Both the position numbers and the translations under genes were made by a program. Positions 1-64,000 of a stretch of DNA of 64,000 nt are shown here, in pieces. Position 1 is the stretch's first letter, and each line of letters opens with the position of its first letter. This DNA is from Selaginella moellendorffii (Eukaryota; Plantae; Lycopodiophyta). The stretch lies in the NCBI RefSeq assembly GCF_000143415.4, contig NW_003314451.1:37323-101322 (forward strand), read 5' to 3'. The notes below the pieces were generated by a model. It was not told the DNA's origin. It ran no database searches and was given only the letters and a program-made list of their open reading frames with translations.

Positions 1-190
1 TGGAGCCTGGGGAAGGATGGTGGAGGTGAAGTCGTGAGCAGTATCTCTTGTGGGGGCTTCGTTGATGAAGACTTTGGAGTTTGGATCCTTGACAAAAAAG
101 TCCTGGAGAGGATCCGGATCACCCAAAACTCCAACGATGGCCACCATGCATGAGAGAAGGAATCCAAAAAGCATTTCTTGCTAGTGCCAT
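1..190 (-). pseudogene. Germin-like protein pseudogene, 5' part (continues off the window start)
   Basis: Paralog of 3503-3702. It has one extra A in an A-run near 166-170 (+1 frameshift) and a 12-nt deletion removing the CKDP cysteine. The upstream region 190-~660 is homologous to 3702-~4170. Confidence 0.8.
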
Positions 191-1211
191 TTGTGCTCTC
201 GCTCACTCTCTTACCTCCTCTAGTTTAATCTCTCTCGCTCCTTCTCTCTATGATCTCTCTCTCGCTCTCTTTAAAACAACGCAGTGGCCGCGAGCTTAAA
301 TGAAGGAATATGTAAGTAGGTGGATCGAGACTTTACCTTGGCATTGATTTTCCTGGCATGCTCGCGCTGAGCTGCAGCTCTTTTGATAATCGTGTCCAAT
401 TTTCCACCGAGGATAAATTTTACGTTGTTACAACTGTAAAGATTGTGCGGTCCCTATGACCAGGAAGGCGATGCTGGTTGATTCACTGCGCCGCGAGCTC
501 GCAAAGCTAGCGGCTTTTATGCCAGAGAGTGTGTCACGGGTGAGGTGGCACCCGTACTGCTGGACGCATCTTGTCAGAATCTCACACTACTTGATGAGAC
601 GAGGGCGAGGATAGTTTCCAGCACAGACCTTGAGCCGCAACTGCTCCAGGAAGTAGGGCTTGAGGACTCTATTCACCTAAACTTCAACCTTGGAGAGTTG
701 AACTTAAATCTGTGACCGAGCACAGTTGACGAAGTGTTGAGGGGTTTTTGTTCTCCTATGTTATCGAGAATTTGCAAGGACTCGTAAGACACGAACTCCT
801 TTTACCAGTCAGGTCTTTTGGGATGGACGGCTCAGCGTTTGCTGCGAGAGAAGAACAAGAGAGAAGAAGAAGAAGAAGAAAAACTTGCGTAGAAAAGGAT
901 AATTGTTACTACTAGATCGCCATTGTCAAGACCATCTGCATGTAGCCCAGCCACACTCCCACCTGGTGTTGCTAGTGATGCTCCCAAGATTGATACAAGC
1001 ACTTGCCTCCTCCCACATCTGCACTGCTATTTGCCAGATCTTCTGAAGACCCACTATGAGGAGCTATATCTTGCAGCTCCCAGCACGCAAACCCGTGGTC
1101 TCGTCAAGTGCCGGGAACCTCGCCATGGCCCTGAGCTCAACCCAAGGATCTACTTTTCATTATGTGGCGGCTCCGCAAAGCCCCTCCAAAGAAGCGCACA
1201 GGTGGACGATT

Positions 1212-1300
1212 GCTGACCATGCGGCAATCGAACCAGCGACCCAAGGATTTCTCAGAGCTACTACAGTCCTCCACTCTGCCAACTGACTCGCTAAGATTGG
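1212..1300 (-). pseudogene. Degenerate intron-containing tRNA-Tyr(GTA)
   Basis: Reverse complement reads CAGTTGGCAGAGTGGAGGACTGTAG-[12-nt intron]-ATCCTTGGGTCGCTGGTTCGATT, matching plant tRNA-Tyr. It has an insertion in the D stem and a damaged acceptor stem. Confidence 0.8.
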
Positions 1301-1619
1301 TCTTCCTTGTTTACCACGTTCCACGAGACGATTCCAGCATTGGCCGCAATTCCTCGATGCATCCAGCACTTTTCTATCACCAAATCCCGGAGGCGCTCTT
1401 GGCGGAATCCAACGCCCGTGAAACATCGCTCGCGTGCTTGGATCGCGAGATCATCTCCACCTGGTTGCGTGAGACGCTCTTGCGGATGTGATCCACGCGA
1501 GCCCTTTGTTAAATTTAAAATGATTCCAGTATGTCCTTTTAGGGCTTTTTAGAAAACTTAATTTATATTAAACTCATTATCTCAAGAACATTCTTTCTTA
1601 CCTTTATCAAAAACTCTTC

Positions 1620-2285
1620 TCAGGTCTGGCTCACTCCAGCGCGAAGCTTTTCGATCACTTCCTCGTCAACTTGGAGAGCTGCTTCGATCACTTCGTTCAG
1701 ATTATCAGATTCTTGAGTCTGGAAAAGAGCCCTAGCCACATCCGTGCGACCAGGGTTTTGACTCCCAAGAGTGGCAATAGCGAGAGCGCTGACCGGGTCA
1801 AGGTTCCGCTGGAAGTGGACCAGCCCTCGAGGAAAGATAAACAAGTCCCCGGGATACAAAACCTTCTCGAACAGCCTGTTGGCTGTCGTTACAAACCCAG
1901 CGTAGATGCGTCCCTGGAGACAATAGATGACCTCGGATGATCGCGGATGGACGTGGGGAGGATTCACTCCGAATGGACCGAATGAGAGGCGAGCGATGGA
2001 GAGTCCTTGCGTGTTGAGGCCTGGGAACATCGTGATGTCGATCAGCTGGACCCTGATGTTGAGAGTGTTGGTGGTGTTTGCAGGCTCGCGGAGGATGGTT
2101 GAGGTGAAATCGTCGGCAGTGACGGTGGTGGGATCCTTGCAAGGAACTCCGTTGATAAAGACTTTGGAGTTGGGATCCTGGACGCAGACGTCTTGGAGGG
2201 GATCTTCATCACCCCGCACGACTGCAAGGCTGGCAATTGTGAAAACTGCAAGAAGAGCAACAAAAACTTGGGGAAACTTGGCCAT
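1620..2285 (-). CDS. Germin-like protein (cupin), secreted, intronless
   Basis: Signal peptide, DEDPLQDVCV...CKDP, GLNTQGLS, germin box PPHVHPRSSE, and FPRGLVHFQ. Confidence 0.95.
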   Translation of the reverse strand: MAKFPQVFVALLAVFTIASLAVVRGDEDPLQDVCVQDPNSKVFINGVPCKDPTTVTADDFTSTILREPANTTNTLNIRVQLIDITMFPGLNTQGLSIARLSFGPFGVNPPHVHPRSSEVIYCLQGRIYAGFVTTANRLFEKVLYPGDLFIFPRGLVHFQRNLDPVSALAIATLGSQNPGRTDVARALFQTQESDNLNEVIEAALQVDEEVIEKLRAGVSQT

Positions 2286-2939
2286 TGAGATGTATCGATT
2301 GATCGATGCAGAGATGCTATTGGGAGGCTCTGGTATATGTATTTATACTGGGGAATTTCCCGTACATTTATTCTTATTGTATTAGTAGAGAAGTCCAACT
2401 GTGTTACCTACATATAAAGACAAACTCTCTTAGATTTTACAATCGAACACTTGGATTCAAAGGCTTCAAGGAAGCAACGCTGTCATATTTCTTTGAGCTT
2501 CCGTATGCTGATGAGAACAGTAGTTAGGAATAACATTTTGTGTGGAGGAGTGCAAACTTAACATATAGGACTATGTAGAGCGGTAAAGCAGAGTCAATCT
2601 GGATTTCATGCTTAAAGTGTTTGTCATTGTTTCAATCCCCCGGCAGCCGCAGCCTCCCCTTCGTCTCGGTCCTCTTGGAAGTTTCAAGGCTTTCTGCTGG
2701 ACCCCAGTTAATGGACACCGCCCCTCCTCGCTGACTGATCTTCTCATCCGTAACACTCAAAAGTCTTCCTTACTCGCCGCTCTTGACCTTCCTTGGCCCA
2801 GCGGCACTGGCTTGGGAGAGTTTCCAAGTCGGAAACAAAATGCGTATAAACATTATAATTTTATATTGGTCAGAAAAAGAATCACACATTCCTCAATTTT
2901 TATATAGTGCCCAAAACTGCATACCATTGAAGAATGAAG

Positions 2940-3012
2940 TCCGATCTGACCGAATCGAACCAGCGACAAAAGGATTTCTGAATGATACTACAGCCCTCCG
3001 AGCCAAGATCGA
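2940..3012 (-). pseudogene. tRNA-Tyr remnant with the D arm deleted
   Basis: TCCGATCTGACCGAATCGAACCAGCGAC..AGGAT-intron-CTACAG..CTCCG on the + strand is the complement of the tRNA-Tyr T-arm and anticodon arm. Confidence 0.7.
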
Positions 3013-3045
3013 TTTTATTTGTTAATTGAAACTTTTGAACATTGA

Positions 3046-3702
3046 TTAAGTCCGACTCACTCCACTTCGTAACTTATTAATCTCATTTCCATCAACCTGT
3101 AAAGTTGTCTCTAAAACTTCGTTCATGATGTTTGGAGTGGTCTGGAACAACGCTCTAGCCATGTCTGTTCTTCCCGGGTTTTGGCTTCCAAGCGCAGCAA
3201 CTGCGACCGTGCTCGAGTTATTCAGATTTCGCTGGAAGTGAACAAGACCCCTGGGAAAGATGAACAGGTCACCGGGATACAAAACCTTTGCAAACAACCG
3301 GTTGGAAGTTGACACAAATCCGACGTAGAGGCCTCCCTGGAGGAGCCAGATGATCTCGGATGCTCGGGGATGGCTGTGTGGAGGATTCACGCCAAATGGA
3401 CCGAATGCGAGGCGGGCAATGGAGAGCCCTTGTGTGTTGAGGCCTGGAAACATTCTAATATCGACCAAGTCGACTTGGATTCGCAGTGTGTTGTTTGTGA
3501 CTGGAGCCTGGCGAAGGACGGTGGAGGTGAAGTCGTCAACAGTAACTCTAGTGGGATCTTTGCAAGGGGCTCCGTCGACGAAAACTTTGGAGTTTGGATC
3601 TTTGACGCAGAAGTCCTGGAGAGGATCAGGATCGCCCAAAACTCCAAAGATGGCCACCATGCACGAGAGAAGGAATCCAAAAGCATTGCTTGCTAGTGCC
3701 AT
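3046..3702 (-). CDS. Germin-like protein (cupin), secreted, intronless
   Basis: Signal peptide, DPDPLQDFCV...CKDP, PPHSHPRASE, and FPRGLVHFQ. Confidence 0.95.
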   Translation of the reverse strand: MALASNAFGFLLSCMVAIFGVLGDPDPLQDFCVKDPNSKVFVDGAPCKDPTRVTVDDFTSTVLRQAPVTNNTLRIQVDLVDIRMFPGLNTQGLSIARLAFGPFGVNPPHSHPRASEIIWLLQGGLYVGFVSTSNRLFAKVLYPGDLFIFPRGLVHFQRNLNNSSTVAVAALGSQNPGRTDMARALFQTTPNIMNEVLETTLQVDGNEINKLRSGVSRT

Positions 3703-4219
3703 TTGTGCTCTCGCTCACTCTCTTCTTTCCTCTAGTTTAGTCTCTCTCGCGCTCGCTCGCTCTTTTTCTCTATGATCTCTTGCAGTGGCCGCGAGCTTAA
3801 ATGCAAAGGAAGATGTAAGTAGGTGGATGTTGATTTTCCTGGCACGCCTACGCCGAGCTGCAGATTGTGTTTCCATCAAGAATCAGATTTACGTTGTTAC
3901 AACCATTAAGACTGAGAGGTCCCTATTATATGAGATCAGGTTGATTCGCTGCGCCGCGACACTCGCAAAGCTGGCGGATTTGATGCGGAGAGTGTGTCAC
4001 GGGTGAGGTGGCAGCCGTCGGCGATGAACTGCTAGAGGGGGTCGAGAACATCTTGCCAGAATCTCACACTACTTCCTTCTGGATTGATTCGCGCGCGAAA
4101 ATGAGACGAGGGCGAGACGGTTTCCAGCACAAACCTCCGCTCCAGGAAGTAGAATGTAGCTCCGTTCACTTCTACATTAATCTAAAGGAGTGAAGATCGA
4201 GCAAAGAAAATACCGTAAG

Positions 4220-4480
4220 CTTCAACCTTTGACCGAGCAAAGCACCGGAGTTGAGATGACCGGTATAAGTGTTGTTGTTCTCCTACCCGGAAAGCAAGTG
4301 AAAACTCGCGAACTTGCGAACTTTGTCAAATTGAGCCTGGCATCTGTTGCAGCAGCTCGAGCGTACTTCTCCATTTTTTCGTTGGGATCGATCCCAATGA
4401 CACTCATGCCGCTCCCTGATCTCACGTAATACTTGAGATTTGGACCCGTGCCAACACCCAGCTCGGCGAGAAAAGATCTT
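4220..4480 (-). pseudogene. SAM-dependent methyltransferase (Methyltransf_11/METTL7-like) gene fragment
   Basis: Minus strand encodes LAELGVGTGPNLKYY..VIGIDPNEKMEKYA and VISTPVLCSV. No intact start or end was found. More decayed traces occur at ~705-740 and ~1065-1160. Confidence 0.7.
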
Positions 4481-4748
4481 TTGTCTCAGGTTCTCAAACC
4501 TGTGCAAGCATCGGTCTTGCAGCTCCCAGCACGCAAAGCTCCATCTTGTGGCCGCCTCCCGGAGGGTTGAAACCCGTGGCAGAATCATTACTCTGCGGCC
4601 TTAGTGTGCGCACTAAGGAAGAGATGATTAAATAATACACTATCTTTCAAGTTCTTCAAGGTCATCGCGCCTTTGTCAAGCCTGTGGGGAGAATGGAGGC
4701 AGTGGAGTTTTCGATTGTCGGCTGCCGTGCCGACTATCATGGAGTTGA

Positions 4749-4795
4749 TCCGATCTGCCGGAATCGAACCAGAGGATTTCTGCCTGCCAACTAAC
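4749..4795 (-). pseudogene. Heavily deleted tRNA-Tyr remnant
   Basis: TCCGATCTGCCGGAATCGAACCAG..AGGATTTC..CTGCCAACT retains the T-arm, intron edge and D-loop pieces. Confidence 0.6.
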
Positions 4796-4835
4796 TTTTG
4801 CAAAACATTTATTAGTTGGTCACTCATTATTATCG

Positions 4836-5291
4836 TCAAACCGGAGAACTGATGTTTGGATTGGTTTGGAACAGCGCTGTAGCCATGTCTGATCTTCCCG
4901 GGTTTTGGCTTCCAAGCGCACCCGTGTCCGAGTTGTCCAGGAGTGAGCGAGACCCTGAGAAGATGAAGAGATCACCGGAATACAAAACCTTGAAGTTGAC
5001 ACAAATCACGTAGAGGCGGGACGCTCGGGGATGTGTGGAGGATTGGACCGAATGCGAGGCAAGCAATGGAGGGTCCCTGTGTGTTGAGGCCTGGAAACAT
5101 AGTAATATCGACGTGGATTTGTTTGTGACTGGAGCTGAAGGGGGGAGATCTTTGGAAGGCTCTCCGTTGATGAAAACATTGGAGTTTGGATGCAGAAATC
5201 CTGGAAAGGATCCCAAAACTCGAACGATAGCTGAGGACAGAAAGAATGCAACTGTGACAACTTCGATGAAAACCATAGCTATATAGAACAT
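4836..5291 (-). pseudogene. Germin-like pseudogene
   Basis: Germin pieces are spread over three frames (DPFQDFC, MFPGLNTQG, ALGSQNPGRSDMATALFQ). The HxH box is destroyed. Confidence 0.88.
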
Positions 5292-5861
5292 ACTTGGTAT
5301 GAATATATGAATACCAGTGCACTGGTATTTAGGAATTGCGTCGAGAGCTCAAAAGAGAAGCCTCGTGAAAGAACACAAAAGACTACATTGGTTTCATTTC
5401 TAGAACAAATAACTATTTGCCTCTATCCACCGTAAGTCTCCACGGTAACCAGTGGACACTATGACAAAGCGGATAGAGATCCAGGCAAGGAAAAACTCCC
5501 CACCTTGGAAGAATTAGCTCTAGCACAGCAATGACTCAAAAACACTTCCACTGCAAAGTTACGGAAGGTGATCTCAAGGGCTGTGCAAAACAAAGAACCT
5601 GTACAAGAGTGTTGTGATGTTCCCAGCACACTCCCACCACAAGTGGCTCAGAAGATCACACCCTTGGCCCCTCCAAAAGCTAGAGAGGCATACATTTTTA
5701 TCGAAGAGCTTGCGAAGGAAAGCACTGCAATGCTAGCAATGCCCCAGGGCACTCTTCAGCACGAAAATCCTAGCTTACAAGACACGAAGCGTAAGTCAAA
5801 ACCAGATTAAGTATCTCTTCAAACAGCTCTGGCAGAAGGAAAACGAACAAGAAGAATCCTT

Positions 5862-6355
<494 letters not shown>

Positions 6356-6489
6356 GGCGCTTCTTCCTGGCAACTAAAACCACTGAATCGAGCCTTGCGA
6401 TCGAAGAAAGCACTCACCTGGGCTCGCTGCGCAAAATCTCCGAGCGCAAGATCCCCGAGACAGACACCTTACGGCCGCTTGCTGAGGGA

Positions 6490-6510
6490 CTAGGGTTAGG
6501 TTTAGGGCTT
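6490..6510 (-). promoter_or_regulatory. Telo-box-like motifs upstream of RPS20
   Basis: TAGGGTTAGGTTTAGGG (AACCCTA-like on the minus strand). Telo-boxes are typical of plant translation-gene promoters. Confidence 0.5.
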
Positions 6511-6613
6511 TACATCATGTTTGTTCCATATCCTACGGTCGAGATGGATTAGATCCAACGGCGCAGGTTTGAATGGAGTGAGCTTTATTTTATGAAGCGG
6601 GAAAAGCTTTACA

Positions 6614-7931
6614 TTAGCTCGCAAGCGATGGAAACAAGCGATTGGCGAGCAATTTGATGAGATCTTGTCCGGGATGGATGGCATCGAAGAACATGTACGA
6701 GGATCTGGACGAGCAAACCATGGTCCCATTGCAACCATCTCCAATCTCTGTAAAGCCGAATCCACAGCAGCCTCTATTCACCACCGTGTAGCCTTGAAGA
6801 GGACGAGTGAGTAAGAAAAGCATGAGATTTTGAGAACAGCCATACTCACCATAGTTGGAAGGGTTTGAGATGGCGTCCCTTGTCACGTTGTAAGCATCGA
6901 AGTTGAAGTAGAACTTGGATCCCGTCAGGTTTGCCTGGAGAGAGTTGAGCGCGGTCTGGAGATCCACGTCGTAAGAGTAAGCCAAATTGTTTGAGTTCTC
7001 GTTGCAATTTGTCCGGCAAGATGGGAAGAAGTTGCCAGCGCTCAAGCATTGGATCGTGATCGCTATGGGAGTACAACCCAAAGGTCCCAGCGCTGGAATT
7101 ATAAACTTGCGAGCTCCCAGATTGTATAAGTCCTGGAAAAGCAGAAAACAGTTCAATCTTTAGATCTAAAAAGCTTGTTTTACCTTAATTCTGCTCGAAA
7201 AAGTGGTGATCATGAGGGCTCGAAAGTCCGCGTCTGTGTAATTGAGGTAGATGCTAAAGTTTTTGTTGGAGAAATCATTGGATCCAAAGCTTAGAATGAA
7301 GAGTGCTTTTGCAATTCGAGCTGATGCTGCGGCCACGCCTTCTAGAGCCTGAAGCCTCTGAGTTACATTCGCAAACCACTGGACTTGGAGGCTAAAGTTG
7401 TAAGGAGTCTAGACACCAAAGAATCATTAGTATCAGGATGCTGAGACACTGGTGGATTGTGATAGATTTACCAGATTGCTGGAGAGAGCATCTATGATCG
7501 CCGCACCTCCAGAAGCCAAGTTTACACCTTGGGTTAGATTCACCCCATTCGCATTTGGATCGAGAAACGGGAGTGCCCTGTTGATTCCACAGTATTGAGC
7601 TACAAACCACATTTACATATATGATCATCCACAACTAACATTTGAAATGTTCTTGAAAGTTGGCGGCCAACTTACCAAGATAATCAGGAAGAACTAATCC
7701 GTTTGTGAATCGGCCAGTGGGGATTTGATTGGGGTAATCAACACCATAGGGAGTGTGATTTGCTCTGGCAATTGTGAAACTCACGTTCACAAAATAGTTG
7801 TTGTTTCCACTGTCGACAATCGAATCGCCCAAAGTGAACACGGCGGTGGCATTCGTGCAATTGGGACTTTGGGCATAAACTAGAGACAAGGTCGAAGCAA
7901 GCAATGCACAAAACAAGATCGCAGAAGACAT
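6614..7931 (-). CDS. GDSL esterase/lipase (multi-exon, secreted)
   Basis: Signal peptide, LGDSIVDSGNNNY, PYGVDY..PTGRFTNG, GSND block, LYNLGARKF..LGPLGCTP, and FFDAIHP catalytic DxxH. Confidence 0.95.
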
Positions 7932-8267
7932 GTTTTAAGTACTTTTTTTTCTTGTAACAAAGATAATATGAGAAACTTGTGTGTTAACTGCGATCTTGAG
8001 CGGGGCTTTTATATCCATGATGTGGCTTCCACGCAAAATCCTGGATCTTCCATCCATCCAGCTACAAATTATCTGATTCCAATTGAAATTTCCCAGTTGC
8101 TAGTTGTGAGATTGAGATCTTCGCTGTGCCTTCTTCCACCAAACTTAAAGCTACGACTCCAGGAATTTGATGTTGGGCATGACATCATATTTTAAAAGGC
8201 GCTTTGCTGACGATGAAATCGAGAGCGCGTGGATTGATTTTGATTCTGCGAGAAGAAGAAGAAGATC

Positions 8268-10169
8268 ATGGCTGCCAAAACACCAGACCAAGTTTTCATC
8301 GCCAACAAGCTGATTCACATGTACGGAAGCGCCGGTCGGGTGAAAGATGCACGGATTGCGTTCGACGGCATTGCTTTGGGCGACAGGAACGTTTACACCT
8401 GGGTGCTGATGCTCTGTGCATATTCCCGAAATGGGTATATTCGCGAGTCCCGGGCTACGTTTGACGAGATGCCTGAGAAGAACATGGTGGCGTGGAATGC
8501 CATGCTAGCTGCATATGCCCAAAGCGGGCACTTTGAAGAATTTGAAATTCTCTTTGGTGAGATTCCCATGTGGAACGTTGTTTCTTGGAACACATTGCTA
8601 GCGGCATACTCCCAGAGCGGAAGCAAACAGAAGTCGAAGATTGTTTTTGACTCGATGCCGGAGTGGAACTTAATCTCCTGGAATTCACTGCTTGCTGCGC
8701 ATACCCAAAACGGGCATCTTAAACAGGCGCGAACAGTTTTTGATGGAATGCCAGCACGAAACTTTATCTCGTGGACTACACTTTTAGCAGGATACGTGCA
8801 CCATCAAAAGGTCGCGGAGGCCAACAATGTTTTTATGTCTATGCCACAGCACGACATGGTGTCTTGGACTCTGATACTTACCGCATATGCCCGTCTCCGA
8901 CATATGCGAAAGTGCGTAGAAATCTTTCATACCGCGAGGCAAGTGGATCTCACGTTTTGCAACGCTATGTTAACTGCGTTTTCTCAGGTTGGAGATGTTA
9001 AAGGTGGCAAATGCTTTTTTGATACTATGCCTCAGCATGACATGGTGTCGTGGAACAACATGCTTTTGGTCTATGCTCAGAATGGCCACATTGGAAAAGC
9101 TCGGGAGCTTTTTGAGAAGATGGAGCACCGTGACCTGGTTTCATGGACGTGCATGGTAAGCGCGTATGCTCAAGCTGGAAATATCAAAGAAGCCGAGTTC
9201 TTTTTCCAGAGAATGCCTTTCACGAATATCGTGTCGTGGAACTCGATGATCTCGGCTTACAGCCAAAAGGGAAACTTTGAGAGAGTTGAGAAGATGGTAG
9301 AAAAAATGCCGCAGTCGAGTTTGTCGTCGTGGAACGCTGTTCTAGCTGCCAATTTCGATAGAGGAAATCCGGAAAGAGCAAAACTAGTGTTTGACGAGAT
9401 GCCGGAGCACAGCTCCGTGGCTATGAGCTCACTGATTTGTGGATATGCGCAGTTTGGTTTCATGGATTTTGCACGGGAGGTTTTTGAGAGTGTTCCTCAC
9501 AAAGATCTACTGTCGTGGACGTCGATTCTGATCGCTTTCGCAAACCACGGAGAAGTGGAAGAAGCGAAGCATTTGTTTGAAACAATGCCACAGCGAGACA
9601 TCGTTGCTTGGAACGCAATCCTGGTTATGTATGGTCAAAACGGTGATTTAGAAAACGCAGCAAGGATTTTCAGCTCTATGCCCGAGCGCGATCTCGTTTC
9701 ATGGACCTCGATTCTGACCAAGTTCGCACAGAGGGGAAAACTCCAAGAGGCGATGAAAATCTTCGACGAGCTCGAAACTCTACACTCTCCTGACCAGGTT
9801 TGTTTCGTGGGAGTTCTCATCGCTTGCAGCCACAAAGGAAAGCTTGCTCTCGCCAAGGAGTACTTTCTGTCCATGAGACACGACTTTGGAATAGAGCCTG
9901 TGAAGCAGCACTACTGTTGCATGGTGGATTTGCTCGCCAGAGCCTCGTATCTGGAAGATGCGAGAGAGCTCTTGGCGACGATGCCATTTAAACCAGATGC
10001 TGTAAATCTGGTGGCTTTTCTTTCGGCGTGTAGGATGGGCCGGATGAGTGATGATCATATTTGTCACAGTGCCGGTCTTGTCGCAAAGAGCGTCTTGGAT
10101 TTGGATTCCAGGAATGGAGCTGCTCACATCTTGCTAGCAAACGTTCTGCGTGATCCACCTGAAGTTTAA
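8268..10169 (+). CDS. PLS-class PPR protein, array of ~31-aa S/SS motifs plus E-domain, no DYW (putative organellar RNA-editing specificity factor)
   Basis: Repeated FDxMPxx(N/D)xVSWNxxxxAYAQxG, ending VLIACSHKG..KQHYCCMVDLLAR..AAHILLANV. Confidence 0.93.
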   Translation: MAAKTPDQVFIANKLIHMYGSAGRVKDARIAFDGIALGDRNVYTWVLMLCAYSRNGYIRESRATFDEMPEKNMVAWNAMLAAYAQSGHFEEFEILFGEIPMWNVVSWNTLLAAYSQSGSKQKSKIVFDSMPEWNLISWNSLLAAHTQNGHLKQARTVFDGMPARNFISWTTLLAGYVHHQKVAEANNVFMSMPQHDMVSWTLILTAYARLRHMRKCVEIFHTARQVDLTFCNAMLTAFSQVGDVKGGKCFFDTMPQHDMVSWNNMLLVYAQNGHIGKARELFEKMEHRDLVSWTCMVSAYAQAGNIKEAEFFFQRMPFTNIVSWNSMISAYSQKGNFERVEKMVEKMPQSSLSSWNAVLAANFDRGNPERAKLVFDEMPEHSSVAMSSLICGYAQFGFMDFAREVFESVPHKDLLSWTSILIAFANHGEVEEAKHLFETMPQRDIVAWNAILVMYGQNGDLENAARIFSSMPERDLVSWTSILTKFAQRGKLQEAMKIFDELETLHSPDQVCFVGVLIACSHKGKLALAKEYFLSMRHDFGIEPVKQHYCCMVDLLARASYLEDARELLATMPFKPDAVNLVAFLSACRMGRMSDDHICHSAGLVAKSVLDLDSRNGAAHILLANVLRDPPEV

Positions 10170-10682
10170 CTTGTTGTTTTGTTCCTGCCGCGGAGGACAA
10201 TCTTGCAGTCTAGATATATGTTCGACAAAGTTGATGGCTAGCTTGAATGAACGTCGCGTCCTTCTGGGTAAAAGTTTTAAGTCAAGGACGCTTCTTCCCA
10301 GCTATTTGGAATTCATGAATTCATGGGTTTTATCAGCGATTTCAAAACGTGAAGGAAGTTTCCCTTGAGAAAAATCGAGTCAAAGTCATCAAATGTGAGG
10401 CACGAGAAAGGGTAGCCTATGTGAAAGTCCAGTCTGCGCCTCAAACTGTGATCTAGACGTGTGGAAACTTTCTTTACAATGCAAGAGAGAAGCATTGAAG
10501 TTTTCTTCCACTTTGGCAATTTAGCTTAGCGGTGGCTAAACTGTAGAATCCAGCTATAAAAACCGCCACAAATTTCGAACGTGAGCAGCAAGGCATCTCG
10601 CAGCGTGTTCTTCGGTGTTGCGGCAAAGTCTCAGCAAAGTTTCAAGAAAAAATCTCGATCCATTTTCCCTCTTTTTGCAAGC

Positions 10683-11047
10683 ATGAAGAAGGTGACACTC
10701 TCAACTTGTGGGAGCTGCAAGGGAAAGACTGATGCGCTTAAGAAGATCAAAGGTATGTACAAACTTTGGATTGGAAATTCGAGAGCTGATCTCGTGGATT
10801 TTTCTGTTTTTGAACAACAGGGGTTGATAAGGTGGAATCGGAGAAGTCAGGCCTGGTAGTGATCGGCAAATTTGATGTGGACGACGTGGTCAAGGCGATG
10901 AATTGCCACCACAGTGTTCTTCGTTCCATCGAGAACAATTACGAGCCCCCAAAGAAGAAGGAAGAGAAGAAGGAAGAGAAGAAGGATGGTGGTAGCGTTT
11001 TGTATGTTTACGCCCACAACTACAATCACTACAATTGCAAGTGCTAA
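10683..11047 (+). CDS. Small HMA-like (HIPP/HPP-like) protein 1, 98 aa; exons 10683-10752 and 10821-11047
   Basis: MKKVTLSTCGSCKGKTDALKKIK/GVDKVES..LVVIGKFDVDDVVKAMNCHH..EPPKKKEEKK..YNCKC, with a phase-1 GT-AG intron and TATA at ~10556. Confidence 0.8.
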
Positions 11048-11994
11048 TTTGTTCTTCCAATTGCAAGGGATGGATGGATCTGCAAGAACAAGGGAGGTAG
11101 CGTGTGTATGAAATAATTTCAAGAGTTTCAGATCTATAAGAGCAATGAGTTTGACAGAGCATTTAATTGTCAGAATCATAACTGATGTAAGGTTTTCAAA
11201 AGTTAGATCTTTCTATGAATGCAAAAGACTTTGCACAGCACAAATGCCGGTGCAAGTCAATGATCGTCGCCGTAGTCAAGGCTATACTTCTAGATTCCGT
11301 GACAGGAAGAATCTCAGAGCGAGGGAGAGAGAGAGAGAGAGAGAACAATGATAAGAACAACCTTTTGTTCAATGTCTATATCACCTTGCGGGAATTCATG
11401 GAAGATTCAAGTTGAAAAAAAGGTAAAGTAGGAAAAATCTCAGAACTCCACACTGATGGATTAACTTTTTGGAAACGTAGGGGTGGTGAAGTGGAATCGG
11501 AGAGAGGAGAAGAAGGAACAGTCTCTGATCATGAAGTTCGTCTCTTCGCTTTCCCACGGTGCCACGCGATGTGCTGGAATAGTGGCAACGACCACTTTGA
11601 GTAGGGCATCACCCATGCCCGAACGCTTGCTGCTGTATGATTTGCTTCTCAACTTGGAAATTCAGTTCTGGGTTCAAACGCGACAACCTTTTGCGGGCTT
11701 TGATGAATCGGTCTCTCATAAGAAGAATAGACAGTTAAAGTTGCAACACCGCGGATCAATACGTGTGGAATTTTCTTCCGCATTATGTCGTCTTTGACTA
11801 TTCGCTGAAATCGCGAGGAATTTGGTGGTGACGCGTCGTCCTACGAAGACTATACCGTAGAATCAGGCTATAAAAACCGCAAACGTGAGCAGCAAGGCAT
11901 CTCGCAGCGTATTTCTCGATTTTCTGGCAAGCTTCAAGCAAACATCTTGAGCGAGCAACTAGTTTTCTCGATCCAGTTTCCTTTCCTTGTAAGC

Positions 11995-12346
11995 ATGAAG
12001 AAGGCGACACTCTCAACTTGTGAAAGCTGCAAGGGGAAGACTGACGCGCTCAAGAAGATCAAAGGTATAGCACAATCTTTGCATTGGATCGCGGCCCTGA
12101 TTCCATGAAATCTCTGGTGTGGTTTTCCCAACAGGGGTCGATAAGGTGGAATCGGAGTCGTCAGGCCTGGTGGTGATTGGAAAATTTGATGTGGACGACG
12201 TGCTAAAGGCGATGGATTGCCACCACAGTGTCCTTCGTTCCATCGAGAACAATTACGAGCCCCCCAAAAAGAAGGAAGACAAGAAGGAAGAAGGCTCTAG
12301 CGTTATATATGTGTACACCCACACCTACAACCAGTACTGGAAGTGA
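11995..12346 (+). CDS. Small HMA-like protein 2, 93 aa; exons 11995-12064 and 12135-12346
   Basis: CESC motif, same 70-nt first exon and intron phase, ends YNQYWK. Confidence 0.8.
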
Positions 12347-13332
12347 GTTAAATAGTGTTTGTGTGTAAAAATAGATTTTCTCTTCCACCTCAAATTCTTG
12401 AATGTAGAATTCATGGGAGGTAAAGTAATTTCGAAAGTTGATGTCTCAATCAAGGGCATTAATTTTTCTCGGTTCAGAGTTCAAAACCGAATCTAAAACA
12501 TTGATCCCACAGAAAGAAGAAAGAAAACACACCGGTGCATTTGACTCTAAAGGAATGTGGTTCGTTCTTAACCTTGAACTTTGAGGAGATTAATTCTCTT
12601 CCTAAGAGTTTGAAAATGAACGTGCGTCATCACACATTAAAGAGTGGAACTCTGAAAAAAACCATTTGTTTATTCCTCTCAACAGGAGGAGACTTAAACG
12701 AAGTCACTTTTCAATTGCAGGATAAAAATGATGTTTTGACAAAGTGAGTTCAAATAGAAGTTTACTAGAGCTGAGAGCCACTGTATCAGACTCGTTTTGA
12801 ATTGTTTAGAAGAATGTATAATGCTATTCAAGCTTCAAAGTTTCGTAAAATGGTCCATGAATGTACACTGACCTTTCAATCTTACCATGGATTTAAGCGA
12901 TCAATGTAAGCTTCTTTGGTCTCCCAGCTGGAATGGATTTGACAAAGTTGATGGCTAGTCGCGATTGTGGTCCTTCTGGGTAAAAGTTTAAGTCAAGGAC
13001 GCTCCTTTGGTCTCCCAGCATGGGTTTTGTCAGCGATTTCAAAAAGCTGCAACTCATCAAATGACGTCAAATGTGAGGCACGAGAAAGGGAAGCCCATGT
13101 GAAAGTCCAGTGTACGCTCTGAAAACTTTCTATACAATGCAAGAGAGAAGCTTTGAAATGGTCTTCGACTTTGGCAATTTACCAGTGGCTAAACTGTAGA
13201 ATCCAGCTATAAAAACCGCCACAAAGTTCGAACGTGAGCAGCAAGGCATCTCGCAGCGTGTTCTTCGGAGTTGCAAAGTCTCAGCAAAGGTTCAAGAAAA
13301 AATCTCGATCCATTTTTCCTCCTTTTGCGAGC

Positions 13333-13682
13333 ATGAAAAAGGTGACACTCTCAACTTGTGGGAGCTGCGAGGGAAAGACTGATGCGCTTAAGAAGATCAA
13401 AGGTATGTACAAACTTGGATTGGAAATTTGAAAGCTGATATCGTTTCTTGTTTTTGAACAACAGGGGTTGATAAGGTGCAATGGGAGTCGTCAGACCTGG
13501 TAGTGATCGGCAAATTTGATGTGGACGACGTGGTCAAGGCGATGGATTGCCACCATAGCGTTCTTCGTTCCGTCGAGAACGATTATGAGCCCCCAAAGAA
13601 GGACAAGGAGAAGAAGGGCGGTGGTTCTAGTGTTGTATATGTTTACACCCACACCTACAATCACTACAATTGCAATTGCTAA
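13333..13682 (+). CDS. Small HMA-like protein 3, 95 aa; exons 13333-13402 and 13465-13682
   Basis: CGSC motif, same structure, ends YNCNC. Confidence 0.8.
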
Positions 13683-14661
13683 AACACTGCATAGTTCTTC
13701 CACTTGCAAAGGATGGATGGATCTGCAAGAACAAGGGAGGTGGCGTGTGTCTGGCGCAACTTCAGGAGCTTCTGATCTAGACATAGCACCAAGTTCTTAG
13801 GGTTTCTTATTTCGCACGCACACTTTATCAATATACTTTAGTTTAATATTTAACCCTCAGTTTAACATAAGGGTTTAAGGATATAATTGTCAGAGCATTA
13901 AATTTTCAAAACTTGAATATTTTTTTATCAAACTGATGAATAATGCCGGTGCTCAGACGTAGTCAAGGATATACTTCTGAATGGAGAGCCAGAAGAATCG
14001 GATTCCACTTCACCACCCTTGCGTTTCCATAAAGTTAATCGATCAGTGTGGAGTTCTAGAATAGTAAATTAGCAGAGTTTTTTCCTACCTTACCTTTTTT
14101 ATGTTGTAACCATCGATTAACTGGTCCGAACTCACGGGAAACAACTTTTTGGGGCCGAAACTTCCACGAAATTGTTCCCGCAAGGACAATTATGAGAGAG
14201 GAGAAGAAGGAACATCATGAATCATCCACGGTGCCACGCGATGTGCGGAATAGTGGCAACGACCACTTCTAGTAGGGAATCACCCATTTGCTGCTGTATG
14301 ATTTGCTGCTCAACTTGAGTTCTAGGCTCAAACGCGACAATCTTTTGCGGCTTTGATGAATCGGTCTCCCAGCTAGTTGGAATGTCCTCTTCATAAGAAG
14401 AATAGACTGTTAAAGTTGCAACAACGCGGATCTAGACAGTGTGGAATTTTCTTCTGCATTGTGGTCGTCTTTGACTATTCGCTGAAATCGCGAGGAATTT
14501 GGTGGTGACGCGTCGTCCTACAAAGACTATACCGTAGAATCAAGCTATAAAAACCGCAGACATGAGCAGCAAGGCATCTCGCAGCGTATTTCTCGGTTTT
14601 CTGAGCAAACATCTTGAGCAAGCAACTAGTAATCTCGATCCATTTTCCTTTCCTTGCAAGC

Positions 14662-15013
14662 ATGAAGAAGGCGACACTTTCAACTTGTGAAAGCTGCAAG
14701 GGGAAGACCGACGCGCTCAAGAAGATCAAAGGTATAGCACAATCTTTGCATTGGATCGCGGCCCTGATTCCATGAAATCTCTGGTGTGGTTTTCCCAACA
14801 GGGGTCGATAAGGTGGAATCGGAGTCGTCAGGCCTGGTGGTGATTGGAAAATTTGATGTGGACGACGTGCTAAAGGCGATGGATTGCCACCACAGTGTCC
14901 TTCGTTCCATCGAGAACAATTACGAGCCCCCCAAAAAGAAGGAAGACAAGAAGGAGGAAGGTTCTAGCGTTATATATGTGTACACCCACACCTACAACCA
15001 GTACTGGAAGTGA
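14662..15013 (+). CDS. Small HMA-like protein 4, 93 aa; exons 14662-14731 and 14802-15013
   Basis: Protein identical to copy 2 by eye. Confidence 0.8.
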
Positions 15014-15742
15014 GTTAAAATAGTGTTTGTGTATAGAAGTAGTTTTTCTCTTCCACTTCAAATACTTGAATTCATGGGAGGTGAAGCAATTTCGAAAGCT
15101 TGAAACCGATGCGGTTCAGAGATCAAAGCGAATCTAAAATATTGATCCCGCAGAAAGAAGAAACAAAACACACCGGAGACTCTATGGTACAGGAATGTGG
15201 TAACTATGGCTCTCAGCTCTAGTAAAGTTCTCACTTCGTCAAAACATCATTTTTATCCTAAAAGTGATCCTCCTCCTGTTTAGAGAAATAAATGGTTTAT
15301 TTACTGAGGAGTTCCAAGTGAGTTTCAGACTATGCGATTGGAATTGTTTAGAAGACTATAATGCTATTCAAGCTTCAAACTTTAAAAAAATGGTCCGTGA
15401 ACGTGGACTGACCTTTCAATCTTACCTTCTTTTCTGGATTTTAGCGATCAATGTAAGCTTCTTTGGTCTCCCGGCTGGAATGGACTTTTTCTTCCAGCGA
15501 TTTCAGAAAGGGAGCACGAGGGTGTCAAGTTGCAACACCAAAACAAATCCATGATGGCACGAGATTTAGACGCGTCGATAAAACTGTGATCCGTGTGGAA
15601 ATTTTCTTTCGGGTGAAATGGCTTCCGCCAGAAACGGACCTCGTAATTTGAACTAGCGAGGAATTTGGAAGTAGACGCGTCGTCTTACGATACCTTCAGC
15701 TATAAAAATCGCAACAAATTGGCATCGCAATCGAATTTTCCT

Positions 15743-16010
15743 AAGAAGGTGACACTCTGAGCTGTCGACGCACTCAAGCAGATTGAAGGTATAACACTAT
15801 CTTTGGATTGCATTTCAAGTGTGGTTTTCTCAACAGGGGTTGACGAGGTGGAATGGGAGTCGTTAGGCCCGGTGGTGATTGGAAACTTTGATGTGGACGA
15901 CGTGGTCAATGCAATGGATTGCCACCATAGAGTTCTTCACTCCATCGAGAAAGATTACGAGCCCCCAAAGAAGGAAGAGAAGGAGGAGGAAGAGGGCGGT
16001 GGTTCTGTTC
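15743..16010 (+). pseudogene. Small HMA-like pseudogene (copy 5)
   Basis: The ATG and CxxC are deleted from exon 1. Exon 2 (VVIGNFDVDDVVNAMDCHH) is retained and the tail is lost. Confidence 0.8.
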
Positions 16011-16757
16011 TAAGCAAAAGTTTCAAGAGCTTCGTGAGGGATTATTGGATTTTCAAGAGATTAAGTGCTCAGGTGTGAATAACTGATAAGATCTACAATG
16101 CTTCTGCTGTTGACATATCGTCGCAAATCCGAGTGCAGGTCGTACTACCGTAGATTCGCACATGTATGTATACCTCTATATTACGTGACAAGGTGGGACG
16201 AACCAACAGAGAAAAAACAGAAAACAAATGGCGCCAAGCGCAAGAACAACTTTTTGTTTCGACGTCAAACTGTTTTTGCCGCGTTCTGAGATCACCATCT
16301 GATGGAGAAGGTGACATTGTCTACTTGCGAAAAAAAAAACAGAGATAGATAGATAGATATAGTCTATAGACATTTGGGCTTGGGTCCTACTCCGGAGAGC
16401 CATGCAAATGCTTATGCATGTAAGATCCTAAGAGAGGAAAACAAGATCTGGTTGTGCAAATCAATTTCAATCTTCTTTAGAAATGAAATTTCATCTGTTT
16501 TAAAGAACTACGAGTGAAATCTTCTTTTGCATTGCGAAAGCCTGGTGAAATGGTCTTCCCCCAGAAGCGGGCCTCGTGTTTTGAAGTAGCGAGGAATTTG
16601 GTAGTAGACGCGTCGTCCTACGATGGCTTAACGTAGAAGCTATAAAATCAGTTCGAAGACGAGCAAGCGCGATAGCAGCTCGGCTAATTTTCCCTAGGAG
16701 AGAGCAAGTTTCAAGGAAAAATCTCCCAGTTGGATCTATTTTTCTTTTTTTGCAAGC

Positions 16758-17095
16758 ATGAAGAAGGTCACCCTCTCTACTTGTTGGAGCTGCGAGGGAA
16801 AGATCGACGCCCTCAAAAAGATCAAAGGTATAATCTTTGGATTGGATCTGGAGACCATGAATCTGGTGTGGTTTTTTCGACAGGAGTTGATAAGGTGGAA
16901 TCGGAGTCATCAGGCCTGGTAGTGATCGGCAAATTTGATGTGGACGACGTGGTCAAGGCGGTGGATTGCCACCACAGCGTTCTTCGTTCCGTCGAGAACG
17001 ATTACGAGCCCCCAAAGAAGAAGGACGAGAAGAAGGAGGGCGGTGGTTCTAGCGTTGTATACGTTTACACCCATACCTACAATTACTACAGCTAA
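16758..17095 (+). CDS. Small HMA-like protein 6, 93 aa; exons 16758-16827 and 16884-17095
   Basis: CWSC motif, ends YNYYS. Confidence 0.8.
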
Positions 17096-17629
17096 AACAC
17101 TGCACAGATGTTAAGGAGCGCCAAATTGTGATTTTGGCAATTGGGATGGATCAAGAGCGAAGAAACCGTTTCAAGAGTTTCGTGAAGGATTGATTGGATC
17201 TGGAGAAGCTGAGTCAAAAGCGGATTCAAAATAATATTCCCGCGGTGATTACTTTTTGTGCAAATGCCGGTAGATTTCGGGAACTTTCGCGGGTCGAGAA
17301 TAAGGACCAACTTTTTGTTCCGACGTCAAGCTGCTTTTTTGGCCGCCAAAAGTGGAGTGCCATTTTTCGTATGGATGTGAAGTTCTACACTGTCGGTCGA
17401 CGCTGGGAGAAAACACGCCGAAGTAACTACAGGGAGAAGAAAGAGAAAGAGAAAGCGAGCGTATCGTGTCCCGACGCGTTTTGCTGTTGCGATGGTGTAA
17501 GATTTTCGTGCTTAAATAGGGTAGTCGAGTTCTAAAGAGAGATCAAGCGTGTTTTTCCCGAGTGAAGAAAGGAAGCAAGGATTCTGATTTGAGATCGAAG
17601 CTCGTTTTTCCACAAGCAAGCAATTCATC

Positions 17630-18018
17630 ATGAAGAAGGTGTCATTGTCTACTTGCGCGAGCTGCAAGGGGAAGACTGATGAATTCAAGAAGATCAAAGG
17701 TAAGAGCATGGGAAAATTTCTCTTTTTTGCTCCCATCTAACATTTGGGTGTGAAAAAACAGGGGTGGAGAAAGTGGAATCCGATTCTTCTGGCTTGGTTG
17801 TGATCGGGAACTTCGATCTGGACGATGTTCGCAAGGTGAACAGTTGCCATCACGGGATCCTCCGCTCGATCGAGAACAATTACGAGCCCCCGAAGAAGAA
17901 AGAGGAGAAGAAGGAAGAGAAAAAGAAAGAGGAGAAGAAAGAGGAGAAGAAGAAAGGAGAGGAAAAGAAGAAAGTTGTGCAAGTCTACACCGACAACTTC
18001 AATCTCTACTACAACTGA
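17630..18018 (+). CDS. Small HMA-like protein 7, 108 aa; exons 17630-17699 and 17762-18018
   Basis: CASC motif, the most divergent copy, longer K/E tract, ends NLYYN. Confidence 0.8.
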
Positions 18019-18157
18019 AGTGAAAGTTTGAGATGGATTGATGCGATAGCGTTTGAATTCTTGTAAAAATCTTCCTTTTTCTCTTAAAAAGAAATTGTCA
18101 GTTTTGTATAAATTTTCTTGGGTTTTCCTTTCCTTCTTTGTTCACGAGGCTCAAACA

Positions 18158-18262
18158 TTTTGAGAATTTATGGCCAATTTCAGCGATTGTTCTCTAAGAA
18201 TTCCAAAACTTGAAGATTTTGAGAATTTTTGGCCAATTTCAGCGATTGTTCTCTAAGAATTT
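18158..18262. repeat. ~45-bp direct repeat, 2 copies
   Basis: TTTTGAGAATTT(A/T)TGGCCAATTTCAGCGATTGTTCTCTAAGAATT occurs at ~18158 and ~18217. Confidence 0.8.
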
Positions 18263-18811
18263 CCATAGCTGGATTGAGCGCTCCAAAACTTGATGAGATT
18301 TTCTTCCATTCAAACAAGAGCTGCCACCTAAGAACTGAGGTGACGAATTTCCATGTCTTTCACGTGGCGGCGGGCGATTGACCGCGACTAAAGACCTTGA
18401 CTCTCATTGAATCTTCGCAAAGACTTTTCAAAGTCTCAAAGACTTTCAAAGATTTTCCACAGATTTTCCAAGGTTCCAAAGATTTTCCAAAGTTACAATG
18501 ATTGTCAAAGTTCTTCCAGAGTTCTTCAAACACTTTCCTCGGCACATAAGGAAAATGATGTTTTGCTGTTGCTACATTTTACATTTCATGTTCTAAGAGG
18601 AACGAGCAAAAGTATGATCGCTCCCAAAAAATTCTCAGATTGTAACTTTTGAGCTTATTGGGATCCAACCATTTGAGAATCGAAGGATGGATGGATCGCC
18701 AGTCTTCTTTCTTCTTTGTCTGCGCGTTTTATACATGTTGAATCGTTCGCCTCACACTCGTAGTTACGACTAAAGAGAGTCTACCACTCATTCGTGATCA
18801 TCACAGCAAGT

Positions 18812-21800
18812 TCAAAGCATCTCTTGGGAATTGAATCGATTCCACGCCACCTGAAAGTGTGAATTCAAGAAGCACAAAGATCATCCCTGTGTTGAAACAA
18901 AGAGGGATTTGCGAAGAACCTGTAAGATGTGGAAGACTTTCTCGGCTATGTACTTTTGCTGGACGCTCGCGTGCTTTTGCTGCATTTTGTCCGGATGAAC
19001 ACACAGCGTTGCTCGTCGGTAGGCCTTCTTTACTGCGGCTGGATTGATGAGCTCGGTGAGAGTTACTTGCTTCCATCCAGATTCCGGCCACAAAACCTGT
19101 GAGATCGATGGACAAGTGTAAAGGAAACTAGAAGAGAACACGAAGAAAAGTTTGGATCTTACGTATTGGAGTGTTGAAAGGAGAGCTCGAATGTTGCCAT
19201 CTTTTCCTACAGACCACCGTTTGATATCGCTGTCGAGTCTCTCGGCCAATCTCTGGAAGCAAAGAAAGTTTTGAGTTTTTCTTCTTTGGCCGGTGCCGAC
19301 TTACTTGTCTTTCGGCTTGCTCGGATTGGAGCTCCAGATCGCGCTTGTTCTTTTGTGCCAAAGCCTGTGCCTGCAAACAAAATCCATTTTTTCTAAGCCC
19401 CGAGAAGGAAAAAGAAGAATTTTTCCACATACTGCGCGGTTTTGGGTTCTCCGGTAGCGTTCCAAGCGAGCTTTCCTTCGCTCTGGCGTCTCTCCTTTCA
19501 ACTCTTGGAAATCCTCGCGAGAGAAGCCTGGGACACGAAAGAGACTGGCTAAGAACAATGGAAGGAAGCAACACAACTTACTGCTGTTTGAGTTGACATT
19601 GCTGGTTCGATCGCTCTCCAAGTTTGTGCTCGAAGTTGTCCTCCGAATGCCTCCATTCTCGGTTTGGCTTCCAGACGTAGGCATCGATGCCTGGAAAAGG
19701 AAGAAACAAGAACAAAGTTGGAAAAAGTGCAAATCGAGACCGAAACAAGCTGGATCTCGGAAACAAAAACCCGAGAATGTGAGAGAACAACTCAAAGTTG
19801 GCAAACGTTGGAAGAACCACGAACTCGAACGAGAAATGGAGAAAAAGAAAGATCTCTTACCGAGTTTGCAAAGCGTTGCTTGGGAGCGCTCGTCGGCCTG
19901 GAAGAGCTGGAAGACACTGGAGCTCGAGCAGCATCGTAGGCCGCTCGCTCGGCTCTCGCCCGTGCCTCAGCGTTGGCTCGCTCCACCGCCGCTCTCTCCA
20001 TTTTCAACCGCGCCGCCACCTCCGCCGCCGCCACCGCCGCCTCCGCTTCGGCTCTCTCCCGCGCCGCCTTCTCCTCCAGTCCCACTCGGTCCTTCTCTCG
20101 CTCGATCTCCCTCTCTCTCTCCAGCTCCCTCTCCAGCCTCTCCCTCTCCCTTTCGCGCTCCTTCTCTAGCCTCTCCAGCCTCTCCCTCTCGCGCCTCCTC
20201 GCAGCGTCGATCCTCTCGAGCCTCTCTCGCTCGCGCTCCTCCCTCTCGCGCTCTATCTTCGCCACTGCCGCTCGCTCGCGAGCCTCGGCTCGCATTCTCT
20301 CCACCAGAGATCTATCCTCGCGGATAGCTCTCCCGGATTGGCGGTGGTGCTCACTATCCTTTGGATCGTCACGAGGAGTAGTAGCAGCAGAGCTCTCGGA
20401 TCGCGCCAACCGCTCCTTCTCGAGCTGCTCGCGCAAAGAAACGCGCGTTCCTCCTCCTCCGCCACCTTTTGCCGTGGACGAAGAACCTGGCGACGAGGAC
20501 GACGATGCCGGGTTCGCTCGATCCTCGAGCTCCTTGGCTACCACTTCGCTGCTCGATTGCTCTCTCAATCGAGGCTTGGTCCGCCTCTGCTGCGGCTGCT
20601 CGCTCGATGATTTCTTTCGATCCATAGCCGCTGCTCTCTCGGCCTTGGCCTTTGCTTCCAGCGCCGCTCTCTCGCGAACCTCGGCTGTGATCCTCGCCAC
20701 CAAGCTCCTCTCGCGTGTCCTTCGAGCTTCTTCCATAAGTTCTCGCTTTCGTTGCTCCTCGATCGTCCTCCTCTCCTCCGCTTCCACGGATATCTCCAAG
20801 CTTTTGTTGCTCTTCTCGTGATCTCGCATGTTCGATTCAAGCCTCTCTGGAGTCTCTGGAGCCGCCTCTTCCTGATGATCCTTGGCCGCTGCTCCGGATC
20901 CAGGAGCGTTGCTGGATGATCCAGGGGTACTCGCGCTCGGCTGGTTCGTCGTGAAGCTATCGATGCTCAGGATGGATTCGCTGTCGGTGGTCTGGTCCTT
21001 CTCGTGACTTGTTGCCACTGCTTCCACTAGCTTGTGGATTTGCGGCGCTCCTCCAGCTTCTCCGGAGCTCGACAAACGTTCTTGATCATCCTCCTTGTTC
21101 TCGAAAGTTGGCGGCGCTAAATCATTATCGGTCGAGCCTTGCTCCTGCTCCAAACCACTGCTCGATCGAGCTCCTGCTTCCTCGCGCTCCATAACGCCAT
21201 TGCTTGATGGAGCTCCTGCTTCCTCGCGCTCCGGAACGTCATTGCTCGATCGAGCTTCTTCTTCCCGGAACACTGGACTGGAGGTAGAAGTATCGATGGC
21301 TTCGCTAGAGCTCTTCTCGGCTTCTTCTACTTCCGGTTTGATCACCTTGCCATCACCTTCCACAGCTGCTCTAGCCTCTTCTTGCGATCCAGTCGCGGTT
21401 TCTTCAACTGGAGCTGCCACCTTTTCCTCCTCGTCCACCCTGATAGTTTGCTCGCCATCTTTGTCATCCTCGCGAGAGAACATCTGATCTTGCTTGAGTA
21501 GCGCGGCAGCCCTCGCATCTCTCTCGATGTGCTCCAGCGCCGCTCTCTCAGCTCTCACTTTGGCTTGCTCCGCCGCCGCCGCCTCCACTTCCGCCGCAAT
21601 CCTGTCGATGGCTGCTCGCTCCGCTCGAAGTTTTCTCAGTGTCTCGGCTCTTGTCTTGGAGCTTGGATGAGTATCCGGCTTGACGTAGCTCGGTGGTGGA
21701 GACGAAGGAGAAGTTAGCTTCTCCTCCTCGGCCAGGTTGTGCTTTTGCCAGTCCAAAACTTTATCCCTGATGCTAAGCTCCGCGTGAGCGCTTCTCTCCT

Positions 21801-22870
21801 TGAGAACTCGCTCGAGCAGCTCGGACGATGAGTTTTGCTGCAAAGGTGGCGGAGTTCGCAGCGGTGGCGGCCCCGAGTCCGACTGAGTCCTTTCCAGGCA
21901 CGCTTCTTCGAAAGAACTTTGGTTGGAAGCTCGCGATCGAGCTGGTGCCTCTCGCACTGGAGGAGGAATATCGGATGGCCTGGTCGTCAGGCTCACTTCA
22001 CCAACACTCACCCAAGCTCTCTCGAATTGATCGTTCGAGAGATCTTGATGCTGCTCACCGTTTTGTTTGAGTGTGGACATTCCAAGGAACGATCCTTGTG
22101 GCTTCTGTGGATCAAACAGAAAATGGAAGCTTACAAGTTTGCGTAAAAGAAAAAAGAGATTTTTGGATCAGCCAACCTTGAGAGCCGCCACGTCCAAAGC
22201 TTGTGGAGGTGCTGGAGCGTCTTTGGAGCTTCCAACAGTAGCAGCACTGCACAAGAAAAGTTTGTGAGCACTTGAAAGATAGGAGAAAACAATATAAATC
22301 TATGGCTATGGCAAGAAGCTTAGTTTGAGTTACATACTCTTTGCGTGGTGGCGTCCCAAGACCGGAGGAAGCAGTGGTGATCTTGGCCCCGGCAACATCA
22401 CCCCCGAACGAAAACGGCCCCGATAAATCATCCGGCGCCTCACCAAAGATATCCTCATACGTAACTCTCGAGCTGCTCTTCTTGAGAGTTGGAATCCCCC
22501 GGAAGATCTCATTGTCTCGGAGCTCCGACACCTTCATCCTCGACGAAGGCACCCGGAAAACGTCCTCAAACACCGGGATGGTGGAGTGGACATTGCAAGA
22601 GAAAACTTCGTCGTAGACGCTGTAAGACGATCCAAAACTGCCATAGCCCGAGGAGTGATTGTGGTGGTGGTTTTGATCGCTCCTGCCGCGAAAGCTTCCG
22701 CCAAAATCGCTCTTTCCAAGCTTGGTTCTACCAAAACTCTCCGAGAACCTAGCGGAGCTATCAAACTTTGGGCCACTGCCGCTGTTCTTGCTGCCTCTAC
22801 TGCCAATTCGACCCTTTCCTGCCCGACCAAGTCCATAGTCCCGCTCCAAAATGCTACCAAAATCATCCAT
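18812..22870 (-). CDS. Auxilin-like / auxilin-related J-domain protein (multi-exon)
   Basis: N-terminus [14 protein letters not shown], long E/R/A coiled coil, C-terminal [50 protein letters not shown]../[12 protein letters not shown]. Confidence 0.92.
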
Positions 22871-23559
22871 TTCTTCCCCCTGGAGCTGGAAATCCAAGTT
22901 CTAAGTCGAGTTACTCACGAGTGAGAGATGGAGATGATCTTCCGGTTAGACCTTCTCCCCCTTCTTCACATCGGCTTCCATATACTCGCGTGTTCTTCTT
23001 CCTCCTGTAGCAAAGCCCAAAGAGAAGAAGAGTGAAAACGTGCATTGACTCTAATAGCTAGAGGCAAAAGGAAGAGCTATTTTTTCTCCTGGAGTGTGCT
23101 GTTCTAGAAGAAGAATATCCATTTACTCACCTTGCTTACTGCCGCATAGCTCCTCCCTTTCATGGCCCCGAAGAAAAATTCCACCTCTGGAGAAAAAAAA
23201 CATGGGAAAGATTTCACTGTTAGTGCCGAGAATGAAGCGAAAGAACCCACAACTTAAGCGCAACGCAAGCGCAGTCGATGGAGGAAAAGAGAGGAAAAGG
23301 AGAAAAGAATTCACAGATCGTGAGGGCGTGGAGGAGAAAGTGGAGAGTCGAAGAACCTGGAAGGAGGAGAGGAAGAACTTTTGCTCCTTTGGCTCGATCA
23401 GTCCGTGAACGAGAACCCACCATTCGCTGCTCGTCGGGTAGCAGCTTGTGTGCATTGTGTGCGCAAGGAAAAAAACAAAAGCTCGGGGCAAAACGAGGAA
23501 ATGCTGGAAGCGCAAGCTGTTCTTGGGAGAAAAGAGAAGAAGAAGGGATCCTTTTTCCG

Positions 23560-23592
<33 letters not shown>

Positions 23593-25701
23593 GGAGATGA
23601 GAGATGGAGCAAAGAAAAGAGCTCGCGAGCGCTTTGAAAGCGTCCAACAGCTCAAAAAGAGCGTTGTTTCGCAACTGGGCGTTGTGAAGACAGTGGAAAA
23701 CGACACAATATAAGTAGGCTGGCTATGGAGGAAAAGAGAGGAGATAACAAAGTCTCATGAGAGAACAACGCAGTCTTTAAGCAAAGAGCTGCTTCTTCGC
23801 ACTGACACAAACCAAAACCCAAAAGAGAGAAAGCGAGCAGCGGAAAAAAAAAATTCCACTTTTCCTTTAGCCCGAGAGATCAGCAGCAGAGCTTTGAGCT
23901 TGAATGAATGAAAGGGAAGCTTTTGTTTGTGTGTTCTTCAAGAGCAAAGGCAGAGCTCTTGGAGAAGAATGCTGGTGGCGTTCCAGGCTTTGGCTGGAGA
24001 AAGCCGCAATCTTTAATCATGGGTTTGGTGCTGGAGCTCCATCTCGCAAGCAATGCGGGTAGCTAACAATTTCTCCCTGTTCCCTCATCGATCCACAGTA
24101 GAACCTAGTGAACTTTCCTTTGGGATCTTTCTTTTTCTTGCCAAATTGCGATCAGTTCCTCGCAGATTCCAGGATTGTTTCTTCATGGGTGGGGGACAAA
24201 CACGGATTGGAGCAGGATTAGCTGCTACCCATTTGGGAAATCGAGCAAACTTCTCCCCCAATTAGTTTTTTCCTCACAGTCACAAGTTCAACTGTTCATG
24301 GCCAGCGAAATCATGAGATTTGTGGGCGGGGGCCAACCCGCGCGGACCAAATGTGGGAAGTTTCTTCGCCGCGGGATGGGCTACGCATTCCCACCTGATG
24401 AGACAAAAGGAAGAACTTCCGGCCAAATACAGAGCACTATATACAGTGGTGGTTTGGATCGATCATTCCAACTCGAGAACTTGATCCGCAAAAAAAATAG
24501 CTGGAACCCATTATAGCTGAGAGAAAACCCATCAAAACCCACCAAGCGATCGATCAAAGTCGCACATTTTTGCCACAAGATCAAGGAAAATCACGAAATG
24601 TCGTGTCACGTTATGAACAAGGAAAAAGTAACATTAAGAAAATCCATCGCCCAACAGCCGGGGAGTCGCAAAAACGTGAAGTTTGGATCGATTCGACTGG
24701 GGATGAGTAAGTACTTACCACTTTTCTCTTCGACGCTACGCCCCCAACCAACATGAGTTGTTCTTCCGTCCATCAAATCGATTGTTCGTCAATCCATTGG
24801 TCCTTTTGTAGCGTTCCCTTATGAGTCCACCTACTGGAACTTCCTGCAAACGCTTCCAGGGACAATTTCCAAAACCTTTGCAGGCTTCGGGAACATACCA
24901 GCACGATTCTTGGCTAACTTCACTTTTTGTTCTTCGCACTCTCTAGGCTAATGTGTCCAAAGAAACTTTAGAACATTTGCGGACAGGGACGGGCAGCCAA
25001 CGAAAGAAAGCTTTCTTTCTCTCGCTAAGCTACTGTAGATCCTTGCTGCAACGAGCAGCGTGGAGCAGACCTCTAGGGACGTGGACATGTTGCAAACAGG
25101 AGAAGAAATTGTTTTCTAGTCACCGATCGATCAATCGCATGAGCTAAAACAAAGCTCTGTGTGTTTCGTGGGTGTTCTATCAAAGAATCCGAGAATTTGT
25201 GCGAGGAGTCCTTACGTAGGTAGCTGTCCGTGGCCTGCTGGCTGGCCTGGCGCTCATCGTTCTCAAAGAAAACTCTTAAACAAATCTCATCTCCATGGGT
25301 TTTGACAAACAATGTCAAACAATCCTTGCGAATTTCTTCCGAGGTCCACACCGTACCTGTGGAGAAAAGATTTTGTCTGGGTTGTGTATGCTTGTTTTTT
25401 GATGGTTTCATGGTGTTCTTCGTGGCGCTAAGCATTGCTTTTGGTATGATTGTTTGATTTCGCTTGGCCGCTTTTGATTGCTTGCTTCCATCGCCAGCAC
25501 CATGAGGAGAAAAGAAATATGTCTAGATTAGCTCACCCATCATTGCGGAATCGATGGATTCCTCCTCATCAATTCGCGATTGTCAAAAGCTTTCTACGAG
25601 CGAGGACGATGCATTTGCCGCGCCCCCAAGTTTAAAATTTTAAACATTAGGGCTCTTATTTGGGTTAGGGCGCGTGCCCTAAAAACAGAGGGACACTGGA
25701 T

Positions 25702-27939
25702 TTGCGTTGCAATGTGAGCGATGGCGGTGGATTCCAGCGCCAGGGCCAGGGCGCGGGCAATCGAAACGAGGTCAGTCACTGGAAATCTAGCCGCCGCGGC
25801 AATGCGGCGGCGCTGCTGGCGGCATTGAAGGCCGCGAGCAGAGCCAGAGACATCGAGCGCGGCCGCCAGGCGCATCTGGAAGCCATCCATGGCGGGCTGG
25901 ATTCCAGCGTTTTCGTGGCGAGCTCGCTCATCGATATGTATGCCAAATGCGGGAGAATGGAGGAGGCTAGGGCTGTGTTTGATGGGATTCTCCACCGTGA
26001 CGTGGTTTCTTGGAGCTCCATCATTCTTGGCTACGCACAGAACGGGCAAGGGGGGGTTGCGCTCGAGCTCTTTGTTGAAATGCAGCGTGCCAAGGCGGAG
26101 GATCCTTCTTATCCGCAGGCTCCGAATTCCCAGACTTTCGTGGCTGCGATCAGAGCTTGTAGCAGCATGATCAACGAGAAGAAGGAAGGAAAAGTTCGCG
26201 AGGATCGAATGGCTTGTCTGGAGAAAGGCATGGCCATCCATGCTCGAGCTCGGCTGGTCGGAGTGGACACGGATGGTTTCGTAGCATGTAGCTTGGTGGA
26301 CTTTTACGCGAAGTGTGGAAGCATGGTGACTGCTCGCTGGGTTTTCGATCGAGTGGACGATCGCAGCTACAGTGACTTGGTGCTGTGGACTGCTCTTATC
26401 TCAGGCTATGCACACAATGGTGACGGCGATATCGCTCTAGAGATTTTCGAGCAAGCGAGTGCCTTCTTCGATGCGAGCTCTTCTTCTCAGAGTTATTCGA
26501 CCCGGACGATTTTCTTAGCGGCCGTGAAGGCTTGCACAAGCATAGCAGCAAAAGAAGAAGTCACAGACAAGCACAGGCTCGACCGCAGCGATGCTAACAA
26601 GTTCCTCAAGGCTGTGTCGCTAGAGAAAGGAATGGCAGTGCACTCGGCAGCAGCAAGGCTCGGGTATATGACGGCAGCAGACATTTTCCTGATGAGCTGC
26701 TTGGTGGATTTCTATGCAAAGTGTGGAACCATGGTGGATTCGCAACGAGTTTTTGACAGCATGAGCCGTCACGACGTTGTCTCGTGGACTGCTCTTGTCT
26801 GGGGGTATGCACACAACGGGCAGGAGGAGATCGCTTTGGAAGTTTACGCTCGGGTCCAACAACAGGGCTGTGCTTCAAACTCCCAGACGTTCGTGGCTGC
26901 TCTCAAGGCCGTCGTCTGTCTCGCGGAGGCTGAAGTTGGCAAAGAGATCGACGGGAAAGTCGTCAAGGTGACGGCTTTGGAGAAAGGAATGGCGATTCAC
27001 TCCCAGGCAGCGAGCAGCGGCAAGCAGCATCACACGGAAACTTTCGTAGCGAACAGCCTGATCGACATGTACTCCAAGTGTGGAAGCATGGTGGACGCTC
27101 TGAGGAGTTTGGAGGCGATGGCTTCTCCTCCGGATATAATCTCGTGGACAGCTCTGATCCTCGGCTATGCCGACGCTGGAGAAGGCAACCGAGCTCTTGA
27201 GATCTTTGCTCGAATGCAAAGTCAAGGTTGCCGTCCAAACGCTCATACATTCGTGGCAGCCCTCAAGGCGTGTGGCAGCATCTCGGCTGTAGGAACTGGA
27301 AGAGTGATCCACGGAGAAATCTGCAAGTTCGGCCTGGAAACAACACTCACTGCTGGGAACAGTCTGGTCGACTTCTACGGGAAGTCCGGAAGCATGGTCC
27401 GAGCTCGCCAAGTTTTCGACTGCATTCCAGCGCTCGACGTTGCGAGTTGGACGTCGCTCATGGCCGGATACTGTCACCAAGGCGAAGCAATGGCAGTTCT
27501 CGACCTCTTCGTTGGGATGGTCGACCAAGGCGTGAATCCAAACGAGATAACTCTAGTGACAGTTCTCACGGCTTGCAGCCACGCCGGGCTCGTCCACAGA
27601 GGCAAGCGCTACTTCTCCGACATGAAAGAGAGATTTGGTCTCACTCCCAGGATTGATCACTACCACTGCCTCATCGATCTCCTGGGACGAGCAAACTTGC
27701 TGGAAGAAGCACTCAAGGTCGCGAAGACGATGCCAATGGAGGCTACTTCAGTGACATGGACGATCGTGTTGGTCGCGTGTGAGAAGTGGAAGAACATAGA
27801 AGTTGCGAAGATTGCATTTGAGGCACTGGTGGTTTTGGACGAGAACCAGGCGGGAGCTTACGTCCTCATGGCCAATGTCTATCGCCAACTTCGACCATTT
27901 GTAGTTTCATCTGGAGAAAACAAAACGATCAAGCTGTGA
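25702..27939 (+). CDS. PLS-class PPR protein with E-domain, no DYW (true start uncertain)
   Basis: P-L-S triplets (SLIDMYAKCG..A..VFD..DVVSW), LTACSHAG, DHYHCLIDLLGRA, and AYVLMANVY. Confidence 0.92.
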   Translation: MRCNVSDGGGFQRQGQGAGNRNEVSHWKSSRRGNAAALLAALKAASRARDIERGRQAHLEAIHGGLDSSVFVASSLIDMYAKCGRMEEARAVFDGILHRDVVSWSSIILGYAQNGQGGVALELFVEMQRAKAEDPSYPQAPNSQTFVAAIRACSSMINEKKEGKVREDRMACLEKGMAIHARARLVGVDTDGFVACSLVDFYAKCGSMVTARWVFDRVDDRSYSDLVLWTALISGYAHNGDGDIALEIFEQASAFFDASSSSQSYSTRTIFLAAVKACTSIAAKEEVTDKHRLDRSDANKFLKAVSLEKGMAVHSAAARLGYMTAADIFLMSCLVDFYAKCGTMVDSQRVFDSMSRHDVVSWTALVWGYAHNGQEEIALEVYARVQQQGCASNSQTFVAALKAVVCLAEAEVGKEIDGKVVKVTALEKGMAIHSQAASSGKQHHTETFVANSLIDMYSKCGSMVDALRSLEAMASPPDIISWTALILGYADAGEGNRALEIFARMQSQGCRPNAHTFVAALKACGSISAVGTGRVIHGEICKFGLETTLTAGNSLVDFYGKSGSMVRARQVFDCIPALDVASWTSLMAGYCHQGEAMAVLDLFVGMVDQGVNPNEITLVTVLTACSHAGLVHRGKRYFSDMKERFGLTPRIDHYHCLIDLLGRANLLEEALKVAKTMPMEATSVTWTIVLVACEKWKNIEVAKIAFEALVVLDENQAGAYVLMANVYRQLRPFVVSSGENKTIKL

Positions 27940-27962
27940 AAGCCTGTAGATCTCTGAAGAGG

Positions 27963-28039
27963 TGCTCCTATAGCGAGGCTCGGACTCGCGACCTTCAAGC
28001 TCATAAGACCAACACTCTGACCAGCTGAGCTAAGGGAGC
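27963..28039 (-). pseudogene. Degenerate tRNA-Ile(UAU) copy
   Basis: GCTCCCTTAGCTCAGCTGGTCAGAGTGTTGGTCTTATGAG..., with an altered T-loop (GTCCGAG) and insertions in the anticodon and acceptor stems. Confidence 0.75.
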
Positions 28040-28074
28040 TTGACATTAATCAAGCTTATCTGATACAGAGAGTT

Positions 28075-28285
28075 CACACCGGGTCCACAGAGGCAAGCGC
28101 TACTTCTCGGACATGGAAGGGAGATTTGGTCTCGCTCCCAGGATTGATCACTACCACTGCCTCATCGATCTCCTGGGACGAGCAGAAGAAGCCCTCAAGG
28201 TCGCGAAAACAATGCCAATGGAGGCTACTGCAGTGACATGGAGGAAGAAGTGAAAGAACATAGATTGTGTTTGAGGCGTTTGCAG
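28075..28285 (+). pseudogene. Duplicated PPR 3' fragment
   Basis: Near-copy of 27580-27825 with small deletions. Confidence 0.85.
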
Positions 28286-29358
28286 AGGTAAGAGAAGCTT
28301 TTAGATTGTGCTGGTTTTGATATGTGGATTTGCCAACAGGCATCTGAGTGATTCCAAACTGGAGATCATTTCGGAGCAGCTCATGCTCCGTACAAGAATT
28401 TCACAACTAAACCATTGAAGCTTTAGGATGGTCAACATGAGGGAATTTAAGGAATTTAACTTGCCCTGGAACAAGATGCGGTCAGCATAGGATAGTTCAG
28501 GTTGAACAACTTCTTGAAATCCGGCTGCATGTGTCTGGACACATCATCTGCTCGTAGTGAAATTGCACCTAAATGCCGAGCAATGTCTGGAGAGTCCAGA
28601 GATCAGGCTTGCATGTTAAACTGCCGTACGCCCAGACATGCACAGTGAGCGCCTCAAATGTGCAGTCCCTGTGATCGTATAGCTTTTCGAAGCCTTGCGA
28701 TTGTACACAAACAAAGTTTTAGAAATACAAAACGAAAGCAATCAAACTTACTCGTAGAGAAAACGGGAGAGCTGGGCCAGAAGGTGGCCGACGTCCAGGT
28801 CAGGGGCTCCAAAACTATTCAGCCCAGATTAGCAAATTTTGAAGTATTTTCAATTAAAATAAAAGATGTAGAAAATATAAATCATAATAACCAATTCACC
28901 AAGCATAAAAAAATCAAGTACAAAATGAGCAACATATGCTATTTGCATTAGCATAAAAAATGTTTTTATAAAATGTATTACCTCAAAAGGTAAACAGGGG
29001 TAAGAAGTTGCACCATACAAATTTACCACAAAACATGAGAGAGTGTAACATATACATGCGATGATTGTATGAAGTTTCGCATCATATATATAACAAACAA
29101 TGTTTTATTATATACTCAATGTACAATATATTTCCTGCATTATATTTCCTGCATTTGGTGCTTCTTAGTTGAGTACAAGTAACTCTTATTAACTATGAAA
29201 CCACCATCTGGCTAGAACTTGTTCTTGTCACTTAAGAACTTATTTAAAAGATCCATTTCTTTCTGGCTAGATCTTGTTCGTAAGTGACAAGAGAAAAGAT
29301 CCATTCCTTTCCGGTTAGTTTAGAAAACAAGCTGTGAAAGCTTATATCTCCGAGGAGC

Positions 29359-29432
29359 TACTCCTAGCGAGGTTCGAACTCGCGACCTTCGGCTCATAAG
29401 ACCAACGCTCTGACCACCTGAGCTAAGGGAGC
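29359..29432 (-). tRNA. tRNA-Ile(UAU), possibly non-functional
   Basis: 74 nt, anticodon loop CTTATGA, intact A and B boxes and T arm (GCGAG-TTCGAAC-CTCGC). There are two mismatches at the base of the acceptor stem (C6:A67, T7:T66). Confidence 0.75.
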
Positions 29433-29448
29433 TTAACATCAGTCAGGC

Positions 29449-31125
29449 TTATCTTATGCTACTCGTACAAACAGTTCCCAGGGTACGTACGTCCGGCACA
29501 GCGCCAAGGAGGATGACGGCATCCATGGAGGAAACACTGTATGGCATCGTTGAGAGGAGCTCGCGGGCTTCGATCGCATAGCCCGATCGAGCGAGAGAGT
29601 CAATCACGCAGCAGTAGTGCTGTTTCGATGGCTTGATCTGGTAATCCATCGCCGCGGAGACAAAGAACTGGCGGGCAGCGGCCGGAGATCCCGTGTGGCT
29701 GCACGACGCGAGCACGGAGACGAAGCACACCGCGTCGGGAAGGTCTGTGAGGAGCATCTGGTGGAAGAGATCGCGAGCGCGGGCGTAGTGATTTGGGCCA
29801 TCGTGATCACTGGGATGGGACCTGTGGGCGGAGAGCATTGTGCTCCAGGAGAATCCATCGCGCTCCGGCATTCGATCGAAGAAGTGCTCCATTGCCACCA
29901 GGAGATCGCCCGATCGAGCGTGGGCTGTGAGGATCGCGTTCCACGACACGAGGCTCTTGATGGGCATGGAATCGAACAAAGCCCGCGATTGATCGAGGCA
30001 GCCGATGGATGCGAGTAGCGAAAGGATGGAATTCCACGAGATAAGGTCGTGCTCGGGCATGCAATCGAAGATCTCCCCGGCATGATCAGCGTCTAGAGCT
30101 TTCGCGTGCGCTGCAAGGATCGAGTTCCAGGAAACAATGCTGTGCTGGGGGATCTGATCGAAGAGCGATCGGGCTTCCTCGATCCGGCCTTCCAGGCCAA
30201 ATGCGGTGATTAGAGCAGTCCACGAGAAGAGATTGCGCTCCGGCATTCGCAAGAAGAGATTCTTGGCTTCGTCTAGCCTCCCGATTTGGGAAAATCCAGT
30301 GAGAATCGTGGTCCAGGAGATGAGATCTCGGCTCTCCATCGAATCAAAGAGAGACTTTACAATGTCAAGGTGTCCTTCTTGGGCATTTGCTGCGAGAACT
30401 ATGTTCCAACTTCGCAAGTTCCACTCTGGCATGGATCCAAACACAATATCTACCATTGTTACATTCTTAGTTTGTAGTGCTACTACTAGGTGTGTGTTCC
30501 AAGAGACAATGCTTCGCATTGGCATCAAATCAAAAGCATTTGCTACAGCCACAACATGCCCTGCCTCGGCAAATGCTGCTAAGAGAGAATTCCATGAGAT
30601 TAGATTGGGCTCTGGCATTCTATAGAACATCCGTTTTGCTTCTTCTAGAAATCCAGCCTTTCCAAGTCCATAGATCATCGAGGTCCAGGAAATCGTGTTC
30701 CAATGAGGCATAGAATTAAAAACCCCTTGCGCCTCGCGGAGATACCCACAGCGCATGTAAGCCGTGATCATGGCGTTGCAAGCGACGATGCTCATCGCTG
30801 GTTCTGGAATAGAATCAAAAACTAGCTTGGCAAGATCGAGATTGCCATTTTCGGAGCAAGCACACAGGAAAATCACCCAGGAGAATCTGTTCTTGCTGGA
30901 GATAGAATCGAAAACACGCTTGGCTTGATCCAGGCTGCCACAGCGCCCATACATCTCGATCAGCCGATTGGAGTGGAGGATACCGTCGCTGGATCGATCC
31001 AATTGCGAGAACTCAAGGAGCTGCGAGTGGATTGGATGCGCTTGAGCGAGAGAATGACAATTCATTCGCAATTGGGAAGATTTACCAAACACTGAGCTAG
31101 TGTTTGCTAAAGATTTACCAAACAA
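29449..31125 (-). CDS. PLS-class PPR protein, SS-motif array with a truncated E-domain (first ATG ~31065)
   Basis: Repeated FDxMPxx(N/S)xxSWN motifs, VLASCSHTG, KQHYCCVIDSLARSG. It stops before a complete E2 motif. Confidence 0.9.
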   Translation of the reverse strand: MFGKSLANTSSVFGKSSQLRMNCHSLAQAHPIHSQLLEFSQLDRSSDGILHSNRLIEMYGRCGSLDQAKRVFDSISSKNRFSWVIFLCACSENGNLDLAKLVFDSIPEPAMSIVACNAMITAYMRCGYLREAQGVFNSMPHWNTISWTSMIYGLGKAGFLEEAKRMFYRMPEPNLISWNSLLAAFAEAGHVVAVANAFDLMPMRSIVSWNTHLVVALQTKNVTMVDIVFGSMPEWNLRSWNIVLAANAQEGHLDIVKSLFDSMESRDLISWTTILTGFSQIGRLDEAKNLFLRMPERNLFSWTALITAFGLEGRIEEARSLFDQIPQHSIVSWNSILAAHAKALDADHAGEIFDCMPEHDLISWNSILSLLASIGCLDQSRALFDSMPIKSLVSWNAILTAHARSGDLLVAMEHFFDRMPERDGFSWSTMLSAHRSHPSDHDGPNHYARARDLFHQMLLTDLPDAVCFVSVLASCSHTGSPAAARQFFVSAAMDYQIKPSKQHYCCVIDSLARSGYAIEARELLSTMPYSVSSMDAVILLGAVPDVRTLGTVCTSSIR

Positions 31126-31310
31126 TGGGGGCCAGTGGGAACGCGAGGCCGTTTGCTAAGCTAGGCAGAGTATATAAATTCCTCTGTCTGCCCTAGAACA
31201 GAGGTGAGGGATGATGGAAGAGAAGAATGCCGTCGCTTTGCTCGTCTCCCTTCCAGGGTTTCCAGGGTTTCCAGGCGGGAGCGGCTGATCCATCGAGGCG
31301 CGCTCTCGCA

Positions 31311-34070
31311 ATGGCGTCAGCGGGGTCTCCATCGGCTGCTGCTACCAAGATGAAGAAGCCGGCGAAACCAGCTCCCAAGGTGACTCTGGAGAGCTTTGTG
31401 AGCAAGATGCTGCCTCTTCTCGAGCTGGAGAAGGTGAGTGTGTGGATTCCTCAGCGATATTTCGAGTGATTTTGTGGATGGATTCGTGTGTAGGAGGCGG
31501 AGATTGCTGCGTCTACCGAAACAATTGGAATGACGAACCCTGACGTTCTACAGCAGCGTGGCTCGGCTGTGAAAGGATTAAAGTGTGTTGGTGTCGAGGT
31601 GAGTGGCTTGTACACTTTGCAGCTGCTTCATTTTTTTTTTTCTCGATTCGTCAGGCAGGATTGCTGGGAAAGTCTTTGCTTCTCTTGCAACCGAATTCTG
31701 GAGAGCTTCTTCCGTCTCACAAGGTACATTTCTTTACGTTCTTGTGGTGTTTAAGTGCATCATTTTCTTCATTGTTCTTGGTTGGCAGCTGTCTACACAC
31801 GATGTTGTGCTTTTAAAGCCAAACAAGGGAGGCTCGGCAGCTGAATCGCTGGGTCAAGGTGTTGTCTACCGCATAAAGGTGTGGCTGGATTGTGATTTGT
31901 GGCTTCCTGATGTTTTCGCTTGTCTTTTGGTGGTAGGATAAGTCTATCACGGTTGCTATGGATGATGTTCCAGACGAAGGCGTTAATTCGCTTCTTAGGC
32001 TGGAGAAAGTCGCGAATGAGGTTGGTACTCTAGTCACGAAGCTGATGATACAATGGCCTTGGTTCAGGTCACCTATCAAAGACTTAAAAGTACATTGTTG
32101 GACCTTGGCAAGGGTGTTTCAAGAGGTCCAGCAACTGATCTGGTTCCTGTGCTTTTCGGCGAGAAGCCTCCCTCGTTTTCCAAGACACATGCCACGTATG
32201 AACCTTACAACACAGAGCTTGACGAGTCTCAGGTGAGCGTTGTTGTCCATTAGTTTGCTTGAGAAATGATCTGCATCGTATCAGGTTAAAGCTGTCAAAA
32301 TGGCTCTAAGCGCACAAGATGTGATGCTACTTCATGGTCCGCCTGGAACTGGGAAGACGACGGCAGTGGTCGAAATTATTTTGCAGGAGGTTAAGCGGGG
32401 GCTCAAAGTTCTTGCTTGCGCTTCTTCGAACATTGCCGTGGACAACATGGTGGAAAGACTCGCCTGCCACAAGTCTGTATAATTTGCATGCGTCATTGTT
32501 TTTTGAATTTTATACGCAGGGTGAAGGTTGTGCGCTTGGGACATCCAGCTCGTCTTTTGCCGCAAGTTCTTGACTGTGCACTGGATGCTCAGGCAAGCAT
32601 TTTCAGTTTTCGTCAAGCTTTCTCAAAAGGGGATTCTTGCAGGTACTCAAAACCGACAACAGCTCGTTAGCCAAGGACATCAGAAAGGAGATTAGTGTAA
32701 GTCTTTCATTCCTATTGTTTTTCATGAACTGCATGGCATTCTCTTTCGTTGTCCAGGTTCTCAATGCGAAGATTCTAAAGGCCAAAGATCGAAAGAGCAG
32801 AGCCGAGCTAAGGAGAGAGCTGCGCCAATTGTCGAAGGAAGAGCGCCAAAGACAACAANNNNNNNNNNNNNNNNNNNNNNNNNNNNNNNNNNNNNNNNNN
32901 NNNNNNNNNNNNNNNNNNNNNNNNNNNNNNNNNNNNNNNNNNNNNNNNNNNNNNNNNNTCCTCTGTTGTGCTCACGACCTTGACTGGAGCCATGTCTGCA
33001 CAACTGCAAAAGGTTGACTTCGATGTCGTTGTTCTTGACGAGGCTGCTCAGGCCCTTGAGACGGCTTGCTGGATCGCCATTTTAAAGGTAATACTAGTCT
33101 TTCATTCTTGTTTTGGGATAGAACGAGTGTGTTTTTACGTACTTGTGCAGGGACGAAGATGTCTTCTCGCTGGCGACCATCTCCAGCTCGCTCCAACAGT
33201 ACTGAGTAAAGAAGCCGAGAAGCAAGGCTTTGGAACAACATTATTTGAACGCCTGGCAGGACTGTATGCCAGTCAAGCCATGACAATGCTCACAGTGCAG
33301 TACCGTATGCACGAGCACATTATGGATTGGTCTTCCCACGAGCTCTATGGCGGCAAGGTCGGTACGGATTGGACTTTTTTGAAACTGACAACGAGACATG
33401 CTTTTTACCAGATTCAAGCACACGAGCTTGTGGCAAGCCGCAAATTATTCGAACTAGATGGCGTCAAGAAAACTCCTGCAACTGAGCACACGCTCGTCCT
33501 CATCGACATCTGTGGCTGCGACATGGAAGAGTCAAAGGACGAGACTGAGAGCTCTTTCAACGAAGGCGAAGCCCGCATTGCTATTACTCACGCCCAAAAA
33601 CTCGTGGAAAGTGGAGTTAAGGCTATTGACATCGGAATAGTCACACCGTATGCGGCCCAGGTATCTATATATTGTTTCAGGGTTTGTGTTGTCTCTAAGT
33701 TTCACGCAATGCAGGTGAATGTTCTGAGGCGCATGAGAAATGAGGAACAGCGTTTACTGGAAGTGGAAATCAGCACTATTGACGGTTTTCAAGGCCGGGA
33801 GAAGGAAGCAATGATAATTTCCATGGTTCGCTCCAACGATAAAAAGGAGGTATGGTTTTCTTGTTGAGGTAGCAGTGAGACTAAAAGCTTATGCTTTAGG
33901 TTGGGTTCTTGAGTGACAAGCGGAGGATGAACGTTGCAGTTACGAGAGCAAAAAGGCAATGCTGTGTCATATGTGATTCGGACACTGTGGGAAAAGATCC
34001 ATTTCTCAAGCGGCTTTTGGATTATTTTGAGAAGCATGGAGAATATTGTTATGGTCTTTATTATCAATGA
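31311..34070 (+). CDS. IGHMBP2/SMUBP-2-like (Upf1-like SF1) helicase, multi-exon, with an N gap at 32859-32958
   Basis: [65 protein letters not shown], and [11 protein letters not shown]. Confidence 0.93.
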
Positions 34071-36384
34071 CTTAATTGCGGTTTCTCTGCTAACGTTTGA
34101 GACACATTGCCACGATCAATCTCATTGTTTCACTTGCGCTTACAGATCTATTTCAAGCTCTTGATCCTTGACCAGACGTGTTCTCTACCTTTCTTTTATC
34201 TATGATATTTGGATTAAAAGCTTTGGTTGTGAAACATCTTTCCATTCTATTACCACCTGCTTTCTAGTGCACCAGTAGTTCCACATCATATGCTCCAACG
34301 AGTGAGCATTCGTGCAGCCTTCTCCCCTCTATCACAAACCCGCTGCTGCAATCCTCTAATCGGGAGCCTCTGACAAAGTACCATCTCTACTGCAGAAGTG
34401 CTCTTCGGACTGGACGTCAACGATAAGCTCCCGACCTGGAACCGGCATACCAGGTGCCAGATTTTATACCAGGGTCTCAACAAGGAGAGTCATGGGTGAT
34501 GCAGCACACTTTGGACAAGCATGTTGCTGTCCCGCTGGGAAAGTCCCACCGGTGAGCAAATTGAGCAACAGAAAGATTACATTGACAAGACAAACAGTTC
34601 TTGGCCAGTGTTGTGCAGCTGATGTCCAAGTAGATGGAACCGACTCACTCGATACAGCCATGCAGTTCTCAAACAAGCTGAAAAATTAGCTGCTGATGGA
34701 TCTGGAAGAGGAATTCAAAGGAGGGGCACGATAATTCGTGGCTATATGTTTCTTACTTAAAGATCCTTATCGACCAGTATTTTGATTCCTCAGAGGAGTT
34801 TGCTTCCCTGGGAGAGCTGCAGAAGCACACATGCTATTTTCTTGTAAACCATAATGAGGATAGAAAAACTACGTAGATATCAAACTTGAACACCAATTTT
34901 AAGGTTTAATTCTTGCTGAAACTCTAGTCCCTAATAGTAAGTTTTCTCTGAAGCATGATTAAGAAATGATAAAAAAAAGTACTTGAAATCACTCTAAAAC
35001 TACTTTATTGATAATCACTTCAGATTTTTTGTATCCCGTTATCATTATTTTACAATAATTTAAACATCAGTTTGTATTGGTGATAAGTAAAAATAATAAC
35101 ATTAAACTTTGATTATAAATTGAATTAGTGAAAATTTAAAAGTAGAAAATCATGACTATTGGATTGAGGAAACTATAGCTATATTATTTACACCTCTCCT
35201 ACTACAAGTTTTCTAAAGAATAAAAAGTACTTAGAGGTTTTTGGTGTAGTATTGGATATACCTAAAATATTCTTAGATATTCTGGTATATTTTACTATTT
35301 AACAAATTAGCCTTTAATTTATAAACCTTTTCAAGTTAGTAAATACCCTTTACCTTTACCCTTTGAGCAAACACCTCCATACATATTCTAGCAGTGAATC
35401 AAAATTTGAAGTTAGAATAAAAGGATTATATATTATAGTAAAAATAAGTAAATTATTTTTACTTACTTACTTAAAAAAGTTAATATGTAATTTAATATTT
35501 TCTTATGGAGTTTTTTGCTTCATGTAGAGCCAAAAATGTCAAAACAAATGAAGTTGGATATATTGTGGCTAACACTTTATCAAAGTTTTTCAAGACTTAT
35601 GCATATATTTGCCCCAACCATTTTTTACGCTTTTCGATTGGTACAATGTTAGGAAATATCACTTCTTCCACTTATAATTGCATGTGCTTCAGTTCTATAT
35701 CATAAAATTTTTAATCAATTAGAAAAAGGTGTGCACTGTTGTTCATGGGTGTTTTCCTCTATACTTGAATTTGTATAAATCATCTCTTTAGTTATTTTCT
35801 TTAATTATTTACAGATATAAAAAGTATAAATATGATGCTATATACTAATATTATCATAATGAGATTTGATTTTAAATTCAAACCATTTCCTATTTTCTCT
35901 CTATATAAACTATGTTTATTTAGTATGGCTTAACTTGAAAATATCATAATTTATATTATAATACTAATAATACTAATTTTCTTACCATTCAATATAAAAA
36001 ATAAATCTAAAGTCTATTGTGATTTAGAAGAGTTTATTTTTCCTATTTCTTTCATGTAATATTTCAATATAAAAAAAATTAAAATTAATTTATACTAATT
36101 AAATTTTTAAAATAATAATTTTAAAAATGCCAAAAAAATTTATATATTAGATATATGGTAACTGTATTAAAAATTTAAATTTTAAATTATCTTTTATTTT
36201 ATTATAAATTAGAAGTTATAACATTTAGCTATTTTTATTAATATTTATTTTAATTTTAATTTTTTTGTGTAAGTTAATAGTGTAGTCAAATATAAATCTA
36301 AATTAAAAGTCATCTTAGTTTTGTAGTATTTTATATATAAAAGGTTTTAAAACTCTTTTTATCACACTCTTATTAGTTATAGAT

Positions 36385-37251
36385 ATGAAGTATTTTTATA
36401 TTTTATTCTTTTTTACATTTTGTATTAACATACAGATAATTTTTGCTCCAAAGAAGTTTCCTCCAACATTTGGAAGATTAAATATTTTAAATCAGCATGA
36501 TATTAAAACAATTATTGGAGCTATTTATGGTTTAATATTTACAATTGATCGTGCAAAAAATGATTATATTGTTCAAACATTTAGTGAACAAACTGAAGTG
36601 ATTACATCACAAGGAATTGTTGATTTAATAATTAAAGTTAAGCCAAATTGTGATGGTGACGGTACTGAAACTATTAAAGGTGAGTATTTAATAGAAGGTT
36701 TTAATAGAATTGTGAGTAGTACTGTTACTAGTATTTCTGAAAATCTTTCAGACTTTTTTCAAAAAGAAACCAATAAATTTTCTATACAGTATAAACTTAG
36801 AGAAAGGTCTGAACTTTTATTAGAAAAAAGACATGAAAAATATCATACTTTATTTTTATTTTGTCGTCTTGAAAGTAGCAATTTATATTCTGGTTTTAAA
36901 ATCTATAGAGATCAATTTTTAAGATCACCAAATAATAAGAATAGTTTGTTATTGGATTCAAGATGTAACCTTATCTTATATTCAAAAAATTTTAAAATTT
37001 GGGAATCTGAAACATCAAGAAATACTTATAAAAATTGCTTTTTATTATTAATGTTAAATGGTAATTTGGTTTTGTTTTATGATGAAGAAATTATATGGGA
37101 TACTAAAAGTTTTTGTAAGGAAAGTCACTGTACTTTGATATCAGTGTTCACTATTCAAAATGATTGTAATTTAGTAATTTATAATGCAAAATATCCTAAT
37201 ACTGTATTATGGTCGTCAAAAACCTCACATCATAAGTTCTGTTATATTTAA
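36385..37251 (+). CDS. Secreted two-domain protein A: unknown N-domain plus bulb-type (GNA-like) mannose-binding lectin
   Basis: Hydrophobic signal peptide and three B-lectin subdomains (LLLDSRCNLILY..IWES, LMLNGNLVLFY..IWDT, IQNDCNLVIY..VLWSS). TATA lies ~50 nt upstream, and the ORF is preserved in two copies. Confidence 0.85.
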   Translation: MKYFYILFFFTFCINIQIIFAPKKFPPTFGRLNILNQHDIKTIIGAIYGLIFTIDRAKNDYIVQTFSEQTEVITSQGIVDLIIKVKPNCDGDGTETIKGEYLIEGFNRIVSSTVTSISENLSDFFQKETNKFSIQYKLRERSELLLEKRHEKYHTLFLFCRLESSNLYSGFKIYRDQFLRSPNNKNSLLLDSRCNLILYSKNFKIWESETSRNTYKNCFLLLMLNGNLVLFYDEEIIWDTKSFCKESHCTLISVFTIQNDCNLVIYNAKYPNTVLWSSKTSHHKFCYI

Positions 37252-37504
37252 TTATTAAAAAGCATTATCGTTCTAGGTTTACTTAATAAAATTTAGTAAT
37301 TTTAGCTAAATAATAATAACCTATCATTTGTGATCTCCTCTAACAATTATTCAAGTAGTGGTGGAGTTGCTATTATTCTTTTAGATGTATGTAAATGTAT
37401 ATTTTTTTAAAATACCTGTTGCTCCTACTAATAATAATATAAAGTTTCTTAATGTTAACTGTTAAAAATAATTGATAGTTTAATTCCATATACACATCTT
37501 CTAA

Positions 37505-37916
37505 TCAAGCAAAGTTAGTAGAACCAGCAAAAGGAGCAGCAAGCCTGGACAACAATCCGCTGTTGGCAGCATCACTGTTGCTGCTGGAAGACAATGATGA
37601 TCCTTGGTTACTACACGAGCTCAAATTCTTGGTGGAAACGTTCCTTGGCACGTCGACAGTGAGGCACAGATCTACATTCCCACGAAGATCCAAGTTCTCG
37701 CCTAAGATGAAATCTCTTTGGAAAGGCACTGGCCCGGAGAGAAGATTGTTGCTGAGATTGAGATGATAGATGTTGGAGAGCATACCGCAGAAAGCTCAAA
37801 TCCTCACGAGCTCCGGCGATCACACTTGCATCTTGTAGGACGTGGAGGCACAGAAACACCTAGCGCAGTTTGGTTCTGAGTCGTCCTCGGGTACACGTCT
37901 GATGTCATGAGGTGAG
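37505..37916 (-). pseudogene. 3' fragment of an LRR receptor-like protein (TMM/PII-2/RLP29-like tail)
   Basis: IYHLNLSNNLLSGPVPF..F..GENLDLRGNVDLC, with no upstream LRRs. Confidence 0.7.
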
Positions 37917-38601
37917 ACTGACTACGAGAGATGCTTTCTACCAGATTCAAGCACACGAGTTTGTGGCAAACCGCAAATCATTCGAACTAGATGGCGTCAA
38001 GAACTCCTGCAACTGAGCACACGCTCGTCCTCATCGACATCTGTGGCTGCGACATGGAAGAGTCAAAGGACGAGACTGAGAGCTCTTTCAACGAAGGCGA
38101 AGCCCGCATTGCTATTGCTCACGCCCAAAAACTCGTGGAAAGTGGAGTTAAGGCTATTGACATCGGAATAGTCACACCGTATGCGGCCCAGGTATCTATA
38201 TATTGTTTCAGGGTTTGTGTTGTCTCTAAGTTTCACGCAATGCAGGTGAATGTTCTGAGGCGCATGAGAAATGAGGAACAGCGTTTACTGGAAGTGGAAA
38301 TCAGCACTATTGACGGTTTTCAAGGCCGGGAGAAGGAAGCAATGATAATTTCCATGGTTCGCTCCAACGATAAAAAGGAGGTGTGGTTTTCTTGTTGAGG
38401 TAGCAGTGAGACTAAAAGCTTTTGCTTTAGGTTGGGTTCTTGAGTGACAAGCGGAGGATGAACGTTGCAGTTACAAGAGCAAAAAGGCAATGCTGTGTCA
38501 TATGTGATTCGGACACTGTGGGAAAAGATTCATTTCTCAAGCGGCTTTTGGATTATTTTGAGAAGCATGGAGAATATTGTTATGGTCTTTATTATCAATG
38601 A
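37917..38601 (+). pseudogene. Duplicated 3' half of the helicase gene
   Basis: Near-identical to 33385-34070 including introns, with a 2-nt deletion at ~38000. Confidence 0.92.
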
Positions 38602-40149
38602 CTTAATTGCGGTTTCTCTGCTAATGTTTGAGACACATTGCCACGATCAATCTCATTGTTTCACTTGCGCTTACGGATCTATTTCAAGCTCTTGATCCTT
38701 GACCAGACGTGTCTCTACCTTTCTTTTATCAAATGATATTTGGATTAAAAGCTTTGGTTGTGAAACATTTTCCCACCTCTGGTTCTTACACCTGTGGAAT
38801 AAAGTACCACCTGCTTTTAGTGCAGCAGTAGTTCCACAGGTGATCATTCTGACCTTGACATGTTCCAACGAGTAAGCATTCGTGCAGCCTTCTCCCCTCT
38901 ATCACAAACCCGCTGCTGCAATCCTCTGGTTCATAATCGGGAGCCTCTGACAAAGTACCATCTCTACTGCAAGGAGGTGAACCCGGTAGTGATCTTCGGA
39001 CCGGACGTCTACGATAAGACGACGTCTCGACCTGGAACCAGCATACCAGGTACCACACAGGAAGTCACCACCTCCTGATCGATCTCGGACACGTGAACAA
39101 ACGAAAATTCCACACCACCTCTCGCTTTGCGCAATCTGCATGAAGGAAACAGAGACAGTAACACACGTCCTGAAAGCTTGCCCTGCATACACAGAATTCC
39201 GCACGCCTGACATCGACTGGAACGCGGAGACACACTCCTTGCAGATAAGACTCGCATGGAGCTACGACGCCAAATACATATTTCACATAGGTCTCGAACA
39301 GCCACGGAAGAGAAGACGAGCAGACATGGCAAGTGACTCAAAAAAAACATATAGATAGATAGATAGATAGATGGAGATCCATGCTGAATTTACCTTCGTA
39401 ACTCCACTCTGTCATCCAACACGGTTGCTACAAGAAATGAGCATTGATTTCAGTTCAGCCATCCGCTCAAGGTGGCAAGATTTTTAAAATCCTGGCTATT
39501 TTCCTGATCAGATCCTACAGTGAAAGCTCTCACCAGTTCCTCTCGGACACTTCTGTTAGTGGCTCAATCTCCCATCTGAGACTTTTGTGTCCAGCGGTGG
39601 ATTTAAATGTCGAACAATTCGTCTTGCTTCAGTAAGTTCTCACCGAGTTTGACCACCTTATCAATTCATTAAAGATTTTATAGCTGCGCTATGCAGAAAC
39701 TCATGGTTTGGATTTTATACCAGGGTCTCCAAGGAGAGTCATGGGTGATGCAGCGCACTTTGGACAAGCATGTTGCTGTCCCACTGGGAAAGTCCCAGTG
39801 GTGAGCAAATTGAGCAATAGAAAGATTATATTGATAAGACAAACAGTTCTTGGCCAGTGTTGTGCAGCTGATGTCTAAGTAGATGGAACCAACTCACTCG
39901 ATACAGCCATGCAATTCTCAAACAAGTTGAAAAATTAGCTGTTGATGGATTTGGAATTCAAAGGAGGGGCACAGTAATTTGTGGTTATATGTTTCTTACT
40001 TAAAAGGGATAGTCTAAAGTTGAGTAACTTTGCATAAACCAACTCAAGCCAACAAGTCTTGGTGGGGAAAAAAAAAAGGATATTAGGGAAAGGTGTTCCT
40101 TATATCTTCCTCATGCCTCGGCCCTAGTGGTATAGCTTGTCTCTTAGGA

Positions 40150-42300
40150 CCTTCTAATGTCACTATCAAATGGTGATATACTTAAAAGTTAGATTAAAGA
40201 ACAGTTCCAATACCAAATTGTAAGCAATTAATTTTTCATTCTACTTTAATCACTTAACCACACCTTTGACCATTTGGAGGAGTCTCACTCACAACTTCCA
40301 TAAATTTTATTTAGGACTTGGGGATGTACTAGCTTTGTAATATTTTTGGTCACTACACTAGGGGATTGTTCTTCTTCTTTTCCATAATCTAAGACTTTGG
40401 GACAACATTTTGAAACACTGTGGCCCTACATGAATTTTGTATATACTCTCATCACCTTCTACTTTTAGGTGCCCTAGCCATATGGCTAGAGCGAGGTTTT
40501 GATGAACTACACTAAATATCCAAGTAAGTAGTGCCACCCACACTTGGATTAGGAACATTAACCATTTGATCTTCTAGGGGAGCTAGAGTTAGTTTTTGAA
40601 CACTTCGCTAAGCTACCTTGTTTATCTGTCCATATTTACTCTAGCCTTGAACTCCTTAGTGATTATATTATCACGCAATGCATGGGTATGGCCTTCCTTG
40701 GTCACATTGGTCTTTCCTGGCTAAATTCGAATCCTCCCCTTACTATACTTTTAGAGCTCACCAAACCTTCTATGGTGTGAGAGATGAATGCTTTGGACTT
40801 TCACTCTCGAACTTGGACTTGGACTCGAACTTAGACTCGGTCTTGGACTTAGACTCAAACTCAATCTCGGTCTCAATCTTGGCCTTAGTCTTGGTCTCAG
40901 TTTTAACTTCGGACTCTATCTCAAATCTATCTTGGACTCGACTTTGGACTCCATTTTGGGTCCATCTAGGATTCCATCTTGGGTCCATCTTGACTCCATC
41001 TTGGACTTCTTCTCAAACTCTGTTTCAGACTCCATTTTGAACTCTTTCTTAAACTCCATCTTGGACTTCTTCTCAAACTCTGTTTCAGACTCCATTTTGA
41101 ACTCTTTCTTAAACTCCATCTCGGACTCTGTCTTGGGTCCATCTTAAACTCTTTCTCAGACTCCATCTCAAACTCTTTTTCAGACCCTATCTCGACACTT
41201 CCATGTGTCATGTGTTGGTCTTATTGTGTTTTTTTTCTAGAGACTCACTTATTGTTTACTTCGTGCTCGTTCCTCGAGCACTTTATTAGGAGTTCCACTC
41301 CCACTCTCAACTATCTATGTCAGAGATTTTAGTTTAATGTGTTACACTCATTTAGCTTCTGCTTTCGCCACTACTATGTGGCATTCTTTTGGCTCCACTT
41401 TGGGGCTTAGGGATTTATATCTCACAATAGTCTAAAGTTTCTTATGGACACCTCTTCTTTATTAAAGGTTTCTCTTGAGAGTATGACCTTTTTATTTGAG
41501 GTTGTATTCATACCAAACTTAGGCTAGATACACACTATTTTCTCTTAAAGTTGATAATCTTCTTTTATTGCCAAGCATTTGGCATTGTAAAGGAGTTTTC
41601 ACTCAATTCATTGGCCAGCTTTGGTGGCAATATGTCCACCCTCCTATATTCTCTTGTTTACTAACATGTGGACACTTTTGGGCTTCTATATATACCATAG
41701 ATGCTTCAACTCACAAAGGAGAGTTTTTTGCCTATGCTTTTTGCACTAACTATTCATATTCATCTCTTGACTAGATTTCTTGGGAGATCACTCTATTCAA
41801 ACCTAAGAATGTCTAACCCAAAATATTCAAATACCTTTAATTGATTGAAAAAAATGGTGCACTTTTGTTCATAGCCATTTCCCTTTATATTTAAACCCTT
41901 ATAAATTATTTTTTGAGTTGTTTTTTTTGGTTGTTTACAATCCACTACACTTCTTTATAAATTCACACCCTTATGAATGGAAGTTAAGAACTGTAGCTCT
42001 CTCTCGAGCCTCATAGTTAGAATAAATTGGACCATCATATTTCAACATATAATATTAACCAACTAACAAAGTCAGACCTAAGACCACTCTAATACCAAAT
42101 ATAAAAATTTTGAATTTGAACTTCTCAAAAGTTACTTAATCCAACATTATTTAAACTAACACTATCCAAACCAAATGATGTTTAACCCTAAGTATCTTAA
42201 GACCTTTAATCAAATCGAAAAAGGGTGCACTATTGTTTATGGGTGTTTTCTTTTATACTTAGATTCATATGAATTATCTCTTAAGCCATTTTCTTTATTT
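40150..42300 (-). mobile_element. Highly decayed Gypsy-type pol remnants (RNase H end, integrase)
   Basis: GGHIATK-like integrase zinc-region motif at ~41620-41640. RNase H-end-like segments recur at ~35700-35800, ~41850 and ~42220. Confidence 0.5.
40800..41190. repeat. Low-complexity 6/12-bp periodic repeat containing an exact 60-bp tandem duplication
   Basis: CTCCATCTTGGACTTCTTCTCAAACTCTGTTTCAGACTCCATTTTGAACTCTTTCTTAAA at 40994 and 41054. Confidence 0.85.
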
Positions 42301-42893
42301 TCTTACAAATATAAAGAGTATAGATATGATACTATATACTAATATTAGCATAATGAGATTTTAATTTTAAATTCAAACCACTCCTTCTTCTCTCTTATAT
42401 ATAATCTATGTTTATTTAGTATGGCTTAACTTGAAAATATCATATTCTATATTATATGATAATACTAATAATACCATATTTTCTTACCATTCAATATAAA
42501 ATAAATCTAAAGTCTATTGTGATTTAGAAGAGCTTATTTTATTATTTATGTAATATAATATTTCATTATAAACAAAATAATAATAATTCATATTATATTT
42601 AGTTAATTTTTTTATAATGATCATTTTTAAAATGCTAAGAACAAAAATTATATATTATATATATATATATATGAAATGTAATACATATTTAAATTTCGAA
42701 CTATATTTTTATTTTATTATAAATTAGAAGTTATAACATTTAGCTATTTTTATTGATATTTGTTTTATTTTTATTTTTTGTGTAAGATAATAGTGTAGTC
42801 AAATGAAAATCTAAATTTAAAGTCATCTTAGTTTTTTAGTTTTTTATATATAAAAGGTTTTACAACTCTCTGTTTTTCATATTATTTATAGAT

Positions 42894-43760
42894 ATGAAGT
42901 ATTTTTTTATTTTATTCTTTTTTACATTTTTAATTAACATACAGATAAGTTTTGCTCCAAAAAAGTTTCCTCCAACATTTGGAAGAATAAATATTTTAAA
43001 CCAGGATGATATTACAAAAATTATTAAAACTATTCATGGTTTAATCTTTACAATTGATCATGCAAAAAATAATTATATTGTTCAAACATTTAGCGAACAA
43101 GCTGAAGTGATTACATCACAAGGAATTGTTGATTTAATAATTAAAGCTAAGCCAAAATGTGATGGTGACGGTACTGAAACTATTAAAGGTATGAATTTAA
43201 TACTAGGTTTTGAAAGAATTGTGAGTAGTACTGTTGCTATTATTTCTGAAAAACATTCAGACTTTTTTCAAAAAGAGACTGATAGATTTTCTATACAGTA
43301 TAAACTTAGAGAAAGGTCTGAACTTTTATTAGAAAAAAGACATGAAAAATATCATACTTTATTTTTAGATTGTCGTCTTGAAAGTAGCAATTTATATTCT
43401 GGTTTTAAAATCTATAGAGATCAATTTTTAAGATCACCAAATAATAAGAATAGTTTGTTATTGGATTCAAGATGTAACCTTATCTTATATTCAAAAAATT
43501 TTAAAATTTGGGAATCGGAAACATCAAGAAATACATATAACAATTGCTTTTTATTATTAATGTTAAACAGTAATTTGGTTTTGTTTTATGGTGAAGAAAT
43601 TATATGGGATACTAAAAGTTTTTGTAAGGAAAGTCATTGTACTTTGATATCAGTTTTTACTATTCAAAATGATTGTAATTTAGTAATTTATAATGCAAAA
43701 TATCCTAATATTGTTTTATGGTCATCTAAAACTTCACATCATAAGTTTTGTTATATTTAA
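42894..43760 (+). CDS. Secreted two-domain protein B: unknown N-domain plus bulb-type lectin (paralog of 36385-37251)
   Basis: Same 288-aa length with no indels, about 30 substitutions, and QNDCNLVIY retained. Confidence 0.85.
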   Translation: MKYFFILFFFTFLINIQISFAPKKFPPTFGRINILNQDDITKIIKTIHGLIFTIDHAKNNYIVQTFSEQAEVITSQGIVDLIIKAKPKCDGDGTETIKGMNLILGFERIVSSTVAIISEKHSDFFQKETDRFSIQYKLRERSELLLEKRHEKYHTLFLDCRLESSNLYSGFKIYRDQFLRSPNNKNSLLLDSRCNLILYSKNFKIWESETSRNTYNNCFLLLMLNSNLVLFYGEEIIWDTKSFCKESHCTLISVFTIQNDCNLVIYNAKYPNIVLWSSKTSHHKFCYI

Positions 43761-44184
43761 GTAAAAAGCCTTATGGTTTGAATATTTACTTATTATATTA
43801 AATAAAATTTAGCTAAATAATAATAACCTATCATTTGTGATCTGCTTTGAAGTAGTGGTGGAGTTGCTATTATTCTTTTAGATGTATGTAAATGTATACT
43901 TTTTTCAAATACCTGTTGCTCCTACTAATAATAATATAAAAGTTTCTTAATGTTAACTGTTAAAAATATTTGATAGATTAATTTCATATACATATGTTCT
44001 AATCAAGCAAAGCTAGTAGAAGCACCAACAAAAAGAGCAGCAAGGATCTCTACTTAGATAACAATCCACTGTTGGCAGCATCACTATTGTTGCTGGAAGA
44101 CAATAATGATCCTTGGTTACTACACAAGCTCAAATTCTTGGTGGAAACATTCCTTGGCACTTTGATAGTGAGGCACAGATATAC

Positions 44185-47100
44185 AACTTTAATGCTGGAG
44201 GGCATGTTCTGTGGTGGTCTAATATAGATTTTACTGAATAGTGGGAGCAATGACAACTTTGTTTTAACAAAGTTTGTTATGGAGCATGGCTTGGTCAGAC
44301 GAGGAGTTCTTCCATACATAGTGGAAAGTGCAGCTACCTCTACTTAGCATTTCAATACTTGTGTCAAGGGGCTGGAAGTGTTGGTTGGCAAAACCACACT
44401 TGTGGAGACTTTTTATTTAACGGATATCCATTGTGTGGATTTCATTCTTGGGATGTCATAGTTGATGAAGGTGGATCCAAAGATAAAGTGAAGTATTAAA
44501 CATGTCTCATTGACGTACGGTGGTATTAAAGATGTGTAGTTTCGAGAAGGAGTTCAACCTTCAGTTGTTATGCTCTCTACTACATCTTTGAAGCGGGCTT
44601 GTCGTAATAGAAAAGCACTTTCGAGTTACTTGTTGTTTGTTCATGACTTGAGGAACTAAGGCATGTGTGGGGGAGAAGCAGCAATATGGGATGTACTTGA
44701 CGAGTTTTCTGATGTTTTCTATCTAAACTTCCTCATGGGTTGCCTCAATTACGAGGTGTGGAGCATGGGATTATGTTGAAGCTGGGGACATAGCCAATTT
44801 ACTAGCATCCATTTCAGTTAAGTTATGCAGAGAAGCAAAAAGTTCAATAACAAGTCAAAGAGTTACTTGAGTTTGGATTTATTCAGCCAAGTAAGTCTCT
44901 GTTTGGTGCTCTGGTCTTGCTTGTGAAGAAAGACAGTTCAATGCGGATCTATATTGACTACCTTGCCTTGAACAAAAAGATAATGAAAGATAAAATGCCG
45001 ATGCCACATGTGGATGATATCCTAGATAAGCTTAGTGAAGCATAAGTGTTTACCAAGATTGATCTGAGGAGTGGATATCATCAGATTGCAATGGATGATG
45101 CGTCTATCTCCATGATGGCATTCAACACAAGCTTCAAACATTTTGAGTTTATAGTAATGCCATTTGGTTTAACGAATGCACTAGCCATATTTACTCAGTT
45201 GATGACAGAGGTATTTAGGCGTTATTTTCATGAGTTTGTGGAGATTTTTTTGGACGATATTCTTATTTTCAGCAAGAATATGGAGGAGCATAAGGTGTAT
45301 TTGAGTAAGGTTCTTTTGTTACTCCATGACAACAAACTTTATATGAAAAAGACAAAATATGAATTTGCAAAGTTGGAGGTAGAATATCTAAGCCATATTA
45401 TGACATCTAAAGGTGTCAAGACAAATCCAAGGAAGGTGGTTGTGGTGGAAAATTGGCCTATACTAACTATAGTGGCCAAGTTACATGGTTTTCTTGGTAT
45501 GGCTAGTTACTATTGATATTTCTAGCATAAGTTTGTAGAGGTGGCTATTCCTTTTACACAATTGTTACGCAAGAACGTGTCATTCGAGTGAAAGAAGCCA
45601 CAAGAGGAGAGTTTTGTGGCGCTGAAATGATTGTTGAGCGAGGCTTCAATGCTTCACATTGCTGATCCATTGAAACTTTACGAGGTGACATGTGATACAA
45701 GTGGTTATCCACTGGGAGGAGTTTTCATGCAAAAGAGACAGCCTATTGCATATGAAAGTCAAACTTTGAATCCTACGGAGCAACATTATTCCACATATGA
45801 ACAAAAGTTACTCTCTATTGTTCATGCTTTGTGGACATGGCGGCACTATCTTTATGGTGCAGTGTTTGTGGTGTTGAAGGATCACAAACCATTTGTGTAT
45901 CTTTTCATACAAAAGGAGTTGAACACTAGGCAAGCTCATTGGATGGTCAAACTCATGGAGTTTGGGGAGTTTTCTATTAAGCAAAATTAAATGTGGTGGT
46001 AGATGCTTTATTTTATGGTCATCATGTGACGGCATTACAAACACGGTTTTATCATCATTTGAGTAAAGTGGTCAACAAATTTGGGTAGTTGGTTGAGCAT
46101 GCTCAAGCTCAGGATGTTGAGATGGCTTCTTTGCAAGACTAGATGAAAACCCCTTTCTCATTGGTGGATGGGATTCTTTATTGCAATGGCTGTGTATATT
46201 TGCCATAGGTGGATACGTTAATTACTCAAGTTTTATCCCACTATCATGATCGTCCAGAAGTCTATCATTTTGGGGGGAAGAAAATGTATGAGTTGATTAA
46301 GAGCAATTTTTATTGGAGGAATATGAAGGTTGATATCCTCGAGTATTGTGAATCATGCAAGCTCTGTCAGTGGGTTAAGGTGCCATAGAAGAAGTCGGGA
46401 GGACTTTTGCAACCTTTACCTATTCCTCAGAGCCATTGGTGTAATATCTCTATAGACTTCATCACTTATTTGTTACAAACACAGAGATAAAAGGAGTAAA
46501 TATGGGTCATAGTGGATCAATTGACAAAATATGTGCAGTTGTTGGCTCTTTGGAAGACTGTTACTGTCTCAAACTTGGCTGCAGTTTACTTGGAGAAGGT
46601 TTTTCCTGATTTTTGTTTGCCAAAGGACATCATTAGTGATCGAGATTTAAAGTTCACAAGTGGATTTTGAAAGAGCTTTGTGAAGACTATGTAAGTGACT
46701 TTGAAACTCTCAAGTGGAGATCATCCTCAAATGGATGAGTGAACTAAGCATATGAATCAGGTGGTGGAGGATATGCTACATTATAGCATTGGTCAAAGGC
46801 AAAGATAGTGGGATTTATATCTTCCGTTGGTGCAATTTGCTTATAACAATAGCCAACACAGTGGAACCAAGCTAAGTCCTTACTTTGCCATATTTAGAAG
46901 GCATCCCTAAGCAATAACAGAGTTGGGATTGCATTTGAGTAAAGACATTCAAGATAAACTTGATTATGAGATGACTGATTTGGCCACAAAACTTGATGAG
47001 ATTCTGATGGTGTGCAAACGGAATTTGTAAGCAGCTCATGATAGAGTGGAAAAGTTTGCTAATGAGTATCGCCAATTTCGGGAATATAAGGTAGGTGATC

Positions 47101-47688
47101 TCGTCTTTGTGCGAGTGATTTTTTCGTCAAGTGAGCGGCGGAACACCTTGGTGCCTTTACGGATAGAGAAGAGTGATAAACTTTCCCATCGATATGCTAG
47201 TCCATATGAAGTGTTGGAGCGCATTAGTAAAGCAGTTTATCGGGTGCGGCTGCTAACTGGGGTGAAAATTCATCTAATATTTATGTTAACCAATTGAAAT
47301 ATGTACTATCTTGGAATGACAAACCCAATACTTCCTTAATGTATATAGCTATGGAAGATGGATTAAGAGCTTGAGCAGGGTTCCCTAGAAAGGGTGACCA
47401 CCAGTACAACTTGTCCTTGGGACAAGGATTTTGTTGGGGGGGAAAGAATTGCTAGATGCCAATTTTGCACGTGGTCAAAAGGAGGCTCAAAGTTATATTA
47501 AGGCATGTTAGGGTAAGGGATTTAATCTACCCTAAAGTTCACACTGGAGCAAGGGCACAATAAAGTTTTTTAGGTAGCTCAAAGGTGGTTGGGTGGTGAG
47601 GAACCTCAAAAAGAGGCATAACATAGTCTAGGAACATTAAATCTTTATCTTTTTGTGCTGGATCATAACACTTGCCCAGGCTGTAGAG
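44185..47688 (+). mobile_element. 5'-truncated, degenerate Ty3/Gypsy element (PR-RT-RH-INT, PPT, partial 3' LTR)
   Basis: LLNSGSNDNF, FTKIDLRSGYHQI, MPFGLTNA, FLDDILIFS, VTCDTSG, PIAYES and integrase, with many stops. [16 protein letters not shown] at ~47436 is followed by TG. The element splits the second LRR fragment. Confidence 0.92.
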
Positions 47689-47896
47689 GAAATCTCTTTG
47701 GAAAGGCACTTACCCAAAGAGAAGATTGTTGCCAAGATTGAGATGAGAGATGTTGGAGAGCGCACTGCAGAAAGCTTAAATCCTCACAAGCTCTGGCGAT
47801 CACACTTGCATCTTGTGGGACGTGGAGGCACAGAAACACCTCGTGCAGTTTGGTTTTGAGTCGTCCTCGGGCACACATCTGATATCATGAGGTGAG

Positions 47897-48560
47897 ACTG
47901 ACTACGAGAGATGCTTTTTACCAGATTCAAGCACACGAGTTTGTGGCAAACTGCAAATTATTCGAACTAGATGGCATCAAGAAAACTCCTGCAACAAAGC
48001 ACACGCTCATCCTCATCGACATCTGTGGCTGCGACATGGAAGAGTCAAAGGACGAGACTGAGAGCTCTTTCAACAAAGGTGAAGCCTGCATTGCTATTGC
48101 TCACGCCCAAAAACTCGTGGAAAGTGGAGTTAAGGCTATTGACATCGGAATAGTCACACCGTATGCGGCCCAGGTATCTATATATTGTTTCAGGGTTTGT
48201 GTTGTCTCTAAGTTTCATGCAATGCAGGTGAATGTTATGAGACGCATGAGAAATGAGGAACAACGTTTACTGGAAGTGGAAATCAGCACTATTGATGGTT
48301 TTCAAGGCTGGGAGAAGGAAGCAATGATAATTTCCATGGTTCGCTCCAACAATAAAAAGGAGGTGTGATTTTCTTGTTGAGGTAGCAGTGAGACTAAATG
48401 CTTTTGCTTTGAGTGACAAGCAGAGGATGAACGTTGCAGTTACGAGAGCAAAAAGACAATGCTGTGTCATATGTGATTTGGACACTGTGGGAAAAGATCC
48501 ATTTCTCAAGCGGCTTTTGGATTATTTTGAGAATATTGTTATGGTCTTTATTATCAATGA
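47897..48560 (+). pseudogene. Third, more decayed copy of the helicase 3' half
   Basis: Same start point as 37917. It has lost the last splice acceptor and carries a 9-nt deletion. Confidence 0.92.
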
Positions 48561-49357
48561 CTTAATTGTGGTAAGCTCCTCGTTTCTCGTTTGAGACACA
48601 TTGCCACGATCAATCTCATTGTTGCACTTGTGCTTAGGGATCTATTTCAAGCTCTTGATCCTTGACCAGACGTGTTCTCTACCTTTCTTTTATCTATGAT
48701 ATTTGGATTAAAAGCTTTGAAACATTTTAAGTTTGGTGTTTCTATTACCACCTGCTTTCTAGTGCACCAGTAGTTCCACATCACATGCTCCAACTAGTGA
48801 GCATTCGTGCAGCCTTCCCCTCTATCACAAACCCGCTGCTGCAACCCTCTGATTCATAATCGGGAGCATCTGACAAAGTACCATCTCTAGGAGGTGAACC
48901 CGGAAGTGATGTCTACAATACGCTCTCGACCTCATACCATCACCAGGTCGGACGACAATTCCACATCACCTCCGGCTCTGCCATGAAGGAAACAGAGACA
49001 GTAACACACCTCCTGAAAGCTTGCCCTGCACACACAGAATTCCGCACACCCACGTAGCTCCATGCAAGTGATGTATTTGACGAGAGTTGCTGCTGTGTCC
49101 TTATTTGCAAGGAGTGTGGGTGTCTCCGCGTTCCAGTCGATGTACGCCAAATACATATTTCACATGCAATGCAGGCAATCGTAATGCGAGATCTCGAACA
49201 AGAGAAGACGAGCAGATAGGGCAAATGAGCCGAGCAAAACAACAACGAAGACAGCACGAATAAATCCAAATTGCATTTTTGCATCCATCAGTCTCGATGG
49301 GCACCGCAATACTCTCAAAAACAGCATATAGACACTGCTTTTTTCTTGAGTTGGAGC

Positions 49358-51170
49358 TGTTGTCAATCTATTGAATTGTATTGCAATGAACCACAAGAAA
49401 AAAAACCGAACGTGTCCCCCAACATGATGTGTCAGCCACGTGGTTGTCCGTGTCTTCCCCAATGGGAGTATTGAGAGGGCTGTCCAGAAAATTATGCTTT
49501 GTTCTGGAAGAAATCTTGTGATTGTTGCTCAAGGCAATAATACCCATGTAAGACCGCTTTCTTTCCCTAGAACTTTGTATCCGTCGAGCTGCTCCATGTA
49601 GATGTTTTCATCGAGCTCGTCATTCAGGAACGCTGTCTTGACATCCATTTGGGTGCGGATTGACCAGTATACTCCAGCTACTTGCTAGTAGCCTTTTACT
49701 AGCGTATGATCTGGGTTGAGCTTGATAGTGGGAATCCACATGGACTTCACCAATTTTCTCCCGGCCGGAGCTGCTTTCACCAAAGAAAAAGGATGGTTCT
49801 TGACGAAGGAATTGTACTCTTCTGCAACCCATTTGTCCTTGTCTGGCAAGAGCATCGGCATAGCTGCGAGGAACTTCTACGCCAGCTAGCAAAATCTCGA
49901 TGAGACTTTGTTGCAAGCATGGTTTCGATGCTGGTTGATCTGCGTCTGGGCACAGGCAGAGGTACTGCAGGTTCCTCCGGGCTGCATCGTAGAGTGGTCT
50001 CTGGATCAGGATCAGGGTGAATTGGTTCAAGAACCGAAGGAACCTGGTCAAGAACAGGGGAAGTCAGATCTTGAGCGTCCTGGGCTGGGAGAATGAAGTG
50101 TCCCTACCCGAAATCCAGAAGGCTGGACGCCTGTGGAAATAACTCCAGGCTGAATGTGGTTACAACCAGGCCCAAAACATTACATTATAAGCCCGAAGCA
50201 TGCTATTTGCCCCATCAATCAGGCTCTGGTTTTTCCTCTCAACCATTCCGTTCTGCTGCGAGGAATAGGGGTTCCCGTTGAATCCCATGTTTCTGGAGGA
50301 ACATGGAAAATTCGCGAGAAACATACTCACCACCTCTATCTGAACGAAACCGTTTAAGTTTCTTGTTCGTCTGGTTCTCAGCGAGAGCCTTAAAAATCTC
50401 AAGCTTGTTGAGAGCTTGAGATTTGGACGTCAAGCAGTAAACAAAAGTCTTCCCGCTGTAGTCAAAGTGATAAAGTATTTCGAGCTCCCAAAAGAAACAT
50501 GAGGGGAAGGACCCCAAATGTCACTATGCACGAGCTCTAATACTTCAGAAGCTGGAAATGGGATATGATGCTGCTTGCCGAGTTGACAACCTGGGCAAAC
50601 GGAGAGTTTTTCCAAGGTCTCAAAACTTGGAATCCATGTGATCTTTGGAGAGAGCTCGCGTGGCCAAAGCTCTAGCTGATCGGTTTTGGAAGCCACGAAC
50701 GTAAGGAACTGATGTGGTTTGTCAACCACTTCGACTGCTCGTATGTGGCGTCCACATATCACAAGTGTTTGGCATGATTCGTTTTCTTGCAATGCGGGCA
50801 GGGTCAAATTTCCTGGTCGTGCTGGAAGAACTCCCACTGGAACGTGACGATTTCTTCTTGCCTGGCCTTGCTGTAATGGGAGGGAGCGAGGTGGGGAAGG
50901 AGGAGGAGATGGCAGAGAATTTGGAGAATTTTCCGCCATGGGAGGTATACTAATCCATTCTCCTTGCTCTAATTTGCCTTGTGATGCAGCTGCTTGAGCA
51001 TGGCAACACATCCTATGCTGCTCTCTCCATCTCCTAGTCATCCTGGATCGTACTGCTATGATACCATGTTGTCATTCCATTGAATTGTATAAAATGAAAT
51101 TGGATGAACCACAAGAAAAAGAACCAGACGTGTCTCCCAACTTGACATGTCAGCCACGTGGCTATTTGGA
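49358..51170 (-). mobile_element. Internally deleted Ty1/Copia element with ~100-bp LTRs
   Basis: Direct repeats at 49358-~49450 and 51067-~51165, PBS TGGTATCATAGC (iMet-like) at 51055-51066, and motifs LELVHSDIWGP, RSDRGGEY, QQNGMVERKN and QMDVKTAFLN. Confidence 0.9.
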
Positions 51171-52618
51171 TCTGCCTGTGATCCATGCTGAGTTTACCTT
51201 TGTAACTTCATTCTGTTACCTAATATGGTTGTTACAAGAAATGAGTATGGACTTCAGTTCAACCATCCACTACACTTATATAGCTAGTTCAAGGTGATGT
51301 GGAAAGATAAAAGTTTAATGGGTTAATTTCCTGTATTCTAAACAAGAGAAGAAAAGTTATTGTTAGTGGCTCAATCTCCCATGCTGAGACTTTTGTGTCC
51401 ACCAGTGGATTTAAATGTCGTAGGATTTGTCTTGCTTCAGTAAGTTCTCATCAAGTTTGACCACCTTACCATCAATTCATTAAAGACAGTATCATCTTAT
51501 AGTTAGAACTCATGGTTTCCTAAAGCAATAGTATAAGCCAACTACAAAAATCTCAATGAATTAATTGCAACCTTTTATGCAATTGCCAAATGCTTAAACT
51601 AACCTTGAAATTATAATTTTAAATTGAAATAAAGTTTTTAATAGCCACAATAATCCATAAAACACCATTGTAGCAAATAATATCTTAAATTTATTCATCG
51701 GCCACCCTCTGAAACCATTATTAACTTGGAATTATAAAAAACAGAACATGTCTCTACATTTCCTCTTGAAATTTGCATTAACTTGAACTCACAATCTTCA
51801 TCTTAACACCATATATAAGAGGTTAAACTCATTTTATTTGTCCCCAAGGGAAAAAATGTTCTAAAGCATTGGCTATATTTGGACTTGTTATACTCATCAT
51901 CACTCCACTATTATATATATTTGCCCTTATTGTGTTAATGTCAGTTGTTCTATTTAAATTTGCTAGACTCATCTTTACTTAACAATTCATGTTATTTGCT
52001 ATCACTCTATTGTCATATTCATTTGTCCTCACATCATCATTAGAGTTGAACTCTTGCTCATCCCCTTTACCTTGTTCTTTGAAGAAAAAAAAGTTTAAAG
52101 AGTTGGGATAAAGAAGAAGAAATTAAAAAAATAAAGAAGAAATATTGTAGAAGAAGAAAAAATAAATAAAGAAGCATTAGAAAAAGAACTTTTGGAATTG
52201 GAGAAATATGGGTTTCACTTTAGGACTTAGGGATTTTTTTTTATATGTGCTAATACTATAAATAAGGAAGAAATGTTAGAAACCTAAAAAAGCCATAAAG
52301 GCTAAAAATATAAAAAAAGTTAGGAAAGAGTAGAAAGTAAAGGAAAAAGATCTGATAATAAATTAAGAGAATCAACTTATCACAATGTGAAAGATTTAGA
52401 TCATCATTGCAGCCATTCTATCTCACAACCTCTCCAAAATTAATTCAGACTTCTATTTGTTTTTGCTAGTTTCTACATGTTTGTCTTCACTCCTAGATAA
52501 CACTTAGATTGGTGATTTAGTGTATGATTCATCAATATACAGCTTAACATGTCCAATAATTCATGTGAGTTGAAATGTTTATCTCACCCATTTAATAACT
52601 TCAAGACATTGAAGTTAT

Positions 52619-52620
<2 letters not shown>

Positions 52621-52703
<83 letters not shown>
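52621..52703. repeat. (AT)n microsatellite
   Basis: About 41 AT units. Confidence 0.98.
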
Positions 52704-52707
<4 letters not shown>

Positions 52708-54244
52708 ATATCTACTGATATATATATATAATTGAGCTTTTATGCCACCGTATTACTATTTCTTTGTAATTTGCATTCTTCTTATGTGTGGTGATGTGTT
52801 TTATAAATGTCCTTTAGTTCTCACTTATAATAATACTCACAAAGTGTAAAGACTTTTAGCATGCCACTATTACTTCCACTTTCTTCAAATACATACAAAA
52901 TTTTCAATATTTATGCTCTTCTAGTGGTAATATTATATGTTTACCCACCTATAGCAAGTGGTCAATATAACTTCTATTGCACCTCTAAGATAATTTTGTG
53001 ATCCATCATTATTTTACTAGATTGAAGATAAAACATAATATCAATAAAAAAATATATTAAGTAACAAAATAAATTTAATGTCATTTGTAAATAAATACCT
53101 GTGAACAGGAAATAGAGTTTTGTCTTATAATTAATTAAGCATATCACTAAAGTGTTTTGCTAAAATTTAAATCTGTGCTAGCAAACACTATTCAACCTTA
53201 TTATAGTATTTGAGAATGTTCTTTCTTTTGTCATAAAAATAGAAGTGTTAAATAAAACATTTGAAATAACATTCCACATATAACACATTTATATTTCTTT
53301 TCTAGTTGGACAACATTAAATAATGCTTTGAAACACAACCTCAAATATAAATATAAGTGTTATATAACACTTTATTTTTTAGTATATTTTCTTGTTTATA
53401 GATGTTATTGCAATGTAATATTTATACAAAATTACTATAGTGATGCTGTTATATCAAGTGCATCCACATAAAGCTCCTCTGTCCACCATTGTTTTTATTA
53501 TGAAAAATTATACATTAATGTCAAAATTTATAAACAACTAAATATCACTATAAAGTTTATTATGATGTTTCTAAGCCTTTTGCCAACAACAAACTTTTGC
53601 TAGACTACATCATTATCTTTGGTATGATAAATATTTTTTGGTAGCTTTATAAAAATTTAGAGTAATTACACTAAGCTAAATAATCCTAACTACACTCAAA
53701 AGTAAGTTGAAAGCCTAGAGATAAGATATTCTATCTTTACCTTTTTTTATTTGGAAAGGAAACCCAAAAATAAAATAGAAACATCTTATATTCTCAAATA
53801 TCCACTTATCTTTAAGTGAAAAAAATGTAATATGAAATTTTTTGTTTCATTGCTCATCTATCAAAAGCATGATGGCATATAAGTAAGTTTGAAAAGACAT
53901 TAGATTAATCAATTTGACATTTAGTAAAATCATGAAAGATATTATGTTAACATTAAGTATAAATATTTATAAAAATGTTTTCATAATCTAATGGAATTGT
54001 ATTATATGTTCTCTTACTTTGAACAAAGAACTTTACATTCACTTTAGGCCTATTTAAGTACTCAATCAAGTCAGTTGCACTTTAGAATTGTCAATCCAGT
54101 GTGAGTAAGAGGCTTGTAGCCAGATAAAAATAAGGAGAAATGAAAAACATTTATAAGTGTCTGTGTGAGGAATGACAGAAAGTCCATAAAATAGGAATAA
54201 TAGAAATAATTTAAATAAAATTATTTTAGAAGTTTATGTACCTC

Positions 54245-55230
54245 NNNNNNNNNNNNNNNNNNNNNNNNNNNNNNNNNNNNNNNNNNNNNNNNNNNNNNNN
54301 NNNNNNNNNNNNNNNNNNNNNNNNNNNNNNNNNNNNNNNNNNNNNNNNNNNNNNNNNNNNNNNNNNNNNNNNNNNNNNNNNNNNNNNNNNNNNNNNNNNN
54401 NNNNNNNNNNNNNNNNNNNNNNNNNNNNNNNNNNNNNNNNNNNNNNNNNNNNNNNNNNNNNNNNNNNNNNNNNNNNNNNNNNNNNNNNNNNNNNNNNNNN
54501 NNNNNNNNNNNNNNNNNNNNNNNNNNNNNNNNNNNNNNNNNNNNNNNNNNNNNNNNNNNNNNNNNNNNNNNNNNNNNNNNNNNNNNNNNNNNNNNNNNNN
54601 NNNNNNNNNNNNNNNNNNNNNNNNNNNNNNNNNNNNNNNNNNNNNNNNNNNNNNNNNNNNNNNNNNNNNNNNNNNNNNNNNNNNNNNNNNNNNNNNNNNN
54701 NNNNNNNNNNNNNNNNNNNNNNNNNNNNNNNNNNNNNNNNNNNNNNNNNNNNNNNNNNNNNNNNNNNNNNNNNNNNNNNNNNNNNNNNNNNNNNNNNNNN
54801 NNNNNNNNNNNNNNNNNNNNNNNNNNNNNNNNNNNNNNNNNNNNNNNNNNNNNNNNNNNNNNNNNNNNNNNNNNNNNNNNNNNNNNNNNNNNNNNNNNNN
54901 NNNNNNNNNNNNNNNNNNNNNNNNNNNNNNNNNNNNNNNNNNNNNNNNNNNNNNNNNNNNNNNNNNNNNNNNNNNNNNNNNNNNNNNNNNNNNNNNNNNN
55001 NNNNNNNNNNNNNNNNNNNNNNNNNNNNNNNNNNNNNNNNNNNNNNNNNNNNNNNNNNNNNNNNNNNNNNNNNNNNNNNNNNNNNNNNNNNNNNNNNNNN
55101 NNNNNNNNNNNNNNNNNNNNNNNNNNNNNNNNNNNNNNNNNNNNNNNNNNNNNNNNNNNNNNNNNNNNNNNNNNNNNNNNNNNNNNNNNNNNNNNNNNNN
55201 NNNNNNNNNNNNNNNNNNNNNNNNNNNNNN
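54245..55230. other. Assembly gap (N)
   Basis: Run of N. Confidence 1.
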
Positions 55231-58200
55231 CTAATCCTATGACCTAGCATTGGCAGCTCGTGGCAATCATGATGGTAAACCCAGCTCCGTTAGTAATATT
55301 GGATCATGACCATATAGGAGTTTATATGATGAAGCACCAACAAAACTCTACACCTCTGTGACATATGCATACCGAAGAGACAGCAAATAACCATCCCAAT
55401 TCGAATACTAAAAGTTCATATACTTCGCAATCATCCTTTTGAATGTCCGAATGAGCCGTTCCACCACACCGTTTGATTGTGGATGATAAGCACTCGTGAA
55501 AGTGTGGCGTATCCCCAACCGAGATGTCAAAACATGAAATGCCTTAGCCATAAATGCGGGACCATTATCCGAAAGAATTTGCTCTGGACAAGAATGCTGG
55601 AACACCACTCGATTGAGGAGGAAGTATTTAACAGCAGTTGCAGAGGCACTAGCAAGAGAACCAACTTCCACCCAATGAGTCAAGTAGTTAGAAGCAATAA
55701 TAACATACTCATTGCCAGCAGTCGACCATGGAAAAGGTCTCATAAGATCAAATGCCACCAACTCAAATGGACGAGAAACTGCAATTGACTCCAACTATCC
55801 TTTCGTAGCACAAGAGGGAATATTACAAGATTGGCACTAAACGTAGTTACGCACATACCAGATAATATCACGTCGCATCTTTGGCCAATAGAAAGACCTA
55901 TACAGCTTCTTGGTTATATGACAATGTCCCATATGCCTACCTAGAATAGGAGAATCATGGTAGACATGGAGAAACTATGGAATAAAGACAAAAGGCACCA
56001 CCAGCCATAAATGATCATGAGGATCTGTCCCCACAAAATAAAAAAGACTGTTTTTAAGGCGATATTGAGAATGTAAATTCTGGAAAGGCAAGTCATTAGC
56101 AAGTGATGTAAGATTCTTAAACCCATCTCGAAACCTTCGAATTCACGGCTCAATTTTTTGAGCCTTGCGAACCTCATTAAAAGAAGGTAGATCTTGTTCT
56201 GCACCTTGTGAACACTAAATGTCAAGTACAGCAACCGCCGACGGCACAGAATCCTCGTTTAGAAAATCCATAGATGCTGGAACAACAGGCTCGTCAGAAA
56301 TATGAGAAGAGAGTGGAGAAGGAAGAAGAGCTCAAGAAAGGGCATCAGCATCAGCATCAGCCATAGAACTTCTTGGGCGATAAACAACATCAAAATCATA
56401 TATCTAAAGCTTCAAAGCCCATCGAGCAGTACAACCCACTAGGTTCTTCTGCTTTTATAATGAAGTAACAAGAATATGGTCACCTTCAAGTAATGTCCGA
56501 GAACCATGTAGATATGCATAAAGTTTCTGTAGTTGCATATATTGCTGATAAACACTCCTTATTTGTCATAGAGTAGTTCATCTCCGCTAGTTGTAATGTA
56601 CGGCTTATATATGCAATGGGATGGTGTTGACCATGTACACTCGGGCTCTCTTGCATCAATACACCTCCAAGACCAATGTCAGAAGCATCCACGTGCAAAA
56701 TAAAAGGTCAAGTGTAGTCAAGATATGCCAAAACCAAAGGAGTCGTCAATAACTCTTTGAGATCCACAAACACCCACTCACAATTTAGAGACCAAATGAA
56801 AGATAGCTTTGATGACTTCAGCAACGCTCACAATGGTGTAGTGCAATCAGAAAGAAGATCCACAAAACGACTGAGATACTGCACCTTGCCCAAAAAACAC
56901 TACACATCATTCACACACTTCGGACAAAGGAACTTTACAACAACCACAAGTTTGTCAGGATCAACTTGTAAACCCTCTTGAGAAATATGGTACCCAAGAT
57001 AAATTGTGTCCTTGGACCCAAACATGCACTTTGACCGCTTCAGCTTTAAACCAACATCGCATAGCCAATCTAACACTTTACAAACATCACAAATGTGCTC
57101 CTCCCACATCCCCTCCGAGTGGATCAAGACATCATCAATGAAGTTAGCACTCACCTCCGGTATATCGTAAAGAACCTCATCCATCATCCACTAGAAAGTT
57201 GCTAGAGCATTGTTCAAACCAAACGGAATCACCAAAAACTTGTACAACCAAATGGTGTACAAAAAAAAGTCTTAGGAATATCTTCTTCGGCCATCGATAC
57301 TTGCCAGTACCCAAAAGTAAGATTTAGCTTGGTGAACCAACGACTTCGCCCCAGACAATCCAAGAGATCAGCAGTGTGAGGAAGAGGGTACATATCTGGG
57401 ATTGTCACTTCGTTTAACGAACAATAGTTGATGCAAAAACGAATACTCCCATCAGGCTTCGTCACAAGATGAGGTTCACATACCCAAGGACTCCACGACT
57501 TTGGAATAACACCCTTCTCCAACATCTCCTTGACGTTTGCACATAAAATCTTGATCTCCTTGGGTGACTAATGACGAACAGGAACCTTGATTGGACAAGC
57601 ATCCTTGGTTGGAATCAGATGATATGTGGCAATCTTGGCCCTAGACAATAGGTCAAATTCAAAGAGGTCAGAATACTTCTTCATGAGCCAGTCAACTGTT
57701 GCAACACAAAGATTGTTGGAGGGATCGGAAAAGGGAAGAGCAAAATAAACGGAAACATAGGAGGAAATAGTGGAGGAACAAATGTAATGGAAGTAAAGGT
57801 AAAAGTAGAGGGACAAAAATGTATAGAAGTGAAAGGAATGGATGAAACATTGTCTCATACTTCCTTATGAGACAAGGGAGAGAAGCCTCAAAGTCACACT
57901 TGGTATGATTGTGCTGCAACCAATCCATACCAAGTATGAGGTCAAAAGCTTGACTCGGCACCACCCGCAATGACTGTAACGCAAGCTTGAGATCACCCAT
58001 ACGCACAACCAGGTTCGCCTCATCCCGTGCACATGCATGTGTACAGCCGTTGCCACAAAGAATGAAAATTAGTTCCGCTGCACGACACAAGTGTAAACGG
58101 CAACGTGTGGCAACAAGTTGAGCAATAGAAAATAAACTCAAACCTATATCAACCAACATGGAGAGAATAATAGGAAACCTCTTATTATAAAAACGCACTG

Positions 58201-59620
58201 GATGAACCGGTGCCGAGTGAACCCCTTGATGATACTCTTGAAAGAAAGATGGAGGGGTCACTGACTTATTTGCGCAAGGTCTTTCCGTTACTCGCGTGGC
58301 TCCTCATTTCCTGGATGCATCTCGATGTCCAGACCTTCCACTACAGCAGCACTAACGGGACGTTGCTGACGCCAAGGTCTCCAACTAGGAAATGGAGGTT
58401 GCAAATCCGGAAAACACTGACAATGCTGATAAGTATAACCAACTTCATCACATGCCCAGTAGCGAATATCATGGCCATGACTACGTCCTCGCCCTTGTCC
58501 TTGGACTTGAGTAGCAGTAGCATCAACCTTCATGGGAACAGAACCATCACTCATAGGAAGTGGAGCTGAAGGACGTGAAACAAGAAGTGGAAGAGGCAAC
58601 ATCTTATAACGTTGTGTTAAGCGAAGGGCATTGTTAAAGGTGACAGGAGCAAGTGCATGCACAAGTCCGACCAGATCTTGACGAAGTGCTAGCCATAACA
58701 TTTCTAGCTTGATTCATTCTGACATATTTAGCTCCACACAAAGCAAAGGACTTTGGAAACAAACGCCAAATTGCATCACCGACTCAAATGGCTTTTGGCG
58801 AAAACGATGCAATTGTTGGAAGGCATCATCATAATCATTAGCATATCCGAAGGCGCATTTGAAGACATCTAGGAGAACACTCCAATCCCCACGAGTGGCT
58901 GCACTCAAACCATTGTACCACTGCAATATTGTCCCTTGGAGACACATGGGAAACTCATGCAAATGTTGAGCATCATCCCAAGAATGATATGTGGCAATCA
59001 CCGTGAAGTGATTGAATTAATAGTACATATCATCCCTAGGATTCCTGGGAAAGAACTCCAGCCGAACGCAAGGATTGGCACCAAGAGTAGAAAAAGTTGT
59101 GCCACGTGCCATGAATGCTGCCATCAATTAAGTTTGGTTGTTCAATTGCAAGTGTATAGCATTAAACAATTGTACCAATTGCTGCTCCAAAGTCAAAACA
59201 AGAGATTGCTGATTTGCCATGAAGATGAACGAAAAAGAAAGAGCAAAAGAAGAGAAATGACAAAAAACTAGAAGGAAATGGTTGATCTAGACAATGCAAA
59301 AAGCTAAATGTAAACTAAAATCCTAAAAAGAAAGAACAAAAGAAAGGAAATGGAAAAAACTATATCTAAACAATGCAAAAGCTAGATCTAAACTAAAATC
59401 CCAAATCCAAGCACTCCTCAGGGACAATCAAAGGTGCCCTTCACCTCCACTAATGTGAGTGCTTGGAATATGAAAAAGGAATACAGAAAATGTACATATC
59501 AATTAACCCAAAAACCCTAATTTATATACAAGAGCGAGTGGTCCGGATTGAAACCAATCTAATAGCTATTAAAATCTCATTATGCTAATATTAGTATATG
59601 GCATTGACTTGGTCCTCACA
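55231..59620 (-). mobile_element. Degenerate Ty3/Gypsy retrotransposon (5' LTR 59454-59620, tRNA-Ala-like PBS, gag-PR-RT-RH-INT); the 3' end is in the gap
   Basis: 167-bp LTR bounded by TGTGAG...CTCACA, PBS T(A)GTGGAGGTGAAGGG, and motifs DLILGMDWL, KPDGSIRFCINY, FIDDVLIHS, HVDASDIGLGGVL, HPIAYISR, SDNGPAF, YHPQSNGVVER. Confidence 0.93.
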
Positions 59621-60664
59621 AGGTATATTTTACTATTTAAAAAATTATAAATATGTTTTATAATTTTTTAAAAATATATTAGCATATTATAATATTTAAC
59701 ATATAATCAAGCAGATTTATAATTTACAAACATCTTGATATTTTTTATTTTAAAAGTAATTAGTGGTGTAAATATTTCTGTGTTAGTTTTAGTTCCTTGT
59801 AATAGTTATAAATGGGATTTAGATATAATGGTTTTATTTGATAGCATTGATTTGAAAGTTGTGATTCTAGTTTTATCTTGAGTGAGTTAGTCTTATTAGT
59901 AACTAATCAATAAAATGAAAAACTGCTACATGTCTAGCATACTATACATACAAGCTTACTTGAGAAAGTGGCAATGCACATGAAGAGTAAAGTGCTTCAT
60001 ATGAAATTTATTTTCCATTATTTTAATATAGTATTTGTGTAGTTTGAATTTTTTAGAAAACATCTTCATTTCAGCTCTATAGCATATTGAATACAATATA
60101 TAATCCATGTATTTTGAATTTAAAATGTGATTTATAATTTGCGGCTGTGCATCTAATATAAAAACACTAAAAATACTAAAATTATTATTTATAATTGTAA
60201 AATTACAAAAGTTAGAAAAATTATAAACATTCTTAAGAATTTATAAATTTAATAATAATCTAATATCAGTTATATGAAATAATATAATGCATATTCAAGA
60301 ATATTCTAAGTATACATATATATCATTTGACTAATAAGAATAAATACTTGATGGAATTAAGGAAATCTTACAATAATAAAAAATAATATTTATTTTCTAA
60401 CAAAAATAGATGTTAAAAGTAAGATAAAAATGAAATCTGTATTAAAAACTCCTGGTTTCATTTACAATGTAGTGTGAAAACTATTGCTTAAAATATCAAA
60501 TTAATTAATATTATATAAATTTATTTATTTATATTATATTTTATCCATTTAATATATTTCTTACATTAATAAACTTTAAATATGAAATTAATACTAATTT
60601 ACTTATAAAAGCTAAAATTTAAAATTTATTATGACTAATAGGAGTTTATATTTTTTATTCAAGA

Positions 60665-63600
60665 TGTGAGTTCCAAATATACAACTAAAACCCCATATAT
60701 TAATATTAACATAGTGGGATTTTAGTAGCTATCAGATTTGTTTCAATATAAAGTTTTGGGGCTAATTCAATATACACATTTTTATATTTTACCATATCTC
60801 ATGTTTTCACATTTGTGGTGGTGAGGGGTAACTCTAATTATCCTGATAAGTGCTTAGGTTTGTGCTTTTGATTTAGATTTAGCTTCTATATCTTATAAAT
60901 CTCTCTTATTTGTATAGTTTTTCAACTTTTTATCTTTTGCATTTCTTCTTTTTGTTCATCTTCATGGCAAAATAACAACTTCCTCTTCTTTTGACTTTGG
61001 AGTAATAATTAATGTAGTTGCTCAATGTTGTATAGTTGTAATTGAACAATTAGACTCAATTGGTGGTGGCAATCATAGCACATGGTGCACCTCTTCTTAC
61101 TCTTGTTGCCAATTATTATGTCCAACCAAAGTTTTTTTTATGGGAATCTTGAGGATGATATGTAGCATTTGCATGAGTTTCCCACATGTCTCGAAGGGAT
61201 GGCAATACAATGGTACAATAGTTTAAGAGTGGCAACTTGTGTAGATTGGAGCCTTCTCTTAAATACATGTGGACATGCTAATGATCGTAATGATGCATTT
61301 CAGCAATTGTATCATCTTTGTCAATAGTTATTTGAGTTAGTAATGCAATTTAGTGTCCACTTCCAGAACCTCTTATTTCGTGTAAAGCTAAATATATGGT
61401 TAGCACTTCGTCAATGTGGGCTTGTGCATACACTAACTGCAACCACCTTTAATAATGCCATTTAATTGCATAACACTATGAAACATCACCTTTCCCACAT
61501 ATCACTATAAATTTTATAGTTCCACTTTCTGTGGAAGATGATCCTATCACGTTATTGATCCTCTTTATTGATCTTCCAGATTATATGGGAAGAAGCTATT
61601 AGTACTAAGTTAAATTTTGCTTATATGTATTAGCAAGTGCTGATGGCTAAGATTAAAGTTCCTAAGGCTACTTTTCATAAATCATTTGGTTTATACAAGT
61701 TCTTTATAATGCCAATGAACAATGCTCCAATGGCTTTCTTTTTAATAAATGATAGACGAGGTTCTTTGTGATATACTAGAGGTGATTATTAACTTTATTG
61801 ATGATGTTTTAATTCACTTGAAGGGGATATAGAAGGAGCACATATGTGATATTTGCAAAGTGCTAGATTGGTTGCGGGAAGTTGATTTAAATTTGAAGCA
61901 GTCGAAGTGCATACTTAGATCTAAAGACACAACTTACCTTGTGTATTATATTTCTCGTAAAGGTTTGCAAATCAATTTTAACAAGGGTGTTGCTAGTTTA
62001 AAGTTCCCTACTTCGAAGTGTGTGAATGATATGTAATGGTTTTTGGATAAGATGTAATATCTTAGTTGTTTTATTGATTATCTTTTTAATTGTATTACAC
62101 TATTGCGAGCATTGCTAAAGTCGTTAATATAATTTTTCATCTGGTCCAAGGATTGAGAATAGGCATTTTACAAACTTCAAAGGGTTGTTGATATCTCCAT
62201 CAATTTTAGCATATCTTTGACTACACTCAATCTTTCATTTTGCATATAATCTCAAAGGTACTTTAATGTAAGAGAGCATGAGTGTGCTTGATTAGCGTTA
62301 TTTCATTACATATATCAATTGTATATTGCAACTAGTAAACGTGAATTACTTTACAATAGAAAAGTGTTTAGCAATAATTTAGGGTTTCAAGAAGGTTCAT
62401 ACATAATTGTATGGTTTTTGCATATTACTAGAAAGTGCTTATACTGTAGTTACTTCATTATTAAAATGGAAGAACTTAGTTTGTTTTATTGTTAGATAGG
62501 TTTGAAGCTTAAGATATATGATTTTGAAATTGTTCATTGATTAAGAAGTTTTATGGTTGATATTGATTGAGTTTTTCTCTTTTCTTTGCTCTTTTTTTCT
62601 ATTCTTGATAAGTCTATTATTCTATCATTTATGGATTTTCTAAATGAGGATTTTGTGCTGTCAGTAGTTGTTCTACTTAATGTTCAATGTCCTTAAGGTT
62701 GAAGCAAGATTTACCTTCTCTTTACGAGATTCGTGAGGCTCAAATTGTGGATTTAAAGGTTTTATGATGGAATTGAGAATCTAAACAAATAAAATAATGC
62801 TATAGCCATGAGAAAAAATATCTTTTTTCTCATTTCCTTGCTAATGACTTGCCATTTTGGCATTTACATTCTTAATATTACCTTGAGGATGACTTTCTTT
62901 ATTTTTTTGGGATAAATTCTAATAATCATTTATGATTAGTGGTGCCTTCAATTTTTATTCCATGCATTCTCTATATATACCATGATTCTCCTATTTAGGC
63001 AAATATATAAAATATCGTTATATAATTGAAAAGTTGCACAAGGTTTTTTATTAGTCTGAGATGTGATGTGATGTTATTCAATATATGTATAACTATGTTT
63101 GGTGCCAAGATTGTAATACTCCCCTTGATGTTGTAGAAGGATGGTTGGAATTAATTATAATTTCCTGTCTGTTGGAGTTGATGGTGTTTGATATGATAGG
63201 GCTTTTTCTATGACTAATTGTTGGCAATGAGTATGTCATTATTACTTTTGATTACTTGACTTGCAAAGTGGAAATTCATTGCTTTTGTTACTATATTTGC
63301 AACTATTGTTGGATACTTCCTGAATTAAGTGGTGTTATAACATTACTGTCTAGAGTAAATTATTTTAAATAATGGTTCTACTTTGATAGTTGAGGCATTT
63401 CAAGTTTTAACATTTTAATTAGGGATACAGCACACTTTTACAAGTGTTTATCATCCACAAATAAATAGTTTAGTGAAACAGCTCATTTAGACTTTCAAAA
63501 GGATGATTATAATATATATGAACTTTTAATATATGAATTAGAATAGTTATTTATTATTTGTTTGGTATATGTATGTTATAAAGGTCTAGAATTCCTTTGG

Positions 63601-64000
63601 TGCTTCACCATAAAAACTTTTGTATAGTCATGATCTAATATAAGTAATGGAGTTAAGTTTACTTTTATGATTGCTAGGAGCTATCGATGCTAGGTTCAAG
63701 GATCAGTAACTAACTAAGATTCTTTCATTAATTTGAACAGAGTCTATTGAACACTTGGGCCATATACAAGTGGGACAATAATGATATTACAACTCCTATC
63801 ATCATCCACATATGTAGTATAAAGTGGATGATCTAATATTAATTTATTTTCCCAATCTTATAATGCATGGTTTATCTATGAAACTCTTTGCTAAGTGGAA
63901 GGGATTGTTAGTGCTACGGCAAGTTGAACCATAAGTTTATACAGTTCAACATGAAATTTAATAAGTTGATTCTCAAAAATTTCTACATATGTACCAGCTA
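60665..64000 (+). mobile_element. Second, much more decayed copy of the same Gypsy family in the opposite orientation
   Basis: LTR 60665-60811 (TGTGAG...TTCACA) and PBS TTGTGGTGGTGAGGGGTA. It aligns colinearly with the reverse complement of 55231-59620, with an internal deletion covering PR and the RT start. Confidence 0.9.

Follow-up and report, generated by a model that had tools for sequence, protein, structure and literature searches.

A candidate defence family of two-domain lectins encoded in AT-rich, CpG-depleted DNA of the spikemoss Selaginella moellendorffii

Gastrodianin (GAFP-1), a monomeric antifungal protein of Gastrodia elata, and the related GNA proteins (PF01453) are secreted lectins with a beta-prism II fold. 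In fungi, fast-evolving genes for secreted effectors are located in AT-rich isochores degraded by RIP, an arrangement referred to as 'two-speed genomes'. A second fold with sugar-binding members in plants is that of DUF26/Gnk2 (PF01657), present in ginkbilobin-2 (Gnk2), in single-domain CRRSPs and in PDLPs; this domain has been described as specific to land plants, with C-X8-C-X2-C as its defining motif, three disulfides, and structural kinship to Y3 and LDL, and Gnk2 is a mannose-binding antifungal lectin (PMC6368629). Here we describe an overlooked spikemoss family of putatively secreted proteins that appears to unite these two folds, both known from plant antifungal proteins, and whose genes stay intact despite having the DNA make-up of the decayed junk DNA of their host.

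The window, i.e. the whole stretch of 64,000 nucleotides of Selaginella moellendorffii DNA that was analyzed, contains two intact, ATG-started, intronless ORFs of 288 codons (36385-37251 and 42894-43760), as had been proposed in an earlier note on this sequence. Their products are identical at 258 of 288 positions (90%) and align with no gaps. Both copies derive from a tandem segmental duplication framed by an SF1 helicase fragment, of which three pieces, all partial domains, are present; besides the gene, the first duplicated block includes the promoter region and, on the minus strand, the beginning of an LRR-like fragment. The features are as follows:

33380-34394, plus strand: SF1 helicase (AAA_11/AAA_12) fragment, with repeats at 37913-38971 and 47893-48889
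34910-37476, no strand: AT-rich, CpG-depleted island around copy A, GC ~15-26%
35698-37676, plus strand: duplicated block A, 88.5% identical to 42193-44185 by self-BLAST
36385-37251, plus strand: copy A, complete intronless coding sequence from the ORF listing, 288 aa plus stop, GC 24%, GC3 13.8%, structure modelled
36385-36447, plus strand: copy A, putative signal peptide, residues 1-21, hydrophobic, MKYFYILFFFTFCINIQIIFA/PKK, helix 2-20 in the model
36448-36804, plus strand: copy A, N-domain, residues 22-140, beta-alpha-beta-beta-alpha-beta-beta, DUF26/Gnk2-like predicted fold
36805-36870, plus strand: copy A, linker, residues 141-162, holds RERSELLLEKR, predicted to be disordered, ends in Cys160
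36871-37248, plus strand: copy A, GNA-type (beta-prism II) lectin, residues 163-288, QNDCNLVIY at 258
42094-43985, no strand: AT-rich, CpG-depleted island around copy B
42193-44185, plus strand: duplicated block B, by self-BLAST
42894-43760, plus strand: copy B, complete intronless coding sequence, 288 aa plus stop, layout as in copy A
42894-42956, plus strand: copy B, putative signal peptide
42957-43313, plus strand: copy B, N-domain
43314-43379, plus strand: copy B, linker
43380-43757, plus strand: copy B, lectin

The two ORFs are real genes under constraint. The chance of 288 codons staying open at the local base composition is ~1e-12, and in either ORF the five alternative frames contain 15-47 stops. 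While the flanks of copies A and B have diverged by a JC distance of 0.10-0.14 and their alignment includes 56 gap columns, divergence in the ORF is half of that (0.064), with 0 gap columns. Constraint is unevenly distributed along the protein, with a dN/dS of 0.11 in the lectin versus 1.12 in the N-domain (Fisher p = 0.0036). Of 26 substitutions in the N-domain, 14 are located in its two helices, and those in helix 1 follow a helical periodicity (p = 0.01); a dN/dS near 1 in this domain is equally compatible with relaxed constraint and with diversifying selection. The layout previously suggested, with a signal-peptide-like start, a fast-evolving N-domain, a flexible linker and a GNA-type lectin, was borne out.

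At least six intact members of the family, plus a decayed one, were found on different scaffolds of assembly GCA_000143415.2. The intact members are ORFs of 287-304 aa that share a single architecture; they are deeply diverged (25-47% identity) and yet all open, where ~9% of random codons would be stops. The hydrophobic N-terminus is present in all six, Cys89 in the N-domain and Cys160 are invariant, and the family has eight conserved cysteines as well as conserved sugar motifs. The decayed member (L003) has lost its start codon and last sugar motif. At five loci the family genes are joined without gaps to ordinary plant genes, which contradicts an origin as contaminant DNA. In a collection of 15 billion proteins no full-length member was found, and the annotated entries are lectin-only fragments, the full genes having been missed by gene predictors; at full length the family is therefore undescribed, as had been anticipated.

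The C-terminal half is, according to sequence profiles and the predicted structure, a gastrodianin-like GNA lectin with a beta-prism II fold. B_lectin was the sole Pfam match in the window copies, with 34.1 bits for copy A against a cut-off of 32.4, and 28.7, just below it, for copy B. A phmmer search of 1.84 billion cluster representatives returned 1112 B-lectin matches, all on residues 163-286. Against PDB sequences, the family profile matched GAFP-1/gastrodianin best (1.3e-17), followed by GNA (3.8e-14), and the modelled lectin (core pLDDT 86-94) superimposed on gastrodianin (1xd5/1xd6) with Z 19.6 and an rmsd of 1.1 A over 110 of 110 aligned residues. Identity to gastrodianin is 26-28% over residues 163-288, the canonical cysteine pair of the GNA family keeps its position (C194/C218), and one or two QxDxNxVxY motifs are retained: L001, L002, L004 and L005 have two each, and the window copies one (QNDCNLVIY, residue 258), their other two motifs being degenerate, in agreement with the earlier reading of one canonical site and two degenerate ones. 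Unlike gastrodianin, the lectin is here part of a larger protein, the first motif is degenerate throughout (in the window copies the second as well), four additional cysteines are conserved (C244, C249, C261 and C286) and amino acid content is strongly shifted (FYMINK 34-43% versus 28%).

The N-domain could not be assigned to any family in the earlier note, and this no longer holds once predicted structure is taken into account. The AlphaFold model was obtained with a hybrid MSA (mean pLDDT 75.8), the N-domain being built from only six family sequences; its helices and strands nevertheless reach a pLDDT of ~80, and a shallower model gave an identical order of secondary structure elements. By predicted structure, its best match is the plant DUF26/Gnk2 fold: PDLP8 (6grf) aligned with Z 9.5-9.8 and PDLP5 (6gre) with Z 9.4-9.8 (rmsd 2.5-2.6 A over 97-98 residues), and Gnk2 (4xre/3a2e) with Z 8.8-8.9 over 100 of 108 residues, although Z 7-8 is common according to the tool's own warning, and values of 9-10 exceed this by no more than a modest margin. 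The next best in an exhaustive VIA search were Y3 (6.4), Zt-KP4 (5.7), LDL (5.5) and KP4 (4.8), over a background of up to 4.6, and the Foldseek top 1000 contained PDLP5/8, Gnk2 and Zt-KP4 and otherwise no N-domain match above Z 3.6. The predicted domain, of ~110 aa, has the DUF26 topology with two helices on a five-stranded sheet, and is plant-encoded and probably secreted. In the model, Cys89 is placed at the end of beta3, ~10 residues before helix 2, which would be the site of the first cysteine of the DUF26 motif. In contrast, just one of the six DUF26 cysteines is present, Cys89 being the single conserved cysteine of the N-domain; a regular expression for C-X8-C-X2-C found the motif in none of the six members, the PF01657 profile did not match any of the six N-domains at E values up to 10, residues 22-160 had no Pfam match, and a PDB sequence search with the N-domain retrieved neither Gnk2 nor PDLP. 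Fusion to a GNA lectin is a further difference: no DUF26-like fold joined to a B-lectin is described in the lectin and DUF26 surveys consulted, so that the fold is known but, going by these surveys, not from a plant family already fused to B-lectins.

The resemblance to killer toxins noted earlier stands loosely at the level of the fold, and is clearly weaker than that to DUF26. The fungal lectins Y3 (5v6i) and LDL (4nds) and the KP4-type killer toxins KP4 (1kpt) and Zt-KP4 (8acx) are small secreted proteins with a broad alpha/beta sandwich that align over 84-104 residues with an rmsd of 3.0-4.0 A and no sequence similarity; the values for the KP4 family (1kpt, 8acx) are near background and there was no KP4 Pfam match. 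An ion-channel toxin activity like that of KP4 is not implied.

Base composition sets these genes apart from their neighbours. The window copies have a GC content of 24% and a GC3 of 13.5-13.8%, versus a GC3 of 54-62% in the three PPR genes of the window; for all six members, GC3 is 10-14%, versus 54-70% in the PPR genes compared. CpG O/E is 0.24 in the family genes, with an excess of TpG/CpA, 0.03-0.29 in non-genic AT-rich DNA of the window and 0.98 in nearby PPR genes (window and L001). This make-up is that of the presumably methylated, TE-derived DNA of the host, and the genes may sit in TE-like chromatin, where C-to-T decay through deamination of methyl-cytosine would have pushed synonymous sites, and in part amino acid content, towards AT while purifying selection held frame and fold. 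Dinucleotide statistics are the basis for invoking methylation, and the same pattern would be expected from a foreign donor whose DNA is AT-rich and poor in CpG.

On these grounds we lean, at slightly better than an even chance, towards a Selaginella-specific family of secreted two-lectin defence proteins, with recent tandem duplicates, evolving in TE-like chromatin; the function that can most reasonably be inferred is defence directed at glycans. The signal peptide would direct the protein to the secretory pathway, and the gastrodianin-like domain, judging from motif and fold, could bind mannose-type glycans through its one or two intact QxDxNxVxY sites. A disordered, variable linker would tether to it a domain that may have kept the alpha+beta fold of DUF26/Gnk2 but lost the cysteine motif and any recognizable similarity in sequence; the characterised members of DUF26/Gnk2 are antifungal factors that bind mannose or proteins. 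The conserved lectin could then hold the protein on glycans of microbes or herbivores, with the helical face of the DUF26-like domain, which evolves fast, as a second, diversifying recognition surface, and the outcome might be heterobivalent binding or cross-linking of the pathogen surface, or neutralization of a secreted pathogen protein. An endogenous role, either as an apoplastic glycan sensor similar to PDLPs and CRRSPs or in reproduction and self-recognition like the B-lectin ectodomains of S-locus receptors, seems unlikely to us. The top fold matches are indeed PDLP5/8 ectodomains, which have no known ligands, and ectodomains of S-receptor kinases are among the structural matches of the lectin domain (5gyy Z 13.7, 6kyw Z 12.8); however, the protein has neither a transmembrane nor a kinase region, the nearest lectin structure is that of an antifungal protein, and birth and death of members (L003 having decayed), tandem duplication and rapid surface change are more typical of defence families. 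It is very improbable that the protein is an AB toxin cut at the KR of the linker, whose lectin B-chain would deliver a toxic A-chain held by a Cys89-Cys160 disulfide. In its favour, the two domains could be bridged by these cysteines, both of them invariant, the model predicts the linker to be exposed and to lack order (pLDDT 28-30), and the N-domain has distant structural relatives among KP4-type toxins (Z 4.8-5.7). Against this, the linker varies in sequence and length among paralogs, those of L001, L002, L004 and L005 being unrelated, and the KR-containing version (KLRERSELLLEKR), including RERSELLLEKR, is confined to the two recent window copies; with no such processing site in the four other paralogs and a linker this variable, the case for an AB toxin made by cleavage loses its basis. 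Besides, the best fold matches of the N-domain are non-enzymatic lectin or receptor ectodomains and not toxin A-chains, no catalytic motif is apparent, and Pfam and PDB searches gave no enzyme family for it.

Two further explanations concern the genes rather than the activity of their products. The fusion gene could have been acquired, once or repeatedly, from an AT-rich donor (a giant virus, protist, AM fungus or symbiont) whose composition it would still carry. Low GC3, sharp borders of gene-sized islands, amino acid content shifted towards FYMINK, the failure of gene predictors and the long branch that places the lectin clade apart from the plant lectins sampled would all fit, but we regard this origin as distinctly unlikely. 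No relative of the N-domain was found by a word search of 5.8 billion proteins, nor in IMG/VR, JGI metagenome data or 185,579 prokaryote genomes, and the phmmer search matched the lectin part only, which shows ~30% identity to whatever lies outside the family and hence points to no particular donor. CpG is as depleted as in AT-rich DNA of the host itself, and the domain that gives the best fold match has been reported as specific to land plants (PMC6368629). In the lectin-domain tree the six members form one clade with deep internal divergence and without a close outsider, and a single old transfer should have drifted to the composition of the host. Even less probable is that these are silent relics, that is, young and still unbroken pseudogenes or TE cargo with no function at present. 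In favour of this are the TE-like composition with CpG depletion, the N-domain dN/dS of ~1, the member without start codon and last sugar motif, and the fact that the window stretch was found in no RNA run; nevertheless, the six diverged members all remain open, lectin dN/dS is low, indels are absent from the ORF as opposed to its flanks, and cysteines and sugar motifs are kept.

The setting of the preferred lineage-specific defence family recalls that of effectors in fungal RIP isochores, in that genes for fast-evolving, presumably secreted proteins share the composition of decayed repeats, with broken elements alongside. The host is here a plant, and RIP is not known from plants; the proposed driver is instead methyl-cytosine deamination, as CpG O/E would suggest, and the islands can be gene-sized and lie between ordinary genes. 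Contrary to the TE-rich AT compartment initially envisaged, the AT island of three paralogous loci practically coincides with the gene and is no large TE compartment. As a separate observation, an ORF resembling a CCHC zinc knuckle lies in an AT-rich stretch of L001 and is probably what remains of a retroelement.

The two intact reading frames that the earlier note had claimed were found at exactly the following positions, and the proteins they encode are identical at 258 of 288 residues, without a gap:

36385-37251, + strand: copy A, ATG to stop, 288 codons
42894-43760, + strand: copy B, ATG to stop, 288 codons

Since random codons would be stops at a rate of about 9% given the pooled base frequencies, a run of 288 codons would stay open with a probability of about 1e-12; the remaining five frames of each ORF contain 15-47 stops. 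The surroundings of the two genes comprise these features:

35698-37676 and 42193-44185: duplicated block holding the ORFs, 88.5% identity
33380-34394, 37913-38971 and 47893-48889: SF1-helicase (AAA_11/AAA_12) fragment, three copies framing the duplicated block
37505-37783 and 44050-44319, - strand: short ORFs similar to the C terminus of an LRR ectodomain (LSNNLLSGPVP...)
32859-32958 (100 bases) and 54245-55230 (986 bases): assembly gaps (N runs)

The locus is a tandem segmental duplication to which insertions were added later, and it is free of assembly gaps between 32958 and 54245. The LRR-like ORFs, which were duplicated along with the lectin genes, are probably gene fragments; the one at 37505-37783 had no Pfam match. 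The insertion between the two duplicated units contains a low-complexity minisatellite (40678-41211), in which repetitive ORFs (LGLGL..., DSILDS...) overlap on both strands. Long "ORFs" at 54234-55250, on both strands, were discarded as artefacts of the second gap.

A phmmer search of 1.84 billion cluster representatives gave 1112 matches, every one of them to residues 163-286, with no self-match. The closest were three short S. moellendorffii gene models, to which a later profile search added two (the five being SELMODRAFT_73481, SELMODRAFT_76109, SELMODRAFT_19170, SELMODRAFT_29034 and SELMODRAFT_8734). In the loci taken from GCA_000143415.2, each truncated model turned out to cover the final part of a full-length ORF that is built like the window copies:

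L001:4491-5354 (GL377565.1): 287 aa
L002:4446-5312 (GL377566.1): 288 aa
L004:2389-3303 (GL377571.1): 304 aa
L005:2398-3291 (GL377953.1): 297 aa

A seventh member at L003:3446-4318 (GL377594.1) is colinear and in one open frame, but it lacks a start codon before approximately residue 84, its third sugar motif is degraded (VFNNFKLKLY) and its C-terminal Cys is lost. This paralogue is probably in decay, and it suggests that the family turns over by birth and death. Pairwise identity among members is 25-47%. At least six intact genes are, because of their composition, not represented in full in the public annotation of this model lycophyte genome; lectin-only fragment models exist for only five family genes, and the window copies have no annotation at all. 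The full-length sequences of both window copies and of the L001, L004 and L005 genes are absent from a collection of 15 billion proteins, and a literature search on the five SELMODRAFT identifiers found no paper naming these gene models. A search of sequencing runs returned one small run with 28% of the words and no matching RNA run. The family is new. In a tree of lectin domains its members form a single clade (SH-aLRT 92) on a long branch, which the tree leaves unplaced among unresolved deep nodes. In the same tree, a 'Nesterenkonia sphaerica lectin' from a 526-bp contig nests within Zingiberales (Curcuma/Zingiber) lectins and probably stems from plant DNA contaminating a bacterial assembly.

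The C-terminal half is a GNA-type lectin. The family profile matches GAFP-1/gastrodianin (1.3e-17), GNA, garlic and daffodil lectins, curculin and LlpA-type bacteriocins, and the predicted lectin domain (pLDDT 86-94) superimposes on gastrodianin over 110/110 residues (Z 19.6, rmsd 1.1 A). One canonical QxDxNxVxY motif is kept in the window copies and two in each of the four remaining intact paralogs. Eight cysteines are invariant throughout the family (C89, C160, C194, C218, C244, C249, C261 and C286), of which C194/C218, judging from their motif context, would occupy the position of the classical GNA disulfide.

The N-domain (residues 22-140), which the earlier note could not assign to any family, indeed lacks a sequence relative in the databases searched. 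Word-indexed searches with copy A and with residues 20-150 of the L002 protein found no relative among 5.8 billion proteins, only the lectin part was matched by phmmer, and back-translated patterns gave blank scans in IMG/VR, in JGI metagenomes and in GTDB genomes. Comparison with Pfam at E up to 10 gave nothing and with PDB sequences, at the same limit, chance matches only (E 1.7-2). Look-alike searches based on protein language models yielded nothing usable, or scores of at most 0.86 to STT3-type clusters, which we took as noise, and a shape search of the ESM Atlas was dominated by the lectin half. The predicted fold of the N-domain matches a known one. AlphaFold on five family sequences gave a pLDDT of 46, with the order helix-strand-strand-helix-strand-strand already seen; for a second model, six family sequences were combined in a hybrid alignment with 41 lectin homologues that covered the C-terminal half only, and this model reached a mean pLDDT of 75.8 (about 80 for the elements of residues 25-140, and about 30 for residues 141-162, which are predicted to be disordered). 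Residues 25-140 of this model were compared exhaustively with 48,161 PDB representatives.

Structural matches of the N-domain model
PDLP8 (6grf): Z 9.5, rmsd 2.5 A, 97 residues aligned
PDLP5 (6gre): Z 9.4, rmsd 2.6 A, 98 residues aligned
Gnk2 (4xre): Z 8.8, rmsd 2.9 A, 100 of 108 residues aligned
Fungal lectin Y3: Z 6.4
Zt-KP4: Z 5.7
Lectin LDL: Z 5.5
KP4: Z 4.8
Unrelated structures (background): Z 4.6 or less

When the top 1000 Foldseek chains were re-aligned, these DUF26 entries came up again (Z 8.9-9.8), as did Zt-KP4, and no further chain among them matched this domain above Z 3.6. The resemblance to killer toxins suggested earlier is loose at best; it ranks well below DUF26, and both KP4-type matches are close to background. 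DUF26 is a land-plant-specific domain defined by the motif C-8X-C-2X-C; it includes the mannose-binding antifungal lectin Gnk2, and the DUF26 domains of PDLPs resemble the fungal lectins LDL and Y3 (Vaattovaara et al., PMC6368629). The fold neighbours of our model are exactly this structural neighbourhood. Because the C-8X-C-2X-C motif is absent from all six intact members and the N-domain gives no PF01657 signal, we file it as a 'DUF26-like fold' and not as a member of the DUF26 family. Cys89, its sole conserved cysteine, lies where beta3 ends, some ten residues ahead of helix 2, and so would occupy the place of the first DUF26 motif cysteine; this is a hint, though not proof, of divergent descent. 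On a prediction from six sequences, then, the N-domain appears to have a known plant lectin fold.

Comparison of copies A and B revealed different evolutionary behaviour of the two halves.

Divergence between copies A and B (Jukes-Cantor distance)
AT-rich upstream flank: 0.14, 31 gap columns
AT-rich downstream flank: 0.11, 14 gap columns
LRR-like fragment: 0.10, 11 gap columns
ORF: 0.064, 0 gap columns

The dS of the ORF (0.11) is about the divergence of the flanks. Residues 141-288 had a Nei-Gojobori dN/dS of 0.11 and residues 22-140 one of 1.12, with nonsynonymous to synonymous differences of 6/11 and 26/6, respectively (Fisher p = 0.0036). The two predicted helices carry 14 of the 26 N-domain replacements. 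Helix 1 shows a periodicity of 100 degrees per residue in their positions (permutation p = 0.01), and in helix 2 the pattern is not significant. The lectin half is thus under constraint while the N-domain helices change rapidly.

These results uphold part of the earlier interpretation, namely a new and probably defensive family, but not a toxin of the AB type cut at a KR in the linker. The linker KLRERSELLLEKR is identical in both window copies; those of the remaining paralogs are unrelated in sequence and differ in length, the region is predicted to be disordered, and there is no support for conservation of a dibasic processing site. The family proteins contain no enzymatic domain. A Cys89-Cys160 bridge is possible. 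What the comparisons document is an architecture of two joined domains and their similarity to known folds, as far as predicted structures can tell. The protein would be secreted, its GNA domain would bind mannose-type glycans, and the DUF26-like domain could serve as an additional module that binds either a glycan or a protein of a pathogen: among DUF26 proteins, Gnk2 and maize AFP1 are reported to bind mannose (PMC6368629, PMC5923269), and binding of the fungal CBM1 motif is reported as well (PMC9521807). A flexible linker would allow bivalent engagement, and the family may turn over by tandem duplication and loss. Plant antifungal lectins are known with either of the two fold types that one chain joins here, which makes it a concrete candidate for bivalent glycan recognition; if this reading holds, DUF26 diversity would gain a cysteine-poor variant that is joined to a GNA lectin.

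What sets the family apart from a routine lectin paralogue is its composition. The extreme AT-richness noted previously was confirmed against intact PPR genes, one with an E motif, used as host reference (window 8268-10169, 25702-27939 and 29449-31125; L001:2384-4240).

Composition of the family and of reference sequences
GC: window copies 24%
GC3: window copies 13.5-13.8%, all six members 10-14%; three window PPR genes 54-62%, four PPR genes (window and L001) 54-70%
CpG O/E: family 0.24 pooled; four PPR genes 0.98; window non-genic AT-rich DNA 0.03-0.29
TpG and CpA, family pooled: 1.17 and 1.34
FYMINK residues: family 34-43%, plant GNA lectins 28%
GARP residues (lectin part): family 7-10%, plant GNA lectins 24%

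Across the window and the five loci, the only ORFs longer than 100 aa with GC below 32% are family members, and the AT islands of L001, L002 and L004 extend 0-350 bp beyond the gene. The earlier note had allowed for contaminant DNA, an idea that we rejected: no N runs separate the genes from GC-rich ordinary plant genes (PPR, rhodanese, SET) that lie no more than a few hundred bases away, and such gap-free joins make contamination or mis-joining unlikely. A foreign AT-rich donor might also account for the composition, but none was found, and the family, being one clade whose members have diverged deeply, speaks against transfers that are recent and unameliorated. Organellar origin was rejected, as the organelle genomes of S. 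moellendorffii are GC-rich. The simplest reading is that the genes share the mutational regime of the methylated repeat DNA of the host, with selection keeping frame and fold. S. moellendorffii methylates its repeats, and C-to-T decay at methyl-cytosines would leave genes AT-rich and CpG-poor; a literature search on Selaginella AT-rich DNA or methylation returned nothing specific. An 88-aa CCHC zinc-knuckle-like ORF within 23-32% GC DNA (L001:1081-1347) is probably a retroelement remnant, which supports the view that the AT-rich stretches of this genome are decayed retroelements.

The family raises the question of how protein-coding genes that resemble methylated junk DNA in their dinucleotides can last as close as 150-350 bp to normal genes, and whether such a chromatin state regulates them. 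A bolder proposal, which we consider rather unlikely, is a plant counterpart of the fungal 'two-speed genome', in which secreted defence lectins would be kept, deliberately or by capture, in methylated TE-like chromatin; decay would have brought the genes to about 12% GC3, where gene predictors do not see them although they still function, and they would be epigenetically gated (on only under stress or demethylation), with one fast-evolving recognition surface and an N-domain that is an ancient cysteine-free DUF26 offshoot.

Elsewhere in the window, tandem or dispersed repeats of about 400-900 bp (78-89% identity, spacing about 1.3-2.7 kb) occupy 10462-17090, an RVT_1 fragment and a gag aspartyl-protease fragment (45046-45516, 57692-58261) represent retroelement remnants, and inverted repeats of about 2 kb (55234-57187 and 61749-63703, 72-73% identity) lie in AT-rich DNA.
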